A DNA stretch of 64,000 nt from an uncultured Acidobacteriota bacterium (GTDB taxonomy: Bacteria > Acidobacteriota > Thermoanaerobaculia > Multivoradales > UBA5704), in contig CAWCIU010000018.1 of the NCBI GenBank assembly GCA_963795735.1, positions 1,484,684 to 1,548,683 of the forward strand. The letters are read 5' to 3'. The notes under the pieces were generated by a model, which was not told the origin of the DNA, did no database searches, and worked only from the letters and a program-made list of their open reading frames with translations. How positions within the stretch are numbered: position 1 is the stretch's first letter; every line of letters starts with the position of its first letter. A program made the translations under genes and the position numbers. This document shows, piece by piece, positions 1 to 64,000 of this stretch.

Positions 1-113
1 GTTCCGCCACCCGGCTCTTCCACCCTCCCACCTATGCTGCCCGCCATGGTCAAGCCATCCAGGTTCGGAACCACACTCCGCATGGATCATCCCTATCGAG
101 AAGGAGGAGCTGA

Positions 114-1685
114 ATGCGTTGGAATCAGCGGCCGGTATTTCTGCGCCCGCATCGCCCTGTCGCCACCCTCACCGCCGTCGTGAGCCTGCTGGCGGCGGCC
201 GGGAGCCCGGCCCCCGTCCAGGCCACGCCCGCACCCACCACTCCCATCCAGCACGTGGTCGTCATCTTCCAGGAAAACGTCTCTTTCGATCACTATTTCG
301 CGACCTATCCCGTGGCCGCCAACGCCGCCGGCGAGCCGGCCTGGAGCGCGTCGGCCGCGACTCCCAGCGTCAACGGCCTCACCGGGCCGCTGCTCAACCA
401 CAACCCCAACGCCCAGCAGCCCTTCCGCCTCAGCCGCGCGCAGAGCTATACCTGCGACCAGGACCACGACTACACCCCCGAGCAGCAGGCTTTCAACGGC
501 GGCGCGATGGACCGGTTCGTCGAGACGCTCGGCGTCGGCGGCTCGGGCTGCCCGGACTACGGGCACGGGGCCGGCCTGACTATGGGCTACTACGACGGCA
601 ACACCGTGACCGCGCTGTGGAACTATGCCCAGCGCTACGCGATGAGCGACAACTCCTTCGGCACCACCTTCGGGCCCTCGACGCCCGGAGTGATCAACCT
701 GGTCTCGGGGCAGACCGGACGGGTCGACCTCGCGCACACGGTGGGCACGGTTACCGAGGAGGCGGTCATCGACGGCGCCGTGATCGGCGATCCCGATCCC
801 TACTACGACGACTGCGGCAGCCCGACGCAGATCGCCATGAGCGGCCCCAACATCGGCGACCGCCTGAACGCCGCGGGCCTGACCTGGGGCTGGTTCCAGG
901 GCGGCTTCGCCCCCAGTTCCCGGGACGCGGGCGGCAAGGCGACCTGCGCCGCGGCGACCCCGCGCCTCGACGGCACCTCGGTGAAGGACTACAGCGCCCA
1001 TCACCAGCCGTTCCAGTACTACAAGTCGACCTCCAACCCCCATCACCTGCCCCCCACCTCGGCGGCGATGGTCGGGCACACCGACGCGGCGAACCACCAG
1101 TACGACCTGGCGGACTTCTGGAGCGCGGCCGGCGCGGGCAACCTCCCGGCGGTGAGCTTCCTCAAAGCCAAGAAGGGCCAGGACGGGCACGCCGGCTACT
1201 CCTCGCCGCTGGACGAGCAGGTCTTCCTCGTCAACACGCTGAACGCCCTGCAGAAGCTGCCGCAGTGGAGCAGCACCGCGGTGATCATCGCCTACGACGA
1301 TTCGGACGGCTGGTACGACCATGCGATGGGTCCGCTGGTCAATCCGTCCTCCTCCGCCGCCGATGCCCTGAACGGTCCCGGAGTCTGCGGCGACGGCTCC
1401 AAGGCCCTGCGCCACCTCCAGGGGCGCTGCGGCTACGGTCCGCGCCTGCCCCTGCTGGTCGTCTCGCCCTGGGCGAAGACCAACTTCGTCGACCACAGCG
1501 TGACCGATCAGACCTCCATCCTGCGCTTCATCGAGGACAACTGGAGCCTCGGGCGGATCGGCGCCGGCTCCTTCGACCTCCTGGCCGGCCCGCTGAACAA
1601 CCTCTTCGATTTCGCCCGCAAGCAGCCTCGCCACATCGCCCCCTACCTGCTCGACGCCGCGACCGGCGAGCCGGTCAAGCCGTAA
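114..1685 (+). CDS. Secreted phosphoesterase (phospholipase C / AcpA acid phosphatase family)
   Basis: Signal-peptide-like N-terminus; motifs IQHVVVIFQENVSFDHYF, YAMSDN, DDSDGWYDH, GPRLPLLVVSPW, DQTSILRFIE; AGGAGG RBS upstream. Confidence 0.88.
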   Translation: MRWNQRPVFLRPHRPVATLTAVVSLLAAAGSPAPVQATPAPTTPIQHVVVIFQENVSFDHYFATYPVAANAAGEPAWSASAATPSVNGLTGPLLNHNPNAQQPFRLSRAQSYTCDQDHDYTPEQQAFNGGAMDRFVETLGVGGSGCPDYGHGAGLTMGYYDGNTVTALWNYAQRYAMSDNSFGTTFGPSTPGVINLVSGQTGRVDLAHTVGTVTEEAVIDGAVIGDPDPYYDDCGSPTQIAMSGPNIGDRLNAAGLTWGWFQGGFAPSSRDAGGKATCAAATPRLDGTSVKDYSAHHQPFQYYKSTSNPHHLPPTSAAMVGHTDAANHQYDLADFWSAAGAGNLPAVSFLKAKKGQDGHAGYSSPLDEQVFLVNTLNALQKLPQWSSTAVIIAYDDSDGWYDHAMGPLVNPSSSAADALNGPGVCGDGSKALRHLQGRCGYGPRLPLLVVSPWAKTNFVDHSVTDQTSILRFIEDNWSLGRIGAGSFDLLAGPLNNLFDFARKQPRHIAPYLLDAATGEPVKP

Positions 1686-1712
1686 TCCGGATTGGAATCA
1701 AGGATTGGAATC

Positions 1713-1743
1713 AAAAAGAAGGGCTTCCGCCGGGAGCCCTTCT
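1713..1743 (-). terminator. Intrinsic terminator between convergent genes
   Basis: Stem agaagggcttcc/gggagcccttct followed by a T-run on the minus strand; preceded by a duplicated ggattggaatcaa. Confidence 0.65.
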
Positions 1744-1837
1744 CCGTTCCCCTTCTCCGTTTGGAAGGCCGGCCATCTGCCGTTGGGCACCTTCGACCGC
1801 GATCTCGGCAAGCTCGCGGGCACGCAAAGGCTCTGAC

Positions 1838-2980
1838 CTATCGCTTTTCGAACACGTGCGGCACGAACCGGCCGGTGTTGCCGGTCACCAGCCCGCCTTC
1901 GCGAATTCCCATCCCGGCCGGCGCGCCGTCGACGATCCAGCTGCCCAGAATCGGATAATTGCCGTCGAAATCCGGCAGATCGTAGAGGCCCTGGTAGACG
2001 TAGCCTTCGTGGCCGTAGTCGCCGCCGGTCTCGATGAGCGTGCGGCCGTTCCTGACCACGGTGATGTTGGCGCCCTCTCTGGCCAGGAGCGGCTTGCGGA
2101 CGTAGTCCCGGCTCTTCGGCTCGAAAAAGGTTGGCAGGAGATTGGGGTGCCCCGGCTGCATCTCCCAGAGGACCGCCAGCAGCGCCTTGTTGCTCCACAG
2201 CATCTTCCAGATCGGCTCGATCCAGAGCATCGAATCGTAGCTCTCGGCGATGCGCGGACCGAACTCCTCGTTGACCAGCCACTCCCATGGATAGAGGTGG
2301 AACAGCACGTCGATCGGCCGGTTCTCGAGGTCCACGAAACGCCGCAGGCTGGAATCCCAGCCGACGTCTTCGATCAGGATGGGAACGCTGTCGACGCCGG
2401 CCTGCTGGGCGGTGTCCCGCAGGTAGGTGACGGTCAGCGTGTCCTCGCCGGGATCGTCGTCGACGTGAGTAAAGTGGACGCGGCCGGCGCGCAGGTGCGG
2501 GGCGATGTCCCGCCACTTGGCGACCAGGCTCTCGTGCAGGCTGTTGAACTGATCGTGGCGGGGCAGCACCGCCTGCTTCCACTCCCACTGCACCACCGCC
2601 GCCTCGAAGAGCGCGGTCGGGGTATCGCAGTTGTACTCGAAGAGCTTGGGCGGGCTGGCGCCGTCGTAGCCGAGATCGAAACGGCCATGGAAGAGGGCGG
2701 GCGGCTCCTCGTTCCAGGCGCGCTGGATGAACGGCACGGCCCAGGCGGGGATGCCGAACCGCGCGAAGAGGTTGCGGTCGATGATGTACTGCCCGGCGTC
2801 CATGCAGAGCCCCTGGAGCTCGGCGGTGGCCGCCTCGATCTCGTCGATCTGATCGGCGGTGAAGAGATAGTAGGCGCTCTCGTTCCAGTAGGGCCGGCCG
2901 TCGGCGGTGTGCCAGAGCAGCCCGGCGCGCTCCACCTGCTCCTGCCAGTCGGGACGGGGCTCGATCGGAATCCGCTTCAT
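1838..2980 (-). CDS. Glutathionylspermidine synthase-like ATP-grasp protein (YgiC family)
   Basis: YWNESAYY, GRFDL, KLFEYNCDTPTALFEA, LYPWEW, EPIWK..SNKALL, KPLLAREGAN, GIRE, RFVPH. Confidence 0.9.
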   Translation of the reverse strand: MKRIPIEPRPDWQEQVERAGLLWHTADGRPYWNESAYYLFTADQIDEIEAATAELQGLCMDAGQYIIDRNLFARFGIPAWAVPFIQRAWNEEPPALFHGRFDLGYDGASPPKLFEYNCDTPTALFEAAVVQWEWKQAVLPRHDQFNSLHESLVAKWRDIAPHLRAGRVHFTHVDDDPGEDTLTVTYLRDTAQQAGVDSVPILIEDVGWDSSLRRFVDLENRPIDVLFHLYPWEWLVNEEFGPRIAESYDSMLWIEPIWKMLWSNKALLAVLWEMQPGHPNLLPTFFEPKSRDYVRKPLLAREGANITVVRNGRTLIETGGDYGHEGYVYQGLYDLPDFDGNYPILGSWIVDGAPAGMGIREGGLVTGNTGRFVPHVFEKR

Positions 2981-3025
2981 GTCAATCTCCCGGTATCAGC
3001 CTGGATCTTCCTGGATCCGCCTGGA

Positions 3026-3381
3026 TCAGCTGCCCGCGTGGCCGGAGGCGTGGGCCGAGCTGCCGAAGCCGCCGCGGCTGACGCTGCTGAAACCGCTCGC
3101 AGGGGAAGCTCGAACCGGAAGAGGAGGAGCCGCCCCGAACGGTGGCGCCGAAGGGCGGCATGGCGCCGCCGCCGGTCACGTAGTACCAGTGATGGAAGGA
3201 GCTTCCGGTAGCGGTTGTCCCGGCATTGATCGTCGGGCAGCCGGCGGCCCTGCTGATCGACGCAGACCCGGGTCGAGGACCGGGAGCCGTCGCAGCCGAA
3301 CGCGAGCAGGGCGGCGGAGACCGCCGGCACCAGCACGAGCTTGAACCGGTTCCGGGGTTTCCGGGGTCCGCGGTCGGTCAT
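3026..3381 (-). CDS. YgiB-like small lipoprotein (two apparent frameshifts)
   Basis: Lipobox-like LLAFGC; joining frames gives ...HHWYYVTGGG...SSVSRGGFGSSAHASGHAGS*, with the SRGGFG tail typical of YgiC partners. Confidence 0.6.
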
Positions 3382-3508
3382 AGATTCTCCATACGAAAAA
3401 CCGGCGCGCGGGTTTGCTCTCCGGAGCCTGGCGTCGGTCAGGCTATTTTACCGGACTCGGGCTCTGCTACTCTTCGCTCCCAGTGGACTCCCTGCCTCCG
3501 CGACACGG

Positions 3509-5203
3509 ATGAACCTGCTCGACTCCCGACGCCTGACCGGCCCGAACCTGCTCCTCGACCGCCCGGGAGCGGTGATCGAGGTCTCCCTGTCTCCAGAGGA
3601 GGCTCCCCGGGCGGTGATGGCCTGGACGGCCCAGGTCCGGCGGATGCTCGACGCGGTCGGCTGGGGGGACGAGGAGATCGCGGTCCGGCTCTTCCCCGGC
3701 GGGGCGAGCCTGGCGATCTCGGCCCCCATCGACGGTCTCTATGCCGCGACGGACCTCGCCGACTGGGCCTGGTTCGCGGCCGAGGACGTGATGGCCGGCC
3801 GCCGGGAGCCCGACGTCTCCAAGGCCAAGGAGCTGATCCGGGCGGAGATCGCGCGGGAGGCGAACCCGGCCCTGGTGGCCCTGCGGGACGCCGCCGCGGA
3901 CCGCGGCGTCGCCTTTCTCGCCGACGATCGCCTGGCCTCGGTGGGGCTCGGGGCGGGCTCGCGCTGCTGGCCGGTGGAGGCCCTTCCCCGCCCCGAGGAG
4001 ATCGACTGGAGCGGGATCCACGACGTCCCCGTGCTGCTGGTGACCGGGACCAACGGCAAGACCACCACCGTCCGGCTGCTGGCGGCCATGGTGGACGCCG
4101 CGGAGCGGATGGCCGGGGTGACGTCCACCGACCGCATCGAGGTCGGCGGCGAGGTGATCGAGCCCGGGGACTTCTCCGGCCCCGGCGGCGCCCGCACCCT
4201 GCTGCGCGACCGGCGGGTGGAGGTGGCGATCCTGGAGACCGCCCGCGGCGGCCTGCTGCGGCGGGGGCTGGCGGTGAGCCGGGTGGACGCCGCCCTGGTC
4301 ACCAACATCGCCGCCGATCATCTGGGCGAGTTCGGGGTCCACGACCTGCCGTCGCTGGCCGCGGCCAAGCTGATCGTCGCCAAGGCGGTCGGACCGCGGG
4401 GCCGGGTCGTGCTCAACGCGGACGATCCCGAGCTGGTCGCCGCGGCCGGCCGGCTCCAGGCGCCCATCGTCTGGTTCAGCCTCGACGCCGGAAACCCGCG
4501 GGTGCGGCAGGCCCTGGCGGCGGGAGGCGAGGCGGTCTATCTGGAGGAGGGGTTCCTGGTCCTGGCCCGGGGAGGCGAACAGATCCAGGTGATCCGGTCC
4601 GAGGAGGCGCCGGTCACCTTCGGCGGCGTGGCGCGGCACAACGTCGCCAACGCGCTGGCGGCGATCGCCCTGGCGGCGGCGATCGGCATCCCGACCGAGG
4701 ACATGGCCAAAGGGCTGCGGCGGATCGGCAACAATCCGCGGGACAACCCCGGACGCACCAACCTCTTCGAGCGGGATGGCGTCCGCATCCTGCTCGACTA
4801 CGCCCACAATCCCCACGGCCTCGCGGCGCTGCTCGAGGTCGCCCGCTCCCTCCCCGCGGAGCGCCGGCTGCTGGTGCTCGGCCAGGCCGGCGACCGCGAT
4901 GACGAGGCCCTGCGCGACTTCGCCCGCGCCGCCCTCCCCTTCGAGGCGGACCGCATCGTCCTCAAGGAGCTCTCCGAGATGCTGCGCGGCCGGCCGGAGG
5001 GGGAAGTGCCGGCGATCCTGGAGGGCGAGCTGCTCCGCCTGGGGGTCGCTCCGGAGCGCCTCGAGCGCGCCCCCTCGGAGCTGGAGGCGGTCGAGCAGGC
5101 GCTGGCTTGGGCCCTGCCCGGGGACCTGCTGATCCTGCTGGTCCACAGCCAGCGCGACGCGGTGCTGGAGGTGATCCGGGGCTGGATGGAGCCAGCCGGG
5201 TAG
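3509..5203 (+). CDS. CphA-like Mur ligase (CphA N domain + M domain, no ATP-grasp domain)
   Basis: Start MNLLDSRRLTGPNL parallels CphA MKILETRVYRGPNL; Mur motifs VTGTNGKTTT, ETARGG, NIAADHLG, LNADD, DYAHNPHG, GDRDD; ~565 aa. Confidence 0.82.
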   Translation: MNLLDSRRLTGPNLLLDRPGAVIEVSLSPEEAPRAVMAWTAQVRRMLDAVGWGDEEIAVRLFPGGASLAISAPIDGLYAATDLADWAWFAAEDVMAGRREPDVSKAKELIRAEIAREANPALVALRDAAADRGVAFLADDRLASVGLGAGSRCWPVEALPRPEEIDWSGIHDVPVLLVTGTNGKTTTVRLLAAMVDAAERMAGVTSTDRIEVGGEVIEPGDFSGPGGARTLLRDRRVEVAILETARGGLLRRGLAVSRVDAALVTNIAADHLGEFGVHDLPSLAAAKLIVAKAVGPRGRVVLNADDPELVAAAGRLQAPIVWFSLDAGNPRVRQALAAGGEAVYLEEGFLVLARGGEQIQVIRSEEAPVTFGGVARHNVANALAAIALAAAIGIPTEDMAKGLRRIGNNPRDNPGRTNLFERDGVRILLDYAHNPHGLAALLEVARSLPAERRLLVLGQAGDRDDEALRDFARAALPFEADRIVLKELSEMLRGRPEGEVPAILEGELLRLGVAPERLERAPSELEAVEQALAWALPGDLLILLVHSQRDAVLEVIRGWMEPAG

Positions 5204-5206
5204 GCC

Positions 5207-7909
5207 TTACCCCCTCCCCACCCCGACCAGCTCACCCTGCGGAACGCCGGCGGGCTTCGCCGCGTTCGGCTGGGGTTTGAAGTGGACGATCTGCTCCCAG
5301 ATGCGGTCGAGCTTATCGCCGAAGATCACCACCAGATCTCCCGCGCAGGCCGTCTCCAGGGCCTTGGTGACGGCCTCCTCCTCGCGGAAAACCTGCGGGA
5401 CGATCCGCTCGGCGGGGAAGCCGGCCCCGGTCAGGCCCCGCCGCAGCACGGCGGCTACCTCCCCCGGCTGGCGGTTCCTCAGGTCGTCGTCCTCGCGCAG
5501 CAGGATGAGGTCGAAGGCCGGCGCGGCGGCGCTGGCGAGGGCGGCGATATCCTCGTCGCGGCGGTCGCCGGGCGCGGCGATCACCCCGATCCGCCGGCCG
5601 TGTACGGCGAGCTCGCGCACCGTCCGCGCCACCGCTTCCATGCCGTGGGCGTTGTGGGCGTAGTCGAGGAGGACCCGGAACGGGTGCTCGTTGTAGAAGT
5701 TGAGCCGCCCCGGCGCCTGGAAGAAGTCGTTCGAGAAGGTGCGCAGCCCCTGGCGGATGTTGTCCACCCCGACCCCCATGCCGTGGACGATCGCGGCGGC
5801 GAACATGGCGTTCTGGATGTTGTGGAGCGCCCGCCCCTCGATGGTCGCCGGGATCTGCCGCGCCCAGAGCAGGGGGATCTGCCGCTCGCCCTGGTAGAGC
5901 GCGATCATCCGGCCGTTCAGGCCCTCCTCCAGCACCACCGCCTTGCCCTTGGCGCGGACGTGCTCGCGCACCCGCTCATTCTTGTGATCCATGGTGACCC
6001 AGATCGGCTCGGCCGGGCTCGCCGCGGCCATCGCCGCCACCCGCTCGTCGTCGGCGTTGAGGACGACGTAGTCCTGCGCCACCTCGGCGATGATCTGCTT
6101 GACCTTGGCGAGGTCGTCCACGCTCTCGATGCCGCCGAGACCCAGGTGGTCGGCGGCGACGTTGAGCACCGCGCCGACGTTGCACGTGCGCCAGCCGAGG
6201 CCGGAGCGAACGATGCCGCCGCGGGCGCTTTCGAGCACCGCGGCGTCGATCGTGGGGTCGCGGAGCACCAGCTGGCTCGACCAGGGGCCGGTCATGTCGC
6301 CGCGGACGGTGCGCACACCGTCGATGTAGACGCCGTCGGTCGTCGCCATCCCCACTTTGTGGCCGGAGAGCTTGAGGATGTGCCCCACCATGCGGGTGGT
6401 GGTCGTCTTGCCGTTGGTGCCGGTGATCGCCGCGATGGGGATGCGGAAGCGGGTGCCGCGCGGAAAGAGCATGTCGATCACCGGCCCGGCCACGTCCCGC
6501 GGCTTGCCCTCGGTGGGCGCCAGGTGCATGCGGAAGCCGGGCGCCGCGTTGATCTCGACGATGGCGCCGCCCACCTCCCGGTGGCTGCGGGTGATGTCGG
6601 GGCAGATGAAATCAACGCCGCCGACGTCGAGCCCGATCGCCGCCACCGCCCGCTCGGCCATCAGCCGGTTGTCCTCGTGGATCACGTCCGTCAGGTCGAT
6701 CGCGGTGCCGCCGGTCGACAGGTTGCCCGTCGAGCGGAGGTAGACCACCTGCCCCGCGGCCGGCACGGAGTCGAGCGTCAGGCCGGCGAGCGCGAGCAGG
6801 CGCAGCGCCTGATCGTCGACGGCCAGGCGGGTGAGCACCTTCTCGTGGCCGATGCCGCGCCGGGGATCGGCGTTGACGAGGTCGATCAGCTCGGCGACCG
6901 TGTGCCCGCCGTCCCCCACCACGTGCCCCGGGACCCGCCGGGCCACCGCCACCACCTTGCCGTCGATCACCAGGATGCGGTGGTCCTGGCCCGGCTGGCA
7001 GGCCTCGACGAGCACCCGCGTGGAGAGCTCGCGCGCCTTCTCGTAGGCCGCCAGGACGTCCTCCGCGGTCTTGAGGTTGATCGACACGGCGGTGCCGTGG
7101 TTGCCGTCGAGCGGCTTGACCACCACCGGGAAGCCCAGCCGCTCCGCCTCCTCCACCGCCTCGGCGGCGTCGTAGACGATCGCCTGCCGGGATACGGGAA
7201 GGCCGAGCTGCTCGAGGATCTGGTGGGTCAGCCGCTTGTCGGAGGCGATCTCGGTGGCGATCTGGCGGGTCTCGCTGGTGATGGTCGCCTGGATACGCTT
7301 CTGATACTTGCCGTAGCCGAGCTGCACCAGCGAGCCCTCGTTCAGGCGGATCCACGGGATGTCGCGCTCCTCGGCGGCCTTCACCAGGGCCGCGGTCGAG
7401 GGACCCAGGGCCCGGCGCTGCGCCAGATGGACCAGCTTCTCGAACTCGGAGCGAAAATCGAACGGCGAGGGATCGTAATCCTCGCGCTCGGGAGGGAGCA
7501 GGTGGCGGACGATGCTCAGCGCCAGGTCCCCCGCCGCCAGCCCGACTTCCTCTTCAATGTAGCTGTAGACGACGTGATACTGCCCCTTGGGCAGCCCTTC
7601 GCCCCGGGTCTTGCCGAAGCTGACGGGCGTGCCCGCCAGGCACTGGAGCTCGATGGCGATGTGCTCCAGGACGTGACCGAGCCAGGTCCCCTCCTCCTCC
7701 CTCATCCGGCGCACGAAGCCGCCGTCCTCCCCATAGGAGCAGCCGTGCTGCCAGAGGGTGGGGATCATCTCGAGCAGCCGGTCGGTGAAGCCGGGGAGCT
7801 CGACCGTCGGGAAGCCCTCCAGCTCGCCGAGGTCCAGACGCAGCCGGATCATCGGCCAGAGGGCGTAGAGGTTGGGACCGCGATAGACCCGAGTCTCCAG
7901 GATTTTCAT
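5207..7909 (-). CDS. cphA: Cyanophycin synthetase CphA1
   Basis: 900 aa; N domain HVLEH..ELQ; ATP-grasp VVVKPLDGNHG, NLSTGG, EINAAPGFRMH; Mur domain TGTNGKTTT, DYAHN. Confidence 0.96.
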   Translation of the reverse strand: MKILETRVYRGPNLYALWPMIRLRLDLGELEGFPTVELPGFTDRLLEMIPTLWQHGCSYGEDGGFVRRMREEEGTWLGHVLEHIAIELQCLAGTPVSFGKTRGEGLPKGQYHVVYSYIEEEVGLAAGDLALSIVRHLLPPEREDYDPSPFDFRSEFEKLVHLAQRRALGPSTAALVKAAEERDIPWIRLNEGSLVQLGYGKYQKRIQATITSETRQIATEIASDKRLTHQILEQLGLPVSRQAIVYDAAEAVEEAERLGFPVVVKPLDGNHGTAVSINLKTAEDVLAAYEKARELSTRVLVEACQPGQDHRILVIDGKVVAVARRVPGHVVGDGGHTVAELIDLVNADPRRGIGHEKVLTRLAVDDQALRLLALAGLTLDSVPAAGQVVYLRSTGNLSTGGTAIDLTDVIHEDNRLMAERAVAAIGLDVGGVDFICPDITRSHREVGGAIVEINAAPGFRMHLAPTEGKPRDVAGPVIDMLFPRGTRFRIPIAAITGTNGKTTTTRMVGHILKLSGHKVGMATTDGVYIDGVRTVRGDMTGPWSSQLVLRDPTIDAAVLESARGGIVRSGLGWRTCNVGAVLNVAADHLGLGGIESVDDLAKVKQIIAEVAQDYVVLNADDERVAAMAAASPAEPIWVTMDHKNERVREHVRAKGKAVVLEEGLNGRMIALYQGERQIPLLWARQIPATIEGRALHNIQNAMFAAAIVHGMGVGVDNIRQGLRTFSNDFFQAPGRLNFYNEHPFRVLLDYAHNAHGMEAVARTVRELAVHGRRIGVIAAPGDRRDEDIAALASAAAPAFDLILLREDDDLRNRQPGEVAAVLRRGLTGAGFPAERIVPQVFREEEAVTKALETACAGDLVVIFGDKLDRIWEQIVHFKPQPNAAKPAGVPQGELVGVGRG

Positions 7910-7977
7910 GGTCGCGAGGTCTCCGTATAGATCAGGTTTCCTGGATAAATCGATGCCATTTTTAGAGCAGAAATTAG

Positions 7978-7993
7978 AGCAAAGGGTGTGCCA
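7978..7993 (-). promoter_or_regulatory. Sigma54-type -24/-12 promoter for cphA
   Basis: Minus strand TGGCACACCCTTTGCT with GG and GC exactly 12 nt apart, in an AT-rich gap ~70 nt upstream of the ATG. Confidence 0.65.
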
Positions 7994-8020
7994 TAAGACC
8001 GGGATTAACTCCCGGGCGTT

Positions 8021-8980
8021 CTATTCCCCGCCATCCTCCCCGCCATCCTCGGACGCCACGGAGATCTCTTCCGCTTCCGTCATCACGGCTTCGGTCATTA
8101 CCGGCGGGCGCTCGGGCGAGCGCCGGTCCATGGGCTCGAGGTGGATCATCGGCGGCGGGGTGATCCCCTGGCGGCGCTTCAGGTCGTAGCGGCAGCCGGT
8201 GGTCAGGAAGTCGAGCTTCAATCCCATCATCGCCACCGGCTGGCCGCGGTGGACGGCGTGGCTGTCGGTGAAGCGCATCGCGGAGGCGTCGACCACCATC
8301 ACCGCGCCGGCGCCGAGGACGGACAGCTCACCGTTGCCGCTGAGGATGGCCGCCGTGTCCTCGTCGATGCCCACGCCGAGGGGTTCCGGATTGTAAGAAA
8401 GTGCTGTCAGCAGCCGCCCCAACCGGTCGCGGCGGCGGAAATGCTGATCGATGATCACGTCCGGGGCGAGCCCCAGCCCCTTGGCGAGGTGGACGAGCCG
8501 GCGGCGGGGCGTCGCGCCGCTCTCCCCCAGGGCGATCATGTGCTCGGAGAGCAGGGCCGCGCCCGCGCTGGTGCCGGCCACCACCATGCCGGCGGCGTGG
8601 CGGGCGCGGATGGTCCGGGCGATGTCGGTGCCGCCGAGCACGGAGGAGAGCTTGAGCTGGCTGCCGCCGGTGATGAACAGGCCGGTCGCGTACTCCAGCA
8701 GGTCGTGCGCCTCCGGGCCCGCCTCCATGGCGTCCTCGCGGGTGTCGATCTTGAGCACCTCGACGCTCTCGGCGCGCAGGGCGAGGAAGAGGTCGGCGTA
8801 GCGCTCGCCGGCGTCCGGCGCCTCGGAGGCGGTGGCAAGCACCACGACGCTCGCGTCCGGTCCCCCGGCCGCCTCCAGGAAATAGCGCAGGATGATCCGC
8901 TCGCGGGTCTTGTCCTCGGCGCCGCCGATGGCGATCAGCAGCCCGGGATGGGTGACGTGGGGAATCGTGAGGACGTCCAT
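8021..8980 (-). CDS. cphB: Cyanophycinase
   Basis: LIAIGGAEDK, FITGGSQ, catalytic GTSAGA, IIDQHF, GIDEDTA; upstream of cphA; start taken at MDVLT. Confidence 0.92.
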   Translation of the reverse strand: MDVLTIPHVTHPGLLIAIGGAEDKTRERIILRYFLEAAGGPDASVVVLATASEAPDAGERYADLFLALRAESVEVLKIDTREDAMEAGPEAHDLLEYATGLFITGGSQLKLSSVLGGTDIARTIRARHAAGMVVAGTSAGAALLSEHMIALGESGATPRRRLVHLAKGLGLAPDVIIDQHFRRRDRLGRLLTALSYNPEPLGVGIDEDTAAILSGNGELSVLGAGAVMVVDASAMRFTDSHAVHRGQPVAMMGLKLDFLTTGCRYDLKRRQGITPPPMIHLEPMDRRSPERPPVMTEAVMTEAEEISVASEDGGEDGGE

Positions 8981-8993
8981 GATCCCTTTCCTT

Positions 8994-9044
8994 GGCAAAG
9001 AAAATGCCAGATCACGGTCCAGAGCAGCAGGCACGATTTCTGCT
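8994..9044. promoter_or_regulatory. Back-to-back sigma54-like motifs in the divergent gap
   Basis: Minus TGGCATTTTCTTTGCC (9009-8994) toward cphB; plus AGGCACGATTTCTGCT (9029-9044) toward the 9111 gene; both have 12-nt GG-GC spacing. Confidence 0.45.
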
Positions 9045-9110
9045 ATCTGTGATGATTTGAGGGAATTCGCACAGCGCTCTGTGCCACTTTCTATGCTGGA
9101 GGGAAGAATC

Positions 9111-9944
9111 ATGGAACCGATCGAGACGACCGAGCAGACGCTCTCCTGGACCGATATCGAGGGGTTGTTGCGGGTGGAGACCGGCCGCGAGGCCCAGGGG
9201 GTCGTCCGCCGGCTGCTGTCGCGGGCGGCGCGCAATCAGCGGGAGGGCGCCGCTCCCGCCGAGCTCGCCTGGCCGTCCGAAGCACCCGATGTCCCCGACG
9301 CCTACGAAGAGCCGATCCGCAGGGCGGTCGAGACCACCCGGCGGGTGCGGGAGCAGCGGATGCAGGAGCGGCGCAACGCCGGCCGGCTGTGGGATCTTTT
9401 GGAGAGCCATCCGCCGGCGCGCCGGCGGATGCTGGTCCGCAACGACCGCCGGTTCCATACCTGGGGTCTCTACGACTGCCTGGTCGAGAGGTACCACGTG
9501 TTCCTGGAGCGAGAGCTCGCCGCGGCGACCGAATCGGCGGAGCTCGCCCTGATCGTGGCGCAGAACCTCCCGTCCGCGATCTATGGCGAGGAGCGGGTCC
9601 GCGACTTCGAAGGGGGGGCGCTGATCCTGCTGGGGCAGGCCCGCCGCGTCGGCGCCGATTTCGAGGCGGCGCGGACGGCGCTCGAGCAGGCGGAGGCGGT
9701 GCTCAAGATGGGGACGGGGGACCTGCTGGAGAGGGCCGGCCTGGAGAGCGCGCGGGCCGCGCTGCTGCGCGACCTCGGCCGGCCGGAGGAGGCCGAGCTC
9801 GCCGGACGGCGGGCGATGCGGCTGGCCCATCGCGTGGGCGGACCGCGCGACCGGACGGTGCCGCGGAGCCTGGACGACACCCACCCGGATCTCCGGCACG
9901 GCGGGCGGTTCCCGATCCCGGCGTTCCGGCCGCGGCAGCATTAG
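9111..9944 (+). CDS. Hypothetical helical/TPR-like protein, paralogue A
   Basis: GGAGG RBS; motifs HPPARRRMLVRND, WGL, YGEERVRDF, MGTGDLLE shared with 19163-19945. Confidence 0.75.
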   Translation: MEPIETTEQTLSWTDIEGLLRVETGREAQGVVRRLLSRAARNQREGAAPAELAWPSEAPDVPDAYEEPIRRAVETTRRVREQRMQERRNAGRLWDLLESHPPARRRMLVRNDRRFHTWGLYDCLVERYHVFLERELAAATESAELALIVAQNLPSAIYGEERVRDFEGGALILLGQARRVGADFEAARTALEQAEAVLKMGTGDLLERAGLESARAALLRDLGRPEEAELAGRRAMRLAHRVGGPRDRTVPRSLDDTHPDLRHGGRFPIPAFRPRQH

Positions 9945-9960
9945 CGGCATTAGCGGCATC

Positions 9961-9988
9961 AGATGTAGGGCGGCCACATGGGGCCGCC

Positions 9989-9996
<8 letters not shown>
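9961..9996. repeat. GTAG-type REP-like palindrome, probable bidirectional terminator
   Basis: Perfect 15-bp stem agatgtagggcggcc / ggccgccctacatct with 6-nt loop; overlaps the response regulator stop codon. Confidence 0.75.
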
Positions 9997-10689
<693 letters not shown>

Positions 10690-10693
<4 letters not shown>

Positions 10694-12789
10694 GCGGCTT
10701 CCTCCTCGGTCCGTTCCAGCGGCAGAACGACCCGCATGCGCGTCCCCCGGCCGCCGTTCCCCGGCCCCGCCTCGATGCCCCCGCCGTGCCGTTCGACGAT
10801 CGAGCGGACGATCCAGAGCCCCAGCCCCATGCCGCCCGTCTCCGGCTCCCCTCCTTCGGTCGGTTCGCCATCGCCGGCAACCCGGACGAAGCGGTCGAAC
10901 AGCGCTCCGCCGCCGGCCCCGCCACCCGGCAGCCCGGGCCCCTCGTCCTCCACCCAGAGGGCGATCCGGCCCCCCTCCACCACGCCGCCCACGCGCACCA
11001 CGGATTGGGGCGGCGCGAACTTGTTGGCGTTGGCGAGCAGGTTGACGAACACCTGGGTCAGACGCGGGGCGTCGCCGCGGACTGGCGGCAGCGGATAGGG
11101 CAGCTCGACCTCTACCGTCTGCCCGCGCTGGGCGAGGAGCGGCGCGGTCATCTCCACCGCCTCCTCCACCACCTCGTCCAGGGCCACCGGCCGGGTGCGG
11201 ATCGAATCCTGCCCGGACTCGATCCGCACGCTCTCCAGCAGGTTGTCGATGAGCTGGGTCAGCCGCAGGCTCCCTCGCTCCAGAGAGAGGACGAGGCCGT
11301 GCGCCTGTGGATCGAGGCCCCGCGGATCCTGGAGCAGGCGCTCGCGCAGCAGCTCGATCGAGGCGAGTTGGGCGGAGAGCGGGGTGCGGAACTCGTGGGA
11401 GATGTTGGCGAGCACGGCGTCGCGCTGACGCCGGGCGGCCTCGACGTCCGTCTCGTCGCGCAGCACCTGGAACTGCTGGTCCTCGGTGGGCGGAGCGCTG
11501 GTGATCACCACCACCCGGCGGGTGCCGTCCGGCCGCAACAGGTGCTCGGCGGCGGTGGCACCGCCGCGAAAGCGGGCGTGGACGATCGGGCAGCTCTCGT
11601 CGCAGGGCCGCGAGCCGTCTTTCCCCCGCGGGTTGAGCACGTCGCCGCAGAAGCGGCCGATCGCCGCCTCCGGCTGGACGCCGAGCAGCGCCGCTGCCTG
11701 CGGGTTGAGGTACTGGATGCGGCGGTCGCGGTCGACGCTGAACACCCCCTCGACGATGCCGGTGAGGATCGCCTCCCCCTCGGCCTGCCGGCGGCGCAGC
11801 TCGGAGGTGAGCTGGAGCAGGCGGCGGCGCATCTCCTCCATGGTGGCGGCCAGGGAGCCGAGCTCGGCGCCCGGGGCCCGCGGCGTCGGGGTCGAAAGGT
11901 CGCCGCGGCCGATCCGCGCCGCCGAGGCGGTGAGCGCCTGGACGGGGCGGGTCAGCCGCCGGCTGATCAGCAGCCCGGAAACGGTCGCCAGAGCCGCCAC
12001 CAGCAGCGAGAGGAGGAGCAGCTCGCGCGACAGCCGCGCCAGGGAAGAGGCCACCGCGCCGCGCGGCAGGGAGGTCTCGACCAGCGCCGCGGTCCCGCCG
12101 GAGGGGGCGCGCAGCGGGCGGACCGAGACGTAGAGCCCGGCGCTCTTCAGCTTCCCGGAGCCCGGCCTGCCCGTCGCCTGGACCTCGGCCCGTAGCCGCA
12201 GGAGCGGATTCCCGGCGTCCGCGAGCGCTCTCTCGGGATCGAGAATCCTGACGGGGAGGCCAACCTGGCCCGCGATCTGGCGGGCGAAGCCGGGGTCGAG
12301 CGCCAGAGCGGCCGCGGCGCTGGCGTCCGGAGTGCTGGCGAGCGGCAGGGACGATCCGAGCAGGAGGAGGCCACCCGGCAGCCGCGCGATGCCCGGGCCT
12401 TCGGCGCCGTGCAGCACCTCGCCCCAGGGAATCGGGGCGCCCCCGGAAGCCACCAGCTTTCCCTTGGAGAAGATGGCGACGCCAGAGAGCGAGCTGGTCT
12501 GCCGGAAGCGGTCGAGGAAGGCGGCGAGGCCGGCGGCGTCCCCGCCTTCCACCAGGCGCTTGACCGTGGGACGCTCCGCCAGCAGGTGGACCGACGTCCG
12601 CACATCGCGGGCCGAGCGCTCGACCGCCTCCTGGGCCGCGGCCCCCGCGAGGTTGACCCGCGCCAGCCCCTGCTCGTCCGCGAATCGTTCGATCAGCCCC
12701 AGCGCCGACACGGCGACCCCGATCACCGCCAGCAGGACGAGCCCGGCGTTGAGACCGATCAGGAGGGTGCCGAAGGAGAGGCGTCGCAT
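10690..12789 (-). CDS. Membrane sensor histidine kinase (HAMP-PAS-HisKA-HATPase)
   Basis: Two TM segments, HAMP, PAS with C-x14-C-x3-C, H-box SHEFRTPL, N-box NLLANANKF, DEGPG, GMGLGL. Confidence 0.92.
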
Positions 12790-12816
12790 GGGATTGGAAA
12801 GGTTAGCATTCCTCCC

Positions 12817-13686
12817 CTACCCCCCCGTCCGCCACTCGATCACGCTCTTGATCGCGAGCGTCACCAGGGCGAGCAGGGCGAGGAGCGACGCCACGGCGAA
12901 GGCGGCGGAGAACTGGTACTCGTTGTAGAGGATCTCGACGTGCAGGGGCATGGTGTTGGTCAGCCCCCGCACGTGGCCGGAGACGACCGAGACGGCGCCG
13001 AACTCCCCCATCGCCCGGGCGTTGCAGAGCACCACGCCGTAGAGCAGCCCCCAGCGGATCTTCGGCAGGCTCACCCGGAAGAAGGTCTGGAGACCGGAGG
13101 CCCCGAGCGTCAGCGCCGCCTCCTCCTCGTCGTTGCCCTGCGACTGCATCAGCGGGATCAGCTCGCGCGCCACCATCGGCGAGGTCACGAACATCGTCGC
13201 CAGCACGATGCCCGGCACGGCGAAGATGATCTTGATGTCGTGCGCCGCGAGCCACGGCCCGAAGAAGCCATGGGCGCCGAAGAGCAGCACGTAGATCATC
13301 CCCGAGATCACCGGCGAGACGCTGAACGGCAGGTCGATGAAAGTGATCAGCAGGTTCTTGCCCGGGAAGCGGAACTTGGAGATCGACCACGCCGCGGCGA
13401 GGCCGAAGAGGAGGTTGACCGGCACGGCGATCGCCGCCGCGGTCAGCGTCAGGCGCACGGCGGCGAGCGCCACCGGATCCCGGATCGCCGCGAAGTAGGC
13501 CCCGAAGCCGTCCGCCAGCGCCTTGGCGAAGACCAGCGCCAGCGGAATGAAGAGGAAGAAGCCGAGGAACGTGAGCGCGATCCCCAGGAGAAGCCAGCGG
13601 ACGAGCCGGGGCTCGGAGACGGCGGAGGCCCCCCGCCGCTCCGCCGGGCGCTCTTTCCGTTGAAACGCCGCGACCGCGCCGGCCAT
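12817..13686 (-). CDS. cysW: Sulfate ABC permease CysW
   Basis: [53 protein letters not shown]. Confidence 0.95.
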
Positions 13687-14610
13687 CTAGGAATCCTCCT
13701 CGGCGGAGCGCAGCCGCCGGCCGCGGCGCCAGGCCAGGAAGTTGATCAGCAGCAGGAGCCCGAACGAGGCGACCAGGAAGACCAGCGCCACCGCCGTGGC
13801 CCCCGCGTAGTCGTACTGCTCGAGCTTGATCATGATCAGCAGCGGCACGATCTCCGACTTCATCGGCATATTGCCGGCAATGAAGATCACCGAGCCGTAC
13901 TCGCCCAGGGCGCGCGCGAAGGCGAGCACGAAGCCGGTCATCGCGGCCGGCACCAGCTCCGGGAAGATCACCCGCCGGAAGGTCTGCCAGCGCCCGGCCC
14001 CCAGGCTCGCCGCGGCCTCCTCCACCTCCGGGTCGAGGCCGGCGAGCACCGGCTGCACCGTGCGCACCACGAACGGCAGGCCGATGAAGGTGAGGGCGAT
14101 CACGATCCCCAGGCGGGTGTAGGCCACCTCGACCCCCAGCGGCGCGAGCCAGCGGCCGATCCAGCCGTTCCTGGCATAGAGGGTGGCGAGGGCGATGCCG
14201 GCCACCGCCGTGGGCAGCGCGAACGGCAGGTCCACCAGGGCGTCGACCAGCCGCCGGCCCGGGAAGGTGTAGCGCTCGAGCACCCAGGCGACCAGCAGGC
14301 CGAAGAGGGCGTTGAGCGAGGCGGCGAGGAACGCGGCCCCCAGGCTTAGCCGGTAGGCCGCCAGCGCCCGGGGCCCCGAGACGTCCGCCCAGAACACCGA
14401 CCAGGGGAGCGTCGCCGACTTCAGGAAGACGGTCGACAGCGGGATCAGGATCATCAGACCGAGATAGAGCAGCGTGAAGCCGAGCGAGAGCCCGAAGCCG
14501 GGGAGGACGCTGCCCCCCCGCAGCCGCTGCCGGCGCCGCGCCGAGACCGGCAACGGCGCGGGCAGGCTCGTCACCGGCTCCTCCACCATTTCCACCTCGG
14601 CCTCCTTCAC
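13687..14610 (-). CDS. cysT: Sulfate ABC permease CysT
   Basis: VLPGFGL, DLPFALPTAVAG, EEAAASLGA, GEYGSVIFIAGNMP, KLEQYDY; exact start uncertain. Confidence 0.94.
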   Translation of the reverse strand: MKEAEVEMVEEPVTSLPAPLPVSARRRQRLRGGSVLPGFGLSLGFTLLYLGLMILIPLSTVFLKSATLPWSVFWADVSGPRALAAYRLSLGAAFLAASLNALFGLLVAWVLERYTFPGRRLVDALVDLPFALPTAVAGIALATLYARNGWIGRWLAPLGVEVAYTRLGIVIALTFIGLPFVVRTVQPVLAGLDPEVEEAAASLGAGRWQTFRRVIFPELVPAAMTGFVLAFARALGEYGSVIFIAGNMPMKSEIVPLLIMIKLEQYDYAGATAVALVFLVASFGLLLLINFLAWRRGRRLRSAEEDS

Positions 14611-15630
14611 CTACCGCCCGGCCCCGTAGATCTGATCGAAGACGCCGCCGTCATCGAAGTGGGTCTTCTGCGCCTTGCTCCAGCCGCCGAAGACCTGGTC
14701 GACCGTGAACAGTTGCAGCTTCGGGAACTGCGCCGCGTACTTTGCGGCGACCGCCTCGTTGCGCGGCCGGTAGTAGTGCCTGGCCGCGATCTCCTGTCCC
14801 TCGGAGGTGTAGAGGAACTGGAGGTAGGCGGTGGCGACCTGGGTGGTCTTGTGCCTGGCGGCCACCTTGTCCACCACGGTGACCGGCGGCTCGGCGAGCA
14901 CGCTGACCGACGGCGCCACGATCTGGAAATCCCCCTTGGCGCCCATCGCTCCCTTGACCGCGAGCAGCGCCTCGTTCTCCCAGGCGATCAGCACGTCGCC
15001 GATGCCGCGCTCGACGAAGGTCACGGTGGAGCCGCGGGCCCCGGTGTCGAGGACCGGCACGTTCTTGTAGATCCGCGAGACGAAGTCCTTGGCCTTGTTG
15101 GGATCATTGCCGAATTTGCGCAGGGCGTATCCCCAGGCCGCGAGGTAGTTCCAGCGCGCGCCGCCGGAGGTCTTCGGATTGGGCGTGATCACCGCGACGC
15201 CGGGGCGGGTGAGGTCGTCCCAGTCGCGGATCTTCTTGGGGTACCCCTTGCGTACCAGGAAGACGATCGTCGAGGTATAGGGGCAACTGTTGTTGGGCAG
15301 GCGCGTCTGCCAGTGCCTGGGCGCCAACCCGGAGCCGGCGACGGCATCCACGTCGTAGGCGAGCGCCAGGGTCACCACGTCGGCCTCGAGGCCGTCGATG
15401 ACCGAGCGGGCTTGCTTGCCCGAGCCGCCGTGCGACTGCTGGACGGAGACGTCCTGGCCGGTCTTCGTCTTCCAGGCCCTGGCGAAGGCGCCGTTGACGT
15501 CCTGGTAGAGCTCGCGGGTTGGGTCGTAGGAGACGTTGAGCAGCTTGATTGCCCCGGCATGTGCCGCCTGCACGGAACCCGCGAGCAGGAGGGAGAACCC
15601 GAGCGCGGGAAGAAAGCTTCGGTATCCCAT
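14611..15630 (-). CDS. sbp: Sulfate-binding periplasmic protein
   Basis: [47 protein letters not shown]. Confidence 0.96.
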
Positions 15631-15643
15631 GATGTCCTCTCGT

Positions 15644-17062
15644 TCAGAAAGAGATCTGGAAACGGCTGAAGAAGATGTTCTCGTCCTCGCGGTCGCCGGT
15701 CGCGGCGCCGCCCTGGAATTTGGTGGTCTCGTAGTCGAAGAGCAGCCGCAGGTTCCTGTTGAGGTACCAGTTGAGGCCCGCCGCCCAGGCCCTGGCCGAG
15801 CGCGCGGAGCTCGTCGGGCTGGCGAAGGTCGGGAAAGTGGCGTCGTCGAGCTTCAGCTCGCTATAGCGGGCGGCGATCTCGAAGGCCCCCCAGGTGTGGG
15901 CCGCCGGATCGAACACCGCCTTGGGGACGACGCCGCGGAAGGAGGGCTGGCCGCCGGCGATCACCCAGGAGCCCGCCACCTGCCAGGACTTGTGCTCGAG
16001 CCGGGCGGCGACGGCATCGCGCCGCACCTCCTGGCGGGAGATCACGTATTCGCCCAGCACACCGAAGGGGCCGCTGTAGAAGTACCCCTGGGGGGAGAGG
16101 CGGAAGCGAGCGCCGTCGGCGATCGTGGTGCCCGCGGCGGTGGCGTCCGAGCGGTAGGAGAAGAAGCTCTGCTGGCCCGGCGTCTTGTAGGGCGCCAGGT
16201 TGGGAGAGGTGGGCGTGCCGTTCTGGTTTCCCTGGCTCGCCGAGAGGCCGAAGCCGAGGTTCTTGAGCGGCCCCGAGCCGGTGACGAACGGCTGGAAGAA
16301 GAGGCGGCCGGCGACGTCCTTGCCGTTGTTGGTGTCGGTGTCGGCGCTGCTGCCGTCGGGCACGCCGTTGAAGACGCCGAGAGCGTAGCCCACCACGCCG
16401 CCGGCGAGGTCGCCGCCGATCTGCACGCCGAGGTCGCGGTTGGGCACCAGGTTGGTCGGCAGGGCGCGCTCGACGAACAGCAGGTCGGTGGCCGATTGCA
16501 GGCGCTCGAGGCCGACCGGCGGCTTGAACTTGCCGGCGCGGACGCGGAAGGCGGGGTTGAAGCGCCCCTCCAGGTAGGCGTCCTGGAGCACGGTCGTGCC
16601 ACCGCCGAAGTCGGGCATGACGCGGAAGTCGAAGATCTTGTAGACCGTCCCCTCGAAGATCGGCCGCACCCGGCGCAGCAGGAAAGTGTCGACCTGCGGC
16701 TTCTGCTCGTCGTTGACCCAGAAGCGGCCGTCGAGCTGGACGTAGCCGCGGACCTTGAGCACGAAGTCGCCGTCGCCGGACCTGAGCGAGAAGCCGTCGA
16801 GCCCCGCGGTCGCCCGGCCCGAGGCCTTCGCCTTCTCGGCGGCGGCCTCCTTGTCGATCTCGATCTTGCGGTCGAGGACGCGGATCTTCTGGTCGAGCTC
16901 CCGGAGCTTCTCGTCCACCGACTGCGGGGTCTGTGGGGCATCCTGCGGCTGGGCCTCGGTCGACGGCGGCTGCTGCTGGGCATCCTGAGCCCGGACGACC
17001 GCCGGCAGCGCCAGCAGGCCGCAACACAGCCAGATCGAAACGTTCTTCATCGGAATCTCCAA
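15644..17062 (-). CDS. OprO/OprP-family anion-selective porin
   Basis: Signal peptide, coiled segment, [26 protein letters not shown], terminal RFQISF. Confidence 0.88.
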
Positions 17063-17078
17063 AGTTCAGGGTGAAGGC

Positions 17079-18977
17079 TCATGACGCCGCCTCCGGCGAG
17101 CGCACGATGAGCACGGGAAGATGGGCCACCGCGGGCAGCAGCCGGCCGACGAAGCCGCCGAGCTCGATCCGCCCGTCGCGCCCGGGCAGCGGCGCCCCCA
17201 GCACCAGCAGGTCGTGCTCCCCTTCGGCGAGCTGGGCGAGGATCTCCTCCCGCACGGCGCCGTGGCGGATGCGGGTGGTCACCGGCACGCCTATGCGGCG
17301 GAGCGTGCGGGCGCTGCCGGCCAGGAAGCGCTCGGCCTGGGCCGCCGCCTGCGCGCCGCGGGCCGTCTCCGGAGGCTCCGGGATCACGGTGAGGATCGTC
17401 GCCTCGGCCCCCAGGTGACGGGCCAGGCGGCCGGTGAAGGAAACGTCCTCCTTGCCGGGCTCGCCAACGGCGACGCAGATCAGCAGCCGGGCCGGGGCGG
17501 TGACCGCGGCGACCGCGCCCTCCGCCGGCGCCAGCAGCAGGTGGTGCTGCCCGGCGGCAAGCACCCGCTCGGCCACCTCGAGGCCGTCGCGCGGGGGGAG
17601 CGAGAGGATCACCAGGTCGCATGGGCGGCGGAAGACCTCCTCGGCGACCGCCTCCGCGGGCGCCTCGGCGGTCAGGCGCGTATCGAGGGCGGCGAGGCCC
17701 GAGCCGAGCAGCTCCCGCGCCTCCTGGAGCGCGCGCTCGCCGGCGTCGTCCGCCGTGGCCGGCCCCACCACGGCGACGCGGGCATGGGCCCGGCGGGCGA
17801 TCTCGCCACCCAGCGCCAGGGCCGCCCGTGAACGCGCCGAGCCGCTGGTGAGGAGCAGGAAGCGCAGCCCCGGATGCACCAGGGCGTGCACCCGCTGCAC
17901 CCCCACCCAGGTGGAATCCCCCGGACGCAGCGGGAACCGCCGCGCCTGGTCCTGCGAGCGGGTGGCCTCCACCCAGACCTCGTCGCGGCCGAAGGGGACC
18001 GGCGGGGCGATGGCCCGCACGCCGGGAAGGGGCGGCAGCCGCAGCCGCAGCCGCTCGAAGGAGCCGACGAACGAGCGCTGCTCGACCACGGCCTCGCCCA
18101 GCAGCGGGCAGGAGAGGCCCTCTGCCGTGTCGCGCACGGCGACGTCCTCGGGACGGAAGAGGACCTGGACCCGGCGAGGGGCTTCCGCCGGCTCGGTCCG
18201 GATGCCCAACGGGAACTGGACCGGCCCCAGGCGCACCCCGTCCGCCGTGGCCTCCCCCACCATCAGGTTGGCGGTGCCGAGGAAGGTGGCGACGAACTCG
18301 GTCTCCGGGCGCAGGTAGAGCTCGTCCGGCGGCCCCACCTCGAGCAGGCGGCCGAAGCTGAGCACCGCCAGGCGGTCCGCCAGCTCGAAGGCCTCCTCCT
18401 GGTCGTGGGTGACGAAGACGGTGGTGATGTCCAGCTCGCGCTGGATCTCCCGGATGGTGCGCCGCAGCTCGATGCGCACCTTGGCGTCGAGCGCGCCGAA
18501 CGGCTCGTCGAGCAGCAGCACCTCCGGCTGGTGGGCGAGCGCCCGCGCCAGGGCGACCCGCTGCTGCTGGCCGCCGGAGAGCTGGCGCGGCATGCGGCCG
18601 CCGAGCCCCGACAGTCCCACCAGCTCCAGCAGCTCGTCGCGCCGGCGCCGGCGCTGGTCCGCCGCCACGCCGCGCACCGCCAGCGCGAACTCCACGTTCT
18701 CCGCCACCGACATGCCGCGGAACAGGGCGTAGCTCTGGAAGACGAACCCCACCCCGCGCCGCGCCGGCGGCAGGTCGGTGACGTCCCGGCCATGCAGCAG
18801 CACCCGCCCGGCGTCGACCTCGGAGAGCCCGGCGATCATGCGCAGCAGCGTGCTCTTGCCGCTCCCCGAGGAGCCGAGGAGGACGAACAGCTCGCCGTCG
18901 GCGATCTCCAGCGACACGGCATTTACCACCGGGTGCCCGCCGTACCGCTTGGTCAGCTCCTCGATGACGATCGACAT
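17079..18977 (-). CDS. cysA: CysA-type ABC ATPase fused to two universal stress protein domains
   Basis: Walker A GSSGSGKS, LSGGQQQR, LLLDEPFGALD, VTHDQEEA; C-terminal ~270 aa has USP hallmarks (IRHGAVREEIL, HDLLVLGA, PVLIVR). Confidence 0.88.
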   Translation of the reverse strand: MSIVIEELTKRYGGHPVVNAVSLEIADGELFVLLGSSGSGKSTLLRMIAGLSEVDAGRVLLHGRDVTDLPPARRGVGFVFQSYALFRGMSVAENVEFALAVRGVAADQRRRRRDELLELVGLSGLGGRMPRQLSGGQQQRVALARALAHQPEVLLLDEPFGALDAKVRIELRRTIREIQRELDITTVFVTHDQEEAFELADRLAVLSFGRLLEVGPPDELYLRPETEFVATFLGTANLMVGEATADGVRLGPVQFPLGIRTEPAEAPRRVQVLFRPEDVAVRDTAEGLSCPLLGEAVVEQRSFVGSFERLRLRLPPLPGVRAIAPPVPFGRDEVWVEATRSQDQARRFPLRPGDSTWVGVQRVHALVHPGLRFLLLTSGSARSRAALALGGEIARRAHARVAVVGPATADDAGERALQEARELLGSGLAALDTRLTAEAPAEAVAEEVFRRPCDLVILSLPPRDGLEVAERVLAAGQHHLLLAPAEGAVAAVTAPARLLICVAVGEPGKEDVSFTGRLARHLGAEATILTVIPEPPETARGAQAAAQAERFLAGSARTLRRIGVPVTTRIRHGAVREEILAQLAEGEHDLLVLGAPLPGRDGRIELGGFVGRLLPAVAHLPVLIVRSPEAAS

Positions 18978-18985
18978 GGAGGGCG

Positions 18986-19030
18986 AGTATGGGAACCGGG
19001 GGTGACACTGTCAGTCGAAAGGCGGTGACA
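18986..19030 (-). promoter_or_regulatory. Pho-box-like TGTCA repeats plus -10 element upstream of cysA
   Basis: Minus strand TGTCAC at 19030-19025 and 19007-19002; palindrome TGACACTGTCA at 19003-19013; CATACT 10 nt after the proximal box and 8 nt before the ATG; no SD. Confidence 0.45.
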
Positions 19031-19162
19031 AAAAGCGCTGCTCTTGGAACCTCCTTCAGGCAGAGATGCAGTCTCGACTATTTTCTTGTCCCCTTTTTGG
19101 TGCCCTGCGGCAACTTATTCTTTGAAGGGCGTTTTTGCATTGACTTGCAGGAGGAGTTGAGA

Positions 19163-19945
19163 GTGGAGGACAAGATTCGGCAGGAAGAGCGCTTCCTCAG
19201 GGCCAGGCTTTCCAGGGAAGACAACCAGAACGTGGTGCGCCGGCTGCTGGCCGGCACGCCGCGGCGCTCGCAACCGGACCGCAGGAACTTCGGGGCGGAC
19301 GAAGCCGCCCTTTATGACGAGGCTTTCCGCAAGACCGAGCGCTGCCTCGCCTCGGCCAGCGAGAGAATCCAGCGCGAGCGGCAGCTCGCGGCCGCCCAGT
19401 GGGCCACCCTGGAGGGCCACCCGCCCACCCGGAGGCTGGTGATGGTGCGCAACGACGCGCGCCTGCACCACTGGGGGCTGTTCGACCGGCTGCTGGCGAA
19501 GAGCCGCGAGGCCGCGGAGGGCGACGGGGCGGCCGCCGTTGTAGATCTTGCCGAGCTGGCGCTCGCCGTGGCCGAGCGGCTCGATCCGGAGGTCTATGGC
19601 GAGGAGCGCGCCTGCGACTTCAAGACCGAAGCCCTCGCCGTCCTGGGGGACGCCCGCCGGCTCGCCGGCGACTTCGCCGGTGCCCGCCTGGCCTTCAGCC
19701 AGGCCCGCATCCACCTGGAGATGGGCACTGGGGACCTGCTCGAGGAGGCCGGCCTGCTCGGCGGCCTGGTCAAGCTGCTCTGCGACCTCGGCGAGTACGA
19801 GAAGGCCGGCCGGTCGCTCCAGCGCGCCGGCGCCCTCTATCACCGGATGGGCGATCACCACCTCGACGGGATGGCCCTCGTCCAGCCGGAGAAAGAAGGG
19901 GAGAGGGAGAAGGAAGCGGGCGAGCGGCAGGGCGCGACCGGGTAG
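19163..19945 (+). CDS. Hypothetical helical/TPR-like protein, paralogue B
   Basis: GTG start after GGAGGAG; HPPTRRLVMVRND, HWGL, YGEERACDF, MGTGDLLE. Confidence 0.75.
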   Translation: MEDKIRQEERFLRARLSREDNQNVVRRLLAGTPRRSQPDRRNFGADEAALYDEAFRKTERCLASASERIQRERQLAAAQWATLEGHPPTRRLVMVRNDARLHHWGLFDRLLAKSREAAEGDGAAAVVDLAELALAVAERLDPEVYGEERACDFKTEALAVLGDARRLAGDFAGARLAFSQARIHLEMGTGDLLEEAGLLGGLVKLLCDLGEYEKAGRSLQRAGALYHRMGDHHLDGMALVQPEKEGEREKEAGERQGATG

Positions 19946-19998
19946 ACGGCAGGCCTCCGGTGATCTTCGGCAAAGGGTGGCGGTATAAACTCCCGCCC

Positions 19999-20920
19999 AT
20001 GCGCCTCGCTCTGCTTCCCCTGCTTGCCATCTTCCTGCTGGCCATCGCCCTCCCCGGCTGCGTCTCCCTGCGCTCGTTCGAGGAGGTCCGCCGCTCGCTC
20101 CCCGCCGACCGCTTCGTCCGCGTCGGCGACCAGCTCGTGCACGTCGAGCAGGCGGGATCGGGCGAGCCGGTGGTGCTGATCCACGGCTTCGGCGCCTCCA
20201 CCTACTCGTGGCGCAAGGTGATGCCGGCGCTCGCCGTCTCCCACCGGGTGGTGGCGATCGACCTCAACGGCTTCGGCTACACCCAGCGGCCCACCTCCCG
20301 CGCCAGCTACACGCGGGAGGCTCAAGGCCGGCTGGTGCTGGGCACCCTGGACGCGCTGGGGATCGACCGCGCCCACATCGTCGGCCACTCCTACGGCGGC
20401 GGCCTCACCCTGTACCTCGCCTCGCGCCATCCCGAGCGCTTCCGCACCATGGTGCTGGTGGACAGCTCCGCCCCCACCTACGCCAACGACCGGCGCAGCC
20501 GCGCCGCCGCGCTACGCCCGCTGGACATCCTGTTCGTGCGCTCGGTGGTGCTACGCCCGGGGATGGTCCGCAAGGGGCTGCTGCGCTCCTACTACGACGA
20601 CTCGCTGGTCACCCCGGAAGCTCGTCCAGGCCTACCTCGACCGCCTGGCGGTCGAGGGGGTGGGAAACGCCTTCTACGGCCTGACCGCCCCGGCTCCCCC
20701 GGGCGAGCCGGTGGAGCTCGAGAAGATCGAGGTCCCCTCGCTGGTGATCTGGGGCGCCCACGACGAGCTGATCTCGCCGGAGACGGGCCGGCGGGCGGCG
20801 GCGCGGCTGCCGCACGCCGAGTTCGTCCTCTTCGACAGGAGCGGCCATCTCCCCATGGAGGAGGAGCCGGAGGCGTTCCTGCGCACCGTCCTCCCCTTCC
20901 TGGAACGGCACCGCGGCTGA
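19999..20920 (+). CDS. Alpha/beta hydrolase, probable lipoprotein (frameshift ~20618)
   Basis: LPGC lipobox, LIHGFG, nucleophile GHSYGG; second frame WGAHDELI and GHLPMEE. Confidence 0.85.
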
Positions 20921-22100
20921 TGTCCGAACAGCGGATCCCCTCGCGGCTGGGCCTCGTCGCCACCTGCGTCCTCGGCCTCGAGGAGATCCTGGAGGGGGAG
21001 CTGCGCACCCTCGGGGTCGGGGACCTCGAGCGGCAGCGGGGCGCCGTCGCCTTCTCCGGCGGCTGGCGCGACGTCTGGCGGGCCAACTGGCGGCTGCGCA
21101 CGGCCAACCGGGTGCTGGTCGAGCTGGCTTCCTGGGAGGCGAGGGACGGTCCGGGGATCGCCGCCGGCGCGCGGGCCCTGGTCTCGGGACATCCCGGACA
21201 CCCCGGTCCGCGGCTATCCCGGGGGGGCTCGATGCCGCCCTTCTCTTCCATCCCGACCGCACCTTCGCCATCCAGGCCACCTCGACCGCCTCCGAGGTGC
21301 GCGATACCCGCTGGGCCGCCATGTCGCTCAAGGACGGCCTGGTGGACGGCCAGCGCGACCGCTGGGGCCGGCGCTCGGACATCGACCGGGAGGACCCGGA
21401 CCTTCCTCTGCGCCTGCGCCTGCACCGCGACCGCGCCACCCTGCTGCTCGACACCTCGGGCGAGCCGCTCGACCGCCGCGGCTACCGTGCCGTCTCGGCC
21501 GCGGCGCCGGTACGCGAGCAGCTCGCGGCGGCCTGCGTCCTCGCCTCGGGCTGGGACGGCCGCGGACCGGTGGTCGATCCCATGTGCGGCTCGGGGACCC
21601 TGCTCGTCGAGGCCGCCTGGTTCGCCCTCGGCTGGCCGCCCGGCCGCCTGCGCCGCCACTGGGCCTTCGAGCGTTTCCCCGGCTACGACCCGCGGGTCTT
21701 CACCGAGATCCTGGAAGAGCCCGTCTTCGCCCTGGGCTCCGGCGTCCAGCTCTACGGCAACGACCTCTCCGCCGAGGCGCTCGACGCGGCTCGTGCCAAC
21801 CTCGAGCAGGCGAACCTCCTCGACCGCGCCAGCCTCAACCGCGGGGAGGCCGCCGCCTTCCAGCCGCCCCCCGGGCCCGGCCTGGTAGTGGTCAACCCAC
21901 CGCACGGCGAGCGCCTGGAGACGGACGCCGAACGCTGGCGCGCCCTGGGCGACCTCCTCAAGCAGCGCTACAAGGGGTGGAAGGCGGCGGTGCTCACCGG
22001 CGAGGACCGGGGCAAGCAGATCGGCCTGCGGCCGCGCCGCCGCATCCCGGTGATGAATGGCCCGGCGGAGGGCCGGATCCTGGTATTCGATCTCTTCTGA
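20920..22100 (+). CDS. THUMP-domain RlmL-like RNA methyltransferase (frameshift in G-run ~21225)
   Basis: GLEEILEGEL, LRTANRVL, DTSGEPLDRRGYR, DPMCGSGT, NPPHGERL. Confidence 0.85.
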
Positions 22101-22220
22101 GGAAGGAAAGACAAAGAGGGGGAGGCGGAAAGGAAGGGAAGGAAAGGGAAGGCGCGCGGGCCTTCAGGCCCGGCGCGCCGGGAAGCTCTCAACGGGAAAC
22201 GGGCGTTCCGCCCGGAGGGA

Positions 22221-22781
22221 TCAGAGGCTACGCTTCTTGGCCCGCAGGCCGCGGCGGCTGCCGCCTTCCTTGCGCGGCTTGAAGTTGCCGCCACCACCGC
22301 CGCCACTGGCAAAACCGCCGCCGAAGTCGCCGCCGCCACCACCGCCGAAACCACCACCGCCGAAGCCGCCACCGCCGCCGAAGTCACCGCCGCCACCACC
22401 TCCGTAGCCACCGCCGCGGCCTCCACCACCGCCGCCGCCGGCGTAGCCACCCCGGCCGCCGCCACCACCGCCGCCGGCGTAGCCGCCACCGCCGCCGTAG
22501 CCGCCGGGCCGGGGACCGCCGCCGCCGCCGGGCACCCGCTCGCGGGCCTCGTTGACGTTCAGCGCACGGCCCTGGAAGTCATAGCCGTTGAACTGCTGGA
22601 CCGCCTTCTCGGCCTCCTCGTCCGTGCTCATCTCGACGAAGCCGAAGCCCCGGGAGCGGCCGGTCGCGCGATCCATCATCACCGTGGCCGAATCGCAGGT
22701 TCCGGCCTGGCTGAACAGCGTGCGCAGATCGTCGTCGTTGGTCTTGAAATTCAGGTTCCCTACGAAGAGCTTCTTTCCCAT
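22221..22781 (-). CDS. RRM RNA-binding protein with Gly-rich tail
   Basis: RNP2 LFVGNL, RNP1 RGFGFVEM, LNVNEAR; long GGY/RGG/GGF tail. Confidence 0.95.
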   Translation of the reverse strand: MGKKLFVGNLNFKTNDDDLRTLFSQAGTCDSATVMMDRATGRSRGFGFVEMSTDEEAEKAVQQFNGYDFQGRALNVNEARERVPGGGGGPRPGGYGGGGGYAGGGGGGGRGGYAGGGGGGGRGGGYGGGGGGDFGGGGGFGGGGFGGGGGGDFGGGFASGGGGGGNFKPRKEGGSRRGLRAKKRSL

Positions 22782-23014
22782 TCCTCTTTCCTTGTCGCTC
22801 GTGGCCTGTTGGGGGGCCGTTGTCTGTCCGCTTGTCTCAGGACTCTTAAAGATACCAGAGCGGGCAAGGGGCCGCAAACGCCGGATCGGTGACAATCCTC
22901 GAAAGCTCCGCAGCCGGACGGTTGGGGAGGGCTGATGATAGAATCCTCAGAATCCTCTTCCCGCCGGAGTCCCCACGGCCCCTGAACACCCCTGGAGACG
23001 TTCCTGGAGAATTG

Positions 23015-26000
23015 ATGCCACCCCCGCGACGCAGTCTCGTCCTCCCCGTCCTCGTCCTGCTGGCGCTCGCGGGCATGCTTCCGGCCGGCGCGGCGCGGCA
23101 TGGCAGCGCCCGGGGCGCCCGGGGCACCCGGGGGATGTCCGCGGGAACGACGGAGGCGGCCGGCCCTGGGGCCGAGCCCTGGGAGGGCGCGCCGTTCACC
23201 GCCTCTCCGGCCGCGATCGCCGCCGCCGCCGCCCAGGTCCGCGGCGAGGAGGGGGACGAGGCCGTGGTGCTGCTCCTCGACGCGAGCTACGGCTTCGACG
23301 CCGCCGGGCGCGAGACCTACACCCAACGGCTGGTCTACCGCGTGCTCACCGCCGGAGCCCAGGCGAGCTGGTCGACGATCGAGGAGAACTGGGAGCCCTG
23401 GCACCAGCAGCGGCCGCAGATCCGGGCGCGCGTCATCACCCCGGACGGCGCCGAGCACCCGCTCGATCCCGCCACCCTGACCGAGAACGCCGCGGCCGCC
23501 GACGATCCCGACATGTTCGAGGACGGCAAGGTGCTGCGCGCACCCCTGCCCGCCATCCGGCCCGGGGCGGTGGTCGAGCAGCAGGTGACCGTGCGCGACA
23601 CGGCGCCGTTCTTCGACCGCGGCGTCGTGCGCCTCCACGGGCTCGACTCCGGCGCGCTGGTGCGCCACGCCCGCGTGACGCTGGAGGCGCCGGCCGCCTT
23701 TCCCCTGCGCTGGGTGGCCCGCGGGCTGCCCGGGGTCTCCCCCCGCGAGACCGTCGCCGACGGCCGCCGGCGCCTGACCTTCGAGACGCGCGACCTCGAG
23801 CCGGCGGACGATCCCGAGCCGGGCCTCCCGGCCGAGACACCGCGCACGGCCTACGTGGCCTTCTCGACCGGCCGCTCGTGGGAGGACCTGGCGCGCCACT
23901 ATTCGGAGATCGTGGACCGGGCGATCCAGGGGTCGGACCTCTCCGCCTTCCTGCGCTCGGCCGGCGGTCCCGCCGCCTCGCAGCTGGAGACGATCGAGCG
24001 CCTCCTCGCCCAGGTGGGCGACGAGGTCCGCTACACCGGCATCGAGCTCGGCGAGGGGGGGCTGATCCCCCGCAAGCCGGCCGAAACCCTGAAGCGCCGG
24101 TTCGGCGACTGCAAGGACAAGGCGGTGCTGCTGGCCGCCCTGCTGCGCGCCTCCGACATCCCCGCCTATGTGGCCCTGCTCAACGCGGGCGAGGACGACG
24201 CCGACGTCGAGCCGTCGCTCCCCGGCTTCGGACTGTTCAACCACGCCATCGTCGTGGTGCCCGGCTCGCCGGCGATCTGGATCGATCCCACCGACCCCTA
24301 CGCGCGGGCCGGCGAGCTGCCGGTCTCCGACCAGGGACGGCTGGCACTCATCGCCAGCCCCACGGCCTCGGGGCTGGTCAAGACCCCCGAGGCGACCTCG
24401 GCCGACAACCGCGAGATCGAGACGCGCGAGTTCTTCCTCGCCGACCTCGGTCCGGCCCGGGTGGTGGCGACCAGCGAGTACCACGGCGCGGTGGAGCGCG
24501 ACCTGCGGGCCCTCTACGCCGCCCAGGACGGCCCGGCGCTGCGCCAGGCGTTCAAGACCTACGCCACCGCCGCCTACCTGGCCGCGGACCTCGCCGCGGT
24601 GGAGCACTCGCCGCCCACCGACCTCTCGGCGCCGCTGCGCCTGCGCATGGAGATCAAGGACGCCCGACGCGGCTTCACCGACGAGCGCAACGCCGCCGTG
24701 GGGCTGAACCCGGCCGCCCTGCTCGCCCACCTGCCCGACGAGATCACCGGGGGAGCCGCGAGCGGCGCCGGAAGCGCCGGAATCCCCGGAAACATCGGCA
24801 AGGAATTGGAGAAGCCCGAGCCGCGCCGCGGCGACTACGTGTTCAGCCGGCCGATGACGGTCGAGGTGCGCTACCGGCTCGTGCCCTCCCCGGGCTACGC
24901 GCCGCAGCCCCTGCCCGCCGCCCGCACGCGCCACTTCGGCCCCGCCACGCTGTCGGAGACCTACTCCGCCGGCGACCACGGGGTGGTCCTCGCCACCTTC
25001 CGGCTCGACACCGGCAAGCGGCGCATCTCTCCGGCCGAGCTCGACGCCCTGCGCGCCGGGGTGCGTTTGGCGCTCCAGGAGAAGACCACGCTGCTGATGT
25101 TCGACCAGGTCGGCGAAACCCATCTCGCCGCCGGCCGGGTGCGCGAGGCGCTGGCGGAGTTCCAGCGCGAGGAGGCGCAGTCGCCGAGGCAGGCGCTCCC
25201 CCTCTCCCGCGGCGCCCGGGCGCTGCTCGCCGGCGGCATGGGCGAGGCGGCGCGCGAGGAGGCGCGGCGCGCCCTCCGGCTCGATCCGAAGTCCGCGCCC
25301 GCCTGCCGCGCTCTCGGCTGGATCCTCGAGCACGACGAGCTCGGCCGCCGCTTCGCTCCCGGCTTCGACCGCGCCGGCGCCGTCGCCGCCTACCGCAAGG
25401 CCCGGGAGCTCGATCCCAGGGACGCGGACGCCCGCCTCGAGATCGCCGTTCTGCTCGAGCGCGACGCCCGCGGCGAGCGCTACAGCCCGGCGGCGGACCT
25501 CGCCGGCGCCATCGAGGAGTACAAGGCCCTGAAGCAGGACCTCGGCTCGGACGCCGTGGACGAGAGCCTGCTCACCGCCCTGGTGCGCGCCGGCCGCTAC
25601 CCGGAAGCCCGGGAGCTCGCGGCCCGCATGCCGGACTCGCAGGCGGGCGCGGCCCTCTCGCTGGTCGCCACCGCGGCGATCGACGGCGCCGAGGCCGCCG
25701 TGCGCGAGGGGGAGCGCCGGTTCGGCGACGACAAGGCCCGCGCCGCGGCCCTGCAGTCGGCGGCGCAGAGCCTGATGGCGGCGCGCCGCTATCCCGAGGC
25801 CGCGGCCCTGCTGGAGCGCGCCGGCCGCCAGTCCGACAACGCCGCCGCCATGCTCTCCATGGCCGACCTGCTGCGCCAAGCGCGGCGGCACGAGGAGATG
25901 GCGCTCCCGGCCGGCCAGCCCACCACGCCGGCGCGGCGGCTGATGACGCTGGCCGCCGCCGGCACGCCCGATCTCAAGCGGCTCGTCCCCCTCTTCTCGC

Positions 26001-27337
26001 GCGACCTCGAGCCCGAGATCCTCCGCTCCGGCGACCAGGCCCTGCGGCTGCTCGACGCCGGAGCCGCGCCGGCCCGCAAGCAGATGCGCTCCCTGGAGGT
26101 GCCGCTGGACGTGGCGGTCGACTTCGCCCTCGGCGCCCTGCGGGAGAGCGTCAGTGGCGACGATGCCACCGGCTACCGGATCGGCCTCTCCTTCCCGCTC
26201 GACAAGAGCGCCCACGACTTCGCCGTCTACGTGGTGCGCGACGGCGGCGAATACCGGATCGCCGGCATGAGCACCGCCCGCTCCCTGCTAGGCGGCGAGG
26301 CCCTCCGGCGCCTGCAGCGGGGGGACCTCGCCGGAGCGCGGAAGTGGCTCGACTGGGCGCTGGACGAAGCGGGTCTTTCTTCAGCAAACAGCGCCTCGAA
26401 CAACAGCGCTTCTGGGGGAAGCGACGGCGACCCGGTTCCCGAGGACCCCTTCCCGGCCCTCTGGACGCGGGCCGGGGCCCCGGCGAGCGCCGGGGACGCC
26501 CGCTGCGCCGCCGCCGCGCTGATCGCCACCGGGGGCGAAAGCGGCGCCCCGATCAACGCGATGAAGGCATTGCCTCTCCTCCGCTCCTGCCGCGAGGCCG
26601 TGAGCGATCCGGCGCGACGCCGGGCGCTCGACCTCGCCCTCGCCCTCGGCTCCGAGGCGCTCCACCGCTACGCCGGGATGGAAGAGGCCGCGCGCCGGCT
26701 GCTCGACGCCGCCCCGGGCTCCGAGCGCGCCGAGCGGCTCGACGCCCAGGCCCTCCGCGCCCTGGAGCGCTGGGAGGCGATCCACGCCCTCGCCACGCGC
26801 CGCCTCCAGCGCTCCGCCGACGATGCGTGGGCGCTCGAGCTGCTGACCGACGAGGCCCTGCACGCCCACGACCTCGCCGGGGCCGAGGCGCGGCTGCGGC
26901 AGATCGTCCAAGCCGGCAAGGCGACGGCGCACGACTACAACTCCCTCGCCTGGCTCCTGCTCCAGCGCGGCCGGGTGGACGGCGAGGCGCTCGACTTCGG
27001 CCAGCGTGCCGCGACGCTGTCCGACTACGAGCAGCCGATGTACCTCCACACCCTCGCCTCGCTCTACGCCGAGATGGGCCGCCCCGCCGAGGCCTACCGG
27101 ATCATCGTGCAATCGATGGGCGCGCGGCCGGATGAGGCCCCGCGCCCCAACGACTGGTACGTCTTCGGCCGGCTCGCCGAGCACTACGGCCTGCCGGAGG
27201 TGGCGCGCCGGTACTACAAGAGAGTGGTGCCGCCCAAGAGCCCGCTGGAGGAGCCGATGTCCACCCACGCCCTGGCCACCCGCCGGCTCGCCGCGCTGGG
27301 CGACGAGAAGAAGTCGCAGATCCGGGCGACGCTGTAG
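23015..27337 (+). CDS. Exported DUF3857 / transglutaminase-like / TPR protein
   Basis: Signal peptide; ARVITPDG, GAVVE; catalytic-type GDCKDKA and FNHAI, WIDPT; helical repeats in the C-terminal half. Confidence 0.88.
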   Translation: MPPPRRSLVLPVLVLLALAGMLPAGAARHGSARGARGTRGMSAGTTEAAGPGAEPWEGAPFTASPAAIAAAAAQVRGEEGDEAVVLLLDASYGFDAAGRETYTQRLVYRVLTAGAQASWSTIEENWEPWHQQRPQIRARVITPDGAEHPLDPATLTENAAAADDPDMFEDGKVLRAPLPAIRPGAVVEQQVTVRDTAPFFDRGVVRLHGLDSGALVRHARVTLEAPAAFPLRWVARGLPGVSPRETVADGRRRLTFETRDLEPADDPEPGLPAETPRTAYVAFSTGRSWEDLARHYSEIVDRAIQGSDLSAFLRSAGGPAASQLETIERLLAQVGDEVRYTGIELGEGGLIPRKPAETLKRRFGDCKDKAVLLAALLRASDIPAYVALLNAGEDDADVEPSLPGFGLFNHAIVVVPGSPAIWIDPTDPYARAGELPVSDQGRLALIASPTASGLVKTPEATSADNREIETREFFLADLGPARVVATSEYHGAVERDLRALYAAQDGPALRQAFKTYATAAYLAADLAAVEHSPPTDLSAPLRLRMEIKDARRGFTDERNAAVGLNPAALLAHLPDEITGGAASGAGSAGIPGNIGKELEKPEPRRGDYVFSRPMTVEVRYRLVPSPGYAPQPLPAARTRHFGPATLSETYSAGDHGVVLATFRLDTGKRRISPAELDALRAGVRLALQEKTTLLMFDQVGETHLAAGRVREALAEFQREEAQSPRQALPLSRGARALLAGGMGEAAREEARRALRLDPKSAPACRALGWILEHDELGRRFAPGFDRAGAVAAYRKARELDPRDADARLEIAVLLERDARGERYSPAADLAGAIEEYKALKQDLGSDAVDESLLTALVRAGRYPEARELAARMPDSQAGAALSLVATAAIDGAEAAVREGERRFGDDKARAAALQSAAQSLMAARRYPEAAALLERAGRQSDNAAAMLSMADLLRQARRHEEMALPAGQPTTPARRLMTLAAAGTPDLKRLVPLFSRDLEPEILRSGDQALRLLDAGAAPARKQMRSLEVPLDVAVDFALGALRESVSGDDATGYRIGLSFPLDKSAHDFAVYVVRDGGEYRIAGMSTARSLLGGEALRRLQRGDLAGARKWLDWALDEAGLSSANSASNNSASGGSDGDPVPEDPFPALWTRAGAPASAGDARCAAAALIATGGESGAPINAMKALPLLRSCREAVSDPARRRALDLALALGSEALHRYAGMEEAARRLLDAAPGSERAERLDAQALRALERWEAIHALATRRLQRSADDAWALELLTDEALHAHDLAGAEARLRQIVQAGKATAHDYNSLAWLLLQRGRVDGEALDFGQRAATLSDYEQPMYLHTLASLYAEMGRPAEAYRIIVQSMGARPDEAPRPNDWYVFGRLAEHYGLPEVARRYYKRVVPPKSPLEEPMSTHALATRRLAALGDEKKSQIRATL

Positions 27338-27360
27338 GCCCGCCCCGAATCACCGTCAAG

Positions 27361-28914
27361 TCACGCCGCCGGCAGGCGCACGACGAGCTCGCTGCCCGTG
27401 CCTTGACCGCCGCTGCGAGCCTCGACGCTCCCGCCGTGCATCCCGACCAGCCGCTTCACCAGCGTCAGCCCGATGCCCAAACCGCCCTGCGACCGTTCCA
27501 GGGAGCGGTCGACCTGCGTGAACAGATCGAAGACTTCGGAGAGCATGTGCGGCGGGATGCCGACGCCCTCGTCCTCGACGCTCACCACCACCTCGCTACC
27601 CTGGCGCTCGGCGGTCAGCCGGATGCGGCCACCCCGCTCGCTGTACTTGGCGGCGTTGTTGAGCAAGTTGGCGAAGACCTGTCCGAGCCGGGTCACGTCG
27701 GCGTCCACGAAGATTGGCTCGGGCGGCAGGCTGACCGTGAGCTGGTGGCCGCCGGCATCGATGAGGGGCCGGCTGGTCTCCACGGCGTTGGTCACCACCG
27801 CCGCCAGCTCGACCCGCTCCCTGCGGAGCTCCAGCCGGTTGCGGGTGATCCGGCTGACGTCGAGCAGGTCGTCCACCAGCCGCACCATCTGGGTCAACTG
27901 CCGCTCCATCATGGTCCGGATCTGCTCGACGGCCTTGCCGTCGTGGCCCGCCAGCTTGAGGATCTGCAAGCCGTTGCGGATCGGCGCCAGCGGGTTGCGC
28001 AGCTCGTGGGCCAGCGTCGCCAGGAACTCGTCCTTGCGGCGGTCGGCCGCGGACAGGTCCGCCGCCAGCAGGCGCAGCTCGTCCTCCAGCCGGCGGCGGT
28101 GGGTGATGTCCGTCCCGGTCGGGGCCAGGAACAGGACCCGGCCCGTCTCGTCCCTGACCGGCAGGATGATCAGGTCGACCATCCTCTCGCTGCCGTCCGC
28201 GACGAAGTAGGGCATCTCCGTCCGGAACGTCTCGCCGGCCGCCGCCTGGGCGGACGCCGCCCTGATCTTCTCCACCAGCTCCGCCGACGGGGTCCACCAG
28301 GGGCACTCCCAGAACGGCTTGCCGATGATCTGCTCACGCGTGAAACCGCACCCTTCCCAGGAGAGCCGGTTGGGCTCGAGGATGGTGCCGTCCAGGTCCA
28401 TGATGCCGGCGAACAGCGCCCCCTGCTCGAAGAACGCCCGGAACTTGGCGTTCGCCGCCGCCGCTTCCGCCAGCAGCCGCCGCTCCCGCTCCTCGCCCTG
28501 CTTCGTCTCGGTGACGTCGGTGTTCGTCCCCACCCACCGGGCCACCCGGCCCTCGTCGTCCAGGACCGGCATGACGCGGGTGAGAAACGGGCGGAACGTC
28601 CCGTCCCCGCCCTTGAGCGGGAACACCATGTCGAACGGCTGGCCGGTGGCGATCGATGCCGTCCACCGTTCCATCACCCTCGGCAACTCGTCCGGATCGT
28701 GGACGCACTGCCACCCCCACCCTTCCATCTGCTCGAAGGTGGTGCCGGTGTAGTCGTACCAGCGGCGGTTGTACCAGAAGATGTAGCCGTCCGGGTCCGC
28801 CATCCAGGCCAACTGCGGAAGCGACTCGGCCAGCGTGCGGAACTGCCGCTCCCCGCCTTCGAGCTCCCAGTCCTCTCCCCGCCGCTGGCCCTGCCGGCCG
28901 CCTGGTGATTCCAT
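27361..28914 (-). CDS. Cytoplasmic PAS-PAS histidine kinase
   Basis: WYNRRWYDYTG/VHDPD PAS, second PAS, LAHELRNPLAPI, NLLNNAAKY, GLGIGL; no receiver domain. Confidence 0.9.
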   Translation of the reverse strand: MESPGGRQGQRRGEDWELEGGERQFRTLAESLPQLAWMADPDGYIFWYNRRWYDYTGTTFEQMEGWGWQCVHDPDELPRVMERWTASIATGQPFDMVFPLKGGDGTFRPFLTRVMPVLDDEGRVARWVGTNTDVTETKQGEERERRLLAEAAAANAKFRAFFEQGALFAGIMDLDGTILEPNRLSWEGCGFTREQIIGKPFWECPWWTPSAELVEKIRAASAQAAAGETFRTEMPYFVADGSERMVDLIILPVRDETGRVLFLAPTGTDITHRRRLEDELRLLAADLSAADRRKDEFLATLAHELRNPLAPIRNGLQILKLAGHDGKAVEQIRTMMERQLTQMVRLVDDLLDVSRITRNRLELRRERVELAAVVTNAVETSRPLIDAGGHQLTVSLPPEPIFVDADVTRLGQVFANLLNNAAKYSERGGRIRLTAERQGSEVVVSVEDEGVGIPPHMLSEVFDLFTQVDRSLERSQGGLGIGLTLVKRLVGMHGGSVEARSGGQGTGSELVVRLPAA

Positions 28915-28939
28915 CTCCGAAGCTTACTCGATCTCCGGT

Positions 28940-28955
28940 TGGCCCCATCTTTGCT
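28940..28955 (+). promoter_or_regulatory. Possible sigma54 -24/-12 motif
   Basis: TGGCCCCATCTTTGCT with exact spacing, ending ~15 nt before the ATG at 28970. Confidence 0.35.
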
Positions 28956-28969
28956 TTGCCGGAAAGGCC

Positions 28970-30576
28970 ATGGTGTCCGAACTGCCAGCCCGCGGCTCCG
29001 CGCTCGCTCCTCTCCCGGCCCCCCTTCCCCCGGACGCCTCCGCCGGGGTCGGGAACGGTCCACTGGCCGTCCCCGCGGGCTGGACGGCCACGGTGAGCCG
29101 GCTGCTCACCGCTCTCTTCGTGATCGTGACGCTCGAGGCGCTCTACACCGTCCCCAAGCTCACCTGGGACCTGGCGGTCGGCAGCCGCCCCGGGCTCGGC
29201 ATCGCGCTGGGGCTCGCCACCGCCGCCATCGCCGCGGTCCTGCTCTGGAGGGGCCGGCTGCGCCTGGCGGCCGGGTTCCAGGCGGCCGGCGCGCGGCTCG
29301 CCGCCATTCCCCGCCGGCGCTGGCTCGTCCTGGTGATCGGCGGGGGGGCCGTCCTGCGGCTCGCCTGGGCGCTCCTCTTCCCCGCTCCGCTCACCTCGGA
29401 CGGCCTCGCCTACTACAACCTCGCGGCGCGGATGGCGCACGGCCACAGCTTCCAGACCCCCTACGGGGAGTGGGCCGAATGGCCGCCCGGCTACCCCTTC
29501 CTCCTGCTCGCCTGCTTCCGGCTGCTCGGCGTGGGGTCCTGGGCGGTCGACTTCGTCAACCTCCTGCTGTTCGCCGGCTCGATCCTCGCCGTCTACGCAC
29601 TCGCCCGGCGCTTCGGCGAGGCGACGGCCCGGCTGGCGACCCTGCTGCTCGCCCTGTGGCCGAACCTGATCGCCTCGGCGGGCATCGCGACCAAGGAGAT
29701 GGTCATCATCTTCCTCCTGCCCGTCCTGCTGCTCCTCTACCTGCGGGCCGGCGACGGGCCTTCGCGCGCCTGGAGCGCCCGGGCGGTGGCGATGCGGCTG
29801 GCGGCGGGCGTGGTGTTCGGCTACGCCACCCTCACGCAGCCGGCGGTGATGCTGCTCGCCGGGGTCTTCGCCATCTACGAGCTGCTCCTGCGCACCCCGC
29901 TGCCGCGGGCCGCGGCGAGGCTGGCGCTGCTCGCCGCCGGGATGCTCCTCGTCATCCTCCCCTGGACGGTGCGGAACTACCGGGTGCTCCACACGCCGGT
30001 GCTGGTGTCGACCAACGGCGGCGACGTCTTCTACCGGGCGAACAACCCGAAGGCGACGGGCGGATGGATCAAGGACGGCGAGCGCTCGTTGCGGGGTTAC
30101 GACGAGCTGACGAAGAGCCGGCTCGGCTATCAGTGGGGCAAGGAGTGGATCCGCGAGCACCCGGGCCAGTTCCTCGAAGCCTCTCCCTCGACAAGCAGGT
30201 CCTCTTCCTGGGGGACGACGCGGTGGGGGCCTTCGAGACGCTGAAACGCGGCCTCGGCATCGGCGGCGGCCTCTACGCCCTGGCGAAGCTGGGCTCCAAC
30301 GCCTACTGGTGGGGGATCTGGGCCCTGGTGCTCGCCGCCCTCTTCGTCCGCGCGGGCACCCCCTGGCCGCGGCGGGCCGAGGTGACGCTCTTCCTCCTCG
30401 TCATCCTCTACTTCTGGACGATCGACAGCATCTTCGAGAGCGGCGCCCGCCACCACCTGCCGCTCGTCGGGCTGCTGGCCATCCTGGCGGCGTCGATTAC
30501 GGAGTCGACTGCGGAGGCCTGGCCGCTGGCACCGCTGGGGCGCGCCGCCGGCCAGGCTCCCCGCCTCTCCCGCTGA
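28970..30576 (+). CDS. ArnT/PMT-like (GT-C) membrane glycosyltransferase (frameshift ~30180)
   Basis: Many TM helices; SDGLAYY, PPGYP, PWTVRNY, STNGG; second frame ends with ARHHLP. Confidence 0.78.
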
Positions 30577-30586
30577 GTCCGCCGCA

Positions 30587-32880
30587 TCAGCCCGGGTTCA
30601 GGATCACCGGGTTCAGGATCACCGGATTGACCGGACCGCCCGGCCCGACGACGACCGGATCCTGCACCAGCCAGAACCAGGCCTCGAAGTCGCCTCCCCG
30701 CCGGCCGTCGCCGCTGGGCAAGGAGAAACCCACCTCGGTCCTCCGCAGCCGGCCGAAGGCTTCGCCGTCGAGGAAGAGACTCGGATCCTCCGCGCTCCAG
30801 ATGAACCGCCCCTTGAGGACCACCTGTAACAGCAGACGGAAGCCGGGGGTCCGGTTGGGGTCCAGCCGCTGGAGCAGGACGCTCTGCAGCCACCGTCTGC
30901 ATAAAATCGTCGGAGCCCACTGCGCGCCGGTCTCAGCGAGGGTGACCGTTCCGTCCAGGAGGAGGGGCTGGAAACCGACGACGCCGGCAAAGTCCCCCAG
31001 GAGACCGCCGCCGATGCCCTGGGGGAAGGGCACGTGGAGGATGATCTGGAAGTTCGGCTTGGGGGGGAAGGGCGGCTGATTCTGCGTCGCGACGATCGGC
31101 GGGAAGCTGAAGACGTCGGCCAGCTTCCGGTCGGTGGTCACCAGCAGACCGTCGAGCAGCCGGCCAATGCCCACCAGGGAGTCGTTGTCCAGCGACTTCT
31201 TGTCCGCCAGAGCCGTGACTCCCCGCACCACAACCCCGGCATCCCTGTTGTGGCCGGCATTGAAATGGACCAACTGGCCAGGGAATGGATTGCCTGCAAC
31301 GTCCAGCGGTACGGCCTCGACGCGCTGGCGGGGGTCGGCCGCGTCGTCGCCGAGGGTCCAGAAGCAGGCGGCGAGACCCTCAGCGTCCGTGGTTACCACG
31401 AGCTCCGGGGCCAGGGCCGTGGCGGCGCGGTCCGAGCCCAGTTGCCCCTTCCCCTCCACGACCCGGAACATCACCTGGACCCCGGGCTGGGGCCAGCGGC
31501 CGTTGGATACACGCACCTCCAAGGGCTGGGGCAGCATCTCCCCGGAGCCGGCCTCCTGGCCGTCTCCTCCGACGTAACAGAGCTGGACCAGCTCGGTGAC
31601 CGCCGGGAAGACCGGCCGGCAGTCGTGGACATTGGAAAACTTCTTGGTGCCGGCATCGAAGTCTGCCACGGCCAGCTTGCAGAAGTGATGGGTCACGCCG
31701 TCGGGGGGCAGGGCCGCGGGTTTCCCGCCCTCCTGGGGCCATTCGATGTCCCCCGAGAATTCGCCGATGAAAGCGCGGGCGGGGATCAGCCAGTAGTCCC
31801 CCGCGCGGTAGGTGCCCGGCTCGAAGCGGATCTCGACGCCGTCCTCCAGCTTCAGCCAGCCGTCGTCGTCGGCCGCCAGGGCGACGGTAGCCTCCGGCGC
31901 GTTCCAGAGGCGAACCTTGGGGGTGCCCGGAAACTCCGCCGGATCGAGGGCCACGCCGAGCGTGAGGACGTTCCCCGCCACGTCCTGGAGCTGGGTCAAC
32001 GGGCCGGGCCTCCCCTGGATCTCGTGGAAGTCGTCGGTGACCTCTACCCACTGCCCGGTGGCGAAGCCCTGGACTTTGTCGCGGCCGGCGTCGGGCACGG
32101 TGAGCTTGGTGGGCTGGGACGGGTCGAGCCGCTGGCCGGCGGAGACCACCGAACCGTTGTCCCGCGACCACTTGAAGGTCGCCTTGCCCAGGGATCCCCC
32201 TGGTGGACCTCCACCCGGTAGAGCTGGTTCTCCAGGCGGGTGTAGCCGGCGCTGGCCGGCACGATGCACGTCTCCTGGGGCGGCTCGCCCGGATGGGTCC
32301 GCGCCCGCAGCCTGCCGGTGGGCGCCGCGATCGTGTCCTCCCAGGCCCGGGGGGCGGAAAGGCAGTGCGATCCGGCGTCCACCGCGATCAGCTTCACCTG
32401 CCAGAAGGTCTGGGTGCGGGTAGCCGTGTCGGGGCCGCCCAGGGCCGTCTCGCGGATGCCCGGGTCTTCCAGGGCGGTGACGTGCCGCCGCCAGGCGTCG
32501 ACGAAGGCGAAGTAGCTCCCGGTCGCGGCCGGCAGCGCCGGCTGGAGGCGGGCGTCAAGCGCGGGATCGAGCCCCGCGAGCTGCGCCGTGTAGGCGGCGT
32601 CCGCCGGACCCAGCTCGCAGAGGAGGCCGTCCACATAGAGCCGGCCGGCGGTGAAGGTGAGGTCGGTGGCATCGGGGTTGAGGCCCACCTCGAAGCCGCC
32701 ACCGGCGCGCGGCGCGCCGCAGGGGCCGATCAGGTCGCCCGCGGCCGTCTCGCGGAGATATGCGTCGATGTCGACCTGCTCGTTCCAGTCGGCGTCGAGC
32801 TGCACGCGCCCCTGCTGCTGGCGGACGCCGCTGTAACGCTTGGCGGGTTTGAAGGTCGATCGGGTGAAGTCGCCTTTCAT
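30587..32880 (-). CDS. eCIS DUF6519 protein with Ig-like C-terminal region (frameshift ~32205)
   Basis: MKGDFTR, QQGRVQLDADWNE, ENQLYRVEVH, FKWSRDNGSV, DYWLIPAR, GGDGQEA. Confidence 0.8.
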
Positions 32881-32893
32881 GATGGCTCCTCGT

Positions 32894-34875
32894 TCAGGTG
32901 GCAAAGAAGATTCCGGCCTCCAGGCCGACCCGCAGATACTCCTCGAGGCGGATGCGGAGGCCGTCCTCCCGCTGGGGCTGGCGCAGGCTGGAGAACGCGC
33001 CCATCTCGGACTCGTCCTCGGCGCCGCGCCGGATCTCCGGCGGAGTGTCGGTGGTCAACTGGCAGTAGCCCGGGTCGCCGTAGCGCAGCGAGGTGAACCG
33101 CGGGCGCAGCCGCGCCGCCGCCTCCAGCGTCTCGTCGGGAGGCTGGCAGTGATAGCGGCGGGGGGTATGGGAGCCCGGGGGCACGTGGCAGAAGCGCACG
33201 CACCCCTCCTGGCGGCGCCGGGAGGTGACCGGGTCCAGGAACAGGCTGTTCTCGGCCAGGGCGAGCCCGGTGGTGGAGACCGCGCCGAGCACCGTGCAGC
33301 GGGAAGTGGTGAGAGGACCGCCCGGCGACGTACCGTCGAGGGCGGCGTAAGCCGGATCGCTGACGCCGTCCACGATCGAGTCGCTCAGGCTGACCCGCGT
33401 CTCGGGATCGGTCCGCACCCCGCCCACGATCGAGCGCTCCAGGCTCACCTTGGCCGAGCCCGGCTCCACGATCAGGGCCGGCAGGCTTCCTCCCGGCGCC
33501 AGCGTCGCGTGCTGGAGCCGGACGCGGTCGGGCGAACCGGTGACCCGCAGGGTGCCGCCGGCGATCAGGAGACCGTTGATCTCGAAGCCGCTCTGCTCTC
33601 CACCGGAGATCGTTCAACTCTCCGGGAAGCAGGAGCGCCGCGCGCTGCTCGTCGGCGGCGCGGATCTCCAGGCGCCCTTGGGCCGGGATCGCCGGTACCG
33701 CCAGCGCCTCGGCGTAGGCGCGGCTGTCGAGGATCTCGATCACCGCCGAGCCCGCGCCGTTCCAACTGTCGAGAGCGGCCTGCAGGGTGGTCAAAGCCGC
33801 CGGGACCGGCATTCTCTCCGACCTGAAGATGGGCCTCTCCCGCGATCCGGGTGAAGGAAGCCTCGCGCTGGTAGGGGCCGCCCCCCAGGTCGTCGCTGAA
33901 GCCGTAGGCGTAGCTCACCCGCACCTTGGCCGGATCTTTGGCCGCCGGGAAGGACAGGCGTCCGAGCACGGGATCGACCGCCACCTTGCCGTCCGGGCGG
34001 GGGCGGTTCCAGTCGGTCAGATCGCAGGCGACGATCGTCCCCGCGGGCACGAGAGCGCCGTCGTCCCAGACCTCCAGGCTGGCGCCGTAGTAGCTGGAAA
34101 GGTCGGCATGGAAGGCCCGGCGCCGGATGGGGACCGGCACGTTCAGCTCCTCCGCGATCTGCGTGGCGGACGTCTCGGCGACCGGAGCGTGGAACAGCGG
34201 CCCGTCCAGACCGAGGACGTTGAAGGTGAAGCCCCGGCCGGTGCCGTCCGCCGGCTTCGGGGTAACCCGCTCCAGGGGATATGCCTGGAGCCGCCAGAGG
34301 AAGAGGCCGACGTTGGGGATGTCGTAGCGCCCCCGGCCCACAGCGATGCGGCGCACCTCGGCAGAGTGGGCCGCGGTCTCGAAGGGTCCCCCCAGCAACT
34401 CCAGGTCCCCCGTCCGGCGCAGGTCCGGCGTGCGCAGGTTGCCGGGGCGGACGTGGTTGACGTTCTGGGTGGTCTCCAATCGCTCGAAGTACTCCACCAC
34501 TCGGGCGGGCCAGCCGGTGACGTCGCGGGCCAGCCGTTCCAGCATGGCGGCGGTCCCCTTGGCCTGGCGGTAGCCCAGGGTGTTGGCCACCTCGGCCCGC
34601 CGGTTGCCGGCGCCGTTGGTGCCGCGCACCCCGATGAGGTCGCCGATGTAGGGCACCGCCCACGGCTCGCAGGTCTCGACGAACCAGTTCTCGTAGAGCT
34701 GGAAGATGTCGCGCTCGAGGAGGGTGGCCTGGGCGGCGAGGATCTCGACCAGGTCGCGCAAGGGGCCTTGCTGGAGGCCCTGCCGAGCGGCCTGCTCCGC
34801 GTCGCGCTGGCGGTGGACGGCGGGCAGGAGCCGGTATAGGCGATCAGTATCGTAGTTCTTGGTCAAATTGCTCAC
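32894..34875 (-). CDS. eCIS baseplate-associated tail protein (frameshifts ~33800, ~33590)
   Basis: RLYRLLPAVHRQRD, WFVETCEPWAVPYIGDLIG, RRAEVANT, KGT..LE.LARDVTGW; end GAEDESEMGAF..RLEEYL. Confidence 0.8.
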
Positions 34876-37679
34876 AGGATGGCCTCCGCAGCGACGGGAA
34901 CCGGCGAGAGGGTCAGGATCTGGGCGCGCAGCGCCCGGCCCGCGCCGTCGATGCGCGCCGGCAGCGCCGTCAGCCGGTCTTCCAGCGCTGGACTCTCGTC
35001 GTCGCGATACAGCAGGTCGACGTCCACATAGGTGACCCCCGCCACCCCCTGGGCGACCGCCATCACCGCGGAGAGGAAGACGCTCTGGCCGAAGTCGCGG
35101 GCCGCGAAGGAGAACACCTGCCGCAGCGCCGCCTCGACCCCGGCGAGCACGATCTCGCGGCCATAGTCCGGGTCCACCTTCACCTTCAGCCGGAGACGGA
35201 AGAGGAGATGCTCGTAGGTCTCCACCGCCAGCGCCTGGAAGGGGTCGCGCAGCCGGTCCAGGGCCTCGCGGAAGTTCCTGTCGAGGGCGGAGCCGGGGGT
35301 CACCGGCGCGCCGCCCACCCCGGCGACAGTGAGGTGGACGAGCCGGCGCCCGGCGGCCCATAGCATCCGCGCCTGCGCCTTGCCGATGCCGCTGAAGGAG
35401 CGGGCAAAGTCCTCGAAGTCGCGCAGCGAGACCACGCGGTCGAGGGTCAGCACGGTCATCGGGGCGTTCCGCCGGGCCTGGTCGCGCGCCTCGGGGTCGG
35501 CGGCGCCGGTGGCTGGCACCGGATTGGTCACGCTCTTCACCCCCAGAGGGCGGGTGGCAAGCAGCGAGATGCGCTCCTCCCCCACCAGGCCGGGCAGGCC
35601 GATGCCGGTGCGGTAGACGGCCTCCACGTTCTCCACCCCGCTGGGCAGCCGGGCGCCGTGGACGCCGTCGCCGAAGCGCACGGTGGTGTTGCCCTCGTCG
35701 TCGCGGCGCAGGGCATACCGCCGGTCGCGGGGGCCGAGCTGGTAGAGGTCGGGGGCCTCGTGCCAGAGCACGCCGTTGACCCGCACCTCCAGCGTGCTCT
35801 CGCCGCCCCCGGCCACCGGCGCCGGCACGTAGGTCAGCGGCTTCTGCCGCAGCCGGAAGCGCTGGAACCGCTTCGAGGCGTCGCCGGCTCCCAGCACCTC
35901 GCGCCGGGTCTCGCCGTGGGTGGCCGGGGCTACGTTGGCGAGCACCGAGACGGTGGTGCGGTCGAACAGGTTGGCCAGCGCGCCGGTGAGCTGGAGGGTG
36001 GTCCGCTCCTTGTCCGGCGTGATCTCGGCGAGGAAGGCGACCTCGGCCACGACCGGATCGTCCTTCTCGGCGGGGATCAGGGTCAGCGGCGGCCCCTCGG
36101 GCCGGAGGGGAGGAAGCTCGAAGCCTCCGCCCAGGACGATGACGGAAGGCGGCCGGAGATCCTCGGCTTCGACAAGGCGATGGCCGTCCGGCCGGCGACA
36201 GCCAGACGCCCGGCCGCTGCGAGCTCCAAAGGCCGGAAACGCTCCCGCTCCGGAGCGCTCTCCGCTTCCAGGGTGACGGTCCCCGCGAATCCGTCGCGGT
36301 CCCGCAGATGCCAGATCGTCGAAGACCCCTGGACGGACTGCGACAGCACTTCCAGCGTCTCCCCGACCTGGAGAGCGGACCTCGCCGGAGCCGTCCTCCG
36401 CCTTGAGCACCAGCTTCTCCCTATCCACCCGCGCCCGCATCCGCTGGCCCTGGACGATCACCGCCCGCCCCTGCACCAGGCCGCCGGCCAGGCCGTCCAG
36501 CACGATCGAATCGCCTTTCACCGGAGAGATCACGACCCTCTGGGCCAGCGCCAGCTCCTCGCTCTCGGCGAAGACGGCGGTCTCGCGCAGCTTGAACACC
36601 GCCGGGTCCACTCTTGGCTCCACTTCGAGATTGGTGACGCGGGCCGAAAGCGTGAAATCCGACCGGGAGAGGGTGTCCACGGAGGTCACTCGAACGAGTT
36701 GGAGACTGATGCCGATCTTCAGCACCACCCAGCTCTCCGGCGCGATCCGGGGATAGGCGGCGTCGAGGTCGATCGTCGCCGTGGATCCGGTGAGGGTGAA
36801 ACCCGGCCACTCCGTGAGCTTCAGATCCGGATCGCCGTACGCCTTCCGGATCGAGTCCGGCATTCCCTTCCAGGCGGGAGCGTTGGCGCCGAAGAGCGCG
36901 GCCCGCTGGCGCAGGGCGTAGACCCGGGGCGCCGGATCGGACGGGACGGTCAGCGCCCTTTCCCACGCCACCCGGGTGACGGCCGCAGCGCTGTCCGCCG
37001 CAACCTCCGTGAGGAGGCAGAAATCGAACTTCGTGGAGTCGCCGTCCGCCACGATCAGTAGGGCGTCGCCCGGCCGGAGCTGGGTGGCGACGCCGGCCAG
37101 GAAGAGCGACGTGCCTGCGATCGTCTGGTCTTCCAGCCGCTGCGGCCGCAGGGCGTTCCACTCCGGACGGGCGACGAGGTCGGCGCCGGTCTCGAAGCTC
37201 TGGGGAAGCTCGCTCTTGGTCGGCAAGCTCTGGGCGCGGGTTCCGGCGGGAACGGTCACCTGCCGCGGCGAGCCGGGCGAGCCGTCGAGGGTAAAGGCCA
37301 GCCAGGTGGAGGTCGCCACCCCGGGGCGCAGCTCGTAGCCGATGGTGCGCGCCAGCTCCAGCAGGCTCCGGCGCTCGGTGGCGGTACGCAGGAACCCCTC
37401 GTTGGCGATGCGCTCCTGGTAGAAGGAGAGCACGTCGAGCGTCACCGCCCAGGCGTCGAGGAGAGCGATCGCCGGGTCGTCGTCCGCCCGGGTGGTGAGG
37501 GCTTGCAAGGCCGATTTGGTGGAGATCTCCGCCAGCATCGCGCTCTTGAACCGGGAGTGGGTCCCCACCCGGTAGGCGAGGGCCGAGAGGCCGGGCCGGC
37601 TGGCGAGGTGGACCGGCGCGGGTCCACCCGTCCCCTGGCAGCAGCCGCACGAGCAGGGGGTCTGCGAATCGCCGCTCAC
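34872..37679 (-). CDS. eCIS baseplate J-like wedge protein 2
   Basis: N-terminal CSCGCC; DVLSFYQERIANEGFLRTA, FGDGVHGARLPSG, RVVSLRDFEDFAR; internal frame slip ~36150-36375. Confidence 0.85.
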   Translation of the reverse strand: MSGDSQTPCSCGCCQGTGGPAPVHLASRPGLSALAYRVGTHSRFKSAMLAEISTKSALQALTTRADDDPAIALLDAWAVTLDVLSFYQERIANEGFLRTATERRSLLELARTIGYELRPGVATSTWLAFTLDGSPGSPRQVTVPAGTRAQSLPTKSELPQSFETGADLVARPEWNALRPQRLEDQTIAGTSLFLAGVATQLRPGDALLIVADGDSTKFDFCLLTEVAADSAAAVTRVAWERALTVPSDPAPRVYALRQRAALFGANAPAWKGMPDSIRKAYGDPDLKLTEWPGFTLTGSTATIDLDAAYPRIAPESWVVLKIGISLQLVRVTSVDTLSRSDFTLSARVTNLEVEPRVDPAVFKLRETAVFAESEELALAQRVVISPVKGDSIVLDGLAGGLVQGRAVIVQGQRMRARVDREKLVLKAEDGSGEVRSPGRGDAGSAVAVRPGVFDDLASAGPRRIRGDRHPGSGERSGAGAFPAFGARSGRASGCRRPDGHRLVEAEDLRPPSVIVLGGGFELPPLRPEGPPLTLIPAEKDDPVVAEVAFLAEITPDKERTTLQLTGALANLFDRTTVSVLANVAPATHGETRREVLGAGDASKRFQRFRLRQKPLTYVPAPVAGGGESTLEVRVNGVLWHEAPDLYQLGPRDRRYALRRDDEGNTTVRFGDGVHGARLPSGVENVEAVYRTGIGLPGLVGEERISLLATRPLGVKSVTNPVPATGAADPEARDQARRNAPMTVLTLDRVVSLRDFEDFARSFSGIGKAQARMLWAAGRRLVHLTVAGVGGAPVTPGSALDRNFREALDRLRDPFQALAVETYEHLLFRLRLKVKVDPDYGREIVLAGVEAALRQVFSFAARDFGQSVFLSAVMAVAQGVAGVTYVDVDLLYRDDESPALEDRLTALPARIDGAGRALRAQILTLSPVPVAAEAIL

Positions 37680-40153
37680 TTGCCACCTCCCATCGCCAGC
37701 TCCAGCCGGCCGTTCTCCTGAAAATTGGGATCGTTGGCCAGCTCGGCGATCTCCAGCCGGCCGACGGCGAGCACGCCGTCCTGGATCTCGGTGCCCGCCG
37801 GCCGGCCCCAGCGCTGGAAGCGCTTCACCGCCACCGACTCGACCCCCGCGACTTCGGCGGCCGCGGCATAGATCCGGGAGAGGTAGACCGGCTGGCCGAA
37901 GGTCCACTCGTCGGGATGGAAGAAGCCCCGGCGGCCGTCCGGCAGCAGGCGGGTGCCGAAACGCTCCAGCAGGGCCGCCAGCACTTGGCCACGGAAGTAG
38001 TCCCGCCCGACGCAGACGTCGAGAGAGAGGTCGAGGGGCACCGGCCGCGGGCCGTCCACCTCCAGGTCGTACCCCGCCATGCGGAAGCGCTCCATGTGCT
38101 CGCGCAGGCGGGCCTTGAAGGGGGCGTCCACCGCCCCGCCGCCCAGGCGGTCCACGGTGAGGAAGACGGTGTACCAGCTCCCCGTCCAGCGGAACGTCGC
38201 CGCTGCCCGCTGCACCTCGGGGTGGCGCTCGGCCACCGCCGCGTAGTCGGCCTCGGTGACCGCCCGCTGCTGGAGGCGGAAGGCCTGCGGCGCATACAGC
38301 CGCGCCTCCTCCAGGCTTTCTGGCTCCACGCCCCCCGCCGCCGGCAGCGGGTTGCGCACGGTCTCGATCCCCTCCGCCAGGCCCGGAGCGAAGGCCACCT
38401 GGGCCAGGGCGCCGGCGCCGACGTTGCCCGCCGCGCCGTTGCCCACCCGGTAGGTGGCGGTGAACGCGGCGCCCTCCACCGGCGCCCGGCCGTTCTCGTC
38501 ATCCCCGAAGCGCAGGCGGGCCCGGCCGTCCTCCTCCACCTCGGCGACGAAGGCGCGGTCGAAGCGGCCGTTCGCCAGCAGGTCCGGCGCCGGCTTCCAG
38601 TCCTGGCCACCGGAGCGCAGCGTGACGAGCGGAACGGCGCCGGCCGGCCTGGAGCCCGCGGGGAGCGCGGCGGGACCGGCGGCGAATCCCGCCGGCAGCG
38701 CTACCGCCTGGGTGAGCGGGGCGCGCTGGAGCGCTGGCCGGAAGGGGCGGTCGAGCGGGTCCGGCGCCCTGCCCAGATCCTCGTCCACCACTGTGTAGCC
38801 ATGATCCGCCGGCGCGAGATTGCCGCGGGCGACGCTGACGCCGTCGATGGGCATCGCCCCGTGCTCGTCGTCGGTAACCGCGGAGAGGCAGAGCGGGAAC
38901 GGCAGCGCGTCGGCGGCGTCCCACTCCACCTCGACGATCTCCTGGCCGTTCAGCGGATCGGTTCCGGGGCTCACCCGGGTGAGCCGCACCACCTGGCGAT
39001 GGCGGGGATCGGCGTCCGCGCCGGCGCCGGTCTGCGGACCCTTCACTTCTTCCAGCAGCAGGGGCTGGCCGGCCTTCAGGTCGGGCAGCGGTCCCGCCAG
39101 GGTGGCGGTCGTGGCGCCGGCCGGCAGGCAGCACTCGCGATCGCTCCAGGCGTAGAAGGCGATCTCGTCGTGGGCCGGGCGGAGCGTCACCGCGTCGAGG
39201 GTCTCGAAGACCACCGCGCCGGCCGCCTCGGCCTTCGCCAGGTCGGCGGCGGCGATCACCGCGCCGTCCGGGCTCCAGCGGGTGAGCACCGGGGTGCCGG
39301 CCGGCAGGCTCAGGCCATCCGCCGAGGATCCCCGCGCACGGTGAACGCCACCCAGGCGCGGGCGTTCGTCCCCTCATGCAGCCGGTAGTCCACCAGCCGG
39401 GCGTGGCGGCGCACCGACACCCGCCGGCGCGCCGTGCCGAGATAGGCCTCGGTGGCGACCGCGTCCTGGTAGTAGCTGAGTTGGTCCCCCACGTAGGCCA
39501 GCAGCTCCACCAGGGCGACCCCGAGGTCCGCCGGGTTGCGCTCCCGCCAGCCCGGCGCGATGGCGCTCAGGCGGTCGAGCATCAGCCTTCGGAAGCTGGC
39601 GTAGTCCTTGGCGAGATAGTTGATCTCGGGCTCGTCCGCCGCCGCGGGCGGGCATTGCGCGTCCGGCTTGCAGTCGAAGTCGCTGGCGCACTCCACCTTG
39701 AAGCTGAATTCGACCTCGGAGAGGCGGGGATCGAAACCCGCCAGCGGAAGGTTCACCGGGTCCGCGGGATCGGCCAGCCGCAGACGGTAGGGGGAGAAAG
39801 TCGCCCGGGGAGTCCGTGCGCACCACGAACAGGTGCCCGTCCTCCTGCGGCGTGGGCGCGAGCTGGTGATCGAGAAAACCTTTCTCCAGCGCCGGCAGGT
39901 CCGCGTACGGCAGCGCCCACATCGGCCGCACCGGCGTGATCCGCACGCCGCCGTCGATCCCCACGTGCTTCAGGCCCAGGGCCGCGGGAACCGGCTTGAG
40001 CAGCCGCACCACCAGGAGGAGCTGGCGCAGGGGCTCCCACTCCGGATGGCCGGCCACCTTGCCGTCCAGCACCTCCAGGAAGTCGATGCCGTTGAGGCTC
40101 GACTTCTCGACCAGCGCGCGGCGCTCCAGGTTGCGGCAGACGTAGCGCGCCAT
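37676..40153 (-). CDS. eCIS baseplate J-like wedge protein 1 (frameshifts ~39795, ~39325)
   Basis: NGIDFLEV, YLAKDYASFRRLMLDRL, QDAVATEAYLGTARRRVS, FGDDENG, RAVTEADY. Confidence 0.85.
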
Positions 40154-40155
40154 CG

Positions 40156-40512
40156 TCAGACCTCCCGGGTGAGCTCGGCCGTGCGGCGCTGGCCGTCGCG
40201 CCGCTGGCGGTAGACCACGGTTACGGTGAGCATCGAGTCCACGCTCACCACGTCGACGCTCTCCACCTGGATGCGGTCCCCCAGCCACTGCTGGAGCGAC
40301 CCCTGCACGGTGAACTGGACGGCGGTCGCCACCACGTCGCCGTTGGGACCGAAGACCTGCCCCAGCAGGCCGCTGCCGAACCCCGGACGGTTCACCCGCT
40401 CCCCCGGCGAGGTGAACAGCACCTGCTCGATCAGGTCGCGCACGTGCTTCTCCTCGTCGGCTTCCGCCGTCCGTCCGCGGCCGTCCACGTGGAAGGGGAA
40501 ATCAATCTGCAT
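40156..40512 (-). CDS. gp25/GPW-like baseplate protein
   Basis: FPF, LFTSPGERVNRPGFGSGL. Confidence 0.92.
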   Translation of the reverse strand: MQIDFPFHVDGRGRTAEADEEKHVRDLIEQVLFTSPGERVNRPGFGSGLLGQVFGPNGDVVATAVQFTVQGSLQQWLGDRIQVESVDVVSVDSMLTVTVVYRQRRDGQRRTAELTREV

Positions 40513-40527
40513 GGTCCCCTCTTTCCA

Positions 40528-40860
40528 TCACATCCCCCTCACCCGCATCTGGCCGGCGATCACCGTCGGCGGCCCCGCGGGGATCTGCTCGGCGCTCAGG
40601 CAGAGCCCCGGGCTGGTTTGCAGGAGCGCCGGCTGGCCGCCTACCATCACCCGCGCCGCGGGGCCGAGCCACTGCACCTTGATGCACGGCTGCGGCTTGC
40701 CGGAAACGTTGAAGGCGCATCCGGCCACCAGCGTGGTGTCGGCCAGGGTGGCCACCGGTTGCCCCGAGACGAGCACGCGCGGGCTACTCGGGATGATCGT
40801 GACCTGGCCCCCATGGGGACAGATCGCCGAGGCGCCCACGTGAAGCAGAAAGCCGGGCAT
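40528..40860 (-). CDS. PAAR-like spike tip protein
   Basis: 110 aa; CPHGG, RVLVSGQPV, GCAF..PC; follows the spike gene. Confidence 0.75.
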   Translation of the reverse strand: MPGFLLHVGASAICPHGGQVTIIPSSPRVLVSGQPVATLADTTLVAGCAFNVSGKPQPCIKVQWLGPAARVMVGGQPALLQTSPGLCLSAEQIPAGPPTVIAGQMRVRGM

Positions 40861-41366
40861 CAGATCACCTCCAGCGCGCCGTTGTTGATCGAGACGCTCG
40901 CGGGCGTGAGCTTGACGCTCGCCGCGCCGTTGCTGAGCTCGATCCCCGAGGCGTTGAAAACCATTTTGAGCGGCGTCGCCACCGCCGGCGGATTGACCTC
41001 CAGGGTGAAGCCGCCGATCCCCGGCAGGTCGGAGAGGGTCAGCGTGATGCTGCCCGTCTTGATCACTTTCATCTGCTCGACCGCGGGCAGCGCCGGCACC
41101 TCCCCGATACCCCAGAAGCAGCCGCTCCAGATCGGATAGTCGGGGTCTCCCGCCTCGAATTCCACCCACAGGTTGGCCCCCATGGGCGGCAGGGCGAAGA
41201 AGCCCACCCCCGAGCCGCCGAACGGAGCGCACGGCATCGCCCAGGCGAGCGACCCCTCGCCGAACACCGCCGGGCAGCTCACCTGCAACCGCCCCATCTG
41301 CTGCGGGTCGATGTTGTTCTCCACCTTGCCGCGGTACTTTCCATAGAACTTCGTGGCCTCGCTCAT
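40860..41366 (-). CDS. Short spike protein (gp5 OB-fold / baseplate assembly V)
   Basis: FYGKYRG, DPQQMGRL, WAMPC, WVEFEAGDPDYPIWSG. Confidence 0.9.
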   Translation of the reverse strand: MSEATKFYGKYRGKVENNIDPQQMGRLQVSCPAVFGEGSLAWAMPCAPFGGSGVGFFALPPMGANLWVEFEAGDPDYPIWSGCFWGIGEVPALPAVEQMKVIKTGSITLTLSDLPGIGGFTLEVNPPAVATPLKMVFNASGIELSNGAASVKLTPASVSINNGALEVI

Positions 41367-42511
41367 GTCGGCACCACCGGAGTCAGGGATCCCCCGCCGT
41401 CGCGTTTGAGGTTGAACTGCTGCTTGTACTCGCCGATCTTCACCGTGTGGGTGACGCTCTTCACGTAATAGATGCCGTCGTGCTGATAGCCGACGCCGCG
41501 CAGCCCCACCAGCCCCCGCGGCTGGAGCAGCGCGCCGTAGGTCAGGGCGTTGAGCTCACCGGTGACGGTCACCGCGCCGTCCACCGAGGCGTCCGTCTGC
41601 CCCTGCGCCCGGCCATAGGACTGGGCCACGTTGAGGCCGCTCTGGCGGAACTGGCGGCGGCGCACGTTCGGCTGCTGCATCAGCCAGGCGGGCATGGCCG
41701 CCAGCGGCACGCGGGTGCTGGCGAGCGTCTTCACCGGCAGGGCCTGATTGGTCAACCGGTCCTGCACCTGGCCGTCCATCAAGACCGGCGCCTGGGAATT
41801 GCTGCTGAAGCTGATCTGATCCACGTTGGTCTCCGCCCCCAGGTTCACCGACAACGCCTTCTGCGGCACCGAGAGGCGCGGCGGCGGCCCCCAGTAGGCC
41901 GTGCTGGTCAGCGGCACCGGCCCCGGCGTGATGAAGAAGACGTAGCCGTACCTCTTGGCCATCTGCTGGAGATAGGCGTAGTCGGTGACCTGCTGCGACG
42001 GAATGCGATCGGTCGGCACCGGCGGATCGATCACCAGCGGCGGGATAACGGTGGGGATCAGCCCATACTGGGCATAAGAAATAATGATCTTGTTGGCGAT
42101 GATCGTCTCGTCCTGCGCCGGGTGCTCGGCCGACTTCTCCTCCTGGTCGAGCATCACGCTGGCGTCCTCGCCGATCACCGTCAGCGTGGAGGTGCCGGGG
42201 CTCCCGCCGGGCGACAGTTGCTGGTGGGTGATGAAGCCGTCCATCAGCACCTGCGGCACGATCCCGAAGGTGACCAGCAGCACGATCCGGTTGAGCGGCT
42301 TGAGCAGCAGCGGATTGCGCAGCACGCCATAATCGATCAGATCGAGCGGGCTCGACCGCCCCACCTTGAAGGTCAGCTCGAACCCCGAGATGCCGCTGTC
42401 GTCATGGGTCACCTTCACCTGCTGGAGCGACTCCATCAGGTCGGGCGGCGCCGGCACCGGCACGGTGGGGCCGATCAGCAGCGTCAAGTGGATTCCCAGC
42501 AGATTGATCAT
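41363..42511 (-). CDS. Baseplate hub protein (gp27 / late control D-like)
   Basis: LMDGFIT, GEDASV, TDYAYLQQMAKRYGY, YYVKSVTH; position in the operon. Confidence 0.75.
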   Translation of the reverse strand: MINLLGIHLTLLIGPTVPVPAPPDLMESLQQVKVTHDDSGISGFELTFKVGRSSPLDLIDYGVLRNPLLLKPLNRIVLLVTFGIVPQVLMDGFITHQQLSPGGSPGTSTLTVIGEDASVMLDQEEKSAEHPAQDETIIANKIIISYAQYGLIPTVIPPLVIDPPVPTDRIPSQQVTDYAYLQQMAKRYGYVFFITPGPVPLTSTAYWGPPPRLSVPQKALSVNLGAETNVDQISFSSNSQAPVLMDGQVQDRLTNQALPVKTLASTRVPLAAMPAWLMQQPNVRRRQFRQSGLNVAQSYGRAQGQTDASVDGAVTVTGELNALTYGALLQPRGLVGLRGVGYQHDGIYYVKSVTHTVKIGEYKQQFNLKRDGGGSLTPVVPT

Positions 42512-42527
42512 CGCGCGCCTTCCACAG

Positions 42528-42863
42528 TCACCCTTCCGGCTCCGGCTCAGCTCCGGGAATCGCCGTGACCCCCTCGGCCTGCGGCAGCCCCACGCGCAGG
42601 CGGCTCCCCGGCTGGGCGGTGAGATCCGCGGGGTCCATCGCGTTGTTGGCGTCCGCCACGCGCCAGAACTGCTCGGGGTCCGAGAGCAGGCGCGAGGTGA
42701 TCAGATCGAGCCGGTCTCCTTCGATCACCGTCACCTCGGCCAGCAGCGGCATCAGCTCGCCGCGCGGCAGGAAGCGCCGCCGCTTGTAGGCGAGTTGCCG
42801 GCCGTCGGAAGTCGCCAGCACCGCCGTCTCCAGGTTGTAATAGCGGCTGTTGGGATCGAACAT
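42528..42863 (-). CDS. LysM / tail-X-like eCIS protein
   Basis: SRYY, EGDRLDLI, DPEQFWRVADAN. Confidence 0.82.
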   Translation of the reverse strand: MFDPNSRYYNLETAVLATSDGRQLAYKRRRFLPRGELMPLLAEVTVIEGDRLDLITSRLLSDPEQFWRVADANNAMDPADLTAQPGSRLRVGLPQAEGVTAIPGAEPEPEG

Positions 42864-42866
42864 GGA

Positions 42867-43532
42867 TCAGCCCCCCACCTTGACGTCGAAGCTCATCGAG
42901 CCCTGCCCCGCACCGGCGTTGAGGCTGCCGACCACGGCCATCGCTTCCTTGACCACCTGATGGGCGAGAAAGATGTGATACCCCGGATGCAGGATCGAGA
43001 GGTCGTTGTAGGAGAGCACGCGCAGGCCGAGCGCGACCTTGGCGCGGATGGGATTGAGGTTCACGTCGAACGCCTCCTCGGTGATGCTGAAGTCGCTGAC
43101 CCGCACCGGCAGCACCCGCTTCGGTCCCCACACGAACAGCGTGAACGGGGCTACCGGCGGCACCACCTCGATCGTCCCCAGCGCCATCAGCACCGTGTTG
43201 GCGATCACCACCGCGCTCTTCGGATAGATCAGCATCTCGAGCGCCGAGAGCTGCGGATAGATCCCCAGGCTGGTGGCGACGCCGTTCCCCGTCTCGAGCT
43301 GATCGGTGGCGTCGATCTCGATGTCGAGAGAAATGGTTTCGATCGGCGCCCCCTTGAGCCGCATCGCCTCCGTCCTGTCCCCCTCCCCACCGCCGAGCGT
43401 CTGCGCCTGGAGCTTGCGCGTCATCGTCTCCGGGTTGTACTGGAAGACGGTGACGCTGGCGAGCGGATTGAACAGGTCGATGCCCACGATGGCGCCTTTC
43501 ATCAGGCGGGGGGAGTTGGGGAAGGAGGTCAT
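42867..43532 (-). CDS. eCIS tube-initiator-like protein
   Basis: FQYNPET, LFVWG, SITEEAFDVNLNPIRAKV. Confidence 0.75.
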   Translation of the reverse strand: MTSFPNSPRLMKGAIVGIDLFNPLASVTVFQYNPETMTRKLQAQTLGGGEGDRTEAMRLKGAPIETISLDIEIDATDQLETGNGVATSLGIYPQLSALEMLIYPKSAVVIANTVLMALGTIEVVPPVAPFTLFVWGPKRVLPVRVSDFSITEEAFDVNLNPIRAKVALGLRVLSYNDLSILHPGYHIFLAHQVVKEAMAVVGSLNAGAGQGSMSFDVKVGG

Positions 43533-43906
43533 GCAACACCCGTTCTTTCTTCGCGGAGATACTCATCTCGCTCCAGAAAATGCCCTTCCGACACTCGAGC
43601 CACTCCCTGACGTAGCAGCACAACCGCGAGGTCCTGCCATACTTCACCGGATTTGTCCTGCCATCCGTGAAGGAAAATTTGAACGCGTTCGCCATCTCCC
43701 GAGGCTTGGGGCCGGAGGAGGCAGTGCAGGGGACGTGCCAAATGGGCAGTTCTTTTCGTCATGATTTCTATATAGAGATCTGGCGGCGGCTGGAGGACCT
43801 CAATTCCATGGATTTTCATCTTCCACTCACCCGCGGGGCCATGGAGGATTGGCGTCCCATCCGGCTCCAAGCCAACCAGTGTGCATTCTTTTCCTTCCTT
43901 CTCCAC
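43529..43906 (-). CDS. Small hypothetical protein, degenerate SNase-like; possible immunity or partner protein
   Basis: GGAGGAGG RBS; stop overlaps the next start; lower GC; KIHGIE and VLLRQGVARV resemble thermonuclease motifs. Confidence 0.6.
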   Translation of the reverse strand: MEKEGKECTLVGLEPDGTPILHGPAGEWKMKIHGIEVLQPPPDLYIEIMTKRTAHLARPLHCLLRPQASGDGERVQIFLHGWQDKSGEVWQDLAVVLLRQGVARVSEGHFLERDEYLREERTGVA

Positions 43907-43918
43907 CGCATCCTCCTC

Positions 43919-45577
43919 CTACAGGCTGATCTCGACCCGCCGGTCCCTGAAGAATTCCGAAGGCCCGGACGAGATTAGGTGGCTTTCCCCCGACGAGGTC
44001 ACAGAACGGATCTGAGCCGCAGGAACTCCTTGCCTGCGGAGCTCCCGCGCGACCGCCTCCGCTCGCGACTGGCCCAGGGTTAAGTTGGACGGCTCGCTGC
44101 CGATCGGATCGGTGTTCCCATTGATCGTCACTGAATTGCCGCTGGAGATCAGGAACAACGAGATCACTGTAAGCTTGTCCACGATGTCTGGTCGCAGGGC
44201 GCTCGAACCAAAGTCGAACTGAACCTGAGCCGGGAGCAACGCCGCCTGGAGACTCGGGGGGATGAACTGCCCGATCACTCTGGTAGAGCAATCCGACATG
44301 CCAGATTGACGGGCTGCTGCTGTCGGCAGGGCACAAGCCGTCGTACGGCAGCTCTCATAGGCTGTCATCGCCGCCGGATTGCCCCGCAGGATCTCGTTGA
44401 CGAAAGTCAAAGTCGGCCGGCCAACCCCGGTAGTCTGGATCGTACGGCGGAGGATCTGTACGATCATCTGCTGCGCAGTGCTGTTGATGTCGATGAACTC
44501 TCCACAAGGGTTGCTCGCGCCGGGGCCGAGAGACTGCATCAAGCTGGCTTCCCGGGGTGTTCCAGCGACGCTGCTGCGCGAAGGAGGATGAGTCGTCGCG
44601 GCGCCTCCCAGAGGAGCTGGGGGCGAACCGGCGGCAACGCAGTCCGGCGCGAGATCGTCGACCGCGTGGATGAATTCGTGAACCAGTGTGTCAGCCAACT
44701 CAGCGGGATTCGATACGTGCTCGGGTTTGGTTGGGTTGATCTCCAGCTGGCGCGCCATCGGCGAGTAACCGCCGAAACGCTCGACTCCACCAATTCTCAA
44801 ACCAGGAGTGACGGCCAGGGCTAGAGGCCCCAGGTCCTGGGCGGGCATGGCCGCGCAGGAGGCCATGTAGCTCCAAAGCCCAAGAAAGGACGCGTCCCCG
44901 AACACGTTGTCGAGGGTCAGCGTCTGCTCTGGAGTGGAACCGAGCTGCCGCCGGAACTGAGCCGGCGTGAGGCGCATAAGCGAAGGCACGGAGCTACTCA
45001 GGACAGCGGAGGTTCCTCCCCTACCCTCCACGACCGCCGCGGATAGATGATCGGCCTCCCGCTCCGCGGCCTCTCCTCCGCCGAGCTCGATCTCTCCTTC
45101 TCCCTTGACGCCTCCAGTAGCATTCCGTTGCTGGATGACGTGGGTCAGCTCATGACTGAGGATCCGCCGGCCTTCGTTCCTTTCGGGCGCATATTGGCCG
45201 GCGCCGAAGACGACATCCGACCCCACCGTGTAGGCCAGCGCGCCCACAGCGGCCGCCGATTCGGCAGCCCGGCCGTCTGTGTGTACGCGCACCTGGCTGA
45301 AGTCGTGCCCGAACCGGGACTCCATGAAAGAGCGGGTTTTCCCGTCCAGTGGCCGTCCCGGCGAGCTCAGGGCTTCACCAACGATCGGCGGAACGCTGAC
45401 TGGATCGCCTCCGCTCGCGGCTTTCCGTTGCACGGTTCGCCGCTTCTTCTGGCACTCGGCGCATTCGCCGCTCGGACCGGCCGAGCCGCCGCAGGCGCAC
45501 TTGCGCTGCAACAGGCCGCTCGCACCCGGACTGACGGTCGGAAGAGCAGCCTTTTGGGTTTTCGGCTCGGCCTTCAT
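43919..45577 (-). CDS. DUF4157 eCIS effector candidate with central HExxH domain and C-terminal OmpA-like domain
   Basis: LQRKCACGG..CAEC; DUF4157 RFGHDFSQVRVH..HELTHVIQQ, EREAD; HEFIH; FDFGSS..NTDPIG..NLTLGQSRAEAV..RRVEI. Confidence 0.88.
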   Translation of the reverse strand: MKAEPKTQKAALPTVSPGASGLLQRKCACGGSAGPSGECAECQKKRRTVQRKAASGGDPVSVPPIVGEALSSPGRPLDGKTRSFMESRFGHDFSQVRVHTDGRAAESAAAVGALAYTVGSDVVFGAGQYAPERNEGRRILSHELTHVIQQRNATGGVKGEGEIELGGGEAAEREADHLSAAVVEGRGGTSAVLSSSVPSLMRLTPAQFRRQLGSTPEQTLTLDNVFGDASFLGLWSYMASCAAMPAQDLGPLALAVTPGLRIGGVERFGGYSPMARQLEINPTKPEHVSNPAELADTLVHEFIHAVDDLAPDCVAAGSPPAPLGGAATTHPPSRSSVAGTPREASLMQSLGPGASNPCGEFIDINSTAQQMIVQILRRTIQTTGVGRPTLTFVNEILRGNPAAMTAYESCRTTACALPTAAARQSGMSDCSTRVIGQFIPPSLQAALLPAQVQFDFGSSALRPDIVDKLTVISLFLISSGNSVTINGNTDPIGSEPSNLTLGQSRAEAVARELRRQGVPAAQIRSVTSSGESHLISSGPSEFFRDRRVEISL

Positions 45578-45825
45578 CGCTTCATCCCTCCATACACCGC
45601 CCTCGCAACCTGCCGCCCCACAGCCTCCGGCCGCGCTCCCGGCCTGGCCTCGAAGCTGCCGCCGTCGAGGCGCGGCAGGTCCGCCCCTTGGGCCAGCCCC
45701 GCCGGCAGGCCTTGCTCGGTCAACAGGCGCGTCAGCTCGCTTTCGACGGCGGCGCCGATGCGGTGGCGGTCGGCCGGGCGGACGCCTTCGAGGACCAGCT
45801 CCTCGATGTGGAGGTCGATGTTCAT
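45574..45825 (-). CDS. Small eCIS-associated hypothetical protein
   Basis: [14 protein letters not shown]; start/stop overlaps with both neighbours. Confidence 0.75.
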   Translation of the reverse strand: MNIDLHIEELVLEGVRPADRHRIGAAVESELTRLLTEQGLPAGLAQGADLPRLDGGSFEARPGARPEAVGRQVARAVYGGMKR

Positions 45826-47786
45826 TCCGCCCACCCCCGCACCTCGGCGTCGGAGAGCGGACGCTCGATCTTGGCCAGCTCGCCGCGGGCGGCGCGCAAC
45901 AGGTGGGCCATGCGCACCGGCGAGTCCTCGTCCGCCGCCAGGAAGGCCGCGGCGAGGGCGATGTTGCGGATGTTGCCGCCGGTCACCGAAAGGCGGGCGA
46001 GCTTGCCGGCGTCCAGCGCTTCGGTCGGGGTCTGGGATGGGAAGGCGCGGCGCCAGATCTCGGCCCGCTGCGGAGCGTCCGGGAAGGGGAACTGGACGAT
46101 GAAGCGCAGCCGGCGCAGGAAGGCGGTGTCCAGCGCGTCCTTGAAGTTGGAGGTCAGGATGGCGAGCCCCCGGTAGGACTCCATCCGCTGGAGCAGGTAG
46201 CTGACCTCGATGTTGGCGTAGCGATCGTGGCTGTCCTTGACCTCGCTGCGCTTGCCGAACAGGGCGTCGGCCTCGTCGAAAAGGAGGATGGCGCCCCCCT
46301 CCTCGGCGGCGTCGAAGACCCGGCGGAGGTTCTTCTCGGTCTCGCCGATGTACTTGCTCACCACCGACGAGAGGTCGATCCGGTAGAGGTCGAGCCGCAG
46401 CTCCCCGGCGAGCACCTCGGCGGCCATGGTCTTGCCGGTGCCGCTGGGACCCGCGAAGAGGGCGCTGATCCCCAGCCCCCGGCTGCCGCGCGCGGCGAAT
46501 CCCCACTCCTCGTGCACCGTGCGCCGGCGGCGGACGTGGACGGCGATCTCCCGCAGCGTCTTGACCTGCGCCTCGGGGAGGACCAGGTCGTCCCAGGCCG
46601 CGGCGGGCTCGATGCGCTGGGCCAGACTCTCCAGGCGCGGCCGGCTCTGTGAGCGGCAGGCGTCCCAGAGGTCGGAACCCGCGTCCGCCCCTCGTCCCGC
46701 GGCTTGAGCGGCGGCGGAGCGGATGCCCGCGGCGCCGAGGCTGAACTGGGAGACGATGGCGTCGAGCTGGCCGTTGACCTCCGCCGCGGCGGGTCCCAGG
46801 GCCGAGCGCCAGAGGGCGCGCTGCTCGGCGGAGGACGGAACCTGGAGATCGAAGGCGAGGACCGGCCGCTGCCGCGCCGGCCGCCGCTCGCGCAGGGCGA
46901 CCAGCAGCGGCCCCCGCAACTCCTCCATGAGGCGAGCCACGGCGATCTCCCGCGTCGCGTCACCGGAATCCAGCTCGGCGGCGTCGAGGAAGAGGGCGCT
47001 TCCCGAGAGGACCGATTCGCGCTCCCAGAGCCGGATCAGCTCTTCGAGCTCCGTCGGCGCCGTGGGGACGGCCGCCGCGGGGAGCGCGTGCAGGTTGAGC
47101 CCCAGATGGGCGCAGACGGCGAGCGCGAGGGCCCGCGGCCCCGCCGCATCTCCCCGGCCACCACTGCACAACTGGACGGCGGGCAGGGCGTTCCGGCCGG
47201 CGGCCTCGGACCAGGCCGCCGCGATCCGGTGGGCCAGGTCCTGCTGCGAGGGCACCAGCTCTGTCCCACCCATCAGCGGCTTGACCAGCCCGGAGAGCCG
47301 GTCATCCACCGTCTCCACCCCGGCCAGGAAGTGGAGCACGCGCTCGTCGATCCGCAGCGGGCTGGTGGTGAGCCCGTCGCCGGTGCCAACCTCGATCAGG
47401 CGCCAGTGGCGCAGCGGCGCTCCCGGGGTCAGGGCGCTCCAGTGCGGCTCGGGGAGGGCCGCCAGGGCGAGGCTGAAGGTCGGCTGGCGGCGGCCGCTTT
47501 CCCCTTGGGCGGCGGCGCAGCGGGCGGCGAATCCCGAGTCCAGCTCGACGCCCGCGCAGAGCAGCAGGACGTCGCGCTCGAAGGCGGAGAGGCCGAACCG
47601 CTCGCGCACCACCTCCAGGGCCGGCGGCGACGCCATGGCCGCGGCCGCATCCTCCAGCGCCTTCGCCACCTCCGGCCCGGGCTCTGGACCTCCGGCGTGC
47701 CGGTCCAGCGCGCCGCGCACCACGGCCAGCGCCGCCAGGAGATGGCGCTGGTTGGCTTCCCGCCAGCCCATGGCTTCCTCGCTCAT
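45822..47786 (-). CDS. eCIS AAA+ ATPase (Afp15/Pvc15-like)
   Basis: [46 protein letters not shown]. Confidence 0.94.
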
Positions 47787-49036
47787 GGCACCGTCACCTG
47801 GGGACCGTCGAAGGCGCCGTCGGCCGCGGCGTGGAGCGGGCTCTCGGCGCCGTCCACCTGGACGCGGACGAGGAACACCTTGCCGGCGGCGAGGCCGCGC
47901 ACCTTGAAGACGACCGGATCGGCGTCGTTCTCCCGCCGCTCGGCCAGGACCGAGAAGGCCCGGGGATTCAGGGGCACCGGCTCGTTGAGCAGCAGCACGG
48001 CCCGCTGCTCCGCCCCCACCTGCGGCTCGATCCCCACGGTCACCGCGCGGATGCCGTCCACGGCCGCCGGGATGGTGACGTCGGGGTTCGATCCCACCGT
48101 CTTGATCCGCGGCCGGAGGACGAACGGCGCCACATTCGACTCCGTGCCGGCGTGGAGCGTGGGCGGCGTTGGCGGAACCTCCAGAAGCCGGGGCTGGACG
48201 ACCTGGGCGCCCACCACGCCGGCCCGCAGCGCGCCGGCCGGGAAGGGCGGCGCGGCGAGGAGGACGCGGATCTCCGAGTCCGTCATGTCCGCCGGCGCGG
48301 GCTCCACCTCGGCGCCGCCGATCCGCACCCGCGTCGCGACTCCCGAGAGGTTCCGTCCGCGCAGGACGATCGTGTCCCCCGGGAGGATCGGCACGCCGGG
48401 GCCGGCGGCAGGAACGATCTCTTCGATCTCCGGCTGGCGGAAGGGGGCGACGGCGAGGTTGCGCGCCCGCACCGGCAGCGCCGGCTGGGGGGTCACCTCG
48501 GGCTCGATCAGCACGACCGAGGCCTGGTAGGCCACGGAGAGCTTGTAGGGGACCTGGAAGAAGACGGACCAGAGCTTCGATAGCTCCTCAAGGTTGAAGC
48601 CAGTGGGCGCCAGCCGCACCCGCTCCACCTGATCGGCGAGGTCGGAAGCGGCCAGGGTGTCCTTGGCGGCGGCGCGGAGGATCTCCGGGGAGAGCACCGG
48701 CTGCGCGTGCAGCAGGCTCACCACGCTGCCCAGGAGACGCTGCGGCTCGTGCTGCTTGTCGCCGCCGTAGAAGCTCAGGACGTAGTGGAGGTCGAAGGCC
48801 GCCAGCGGGCGCTGGCCCAGCGTGCCGTCCTGGCGCCGCGTGGGCAGGTCGGCGTTGCGCCAGGCGGCGTTCGGCGTCACCTGGTAGAGGAAGACGTTGA
48901 CGCGCGGGGTGTCGTCCTTGAGGGTGTCCGGCCGCTCGGCGGTCGCCGCGGAACCGGAGACCGCCTGCCTGGCGGCGGCGTCCAGCAGGTCCCGCAGGGC
49001 CGCGGTGACGTGGGCGAAGGCGAGGTGGTTGCTCAT
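47783..49036 (-). CDS. DUF4255 (Afp16/Pvc16-like cap) protein with C-terminal Ig-like extension
   Basis: MSNHLA, VNVFLYQVTPNAAWRN, LHYVLS, EELSKLWS, SVAYQASVVLIE. Confidence 0.88.
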   Translation of the reverse strand: MSNHLAFAHVTAALRDLLDAAARQAVSGSAATAERPDTLKDDTPRVNVFLYQVTPNAAWRNADLPTRRQDGTLGQRPLAAFDLHYVLSFYGGDKQHEPQRLLGSVVSLLHAQPVLSPEILRAAAKDTLAASDLADQVERVRLAPTGFNLEELSKLWSVFFQVPYKLSVAYQASVVLIEPEVTPQPALPVRARNLAVAPFRQPEIEEIVPAAGPGVPILPGDTIVLRGRNLSGVATRVRIGGAEVEPAPADMTDSEIRVLLAAPPFPAGALRAGVVGAQVVQPRLLEVPPTPPTLHAGTESNVAPFVLRPRIKTVGSNPDVTIPAAVDGIRAVTVGIEPQVGAEQRAVLLLNEPVPLNPRAFSVLAERRENDADPVVFKVRGLAAGKVFLVRVQVDGAESPLHAAADGAFDGPQVTVP

Positions 49037-49833
49037 GTCCGCCCCTCGCCACGGCGGCGCAGGTACTCCTCGAGGCCGAGCCGCGGCGCCGCGGGCCGGG
49101 CGGCCGGCGCCGCAGGCGCGGGAGCGGCGGCCCGCACCTCGATCCGCCCGATGGTCACCCGGATGACCGGCGCCGCCGCCGGGGCGGGACCGGGACCGGT
49201 TGCCGCGAGCGGCGACTGGGGCGACCGCGGGGAGGGGGTTCCAAAGCCGGACAGGCCGGACTCCTCCCGCAGCGCGGAGCGGGGGATCAGGGGATGGTGC
49301 GTCTCCGCCCGAGAGGAAAAATACGAAATTCCCTCAATTTCCTGAGTGGCCGCCGGTAAATCCCCGCCCTGAAGGGGCGGCATTTGAATAGCCTGGGGTT
49401 TCAACCCCAGGGCCGGTAGTCCATCATCCCCCCCAAGCCCCGGCAGGGCCGGCCTGGGGCGCGGCGACGAGGTCACCCCTTCGGGGTTCAGGAAAATTTG
49501 GGGATCGTCCACCTGGGGCTGAAGCCCCAGGCTATTCAAATGCCGCCCCTGCGGGGCGGATGTCGCGGGTGGCCTTTCAGCGGACAGGACGGGTCGAGCC
49601 TCCTCCAAACCCGCCCCTGCCTCAGGCCGCCCCTCTTCCTCCCTCCTCTCCCTCAGGGAGAGGAGGGCCGGGGAGGTGAGGGCCCGGCCTGTCGGCGCCG
49701 TCTCCGCGAGCGCGCTCTCCACCGCCTCCTCGGACAGCGCCGGCGCCCCCTCGAAGCGCGAGGCCGGCCGCGGCCCCAGGGGCGGCGCCTGGCCCAGGGC
49801 GCGGGCGGCGAGGCGGCCCAGGAAGTCGCTCAC
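49033..49833 (-). CDS. eCIS hypothetical protein with in-frame palindromic insertions
   Basis: GTG start; ends SDFLGRLAAR and IRVTIGRIEVRA..LEEYL are typical of this eCIS slot; low-complexity middle. Confidence 0.72.
   Translation of the reverse strand: MSDFLGRLAARALGQAPPLGPRPASRFEGAPALSEEAVESALAETAPTGRALTSPALLSLRERREEEGRPEAGAGLEEARPVLSAERPPATSAPQGRHLNSLGLQPQVDDPQIFLNPEGVTSSPRPRPALPGLGGDDGLPALGLKPQAIQMPPLQGGDLPAATQEIEGISYFSSRAETHHPLIPRSALREESGLSGFGTPSPRSPQSPLAATGPGPAPAAAPVIRVTIGRIEVRAAAPAPAAPAARPAAPRLGLEEYLRRRGEGRT
49364..49559. repeat. REPIN/MITE-like element with 48-bp imperfect inverted repeats
   Basis: 49364-49411 ccgccctgaaggggcggcatttgaatagcctggggtttcaaccccagg matches the reverse complement of 49512-49559 with 4 mismatches; each arm has internal hairpins. 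Confidence 0.85.
49640..49683. repeat. Second REP-like palindrome (CCCTCACC..CCTCTCCC..GGGAGAGG type)
   Basis: ccctcctctccctc/agggagaggaggg stem followed by ggggaggtgagggc. Confidence 0.6.
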
Positions 49834-50570
49834 GCGCTCACCATCTCCAGGTAGAGCCGGCGGCGCCGGGGGCTGAGCGCGAGGACGTCCGCCTCCCGCC
49901 AGCCGTAGGCCCGCGCCAGGACGTGGACCTCCCGCAGCAGCCGCCGGGCCTGGACCTCCACCTCGGCCCAGACGAACGCGGCCACGTCCAGCAGCTCCCA
50001 CCAGCCGCGCTCGCAGGACGGGCAGCGTAGCTCCAGGAGCAGCTCGGCCCCGGGGTCCGCCTCGGCCAGCGCCGCCGACAGCGCTTCCACATCCTCCTCC
50101 GCGAGGTCGCCGGCGGTGACCGGCAGGCTTTCGCGCCGCGCCTCCACCACGCATCGCTCGGCGAGCCGCCGGCGGGCCTCCCCCGCTCCCGCGCAGCACT
50201 CAGCGGCCAGCAGGTCGAGGCTGTCGGGGAGCCGGAAGCGGAGGTCGAGACCGCCGCGGGAGAGCTCTCGCTCCGCCGGGCCGGCCGGCGATCCGGCAGA
50301 TCCGGCGCGCAGCTCCCGGGTGTCGAGGGTCAGCTCCAGGGCCTCGCCACACCCCGGGCAGCGGGCCACGCTCTCGATGCGGCGGCCGAGCATCCCCTCC
50401 CGCAGCTCGAGGAGACGGCGGTCCCGCTCACCCAGCGGCAGGGCGCCCAGCTCCTCCCAGGCCGTTTGCGGACTGGCGGCGGCGAGGAGCGCCAGGGCGC
50501 GGACCGTGGGACCTTGCCCCTGGCCCTGCTCCCAGGCCTCCAACAACCCGGAGGAGGTAAGCGAGTACAT
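49830..50570 (-). CDS. eCIS baseplate / tail-assembly protein with two CxxC motifs
   Basis: LPLGERDRRLL, CPGC, FRLPDS, CPSC, EVHVLARAYGWRE. Confidence 0.78.
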   Translation of the reverse strand: MYSLTSSGLLEAWEQGQGQGPTVRALALLAAASPQTAWEELGALPLGERDRRLLELREGMLGRRIESVARCPGCGEALELTLDTRELRAGSAGSPAGPAERELSRGGLDLRFRLPDSLDLLAAECCAGAGEARRRLAERCVVEARRESLPVTAGDLAEEDVEALSAALAEADPGAELLLELRCPSCERGWWELLDVAAFVWAEVEVQARRLLREVHVLARAYGWREADVLALSPRRRRLYLEMVSA

Positions 50571-50573
50571 GGC

Positions 50574-51099
50574 CTACTGCGGCACCGTGAAGCTGGGCTC
50601 CGTGGGCTCGGGGACCTCGACGTCCCGCTCCCATCCCTCGTTTTCCAGCTTGATGTGCTGGATGGCGACGGCGTTGGCGCTGGCGTCGAGGTCCGGCAGG
50701 GCCTGGAAGCTCCGACACCCAGCAGCGGTAGATCTTGTAGGCCAGGGCGAGCTGGCCGGACTCGTTGTAGACCTCGAGGATGATGTCCTTGCGGAAGTCC
50801 TTGAGCGAGGCCTCCGCGCCCAGGCCGGCGCCGAAGTTCCACACCTTGTTAGCCCACTGCTCGAACTCCTTGTCGTGGGTCACCCCGCGCTCCAGGGTGA
50901 TCGCCTCGTACTTGGTCTGCCCGGGCGACTTGCGGACGGTGCTGGGGTCTCCCCCTTCGCGGTGCTCCACCGGCGTGGTGGTGCGCTTGAGGGCGCCGAC
51001 CTTGCTGATGCCCGCGACATAGCGGCCGTCCCACTTCACGCGGAACTTGAAGTTCTTGTAGGGGTCGAACCGCTGCGGGTTGACGCTGAACTGGGCCAT
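50574..51099 (-). CDS. Tail tube protein (gp19-like; frameshift ~50710)
   Basis: RFDPYKNFKFRVKW, HREGGD, ITLERGVT; removing one base gives EFQALPDLDASANAVAIQHIKLENEGWERD. Confidence 0.92.
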
Positions 51100-51114
51100 A
51101 TATCCTCCTGGGAG

Positions 51115-52629
51115 CTAGGCCTGGACCTGGCCGGCGAGCTGCTGGATCTGGATCATCACGAACTCGGCGGGCTTGAGCGGCGCGAAGCCCACCACGATGT
51201 TGACGATGCCGCGGTTGATGTCGTCCTGCGTGGTGGTCTCCCGGTCGCACTTGACCAGGTAGGCCTCGCGCGGCGTCTTGCCCTGGAAGGCGCCCTGGCG
51301 GAACAGGCCCTGCATGAAGGCGCCGAGGTTGAGGCGGACCTGCGCCCACAGCGGCTCGTCGTTGGGCTCGAAGACCACCCACTGGGTGCCGCGGTAGAGG
51401 CTCTCCTCGAGATAGAGCGCCGTGCGGCGGACCGGGATGTATTTCCACTCGGAGGTCAGCCGGTCGTCCCCCTGGAGGGTGCGGGCGCCCCAGATGACCG
51501 GCCCCACGGCCGGACGGATGCGCAGGCAGTTGACCCCGAGCGGGTTGAGCTCGCCGTTTTCCGGATCGGTGAGCGGCACGCTCAGCCCCTGCACGCCGGC
51601 CAGCGTGGCATCGAGCCCCGCCGGCGCCTTCCAGATCCCGCGCTGGGCGTCGGTGCGGGCGAACACCCCCGCCACCGCGCCGCACGGCGCGAAGTCGCCC
51701 AACTGGTTGTCGCGCTGCGGATCGGTCTCCCGCAGACGGGGGAAGAAGAGCGCCGCGTTCTTGCTGACGGTGCCGACGCCCGCCGCGATGCCGGCCTTGG
51801 CCAGCTCCTTGGTCGTCCAGGCGCTCGGCGAATCGACCAGCAGCATGGCCCGGCGCGTCTCGCAGTAGGCCGCCGCCTGGGCGATCACGGAGGCGTCGAC
51901 GTCGCCGGTGCTCAGGTAGGGAGGGATGCAAAGCAGGTTGAAGAGGTCGGCCTTGTCCAGCGCGAAGAGCCCCTGCTTCGGCGTCGAGCTGAGGATGTCG
52001 GCGCTGACGAGCGGACCGCCGTCCGTGGCCTGCTGGGCGGCCGCGACCGTGCTCCAGGACGTCGCCGCGGGGATCGCGGCGGGCAGGGGAAGGACGGCCT
52101 GCACCAGGCTCGAGCCAGCGGCCAGCACCTTGTCAACCCGGCGGGGGCTGGCGGCATCCACCGCCACGTTGCGGAACACCTCGACCGGGCCCGCGCTGCC
52201 GATGCGGACGCTGAGGTTGAACAGGTGCGGGTCGGCGTTGGCCACGTTGTGGTCCACCATGGCCTGGAGCTGGTTCCCCCAACTCCCCGGGCTCGCCGCC
52301 TCCAGCTCCAGCGTGTCCACCGCGAGGCTGGCGTTGGTGATCGGCGCCGGCGGTCCGGCGGGGGCGCGGTACAGCCGCACGATGATCGCCTGGCTGCCGC
52401 CGTTGAGATAGAAGTCGCGGACCGCGTAGCTGAGGGCGCTGTCCGCCCACAGCCCGCCGAAGGTCCGCTCGAAGTCGCCGTAGCTGTTGATCGTGACCGG
52501 CTCGTTGACCGGTCCGCTCCGGGCGCGGCCCACGAAGGCGGTGATCGAGGTCGCGACGCCGGTGATCGTCCGCACTCCGCTGGGGATCTCCTCGACGTAG
52601 ACGCCCGGATAGGTTGGCTGGACTGGCAT
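51115..52629 (-). CDS. Contractile tail sheath protein
   Basis: YPGVYVEE, GIWKAPAG, WGARTL, YIPVRR, VVFEPND, KPAEFV. Confidence 0.96.
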   Translation of the reverse strand: MPVQPTYPGVYVEEIPSGVRTITGVATSITAFVGRARSGPVNEPVTINSYGDFERTFGGLWADSALSYAVRDFYLNGGSQAIIVRLYRAPAGPPAPITNASLAVDTLELEAASPGSWGNQLQAMVDHNVANADPHLFNLSVRIGSAGPVEVFRNVAVDAASPRRVDKVLAAGSSLVQAVLPLPAAIPAATSWSTVAAAQQATDGGPLVSADILSSTPKQGLFALDKADLFNLLCIPPYLSTGDVDASVIAQAAAYCETRRAMLLVDSPSAWTTKELAKAGIAAGVGTVSKNAALFFPRLRETDPQRDNQLGDFAPCGAVAGVFARTDAQRGIWKAPAGLDATLAGVQGLSVPLTDPENGELNPLGVNCLRIRPAVGPVIWGARTLQGDDRLTSEWKYIPVRRTALYLEESLYRGTQWVVFEPNDEPLWAQVRLNLGAFMQGLFRQGAFQGKTPREAYLVKCDRETTTQDDINRGIVNIVVGFAPLKPAEFVMIQIQQLAGQVQA

Positions 52630-52802
52630 GAATCCCTCTCCTTTCCCTGATTGCCGCGGTTCCTACGATTACCGCGCGCGGAGCCCGGCCCGGCTCGTTC
52701 GCGGAGAGAAACCAGACCCGAAATCTGGTATCTCTCTCCTGCTTAGGCGAGGTGCCAGGTCTTTCGTTACAGTCGATCATCAAATTTTTTTACGCTCCAG
52801 CC

Positions 52803-54569
52803 ATGAACGTCCTCGGCCTCTCCGCCTTCTTCCACGAATCCGCCTGCTGCCTGCTGCGCGACGGCCGACTGGTGGCGGCGGCCGAGGAGGAGCGGTTCTC
52901 GCGGGTGAAGCACGACCCCCGGCTGCCGGTCGCGGCCTTCCGCCACTGCCTGCGCTCCGGCGGGATCGGCATCACCGATCTCGACGCCGTCGCCTACTAC
53001 GAGTCGCCGGTCAGGAAGCTCTCCCGCCAGCTCTGGGCCGGCTTCCCCGAAGGCGGCTCGCCGGACCTGCCGTGGCTCGACCCGGGAGCCCCCGAGCGGG
53101 CGATCCGCGAGGGCCTGGGCTGGGAGGGGCCGATCCTCACCTTCGAGCACCACCTCTCCCACGCCGCCAGCGCCTTTCTCTTCGCGGATTTCCCGCAGGC
53201 CGCCCTGCTCACCGTGGACGGCGTCGGCGAGTGGGCCACCACCAGCTACGGACGGGGGAGCGGCGCCGCGGTCGAGCTGTTCGAGGAGGTGGACTTCCCC
53301 CACTCCCTCGGCCTGCTCTACGCCACGCTCACCTCCTACCTGGGGTTCGAGGTCAACGACGGCGAATACAAGGTGATGGGCCTCGCCCCGTACGGCGAGC
53401 CGCGCTACCTCGACGAGATGCGCCGGTTGGTCTCTCCCGGTCCCGGCGGTCAGTACCGGCTCGACCTTCAGTACTTCGACTTCGTGCGCGGCCGGCGGAT
53501 GTACTCGGAGGCCCTCCCCCGTCTCTTCGGCGAGCCTCCCCGGAAGCCGGAGGCGGCGATCTCCCGCTTCCACCAGGACGTGGCGCGCAGCCTCCAGGCC
53601 GTGCTGGAGGAGATCCTGCTCGCCAAGGTCCACTGGCTGCACGAGAAGACGGGGGTACCCGACCTCTGCATGGCCGGCGGGGTGGCGCTCAACGTGGTGG
53701 CCAACGGCCGCATCCTGCGCGAGGGTCCCTTCGAGCGCCTGTTCGTGCAGCCCGCCGCCGGAGACTCCGGGGCCTGCCTCGGCGCCGCCGGTCTCGCCCA
53801 CATAAAGCTGACGGGGGGACGCCCGGAGCCGCTGCGCCACGTCTACCTCGGGCCGCGCTGGACGGTGGAGGAGATCGCCGGCCTGCTGGCCGCCACCGGG
53901 ATCGCCGCCCACGACTTCCGGGGGAAGGAGGCGGAGCTGCTGGAGGCGGTGGTGGACCGGCTGGAGCGCGGCGAGGTAGTCGGCTGGTTCCACGGCGCCC
54001 TGGAGCTCGGCCCCCGGGCGCTCGGCGGGCGGAGCCTGCTGGCCGATCCGCGCGATCCGGGGATGCGCGACCGGCTGAACCGGCTGGTGAAGAAGCGCGA
54101 GGCCTTCCGCCCCTTCGCGCCGAGCGTCCTTGTCCGGCACGCGGCCGAGTGCTTCGATCTCGACCACCCGTCCCCCTACATGCTGGAGACCTGCCGGGTG
54201 ACCTCGCCCCTGGACCTCCCCGCCGTCACCCACGTCGACGGCTCGGCGCGCCCGCAGACGGTCGATCCCGACGTGGCTCCGCGCTTCGCCGCCCTGCTGG
54301 AGGCCTTCCGGCGGCGGACCGGCTGCCCGCTGCTGGTGAACACCTCCTTCAACGTGCGCGGCGAGCCCATCGTCGCCTCTCCCGTGGACGCCCTCTCCTG
54401 CATGGGAGTCTCCGGGATCGACGCCCTGGCGCTCGAGGATCTCCTGATCGATCGCGCCATGCTGCCGGCGAGCTGGGCCGATCTCCTCCCCGCCTGGAGG
54501 GAGCGCGCCCGCAGCGGCTTCTCGCGGGGAACCGCCGCGATCTCCCCGGATCTCTACACCTTCGTATGA
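52803..54569 (+). CDS. O-carbamoyltransferase (NodU/CmcH family)
   Basis: EEERFSRVKHD, EHHLSHAASAF, DGVGE, EYKVMGLAPYG, GPRALGGRS, KREAFRPFAP, NTSFNVRGEP. Confidence 0.94.
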   Translation: MNVLGLSAFFHESACCLLRDGRLVAAAEEERFSRVKHDPRLPVAAFRHCLRSGGIGITDLDAVAYYESPVRKLSRQLWAGFPEGGSPDLPWLDPGAPERAIREGLGWEGPILTFEHHLSHAASAFLFADFPQAALLTVDGVGEWATTSYGRGSGAAVELFEEVDFPHSLGLLYATLTSYLGFEVNDGEYKVMGLAPYGEPRYLDEMRRLVSPGPGGQYRLDLQYFDFVRGRRMYSEALPRLFGEPPRKPEAAISRFHQDVARSLQAVLEEILLAKVHWLHEKTGVPDLCMAGGVALNVVANGRILREGPFERLFVQPAAGDSGACLGAAGLAHIKLTGGRPEPLRHVYLGPRWTVEEIAGLLAATGIAAHDFRGKEAELLEAVVDRLERGEVVGWFHGALELGPRALGGRSLLADPRDPGMRDRLNRLVKKREAFRPFAPSVLVRHAAECFDLDHPSPYMLETCRVTSPLDLPAVTHVDGSARPQTVDPDVAPRFAALLEAFRRRTGCPLLVNTSFNVRGEPIVASPVDALSCMGVSGIDALALEDLLIDRAMLPASWADLLPAWRERARSGFSRGTAAISPDLYTFV

Positions 54570-54638
54570 GAGACCGCCGGAGGTTCGTGGAGCAGCGGAC
54601 CCGGGGTCTGGAGAAGGGACCCACGGCGTGAAGAAGTG

Positions 54639-54827
54639 GACCTACAGGTCAGAGAACCGGACCTACAGGTCAGAGAACCGGACCCACAGGTCGGAGAACC
54701 GGACCCACAGGTCGGAGAACCGCACCCACAGGTCAGAGAACCGGACCCACAGGTCGGAGAACCGGACCTACAGGTCAGAGAACCGGACCCACAGGCCGGA
54801 GAACCGGACCCACAGGTCAGAGAATCG
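54639..54827. repeat. Tandem repeat, 9 x 21 bp
   Basis: Unit gacc(t/c)acaggtc(a/g)gagaaccg, contiguous with no spacers; two degenerate units upstream. Confidence 0.95.
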
Positions 54828-54863
54828 GCACGCCGGGTCGGACTCTCCACGAGGCGGGTCGCG

Positions 54864-56975
54864 ATGAAGGAAGACCGCAAGGGCCTTTCCAATACCCTCG
54901 CCGGGCTCCTGGCGACTCCCGAGGGGCTGCGCACGGCCCGTCTCCTCCAGGCCGCCGGCCTTCTGGGGAACGCCACGAACGCGGAGCCGCGACCGGCGCC
55001 CCGTCCCCCCGAGCCGATCAGCATCTGGCAGTCGCGCAAGGAGGAGGGCGGAGAAACCGTCTGGGTCCGTCCCGATCCCCAGCCGCTGGGCGACCACCAC
55101 GCCGTCCAGCAGATCCTCCGCCGCAAGCAGGCGGAGCTCCCCCTGCGGGTCGGCTTCTTCGGTGAATCGGTGGCGGCGGGCTATCTCTACGCTCCTTCCA
55201 TCACGCCCGCCCGGGTGCTGGAAGGGCAGCTCCGGGCCGTGGGCGGAGCGGACGGTGCGGGCAATTTCGAGGTGATCGACCTCGCCCGCACCAACGAGAC
55301 CCTCCCCTCCCTGGCGGAGACCGTGCGGACCTCGCTCCAGATCCAGCCCGACGTGCTGGTCCTCTTCGCCGGCAACAACTGGAACCTGCTGGAGACGCCG
55401 GAGGTCTCCCCCTACGCGCCCTCCGTGGCCGCCCGGCAGCGCTACGCCCTGGCATTGCGGGAGGAGGGCACCGCGGGCCCCATCCAGTGGGCGGACGAGC
55501 AGCTCCGCGAGGTGGCGGACGCGGCGCTCGGCGCCATCGCGGAGATCGCCCGGGCGGTGCAGATCCCGGTCGTCGTAATGATCCCCGAGGTCAACCTGGC
55601 CGACTGGGAGACCCGCCAGCCGCCGGTCTGGCTGCCCGGCGACGGCTCGGCCCGCTGGCATGCCCTCTACGCCGAGGCGGCCCGGCGGCTCGACCGGGGG
55701 GACTTCGCGGGCGCCCTCGAAACCGCCGGCGCCATGCGGGAGCTCGACGGCGGCGCCTGCGCCTCCACCTGGCGCCTCCTCGCCCGGGCTCATCGGGGCC
55801 TCGGAGATCTCGACGGGGAGCGGCGGGCCTGCCTCGCGGAGGTGGATGCCGCCCCCTACGCCACCCTCGCCTTCTTGAGCGCGCCGCAGGCCACCACGGC
55901 GGCCCGCGAGCTGCTGCTGGAGGCCTCCCGGCGGTACGGCTTCTTCCCGGTGGATCTGCGGCAGGTCTTCGCCGAGCATGCGGGCTCCCCCCTCCCCGGC
56001 CGCCGCCTCTTCCTCGACTACTGCCATCTCACCCTGGAGGGGATCCAGGTCGCCATGGCCGCGGTGGCCGCCGAGGTGCTGAACCTCTCGGGGATGATGG
56101 AAGAGGACCAGCGCTGGCAGGCGCTTCTCCCCCGCCTGCCCGCCCCGGCGATCTCCCCCGAGGAGGAGGCGACCGCGCGCTTCGGCGCCGCCGTCCACAC
56201 CGCCCACCGGCTGCTGGCGACCGGCTCCAAGCGGCCGCTCCTGGAGCACTGGTGCGCCGCCGCGCTGGATGCCTCGCCCGGCGTCGAGGCGGCGATGCTC
56301 GACCTCGTCGCCGCCCGCTGCTCCCCCTGCCCCGCCGTGCTCACCGCAGCCCAGCAGCGCAACCTCGCCTCCCCCTACCGCCTCCTGCTCCAGCACGGCT
56401 GGCGCTGGGACCACCTCGACGCGGACCTGATCGCGGCGATCCGCGCCGTCCTCGAGCGCCGGGGCCGTCCGGTGGGGGAACAGATCGATCGCCTGCTCCT
56501 GGAGCACCTGGCGATCCGCGAGGAGGGGACCGAGCTGCTCGATCCGGTCTATCTCTGGGAGCCGCTCGAAAGGTTCTACCCCGAGGTGATGAGCTTCGAG
56601 GACCTCTCCCGCCGGGCCACCCACCGCGCCCCCTGGCCGGAGACCGCCTTCTGCCTGATCTGCGACGGGGAGCGGGAGGTCGAGCTGGAGATCACCCTCC
56701 GCCGGCCGGCCGGGGTGGGTGTCGTGGGCCTCGCCGTCAACGAAGAGGAGATCGGGACCCTCGAAGTCATCGAGCGCTGGACCCGGGCGATCCACCGGAT
56801 CGAGCCCCGGAGCCTCCGCCGGGGCCTCAACCGCCTGACCCTGCGCTGGCCCCTCGCGCTGGGCGACGGCGAGACCGCCCTGGAAGCCGCCGCCGAGCGC
56901 CTGGAGGTAGGAGTCGCGGCGGACCTGCACCCGGTGTTCGGAGAGGTGTTCTCACTGCTGGCGCGGCCCAGGTGA
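54864..56975 (+). CDS. SGNH/GDSL-like hydrolase-fold protein with TPR-like insert
   Basis: Block I FFGESVAAG, block III FAGNNW, block V FLDYCHL; the frame is also open from 54636 through the repeat. Confidence 0.7.
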   Translation: MKEDRKGLSNTLAGLLATPEGLRTARLLQAAGLLGNATNAEPRPAPRPPEPISIWQSRKEEGGETVWVRPDPQPLGDHHAVQQILRRKQAELPLRVGFFGESVAAGYLYAPSITPARVLEGQLRAVGGADGAGNFEVIDLARTNETLPSLAETVRTSLQIQPDVLVLFAGNNWNLLETPEVSPYAPSVAARQRYALALREEGTAGPIQWADEQLREVADAALGAIAEIARAVQIPVVVMIPEVNLADWETRQPPVWLPGDGSARWHALYAEAARRLDRGDFAGALETAGAMRELDGGACASTWRLLARAHRGLGDLDGERRACLAEVDAAPYATLAFLSAPQATTAARELLLEASRRYGFFPVDLRQVFAEHAGSPLPGRRLFLDYCHLTLEGIQVAMAAVAAEVLNLSGMMEEDQRWQALLPRLPAPAISPEEEATARFGAAVHTAHRLLATGSKRPLLEHWCAAALDASPGVEAAMLDLVAARCSPCPAVLTAAQQRNLASPYRLLLQHGWRWDHLDADLIAAIRAVLERRGRPVGEQIDRLLLEHLAIREEGTELLDPVYLWEPLERFYPEVMSFEDLSRRATHRAPWPETAFCLICDGEREVELEITLRRPAGVGVVGLAVNEEEIGTLEVIERWTRAIHRIEPRSLRRGLNRLTLRWPLALGDGETALEAAAERLEVGVAADLHPVFGEVFSLLARPR

Positions 56976-57131
56976 GGGGCTTGAGCATCGAGCGGCGTTC
57001 CTCTGGCGTGTGGTAAACTTTTTCAAATAGCTGTTGTCTAAACCTTTTTCATGAGGCGGTCTAACGCCCCTGGGCGTGGAGGCGTAGTGCCGCCTGCCAG
57101 CGGGGCGCGGCCGCGCTCCCGGAGGTCACGC

Positions 57132-59016
57132 ATGATCGACGGTCGCCGTACCCTATGCCACTGCTTTCTCCCGCTGGCTGTTTCAGGGCTCCTTCTCGCC
57201 GCCGCTCCCGGCTTCGCGGCATCGCGGCACCAGCCCCCGCGACGTTCGACTCCGCAGACGTCGGAGGCCGGCACTCCGGACCCCTCCTCACCGACAGGAA
57301 CGGCCATACTCCGTGCACCCTTCGGAAAAGAGCGTCCGGTGACCTATCACGTCGTCCGCGGCCATGCCATCTTCCAGGGCGACATCGACCTCGGCCCCGT
57401 GGACGCCAAGGGTAACCTGCTGCCACGGCCATCCCGCCGTCCCCCTATCGTCACTGCGGTGGGGATCACCGACCCGGACCTCGTCTGGCCCGGCTGCGTC
57501 GTACCCTGGGAGTTCGACAGCGTGCCCGCGCCCCTGCAGGCGACCATCAGGACGGCCTTGAACACTTGGCAGACCCTGAGCCCCTGCACCTTCCCGGCGC
57601 ACACCACAGAGGCGGACTATCTGGTCTTCCGCATCAATACGGACAAGAGCGGTGCGAGCTCCTCAGCGATCGGACGTTGCGGCGGCGGGCAGGAGGTCAG
57701 CATCAACCAGGGGGTGATGAACCCCTTCACCGTCGTCCACGAGATCGGGCACGCCCTCGGGCTCTTTCATGAGCATACCCGGCACGACCGCAATCTCTTC
57801 GTCACCGTCAACACCGCGAACATCCTGAGCGGCTTCGAGCACGACTTCGAGATCGACAAGGACTCGCAAGACATCGGCCTCTACAATTTCAACTCGGTGA
57901 TGCACTATCCTCCGACCGCTTTCGTCAAGCCCGGGGCGGGTCCTACCCTGACGCCGAACGTGGCCGGCGTCACCTTCGGCCAGCGCCGGTTCCTGGACCC
58001 GGGAGACGTGAGCGGCGCGCTCGAGGTCCAGGGGATTAGCGTGGGGTGGACGGTCTTCCAGCCGCAGAACGGCCCCGCTTCTGTCTCCTCGCCCTCGATC
58101 GGCCCCAACCAGGAGGAGATCTATTACCAGCCGAGGAAGAGCGGCGGACGGGATTTCGGCCTGCTCTGCCGCCGGCATGGTTTCGGAGCCCCTCTCCCGC
58201 CCGACTGCATGGCGGCTTTGCCGCCCGAGCCGCTGAGCGGCATCCCGTCGGCGTCCTTTACCCCCTTTGCCAAGACCGAGAACCTCGATCTTCGTGCGCG
58301 GCGCCGATACCGGTCCTTATTTGCACTTCCGCCGCGACTACCCGACGGACGCGGCGGGCGGCGTCTTCCATCTCGAACCGGCGCCAGCCGGGACCGACTG
58401 GCTGTCGAGCCCGGCCGCGCTGACCCTCGACTCGCGCATCCTCGTCTTCGGCGTCCGCGGCCGCGTCGACCATCCTGGGGAAACCGCGCTCCACATGGTC
58501 TTCAAGGACTATGGCGACGGCACCAACCCCCATCCCTGGTCAGCGCCGGTCGAGCTCCTCTTGCCTGGCGGTGCCGTTCCAGCTTTTGAGCCGGCGGTGG
58601 TTTCGACGCGGCCGGGAAGCTGGACTCTTTTCACCTTCGACCTGAAGGGTAATCTCTGGGGGGCCGAAGGGGACCCGGACGGAAGGATCGTCACTCCTTG
58701 GGCGCTGGTTTCGTCTCTACGCCTGGCCGGCAGCGGGCCGCGGTCCGGTCCGGCGGTGGCGATCACCCGTGTGCCCGGCGAGGACTTCCTGCTCCTCGCC
58801 GACGGCCCGGCCGGGCATCTCGTCTACTCCGGAGTCGACAAGCGGCTGCGCGCCACCGATCCCTGGCGCGACGTCGGCGGCCTGCTCACCGGCCGCCCCG
58901 CCGCTACCACCTACTCGAGCGGCACGCTGGTCGGCATCCTCGCCAACGTCCAAAGCCAGTTCCTCTGGTTCAGGGAATGGGATCCCTCGTCGCACGTGGT
59001 CAAGGGCGGTTTCTAA
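57132..59016 (+). CDS. Secreted astacin (M12A) metalloprotease with C-terminal beta-repeat domain (frameshift ~58150-58190)
   Basis: GGAGG RBS, signal peptide, FQGDI propeptide, HEIGHALGLFHEHTRHDR, Met-turn SVMHY. Confidence 0.87.
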
Positions 59017-59078
59017 GATCGGCGAGATTGCGTGGGGCGCGCTCGCACAGCGCACCCCACGCGGAGACGAGCGTCGTC

Positions 59079-59999
59079 TCAGTGATGCCGCGGATTCACC
59101 GGGTGGTCCGGCATCGTCTTGTTCAAGCTGTTGTAGATCGTCTCGATCCAGGTGTTGGTCTTGATGAAGCCGCTCCCCCAGTCCTTCCATTCGGCGGGGA
59201 ACCCCGCGGCCTGGATCTGGTCGAGCTTCTTGCGCGCCTTGACCTGCTTCTGGACGATTGCCGTGGTCTCCACCAACATGCGGTGGAACTTCCTCAGGCC
59301 CTCGACGTCGGAGAGCGGCCCGTGGCCGGGGATCACCTTGGCGTTCGCCGGGATCTGGGCCAGCACCTTGGCGACCCCGTCCGTCATCCCCTGGACGCTG
59401 CCGCCGCTGTCCAGATCGACGAACGGGAAGAAGCCGTTGAAGAAGTCGTCGCCCATGTGCACCACGTTCGACCGGGTGAAGAAGATCACGCTGTCGCCGT
59501 CCGTGTGGCCGTTGGGGAAGTGGATCGCCTTGACCTCCTCGCCGTTGAAGTGAACGGAGGCCGAGTCCGCGTAGGTCACCACCGGCAGGCCCGCCGGCAC
59601 CATCGGCTCGGTCTTGTTGCCCATGATGGTGGAGCCGGACACCAGCCGCTTGCGCACGTTGTCCTGGGCGACGATGAGCGCCTCGGGGCCGAAGACCGGG
59701 TTGCTCCCGGTGTGGTCGCCGTGGAAGTGGGTGTTGAGCACGAACTTGAGCTTGCCGGGGTTGATGCCGTGGAGGGCGGCGCGGATCTTCTCCGCCAGCG
59801 GGGCGTACTCGTCGTCCACGATCAGGACGCCATCGCTCCCCGCGGACACCCCGATGTTGCCGCCCGACCCCTGCAGCATGTAGATGTTCCCGGAGACGGG
59901 GACCACCTTGACCTCGATCTTCGAAAAGTCCTGCTCCTGCGCCAGGGCCGGCAGGGCGGCGAGGGCGAGAGCCAGACCGACGCGGAACGTCGCGCGCAT
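59079..59999 (-). CDS. Exported MBL-fold metallo-hydrolase
   Basis: Signal peptide, NTHFHGDHTG, GHTDGD, HMGD, IPGHG; AAGGAGG RBS. Confidence 0.92.
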   Translation of the reverse strand: MRATFRVGLALALAALPALAQEQDFSKIEVKVVPVSGNIYMLQGSGGNIGVSAGSDGVLIVDDEYAPLAEKIRAALHGINPGKLKFVLNTHFHGDHTGSNPVFGPEALIVAQDNVRKRLVSGSTIMGNKTEPMVPAGLPVVTYADSASVHFNGEEVKAIHFPNGHTDGDSVIFFTRSNVVHMGDDFFNGFFPFVDLDSGGSVQGMTDGVAKVLAQIPANAKVIPGHGPLSDVEGLRKFHRMLVETTAIVQKQVKARKKLDQIQAAGFPAEWKDWGSGFIKTNTWIETIYNSLNKTMPDHPVNPRHH

Positions 60000-60050
60000 G
60001 CGGATTCCTCCTTGAGAATGGGGTGAAGCCGGACGGGCGGAATCTACCAC

Positions 60051-60145
60051 GGACGAAAGGACACTTAAGGGCGAGAGGGACTTCAAGGACGGGCACTCCC
60101 GAGGCCGGCGTCCGTCCTTGACGTCCCTGGTGTTCCCTTTCGTCC
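60051..60145. repeat. Imperfect intergenic inverted repeat
   Basis: ggacgaaagg...agggacttcaaggacgg pairs with ccgtccttgacgtccct...cctttcgtcc. Confidence 0.6.
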
Positions 60146-60163
60146 TTGCTTTCCTGAAGCCGC

Positions 60164-64000: not shown

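Follow-up and report, generated by a model that had tools for sequence, protein, structure and literature searches.

What does a protein do that matches cyanophycin synthetase 1 (CphA1) from end to end but has no ATP-grasp G domain, and whose gene lies beside a complete cphA1? The question is raised by a gene, here called N+M, in the window, the 64,000-nucleotide stretch of DNA from an uncultured Acidobacteriota bacterium that we analysed. We propose that N+M is a stand-alone 'M-site module' of CphA1 that stands beside CphA1, likely an ATP-dependent side-chain ligase acting on the Asp residues of cyanophycin, and we put the probability of this reading at roughly one half. The architecture, catalytic-residue conservation, separate clade and synteny of N+M are established directly below.

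Organization of the cyanophycin locus

The features of the locus are collected in Table 1. The N+M gene begins with an ATG, which fits the conserved N-terminus of the family (M-x-L-x-DSRRLTG), and ends with a TAG at 5201-5203. The preliminary description had placed this gene in a cyanophycin locus, converging on cphA. This holds, because the two stop codons are 3 nt apart and both neighbours score above the cut-offs of their family models, cphA1 with 1150 bits for TIGR02068 (cut-off 850) and cphB with 260.7 bits for TIGR02069 (cut-off 126.6). The N+M gene is thus convergent with a cphB-cphA1 operon. A promoter and terminator scan of positions 2900-5400 detected neither kind of site in this interval, and no terminator-like site in the gap between the stop codons. 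Upstream of N+M, a GSP_synth-like gene (1838-2980) is absent from all other loci compared. A single-protein search of the genome contigs with N+M returned one locus only.

Table 1. Coordinates of the N+M gene, its domains and the neighbouring cyanophycin genes in the window
Feature	Position	Strand	Basis or remark
N+M gene (G-less CphA paralogue, 564 aa + stop)	3509..5203	+	ORF, family alignment
Reduced CphA-type N domain, residues 1-117	3509..3859	+	hhalign, VIA-align, secondary structure
First G-core elements (NPALVALRDAAADRGV...SVGLG) and short linker, residues 118-172	3860..4024	+	hhalign
Mur-ligase central domain (Mcore), residues 173-410	4025..4738	+	Pfam Mur_ligase_M 178-389
Mur-ligase C-terminal domain (Mlid), residues 411-564	4739..5200	+	Pfam Mur_ligase_C 415-543
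Gap between the convergent stop codons of N+M and cphA	5204..5206	.	3 nt
cphA1, cyanophycin synthetase 1, 900 aa	5207..7909	-	N (HVLEH at 79-83), ATP-grasp G and M domains
cphB, cyanophycinase, 319 aa	8021..8980	-	Upstream of cphA, same strand

N+M is CphA1 without the G domain

N+M corresponds to CphA1 minus the ATP-grasp G domain. Its AlphaFold (AF2) model (pLDDT 91.1, pTM 0.90) was aligned by VIA-align with TeCphA1 (7wae_A) at Z 48.4 and an rmsd of 2.8 Å over 553 of 564 residues, with model residues 1-560 spanning chain residues 1-877. Since this match covers the whole protein, the N and M domains are placed as in CphA1. Foldseek searches with the model gave CphA1 chains at all of ranks 1-9, and the best VIA-align match outside CphA was MurC, with Z 32.5 over 342 residues and from residue 149 only. 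N+M derives from a CphA-type enzyme; of the G core, the opening helix-strand elements are retained, and the packing of N and M is CphA1-like.

The missing ATP-grasp core, which the preliminary description had read from the letters, was checked by HMM and by structure prediction. Pfam found no ATP-grasp family in N+M; by contrast, the window CphA matched Cyanophycin_syn and several ATP-grasp families. CphA residues ~204-489 have no counterpart in N+M in either the sequence or the hhalign alignments, the structural alignment omits the G domain, and a linker of ~20 residues takes its place. Without a G domain, N+M would be unable to extend the Asp backbone.

The N domain is ~50 residues shorter than that of CphA. 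Aligned by hhalign, 70 family N-termini and 40 CphA N-termini gave a probability of 84% and an E-value of 7.5e-6 (residues 1-151 with 1-203), and the segment of residues 118-172 paired with CphA 166-203. Both peptides quoted earlier for a retained pre-ATP-grasp segment are present and are aligned here. Residues E117, L125, A129, D139, G146, G148 and W167 were invariant in 19 diverse members. The Pfam N-domain family PF18921 (Cyanophycin_syn) gave no match at E ≤ 10 in ten of ten members, and the kinship of the N domain therefore rests on profile-profile alignment and on fold. For residues 1-172, the ESM Atlas returned a best score of 0.89 and one Cyanophycin_syn cluster at 0.78, to be taken as leads only. 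The HxxEH motif, also reported missing beforehand, occurred in 0 of 72 and 0 of 59 family members as against 40 of 40 CphA; the available text of PMC9262961 gives Cx19HxxEH for 83% of CphA1, so that it is typical and not obligatory. The N domain of N+M may serve stability alone, and its presence is no proof of polymer binding. According to the part of PMC10273328 that was available, CphA2 keeps its N domain for stability, and in PMC9262961, likewise seen in part, the isolated N domain of SuCphA1 is described as insoluble without the M domain.

The M domain keeps its catalytic residues

Only Mur ligase domains were recognized by Pfam in N+M (PF08245, 88 bits; PF02875, 64 bits). Residues 173-544 shared 38% identity with the window CphA1 M domain over 378 columns (E 1e-57), and the match of N+M to TIGR02068 was confined to model positions 477-855, with 377.5 bits and under the cut-off. 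In the reverse direction, the family profile gave 300 bits on SuCphA1 residues 488-854 and 90 bits on the next non-CphA match. Because MAFFT alignment of full-length N+M and CphA sequences misplaced the N-terminus onto the G domain, the M-domain columns alone were used.

In the HMM alignment, N497, K499, T500, T522, E558, D585, H586, R731 and H748 of SuCphA1/TeCphA1, described as functionally important in the accessible parts of PMC9427784 and PMC9262961, correspond to N182, K184, T185, T207, E243, D270, H271, R416 and H433 of N+M. K184 belongs to the GTNGKT P-loop of Mcore, which also carries T207, E243 and the D270-H271 pair; R416 and H433 lie in Mlid, together with the stretch R493-G494-R495. 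Across 72 family members and 40 CphA, 45 alignment columns held one and the same residue in both groups at a conservation of 90% or more, including N182, K184, E243, D270, H271, R416 and H433, and among 32 close homologues K184, T207, E243, D270, H271, R416 and H433 were invariant. Hence all M-site catalytic residues that were checked are kept and the M domain is intact, in agreement with the preliminary description. Such motifs decay where they are not needed, as indicated by the loss of GTNGKT in 4 of the 40 CphA-like paralogues of the same data (L035, L036, L044 and L045). The SuCphA1 M domain contacts cyanophycin at the N-domain site through S603 and E607; neither residue is conserved, the N+M counterparts being L288 and R292.

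The M domains of the partner CphA1 are apparently intact as well, with GTNGKT in all partner sequences, so the need for a second Arg-adding site is not obvious. We rejected the idea that N+M replaces a dead M domain in its partner, since the partners keep GTNGKT and the other motifs.

Distribution and synteny of the family

With the N-terminal 172 residues, the family comprised 641 clusters at 50% identity (E ≤ 1e-3). Full-length members have ~555-612 residues, and none of the 150 listed exceeds 612. Their names are generic ('Mur ligase family protein', 'hypothetical protein') or automatic ('cyanophycin synthetase', 'UDP-N-acetylmuramyl tripeptide synthase'), and source names assign them to Thermoanaerobaculia, Acidobacteria, SAR324 and Myxococcales. 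Neither the literature found nor the curated family libraries describe the family, which is unnamed in Pfam and NCBIfam; the earlier remark that no member is characterized agrees with this.

Co-occurrence with cphA and cphB had been set beforehand as a test of a role in cyanophycin metabolism. Among 401 Acidobacteriota genomes, 54 had a match and 27 had the N+M type. A CphA-type gene was found in 26 of these 27 and lay directly upstream on the same strand in 23; in one genome (G266) the two genes are on separate contigs. We also examined 80 metagenome loci, the best 80 of 497 found with a narrower family alignment as query, a sample that therefore leans towards relatives of the window. The genes were in tandem in 36 loci, convergent as in the window in 16 and nearby in 4, while 3 loci had cphB only and 21 had no cph gene, 19 of the latter having short flanks. 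When at least 3 kb were available on each side, cphA was present in 19 of 21 loci; the other two (L067 and L076) had no cphA within 10 kb. Given this conserved and tight link, refutation by cphA-free homologues fails, and since the family nearly always accompanies cyanophycin genes, it is probably a new player in the making of the polymer.

The N+M gene is usually the last gene of an (iadA-)cphB-cphA1 operon, and the window shows the convergent order instead. In 47 tandem loci, the N+M start followed the cphA stop at a median distance of 12 nt, and the distance was at most 40 nt in 43 of them. Where the upstream sequence of a tandem locus reached 4.2 kb or more (18 loci), cphB was always there, and of the 30 tandem loci that could be assessed, 14 had iadA (TIGR01975, 371 bits, cut-off 331) as the first gene of the operon. 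On one contig, CphA1 and N+M formed a single frame of 1553 aa, an apparent fusion found once among 100 loci. A search with the N-terminus found no longer or fused form among 3334 candidates, which is weak evidence. Two or three copies look broken, among them one with an in-frame TAG (G069) and one that is split (G388).

Phylogeny and evolutionary rate

In the M-domain tree, 56 N+M sequences formed one clade (SH-aLRT 96) apart from 58 sampled CphA M domains. The outgroup was the genome's own MurE and MurF, which are encoded on another contig, and the family grouped with the CphA M domains and away from them (support 97). Neither this tree nor the synteny showed the pattern that would have spoken against a cyanophycin role, homologues mostly without cphA or clustered with MurE/MurF. 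The tree covers neither cyanobacterial nor proteobacterial CphA1, and so does not fix the depth of the split between N+M and CphA. The family has diversified in parallel with a single CphA1 subclade (40 sequences, support 99), and pairwise identities of N+M and partner CphA are correlated (r 0.65, 32 loci). N+M evolves faster than its partner, with mean pairwise identities of 0.53 vs 0.64. Judged from these sequences, N+M is an old and widespread paralogue family.

Proposed function and alternative explanations

Substrates, reaction and mode of cooperation with CphA1 can be proposed from sequence comparison. N+M would bind ATP-Mg as the CphA1 M domain does, would phosphorylate the free β-carboxyl group of the Asp that ends a cyanophycin chain or intermediate, and would then couple an amino acid, through its amino group, to the activated Asp side chain. 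Arg would be the most economical guess for this amino acid. The enzyme may work beside CphA1 either free (in trans) or as an accessory subunit, and the tight coupling with cphA speaks for a CphA1 partner no less than for a free editing enzyme. It is possible, with low confidence on our part, that N+M represents a third class of cyanophycin enzyme, namely a dedicated side-chain ligase, which would either add a non-Arg residue or cap or dock on CphA1 in a two-protein synthetase with extra or specialized M sites.

The best surviving alternative, although unlikely, is that N+M adds not Arg but another nucleophile (Lys, Orn, Glu or an amine) and thereby makes mixed or capped cyanophycin. The partner CphA1 already has an M site of its own, and a second ligase would be easiest to explain if its activity differed. 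The family also has conserved residues of its own, including W167, R229, R233, R252, G458 and 'DNPGR' in place of the CphA 'Q[AT]PGR', and the available text of PMC8560796 records cyanophycins, both natural and engineered, whose side chains are Lys, Orn, citrulline or Glu. Moreover, the 'DDD-L-R' stretch of CphA (D807, D808 and D809 in 30, 22 and 18 of 40 sequences), which aligns with the MurE 'DNPR' and lies opposite 'SDNPR' in the genome's own MurE, reads '[LM]-P-x-Y-L-R' in the family ([LM]488-P489-x-Y491, with Y in 49 of 72). This comparison takes DNPR as a specificity motif of MurE. However, a clade of sole, bona fide and presumably working CphA1 (L027-L031) reads 'GHYLR' at the same stretch, so that Arg use cannot be read from the motif. 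We downgraded 'DDD' versus 'LPxY' as a sign of a non-Arg substrate for this reason, and the clue to altered specificity is equivocal. In addition, no biosynthetic gene for an unusual amino acid was conserved beside the operon in the loci compared. If a non-Arg ligase were nevertheless true, a chemically distinct cyanophycin would be made in soil Acidobacteriota and other phyla.

Quite unlikely, in our judgement, is a mainly structural or regulatory subunit that forms a hetero-oligomeric synthetase with CphA1 and whose own catalysis is secondary or dispensable. The very short gaps between cphA and N+M are typical of co-translated partners, the co-diversification with one CphA1 subclade and the apparent fusion frame point in the same direction, and contacts of Mcore with G cores build the CphA1 tetramer in the part of PMC9427784 that was available. 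But the catalytic residues are at least 90% conserved in 72 members, unlike those of the degenerate CphA-like paralogues and unlike the inactive M domain of CphA2 as described in PMC10273328, seen in part. The fusion, moreover, is single among 100 loci, and the search for longer forms came back empty, weak evidence as it is.

We give a slim chance to a priming enzyme, which would make β-Asp-Arg from free Asp and Arg, or would arginylate very short intermediates, and so speed up the slow start of CphA1. CphA1 is described as very slow at its first steps, such as Asp + Arg to β-Asp-Arg, in the available text of PMC9262961, and this step is M-site chemistry; the family also lacks HxxEH, the primer-generating peptidase site. 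However, all 40 CphA, partners included, have HxxEH and would be expected to supply primers for themselves as soon as some polymer is present, and no sequence feature of N+M indicates free Asp as a substrate.

That N+M is an ordinary Mur-family ligase of cell wall, folate or poly-glutamate type which merely adjoins cphA is very improbable. The Mur ligase domains seen alone by Pfam and the automatic tripeptide synthase names would fit it. But the MurE, MurF, FolC and MurT models all score far under their cut-offs and below the CphA model (the best, MurE TIGR01085, has 107.4 bits for a cut-off of 257.3), the N-terminus has the fold of the CphA N domain and no Mur N domain, the M domains cluster with those of CphA, and adjacency to cphA is conserved in two gene orders. 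A decaying remnant of a duplicated cphA after loss of the G domain is hardly credible, and is already contradicted by the conservation data, since the faster evolution and the few broken copies stand against hundreds of clusters of constant length, an own clade across several phyla, open frames and invariant active-site residues.

Comparison with known systems

The ligase that we propose shares with CphA1 (7LG5, 7LGJ, 7LGQ, 7WAC and 7WAE) the N-domain fold, Mcore and Mlid with their ATP/Mg and catalytic residues, the mutual arrangement of N and M, and the operon. It differs in the lost G domain and hence backbone extension, in the shorter N domain without Cx19HxxEH, in its separate clade and in a TIGR02068 score below half the cut-off.

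CphA2 is likewise a reduced CphA1 derivative whose N domain lacks the peptidase motif, according to the accessible parts of PMC9262961 and PMC10273328. However, in CphA2 the G domain is active and the M domain truncated and inactive, whereas N+M has a complete M domain and no G domain; the earlier view of CphA2 as the opposite half-enzyme is consistent with what was available of PMC10273328. CphA1 has thus been reduced both ways, to G-only forms (CphA2-like, also in Acidobacteriota) and to M-only forms.

With MurE and other Mur ligases (e.g. 1E8C), N+M has in common the central and C-terminal domains, the P-loop and, as predicted, acyl-phosphate chemistry on a carboxylate followed by addition of an amino acid. 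The N-terminal domain, the MurE score and a locus that is not a cell-wall cluster set it apart.

Cyanophycin metabolism is now described with CphA1, CphA2, cyanophycinase and dipeptidases. To these the N+M family, which is common in soil and sediment Acidobacteriota and by source names also occurs in SAR324 and Myxococcales, would add a fifth conserved component. Isolation of the M-site reaction in one protein of ~560 aa makes the side-chain step separately testable, and N+M could become a tool for attaching side chains of choice to poly-Asp; a dedicated side-chain ligase, if true, would be a natural and portable 'decorating' module for poly-Asp chains.

A second, degenerate CphA-like gene beside cphA, 'CphA prime', was reportedly described in beta-proteobacteria by Fuser and Steinbuchel in 2007, and is said to have been taken up by Adames in 2013, a study covered in PMC8560796. 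Like N+M, it is paralogous to CphA and has its gene next to a canonical cphA. Whereas N+M retains the M site and is missing the G domain, 'CphA prime' is full-length with three domains, and its four acidobacterial look-alikes in our data are those named above that lost the P-loop of the M domain.

Architecture of the N+M protein

The 564-aa CphA1 relative in the window (N+M protein, with a CphA-type N domain and a Mur-ligase M domain) matched the neighbouring CphA at residues 173-544 against 490-863 with 38% identity (E 1e-57). TIGR02068 gave 377 bits over model positions 477-855 only and the MurE model 107 bits, and no match to the first 170 residues was obtained by BLAST or Pfam. However, hhalign of profiles from 70 family N-termini and 40 CphA N-termini aligned 1-151 to 1-203 (probability 84%, E 7.5e-6), matching MNLLDSRRLTGPNLL of the N+M family to MKILETRVYRGPNLY of CphA. 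The same alignment pairs NPALVALRDAAADRGV...SVGLG with GPSTAALVKAAEERDI...VQLGYG, the first G-core elements, which the preliminary description had correctly taken as counterparts preceding the ATP-grasp.

An AlphaFold model from 32 homologues (pLDDT 91.1, pTM 0.90) settles the architecture at the level of a predicted fold. Foldseek matches 1-9 were all CphA1 chains, and VIA-align placed 553 of 564 residues on the reference TeCphA1 (7wae_A; rmsd 2.8 Å, Z 48.4, model 1-560 on chain 1-877). The top non-CphA match was MurC, with Z 32.5 and starting only from residue 149. From the profile alignment and the superposition, the N+M protein is therefore a CphA1 in which ~204-489 (remaining Gcore, Glid and Gomega) are swapped for a short linker, and its N and M domains are predicted to be arranged as in CphA1. 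The preliminary description, which had proposed HMM searches and structure prediction as checks, was right that the G domain is missing, and also that the N-domain HxxEH is lost: this motif is present in 40/40 CphA examined and in 0/72 and 0/59 N+M family members.

Conservation of the M site

In an HMM alignment with a fixed residue offset, N497, K499, T500, T522, E558, D585, H586, R731 and H748 of the reference SuCphA1 correspond to N182, K184, T185, T207, E243, D270, H271, R416 and H433 of the N+M protein. According to PMC9427784, K499 belongs to this site in CphA1, as do T500, T522 and E558, which are Mg ligands; R731 and H748 of Mlid touch ATP, and N497 stacks against adenine. PMC9262961 gives D585A/H586A as the M-inactivating mutation. 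Moreover, a MAFFT alignment of 72 family members and 40 CphA has 45 columns in the M domain where an identical residue reaches at least 90% conservation in both sets, including N182, K184, E243, D270, H271, R416, H433, N434 and R493-G494-R495. Judged by sequence, the M site is complete, conserved and Mur-type, of the CphA kind, in accordance with the intact Mur-ligase domain first described. Four full-length CphA-like paralogues from the same loci (L035:5350-7992(+), L036:8949-11606(-), L044:6623-9316(-), L045:6378-9050(-)) keep HxxEH and have lost the M-domain P-loop GTNGKT (e.g. GTLGKT), so disuse erodes M-site motifs. Each of these paralogues has a canonical cphA next to it or close by, and in the M-domain tree they group as a separate clade.

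Gene layout

The region has ~70% G+C and many of its long frames are therefore spurious; family matches were found in three (first rows of the table). The cphB and cphA1 genes form a minus-strand operon, convergent with the N+M gene. The stop codons of N+M and cphA1 are separated by 3 nt, and a scan for terminator-like sites found none. The N+M start is backed by the family-conserved N-terminus M-x-L-x-DSRRLTG, and the window CphA1 scores 1150 bits on TIGR02068 (cut-off 850).

Features of the N+M locus (window coordinates)
Feature	Position	Strand	Length	Assignment
N+M gene	3509-5203	+	564 aa	Pfam: only Mur_ligase_M 178-389 and Mur_ligase_C 415-543
cphA1	5207-7909	-	900 aa	Pfam: Cyanophycin_syn N domain, ATP-grasp families, both Mur domains
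cphB	8021-8980	-	319 aa	Pfam: Peptidase_S51; TIGR02069 cyanophycinase 260.7 bits (cut-off 126.6)
Phosphoesterase	114-1685			Neighbour of N+M gene
Glutathionylspermidine-synthase-like ATP-grasp gene	1838-2980	-		PF03738, 481 bits
ORF preceding the glutathionylspermidine-synthase-like gene	2977-3381	-	134 aa	No family
OmpR-type response regulator, HAMP/PAS histidine kinase, ABC transporter (two permeases, solute-binding protein)	9989-15630	-		Upstream of cphB, same strand

Transcription of the glutathionylspermidine-synthase-like gene and of the 134-aa ORF leads away from the N+M gene, and 9000-9989 gave no family match. None of these other neighbours, from the phosphoesterase to the transporter, is conserved beside the N+M gene in other loci. 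A second cphB-cphA1 operon lies ~21 kb before the window start (G000:C18:1466631-1470000; L025, L128), with a CphA of 1142 bits on TIGR02068 and 72% identity to the window CphA; the genome thus has two such operons and only one N+M gene. Several metagenome loci (L063, L064, L066, L072, L077) have two cphB-cphA pairs that flank their N+M gene.

Family and linkage to cyanophycin genes

Searched against 1.84 billion representatives, the N-terminal 172 residues retrieved 641 clusters at 50% identity (E <= 1e-3). Lengths in the 150 clusters listed do not exceed 612 aa, and longer forms, looked for separately, were not found; source names were generic or automatic, and the organisms named were Thermoanaerobaculia, Acidobacteria, SAR324 and Myxococcales. 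A single 1553-aa frame, L075:3793-8454(+), joins CphA1 (57-941) through a ~40-residue linker to N+M (982-1537); this single case could be a natural fusion or a stop codon lost by assembly error.

Among 401 Acidobacteriota species genomes, with three candidates scored per genome, 54 had a match at E <= 1e-30: 27 of the N+M type (one, in the 81% complete G235, a contig-end fragment) and 27 others with CphA-type genes alone. Co-occurrence with cphA and cphB, which the preliminary description had proposed to examine, is pronounced. A CphA-type gene is also present in 26/27 N+M genomes, immediately upstream on the same strand in 23; the exceptions are the window's genome (convergent), G365 (divergent) and G266 (separate contigs). 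The usual order in fetched loci is cphB, cphA1 (~930 aa), N+M.

Metagenome loci were collected by N-terminal alignment; the set consists of the 80 best among 497 confirmed loci, which biases it towards the window's relatives. It comprises 36 tandem loci (cphA directly upstream, same strand), 16 convergent as in the window, 4 with cphA nearby, 3 with cphB only and 21 with neither, 19 of these with short flanks. Within these best 80, cphA was found in 19/21 loci with at least 3 kb on each side, and cphB in 18/18 tandem loci whose upstream flank reaches 4.2 kb or more. The two exceptions, L067 and L076, have ~61% identity to the window N-terminus and neither cphA nor cphB within 10 kb. In 47 tandem loci the cphA stop and the start of N+M are a median of 12 nt apart (<=10 nt in 23, <=40 nt in 43). 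In addition, an iadA ORF cluster, identified from one representative (TIGR01975 371 bits, cut-off 331), occurs in 16/100 N+M loci and 14/30 assessable tandem loci, directly upstream of cphB in 12 of the latter. An in-frame TAG in G069:C9:2710023-2711684 (L010), an N+M gene split into two frames in G388:C69:14404-16260 (L022) and a cphA split into two ORFs in G082:C2:5511758-5512895 (L008) could be pseudogenes or sequencing errors.

Phylogeny

A tree of 116 M domains, with MurE and MurF of the same genome as its root, came from a short, quick search (IQ-TREE, LG+G4, SH-aLRT only); several long branches were flagged, and CphA1 of cyanobacteria and proteobacteria is not in it. Clustering with MurE or MurF, named in the preliminary description as counting against its reading, was not seen: the 56 N+M rows form one separate clade (support 96), opposite 58 CphA rows (support 84). 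The CphA adjoining N+M genes fall within one 40-row subclade (support 99), and sub-groupings recur in both halves. Pairwise identities of N+M correlate with those of partner CphA (r 0.65 over 496 non-independent pairs from 32 loci), N+M being more divergent (mean 0.53 versus 0.64). The separate clade and parallel sub-groupings rule out a recent deletion derivative of the neighbouring cphA; hence N+M appears to be an old paralogue, co-inherited with one CphA1 lineage.

Likely function

The N+M protein belongs to none of the classes with which it was compared. It is not a CphA1, since it lacks the G domain and its 377 bits on TIGR02068 fall short of the cut-off (850); its reduction is opposite to that of CphA2 as described in PMC10273328; and peptidoglycan Mur ligases are ruled out by scores under their cut-offs and a different N domain. 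Pfam and NCBIfam hold no model for the family. Supplements and Sharon et al. 2021 aside, the literature was searched for cyanophycin synthetases that are truncated, lack the G domain or form a third type, and for genes downstream of cphA; this did not find it, and passages of PMC10206079, PMC10687191, PMC11915815 and PMC8528874 make no mention of it. The name 'CphA3' denotes an Aeromonas beta-lactamase.

The protein has neither a backbone-extending domain nor an N-domain peptidase site, and it is a conserved member of an operon with cphA1 and cphB, often joined by iadA. Its most likely role is M-site chemistry, beside CphA1, on substrates of the cyanophycin type: it would activate a free Asp beta-carboxyl in an ATP-dependent step, and then ligate an amino acid to it. 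Arg is the economical guess for this amino acid. The M domain of the partner CphA1 is itself intact, so a second Arg-adding site is not an obvious need. A nucleophile different from Arg is a less likely alternative. The one hint on specificity in the sequence is a stretch where CphA reads 'DDD-L-R' and the family '[LM]-P-x-Y-L-R', aligned with 'SDNPR' of the genome's own MurE, in which DNPR is related to specificity; this hint is weak because 'GHYLR' stands at this place in the L027-L031 clade, whose members are sole CphA1 enzymes. A role as accessory subunit, to which the tight coupling to cphA and the single L075 fusion point, is another less likely alternative, as is priming of synthesis from free Asp and Arg. 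The family-specific conserved residues W167, R229, R233, R252, G458 and D412-N413 (ahead of PGR) are candidates for mutagenesis.

Other reduced relatives were seen in Acidobacteriota genomes without an N+M gene. Proteins of ~630 aa covering CphA ~9-578 (L036:13102-14991(-), L045:9063-11039(-), L035:1839-3725(+)) directly follow cphB and have Pfam ATP-grasp only and no Mur domains; their architecture is CphA2-like (G domain and truncated M), outside cyanobacteria.

Follow-up and report, generated by a model that had tools for sequence, protein, structure and literature searches.

Toxins joining DUF4157 to an OmpA-like domain have been known since 2012, when the Tox-OmpA class was described by Zhang, de Souza, Anantharaman, Iyer and Aravind (PMC3482391). 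These PVC/eCIS-linked proteins, an example of which comes from Leptothrix, carry the PVC-metallopeptidase domain (DUF4157) at the N-terminus and an OmpA-superfamily domain at the extreme C-terminus. The OmpA-like domain itself is held to be the toxin, and the sections of that paper on the class list no immunity gene and mention neither an intervening HExxH domain nor a downstream partner. In AlgoCIS, the cargo proteins Cgo1 and Cgo2 have an NTD–DUF4157–CTD layout, fill the tube lumen and depend for their loading on the NTD and not on DUF4157 (PMC8894135; preprint 10.64898/2026.05.27.728243). Cgo1, a protein of 498 aa encoded inside the eCIS operon, has a disordered NTD and a CTD with a second HExxH motif; neither HExxH is needed for its inhibition of E. 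coli growth, and a periplasmic tag made no change (PMC8894135). SalCgo2, another eCIS cargo with an HExxH motif, shows toxicity in E. coli only when it is in the periplasm and its HExxH is intact, and the corresponding part of that report describes no immunity protein found for it (PMC13266070). As stated in the relevant section of Geller et al., most eCIS toxins are without immunity genes, and their lack beside antibacterial eCIS toxins was called an 'intriguing mystery' (PMC8213781). In the figures given by Danov et al. (2024), 983 of 1130 predicted eCIS toxins have DUF4157 and nothing else that can be named (PMC11297309).

We analysed a window of 64,000 nucleotides from an uncultured Acidobacteriota bacterium (contig CAWCIU010000018.1), in which a gene with the Tox-OmpA architecture (PF13699 at aa 76–153; PF00691 to aa 537 of 552) lies in an eCIS operon, with an AAA ATPase on one side and CIS_tube/baseplate genes on the other. 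By Pfam, the eCIS encoded around it is complete, the same-strand genes comprising Sheath, tube, Pvc16_N, AAA, CIS_tube, a spike OB domain, gp25 and Baseplate_J. A preliminary description, made from the sequence alone, had taken the gene for eCIS cargo, and the Pfam assignments of its neighbours do place it in the cargo slot. The genes in and next to the slot are as follows.

45822..47786, minus strand: AAA+ ATPase of the eCIS with a winged-helix domain, bounding the cargo slot upstream (PF00004, PF22977).
45574..45828, minus strand: conserved ORF of 84 aa that separates the ATPase gene from the first cargo gene (tblastn homologs at the same position).
43919..45577, minus strand: target gene, 552 aa, with leader, DUF4157, linker, zincin-like middle domain and OmpA-like domain (ORF and translation; Pfam PF13699, PF00691).
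43529..43906, minus strand: partner gene, 125 aa, predicted SNase-like fold, candidate immunity protein or chaperone (AF2, Foldseek, locus conservation).
42867..43532, minus strand: CIS_tube-family gene, downstream border of the cargo slot (PF19266; 91% identical in the closest relative, G016).

The target ORF begins with an ATG that overlaps the stop of the upstream 84-aa ORF (ATGA). Homologs of this small ORF were detected by tblastn at the same position in loci L005, L006, L013, L016 and L018 and in same-genus loci, and an NCBIfam search with it gave no family match. The target gene has a GC content of 0.641 (GC3 0.731) compared with a genome mean of 0.690, and GC3 is 0.86–0.95 in most flanking eCIS genes and 0.548 in the downstream 125-aa gene. 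The lower GC content remarked on in the preliminary description is therefore real and moderate: the gene is no lower than the 11th percentile among genome windows of equal size, and low GC3 is also found in two other eCIS genes (tube, 0.763; 33565–35361, 0.738).

Within the target protein, the following parts were delimited.

45353..45577, minus strand: N-terminal leader, aa 1–75, with CxC...CxxC at aa 27–42, a putative eCIS loading signal (motif common to slot genes).
45119..45352, minus strand: DUF4157/eCIS_core, aa 76–153, with HELTH at aa 142 (PF13699).
44243..44995, minus strand: unnamed zincin-like middle domain, aa 195–445, with HEFIH at aa 300, an NPTKPEH motif and six conserved Cys (alignment A1, AF2).
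43922..44242, minus strand: OmpA-like peptidoglycan-binding domain, aa 446–552, Pfam aa 454–537 (PF00691; Pal and YiaD alignments; NCBIfam domain-level matches).

The order of parts, from a Cys-rich leader through DUF4157/eCIS_core and a 251-aa HExxH domain to an OmpA-like C-terminus, agrees with the preliminary reading, which had put the HExxH domain with its several Cys at about 200 aa. The linker does end in LMR, as had been noted; in the alignment consensus these residues belong to the first conserved motif (MRLTP) of the middle domain. No hydrophobic stretch was seen by eye at the N-terminus, consistent with the earlier statement that a signal peptide is lacking. DUF4157 matches PF13699 over profile positions 1–78 of 79 (E 1e-32, 112.5 bits, cut-off 22); the gathering score is thus exceeded, the HExxH lies inside the domain and the gene is associated with an eCIS operon.

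The leader Cys motif recurred in 18 of 25 DUF4157 cargo genes from relatives' slots whose C-termini are unrelated, at about aa 25–35 or deeper where the tested ORF begins upstream, and target-family homologs without DUF4157 still have a Cys-rich leader. With its leader, DUF4157, variable CTD and place in the operon, the target has the Cgo-type layout of AlgoCIS, in which the NTD is needed for loading (preprint 10.64898/2026.05.27.728243); it differs from Cgo1 as published in its OmpA domain, none being reported for Cgo1 in the cited account (PMC8894135). By analogy, the leader is probably an eCIS loading signal and the protein would be loaded into the tube lumen.

We compared positions 42000–47000 of the window by blastn with loci L039 and L048, which mapped a replaced segment.

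43534..45128, no strand assigned: swapped cassette without DNA similarity to the closest relative, G016 (blastn).

Up to 43533 the window shares 89% DNA identity with G016, and from 45129 onwards 84%; in between there is no similarity. One breakpoint follows directly on DUF4157 and the other lies where the next structural gene begins, and the cassette contains everything after DUF4157 plus the downstream 125-aa gene. The G016 slot encodes a 335-aa DUF4157 protein that resembles the target over aa 1–154 only, and the structural genes of G016 that flank the cassette are 80–91% identical. Relative to this close relative, the C-terminal part has been replaced and the N-terminal part and flanks kept, as in polymorphic toxins. 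The target gene was absent from the eCIS loci of all 16 relatives examined, and its middle domain was not found in 40 other genomes of the genus (E up to 1e-6) or across the phylum in 400 sampled genomes (E up to 1e-10). Slots of the same genus hold other DUF4157 fusions instead, with VanY+M14-like, YkuD, Aspzincin_M35 or OmpA domains, so that the alternative C-termini sought by the preliminary description exist and its proposal of a swapped C-terminal part stands. These alignments indicate that the gene arrived as a swapped cassette along with the small partner gene.

The same observations bear on two alternatives. [quoted passage not shown] In NCBIfam, the C-terminus has sub-threshold matches to the OmpA domains of TssL (long form) and DotU, which point in this direction. 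Against it, the tether would lie in a swapped cassette with no counterpart in G016, despite the close identity of the flanking structural genes there; the protein has a cargo leader and DUF4157 and no membrane segment, and OmpA is optional in its family (see below). The variability of the gene and its absence from the loci of most relatives lead us to regard a tether as highly improbable. Alternatively, the protein might act on its producer, either as a wall-active lysis factor for particle release or by being fired into the cell's own envelope by a cell-bound CIS. Geller et al. suggest that eCIS toxins may aid the lysis that releases particles (PMC8213781), the cargo slots of this genus are rich in cell-wall enzymes, and the partner encoded in the window would be cytoplasmic, which would suit protection before release. 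Set against this are the missing signal peptide, the lack of an adjoining holin and a leader that is the same as in other cargo. In addition, the absence of the gene from the loci of the 16 relatives argues that it is not required for release, and a full-length homolog with OmpA is carried on a contig assigned to an archaeal MAG, that of Methanoperedens. The Methanoperedens group is not known to have murein. Action on the producer therefore has a small chance of being correct.

The middle domain carries the residues expected of a metalloenzyme in a strictly conserved form: none of the 120 aligned sequences departs from H300, E301 or H304, and the six Cys are invariant or almost so (alignment A1). 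Its AF2 model is confident (pLDDT 95, pTM 0.92). A Foldseek search with the model gave no match at E up to 0.001 (best E 0.34), and the best VIA match had a Z of 5.8, with rmsd 3.8–4.3 over 112–157 aligned residues, in a range (Z <8) that is common between unrelated folds. Nearly all of these weak matches are zinc peptidases or hydrolases, among them M91/NleD-HopH1, SprT/Wss1, minigluzincins, M27 and M34, which share an HExxH helix on a small sheet. The fold search called for by the preliminary description thus returned mostly zinc peptidases, as its zincin-like reading would have it, with scores that are weak. The domain reaches no family's cut-off in Pfam or NCBIfam (aa 195–445); the best sub-threshold matches were to M76 (E 0.17) and TIGR04267 (E 0.031). 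In a Pfam scan of 14 chosen proteins, homologs gave borderline matches to M91, SprT-like and M76, and the middle domain of homolog P0088 scored 25.1 bits on PF14891 (cut-off 25). The best score in an ESM Atlas search with aa 195–445 was 0.81, a value that shuffled proteins also reach. Taken together, the invariant HExxH and the weak, consistent fold matches partly support the view that this is a zincin-like domain.

A second, diverged DUF4157 was also considered for this domain. Alignment of trimmed sub-alignments to the DUF4157 profile with hhalign gave a probability of 26.6% over 46 columns around the HExxH helix, which was insufficient.

SalCgo2 and the C-terminal metallopeptidase of VgrG2b (6h56) are likewise HExxH contractile-injection effectors, and their periplasmic toxicity depends on HExxH in the account consulted here (PMC13266070). 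They have DUF4157/VgrG2b-like domains, whereas the middle domain aligns with 6h56 at only Z 4.2 (VIA). The HExxH could also belong to another kind of enzyme, such as an alpha-ketoglutarate-dependent HExxH hydroxylase or a YbeY-like metal-dependent nuclease. The TIGR04267 (mod_HExxH) match covers aa 286–305, and VIA gave Z 5.8 and 5.6 for YbeY and Z 4.2 for the HExxH oxygenase domain of ChlB. These matches are no stronger than those to peptidases and lie mainly over the HExxH helix, while peptidases fill most rows of both fold searches and the borderline Pfam matches of the homologs are to peptidase-type families (M91, SprT-like, M76). We consider such an enzyme quite unlikely.

The C-terminal domain was readily assigned, in agreement with the preliminary description: the PF00691 match has E 1.6e-12 and 48.1 bits against a cut-off of 27.2. 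In alignments with Pal (4g4v) and YiaD (2k1s), the NTD...RAEAV columns are matched and the Asp and Arg are kept. A conserved Asp and Arg are important in the peptidoglycan-binding motif of OmpA-like domains. Sequence comparison therefore supports a putative peptidoglycan binder that keeps this motif.

Among the best 119 homologs, the middle domain is present in all 119, DUF4157 in 102 and OmpA in 58; 61 combine DUF4157 with the middle domain, 41 have all three domains and 17 have the middle domain and OmpA. The middle domain accordingly appears as the constant core of a widespread, many-phyla family that has no Pfam model, and wall docking would be optional for the family, OmpA being absent in 61 of the 119. 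A close homolog of the target occupies the same slot in L005, L006 and L013 and a distant one in L016 and L018, usually among other DUF4157 genes; Algoriphagus was not among the 15 loci found by a pattern search of contigs. In three distant relatives (P0127, P0130 and P0132), lipoprotein-like signals were seen by eye at the start. By published description, this family is set apart from Tox-OmpA by its constant 251-aa zincin-like core, its optional OmpA and a co-travelling SNase-fold gene. The class as such dates from 2012, so that what is added here is a new family and a new pairing; the principle is not new. A literature search on DUF4157 with OmpA gave no description of the middle domain or the partner pairing among the matches listed.

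This distribution is relevant to the possibility of a non-catalytic toxin, in which the OmpA-like domain or the whole protein would poison by binding peptidoglycan or its precursors, and the HExxH of the middle domain would be dispensable. The same was proposed by Zhang et al. (2012) for PVC-delivered toxins that end in an OmpA domain (Tox-OmpA; PMC3482391), and the toxicity of Cgo1 and SalCgo1 is reported in the cited sections to be independent of their HExxH motifs (PMC8894135; PMC13266070). However, it is OmpA and not the middle domain that the family can lose, the invariance of the HExxH argues for selection on metal binding or catalysis, and the partner gene follows the middle domain even in loci without OmpA (L005, L013). 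A purely binding toxin is thus unlikely.

The partner gene starts with a GTG 12 nt past the target stop. Its AF2 model (pLDDT 80) matched staphylococcal nuclease over the whole length in Foldseek (E 1.2e-4, prob 1.00, TMq 0.64); there were 139 matches at E up to 0.001, and the top rows were all staphylococcal nuclease, which places an SNase-like OB fold in the predicted model. The likeness to SNase (PF00565) is one of fold: no Pfam family was matched at E up to 1, the PF00565 cut-off therefore not being reached, and a profile search against solved SNases gave no sequence-level match. Weak PF00565 matches occurred in 3 of 11 members of the partner family (best E 0.0016), and single-sequence searches with two partner relatives gave chance matches to designed beta-trefoils or nothing. 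The co-transferred 125-aa gene is absent from the preliminary description.

A profile HMM of the partner family, built from the loci (a word-index search with the partner protein gave 3 relatives only), matched directly downstream of the middle-domain gene in 8 of 10 close loci, from other phyla. It gave no match in 5 distant loci or in the 16 relatives' slots without the middle domain, and matched once in the partner's own genome. This pattern indicates that the partner is inherited together with the toxin domain. Complex prediction with our own alignments weakly supports binding: the target–partner pair scored 0.60 and the best control 0.30, with at least 74% of contacts agreeing between runs and a partner pLDDT of at least 82. 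Of 80 solved complexes, 58 attained the mark, as did 2 of 110 mismatched pairs, but passes at 0.60 or under comprised only 7 of the 80 solved complexes and both mismatches, a range in which a pass is wrong more often than right, except where the pairing was already likely. The partner could be a nuclease in its own right, one of its relatives being named 'endonuclease YncB (thermonuclease family)' by JGI. The protein encoded in the window has no signal peptide, so it would not protect the periplasm of sister cells.

We conclude that the gene fairly probably encodes an eCIS-loaded effector whose site of action is the cell envelope and whose cognate partner would be an immunity protein or a chaperone. 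According to this model, the target would be produced with the operon, its start overlapping the stop of the upstream ORF, and the leader of ∼75 aa, with the Cys motif common to the cargo of the genus, would direct loading into the tube lumen with help from the AAA ATPase, DUF4157 serving as an accessory or processing module. Once the particle has fired, the C-terminal portion would act in the envelope of a target bacterium, where the OmpA-like domain may hold the effector on peptidoglycan while the zincin-like domain cleaves an envelope substrate (a protein or a peptide stem). In the producer, the SNase-fold partner would neutralise or chaperone the enzyme. Action outside the cytoplasm is suggested by the OmpA motif, the lipoprotein-like relatives, the other fusions in the slot, the Methanoperedens homolog and the example of SalCgo2, and the six conserved cysteines of the middle domain would fit an oxidising, extracytoplasmic site. 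Speaking against the model are the weak zincin likeness, the HExxH-independence of Cgo1, the lack of a signal peptide in the partner and the optional OmpA.

A more specific version may be put forward tentatively as a possibility that we rate as somewhat doubtful, namely that the HExxH domain and its SNase-fold neighbour are a widely transferred eCIS effector–immunity or effector–inhibitor pair for the bacterial periplasm. The nuclease fold would have been recruited as a protease binder. The enzyme, which in some versions would be anchored to peptidoglycan through OmpA, would have as its substrate a wall-tethering component of the envelope. A literature search on contractile injection with immunity protein and staphylococcal nuclease found nothing. 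If correct, the partner would join a small number of conserved genes known to accompany eCIS toxins and would offer a direct approach to the way in which producers deal with antibacterial eCIS cargo. The locus offers an effector domain from many phyla that folds confidently, a natural swap that delimits the functional unit and a co-travelling partner gene, and these three features make it a convenient case for asking whether envelope-active enzymes are delivered to bacteria by eCIS, what the OmpA module contributes, and whether the partner is an inhibitor or a loading chaperone. Dataset EV4 of Danov et al. holds 68 predicted toxins with peptidoglycan-binding domains (PMC11297309), as described there, and may already list relatives of the target protein.

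The gene at 43919-45577 (-) lies in an eCIS operon that occupies one strand (-), from 52629 down to about 30600. Its genes run in the order sheath, gp19-like tube, T4_baseplate-like gene, Pvc16_N and winged-helix AAA ATPase, then an 84-aa ORF, the target gene, a 125-aa ORF (here the partner), a CIS_tube-family gene and two unnamed genes, and finally a spike OB-domain gene, gp25, Baseplate_J and larger baseplate/distal genes. The stop of the 84-aa ORF overlaps the target start, and 12 nt separate the target stop from the partner start.

45574-45828 (-): 84-aa ORF, flanked by the AAA ATPase gene and the first cargo gene
43529-43906 (-): partner ORF, 125 aa

Homologs of the 84-aa ORF occupy the equivalent position in eCIS loci both within the genus and in other phyla, and Pfam and NCBIfam give no match; the ORF may represent a conserved part of this eCIS lineage that has so far gone undescribed.

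The target ORF starts with ATG and encodes 552 residues. The domain layout proposed in the preliminary description, including its Cys-rich leader, was recovered by ORF calling, Pfam and motif positions:

aa 27-42: CxC...CxxC motif in the N-terminal leader
aa 76-153: eCIS_core/DUF4157 (Pfam, E 1e-32, 112.5 bits against a cut-off of 22)
aa 142: HELTH, in DUF4157
aa 300: HEFIH, in the middle domain (aa 195-445)
aa 454-537: OmpA (Pfam, E 1.6e-12, 48.1 bits against a cut-off of 27.2)

NCBIfam and a PDB sequence search added only OmpA-like matches at aa 440-552, the best being Pal 4g4v (E 2.2e-8), with the TD...RA motif aligned. No hydrophobic stretch was seen at the target N-terminus. The lower GC content claimed for the region is confirmed: GC is 0.641 and GC3 0.731 in the target, and GC3 falls to 0.548 in the following gene, compared with GC3 of 0.86-0.95 in most surrounding eCIS genes and a genome mean GC of 0.690, but the dip is moderate, at the 11th percentile of equal-length genome windows, and GC3 near 0.75 is also found in the tube gene and one distal gene of the operon.

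Homology searches place the middle domain in a conserved family that has no name. A whole-target search returned 2754 proteins at E ≤0.001 among 8000 scored candidates, with 41-85% identity to the target in the best 120. All 119 best homologs contain the middle domain, joined to DUF4157 in 61, to DUF4157 and OmpA in 41, and to OmpA without DUF4157 in 17; some of the 119 lie on short contigs where they may be cut. Searching 1.84 billion proteins with the middle domain only gave 85 cluster representatives at E ≤0.001. A 120-sequence alignment shows no variation in the HExxH, an NPxKxEH motif and four Cys, and very little in two more Cys, and AlphaFold2 run on this alignment gave a model with pLDDT 95.0 and pTM 0.92. 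Fold searches gave weak matches in line with the zincin likeness suggested earlier. The rows of Foldseek and of an exhaustive VIA search are mostly zinc enzymes (BoNT-like light chain, YbeY, SprT/Wss1, selecase, GtgA, lethal factor, NleC; also VgrG2b, Z 4.2), but the best VIA Z is 5.8 and Foldseek found no PDB match at E ≤0.001 (best E 0.34), scores in a range where, the search tool cautions, unrelated folds often fall. No Pfam family exceeded its cut-off on the middle domain; one homolog just reached PF14891 (M91), around the HExxH several match SprT-like or M76 families below the cut-off, and profile comparison with DUF4157 gave a probability of 26.6%. Since the HExxH is conserved, the fold matches to zinc enzymes are weak and no Pfam family was passed, we regard the domain as putatively zincin-like, placed in no named peptidase family.

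The preliminary description had also proposed a recent swap, and comparison with G016, the closest relative, agrees with a swap of the C-terminal part. DNA of the two genomes is 89% identical as far as 43533, one base beyond the CIS_tube gene; no DNA match was found between 43533 and 45129, where the match resumes at 84%, around aa 150 and just past the DUF4157 HExxH. At this position G016 encodes a 335-aa DUF4157 protein similar to the target over aa 1-154 only, and the 125-aa gene is absent. The moved unit, as delimited by these breakpoints, is therefore everything after DUF4157 plus the next gene. The middle domain was found in none of 40 other same-genus genomes and none of 400 genomes sampled across the phylum. 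Sequence comparison indicates that the target occupies a cargo slot in which a cassette was swapped.

The ATPase was found in 23 of 41 genomes drawn as relatives, and the region downstream of it was compared in 16 of these, 15 with detectable flanking baseplate genes; L044 shows cargo genes only and L054 a different gene order. Between 0 and 6 DUF4157 genes occupy each of the 16 slots, and the middle domain is absent from all of them. PF13699 was detected in 25 of 33 slot ORFs scanned, 18 of the 25 having the CxC...CxxC leader motif. The search for alternative C-termini at this slot, recommended earlier, yielded fusions to VanY + M14-like (2), Aspzincin_M35 (3), OmpA (2) and YkuD (1) among the 25. 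Arrays of 2 to 6 DUF4157 genes each are seen in five loci of the same genus or order (L044, L046, L047, L048, L053), many fused to cell-wall enzymes (VanY+M14-like, YkuD, Aspzincin_M35, OmpA), suggesting that envelope-active cargo is a speciality of this lineage.

A pattern search covering one genome per species identified 15 loci with a middle-domain relative in many phyla, including Chloroflexia, Bacteroidota, Alpha- and Gammaproteobacteria, Planctomycetota, Dormibacterota, cyanobacteria and a Methanoperedens MAG. By tblastn with window proteins, five of the 15 (L005, L006, L013, L016, L018) share the gene order of the window: ATPase and small ORF, followed by 1-4 DUF4157 genes, one being the homolog, and after these CIS_tube and baseplate. 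L010 has sheath and tube close by (tblastn). A 39-kb contig assigned to the Methanoperedens MAG (L004) carries five DUF4157 genes within 2346-13847; one is a full-length homolog complete with OmpA, and the partner gene is present too. In 16.7 kb of this locus, tblastn with window proteins found no eCIS structural gene, as would be explained by a cargo island or else by a binning error.

Partner relatives lie directly downstream of the middle-domain gene in seven loci by tblastn (L004, L006, L007, L008, L009, L011, L013). A partner-family HMM added L005, giving eight of the ten loci with a close middle-domain homolog, and found none in L010 or L012, the five distant loci or the 16 relatives' regions, and a single copy in the source genome; since the seven tblastn loci went into the HMM, its independent results are confined to L005 and the negatives. 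In L005 and L013, where OmpA is lacking, the partner still comes after the middle domain. In Foldseek, the whole length of the partner's AlphaFold2 model (pLDDT 80) aligns with staphylococcal nuclease (E 1.2e-4, prob 1.00, TMq 0.64). Weak PF00565 matches occur in 3 of 11 family members, and one relative carries the JGI annotation of a thermonuclease-family endonuclease; sequence search gave no alignment with solved SNases. Complex prediction from our own alignments lends weak support to pairing of middle domain and partner (score 0.60, best control 0.30; runs agree in at least 74% of contacts, partner pLDDT at least 82): among 80 solved complexes 58 reached the mark, and among 110 mismatched pairs 2 did, only 7 of the 80, together with both mismatches, passing at scores ≤0.60. 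No N-terminal extension is possible in the window, and the partner would therefore be cytoplasmic. In the relatives at L009:2019-2411 and L013:8547-9077, possible upstream starts would add a hydrophobic signal-like N-terminus; if these starts are genuine, a subset of partners is exported, and this would agree with a role in periplasmic immunity.

If AlgoCIS is taken as the model, the leader would act as loading signal, with DUF4157 as an accessory or processing module. The AlgoCIS cargos Cgo1 and Cgo2 are described as having an NTD, DUF4157, CTD layout and filling the tube lumen, with loading dependent on the NTD and not on DUF4157 (PMC8894135; 2026 preprint 10.64898/2026.05.27.728243). A role of DUF4157 in autoproteolytic release was suggested by Zhang et al. 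(PMC3482391). As with the other steps, we infer the site of action, which would be the envelope of a bacterial target because of the OmpA-like domain, the six conserved Cys of the middle domain, N-termini that by eye look lipoprotein-like in three distant relatives, the wall enzymes of sister slots and the OmpA-bearing homolog on the archaeal MAG contig. SalCgo2, with its reported HExxH-dependent periplasmic toxicity, is a precedent for envelope action (PMC13266070). Cgo1, which has a second HExxH in its CTD and is reported to be toxic without either motif, counts against a simple protease model (PMC8894135).

DUF4157 is an established eCIS core and cargo marker (PMC8213781, PMC11297309), and 68 predicted eCIS toxins with a peptidoglycan-binding domain are reported (PMC11297309). 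Like the target, the class named Tox-OmpA in 2012 combines DUF4157 with a terminal OmpA; its entry proposes OmpA itself as a non-catalytic toxin and lists no immunity gene (PMC3482391). As far as literature searches reach, the unnamed zincin-like domain as constant core, the cassette with exact limits and the SNase-fold partner co-travelling with the middle domain seem undescribed.

Two further DUF4157 genes lie in the same genome, far from the target locus:

C18:142879-146820 (+): RHS/YD-repeat-like frame of ~1314 aa with DUF4157 at the extreme C-terminus
C18:318268-318879 (-): short stand-alone DUF4157 protein

At the distal end of the operon, a DUF6519 match is divided between two overlapping ORFs (-) within 30587-32904, reflecting a frameshift, a sequencing error or two genes:

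32044-32904 (-): DUF6519 part 1, profile positions 1-178
30587-32269 (-): DUF6519 part 2, profile positions 316-517

Upstream of the operon, an astacin (M12A) family protein is encoded at 57051-58589 (+), adjoining a GDSL-like gene and a MacB/HlyD-type exporter.
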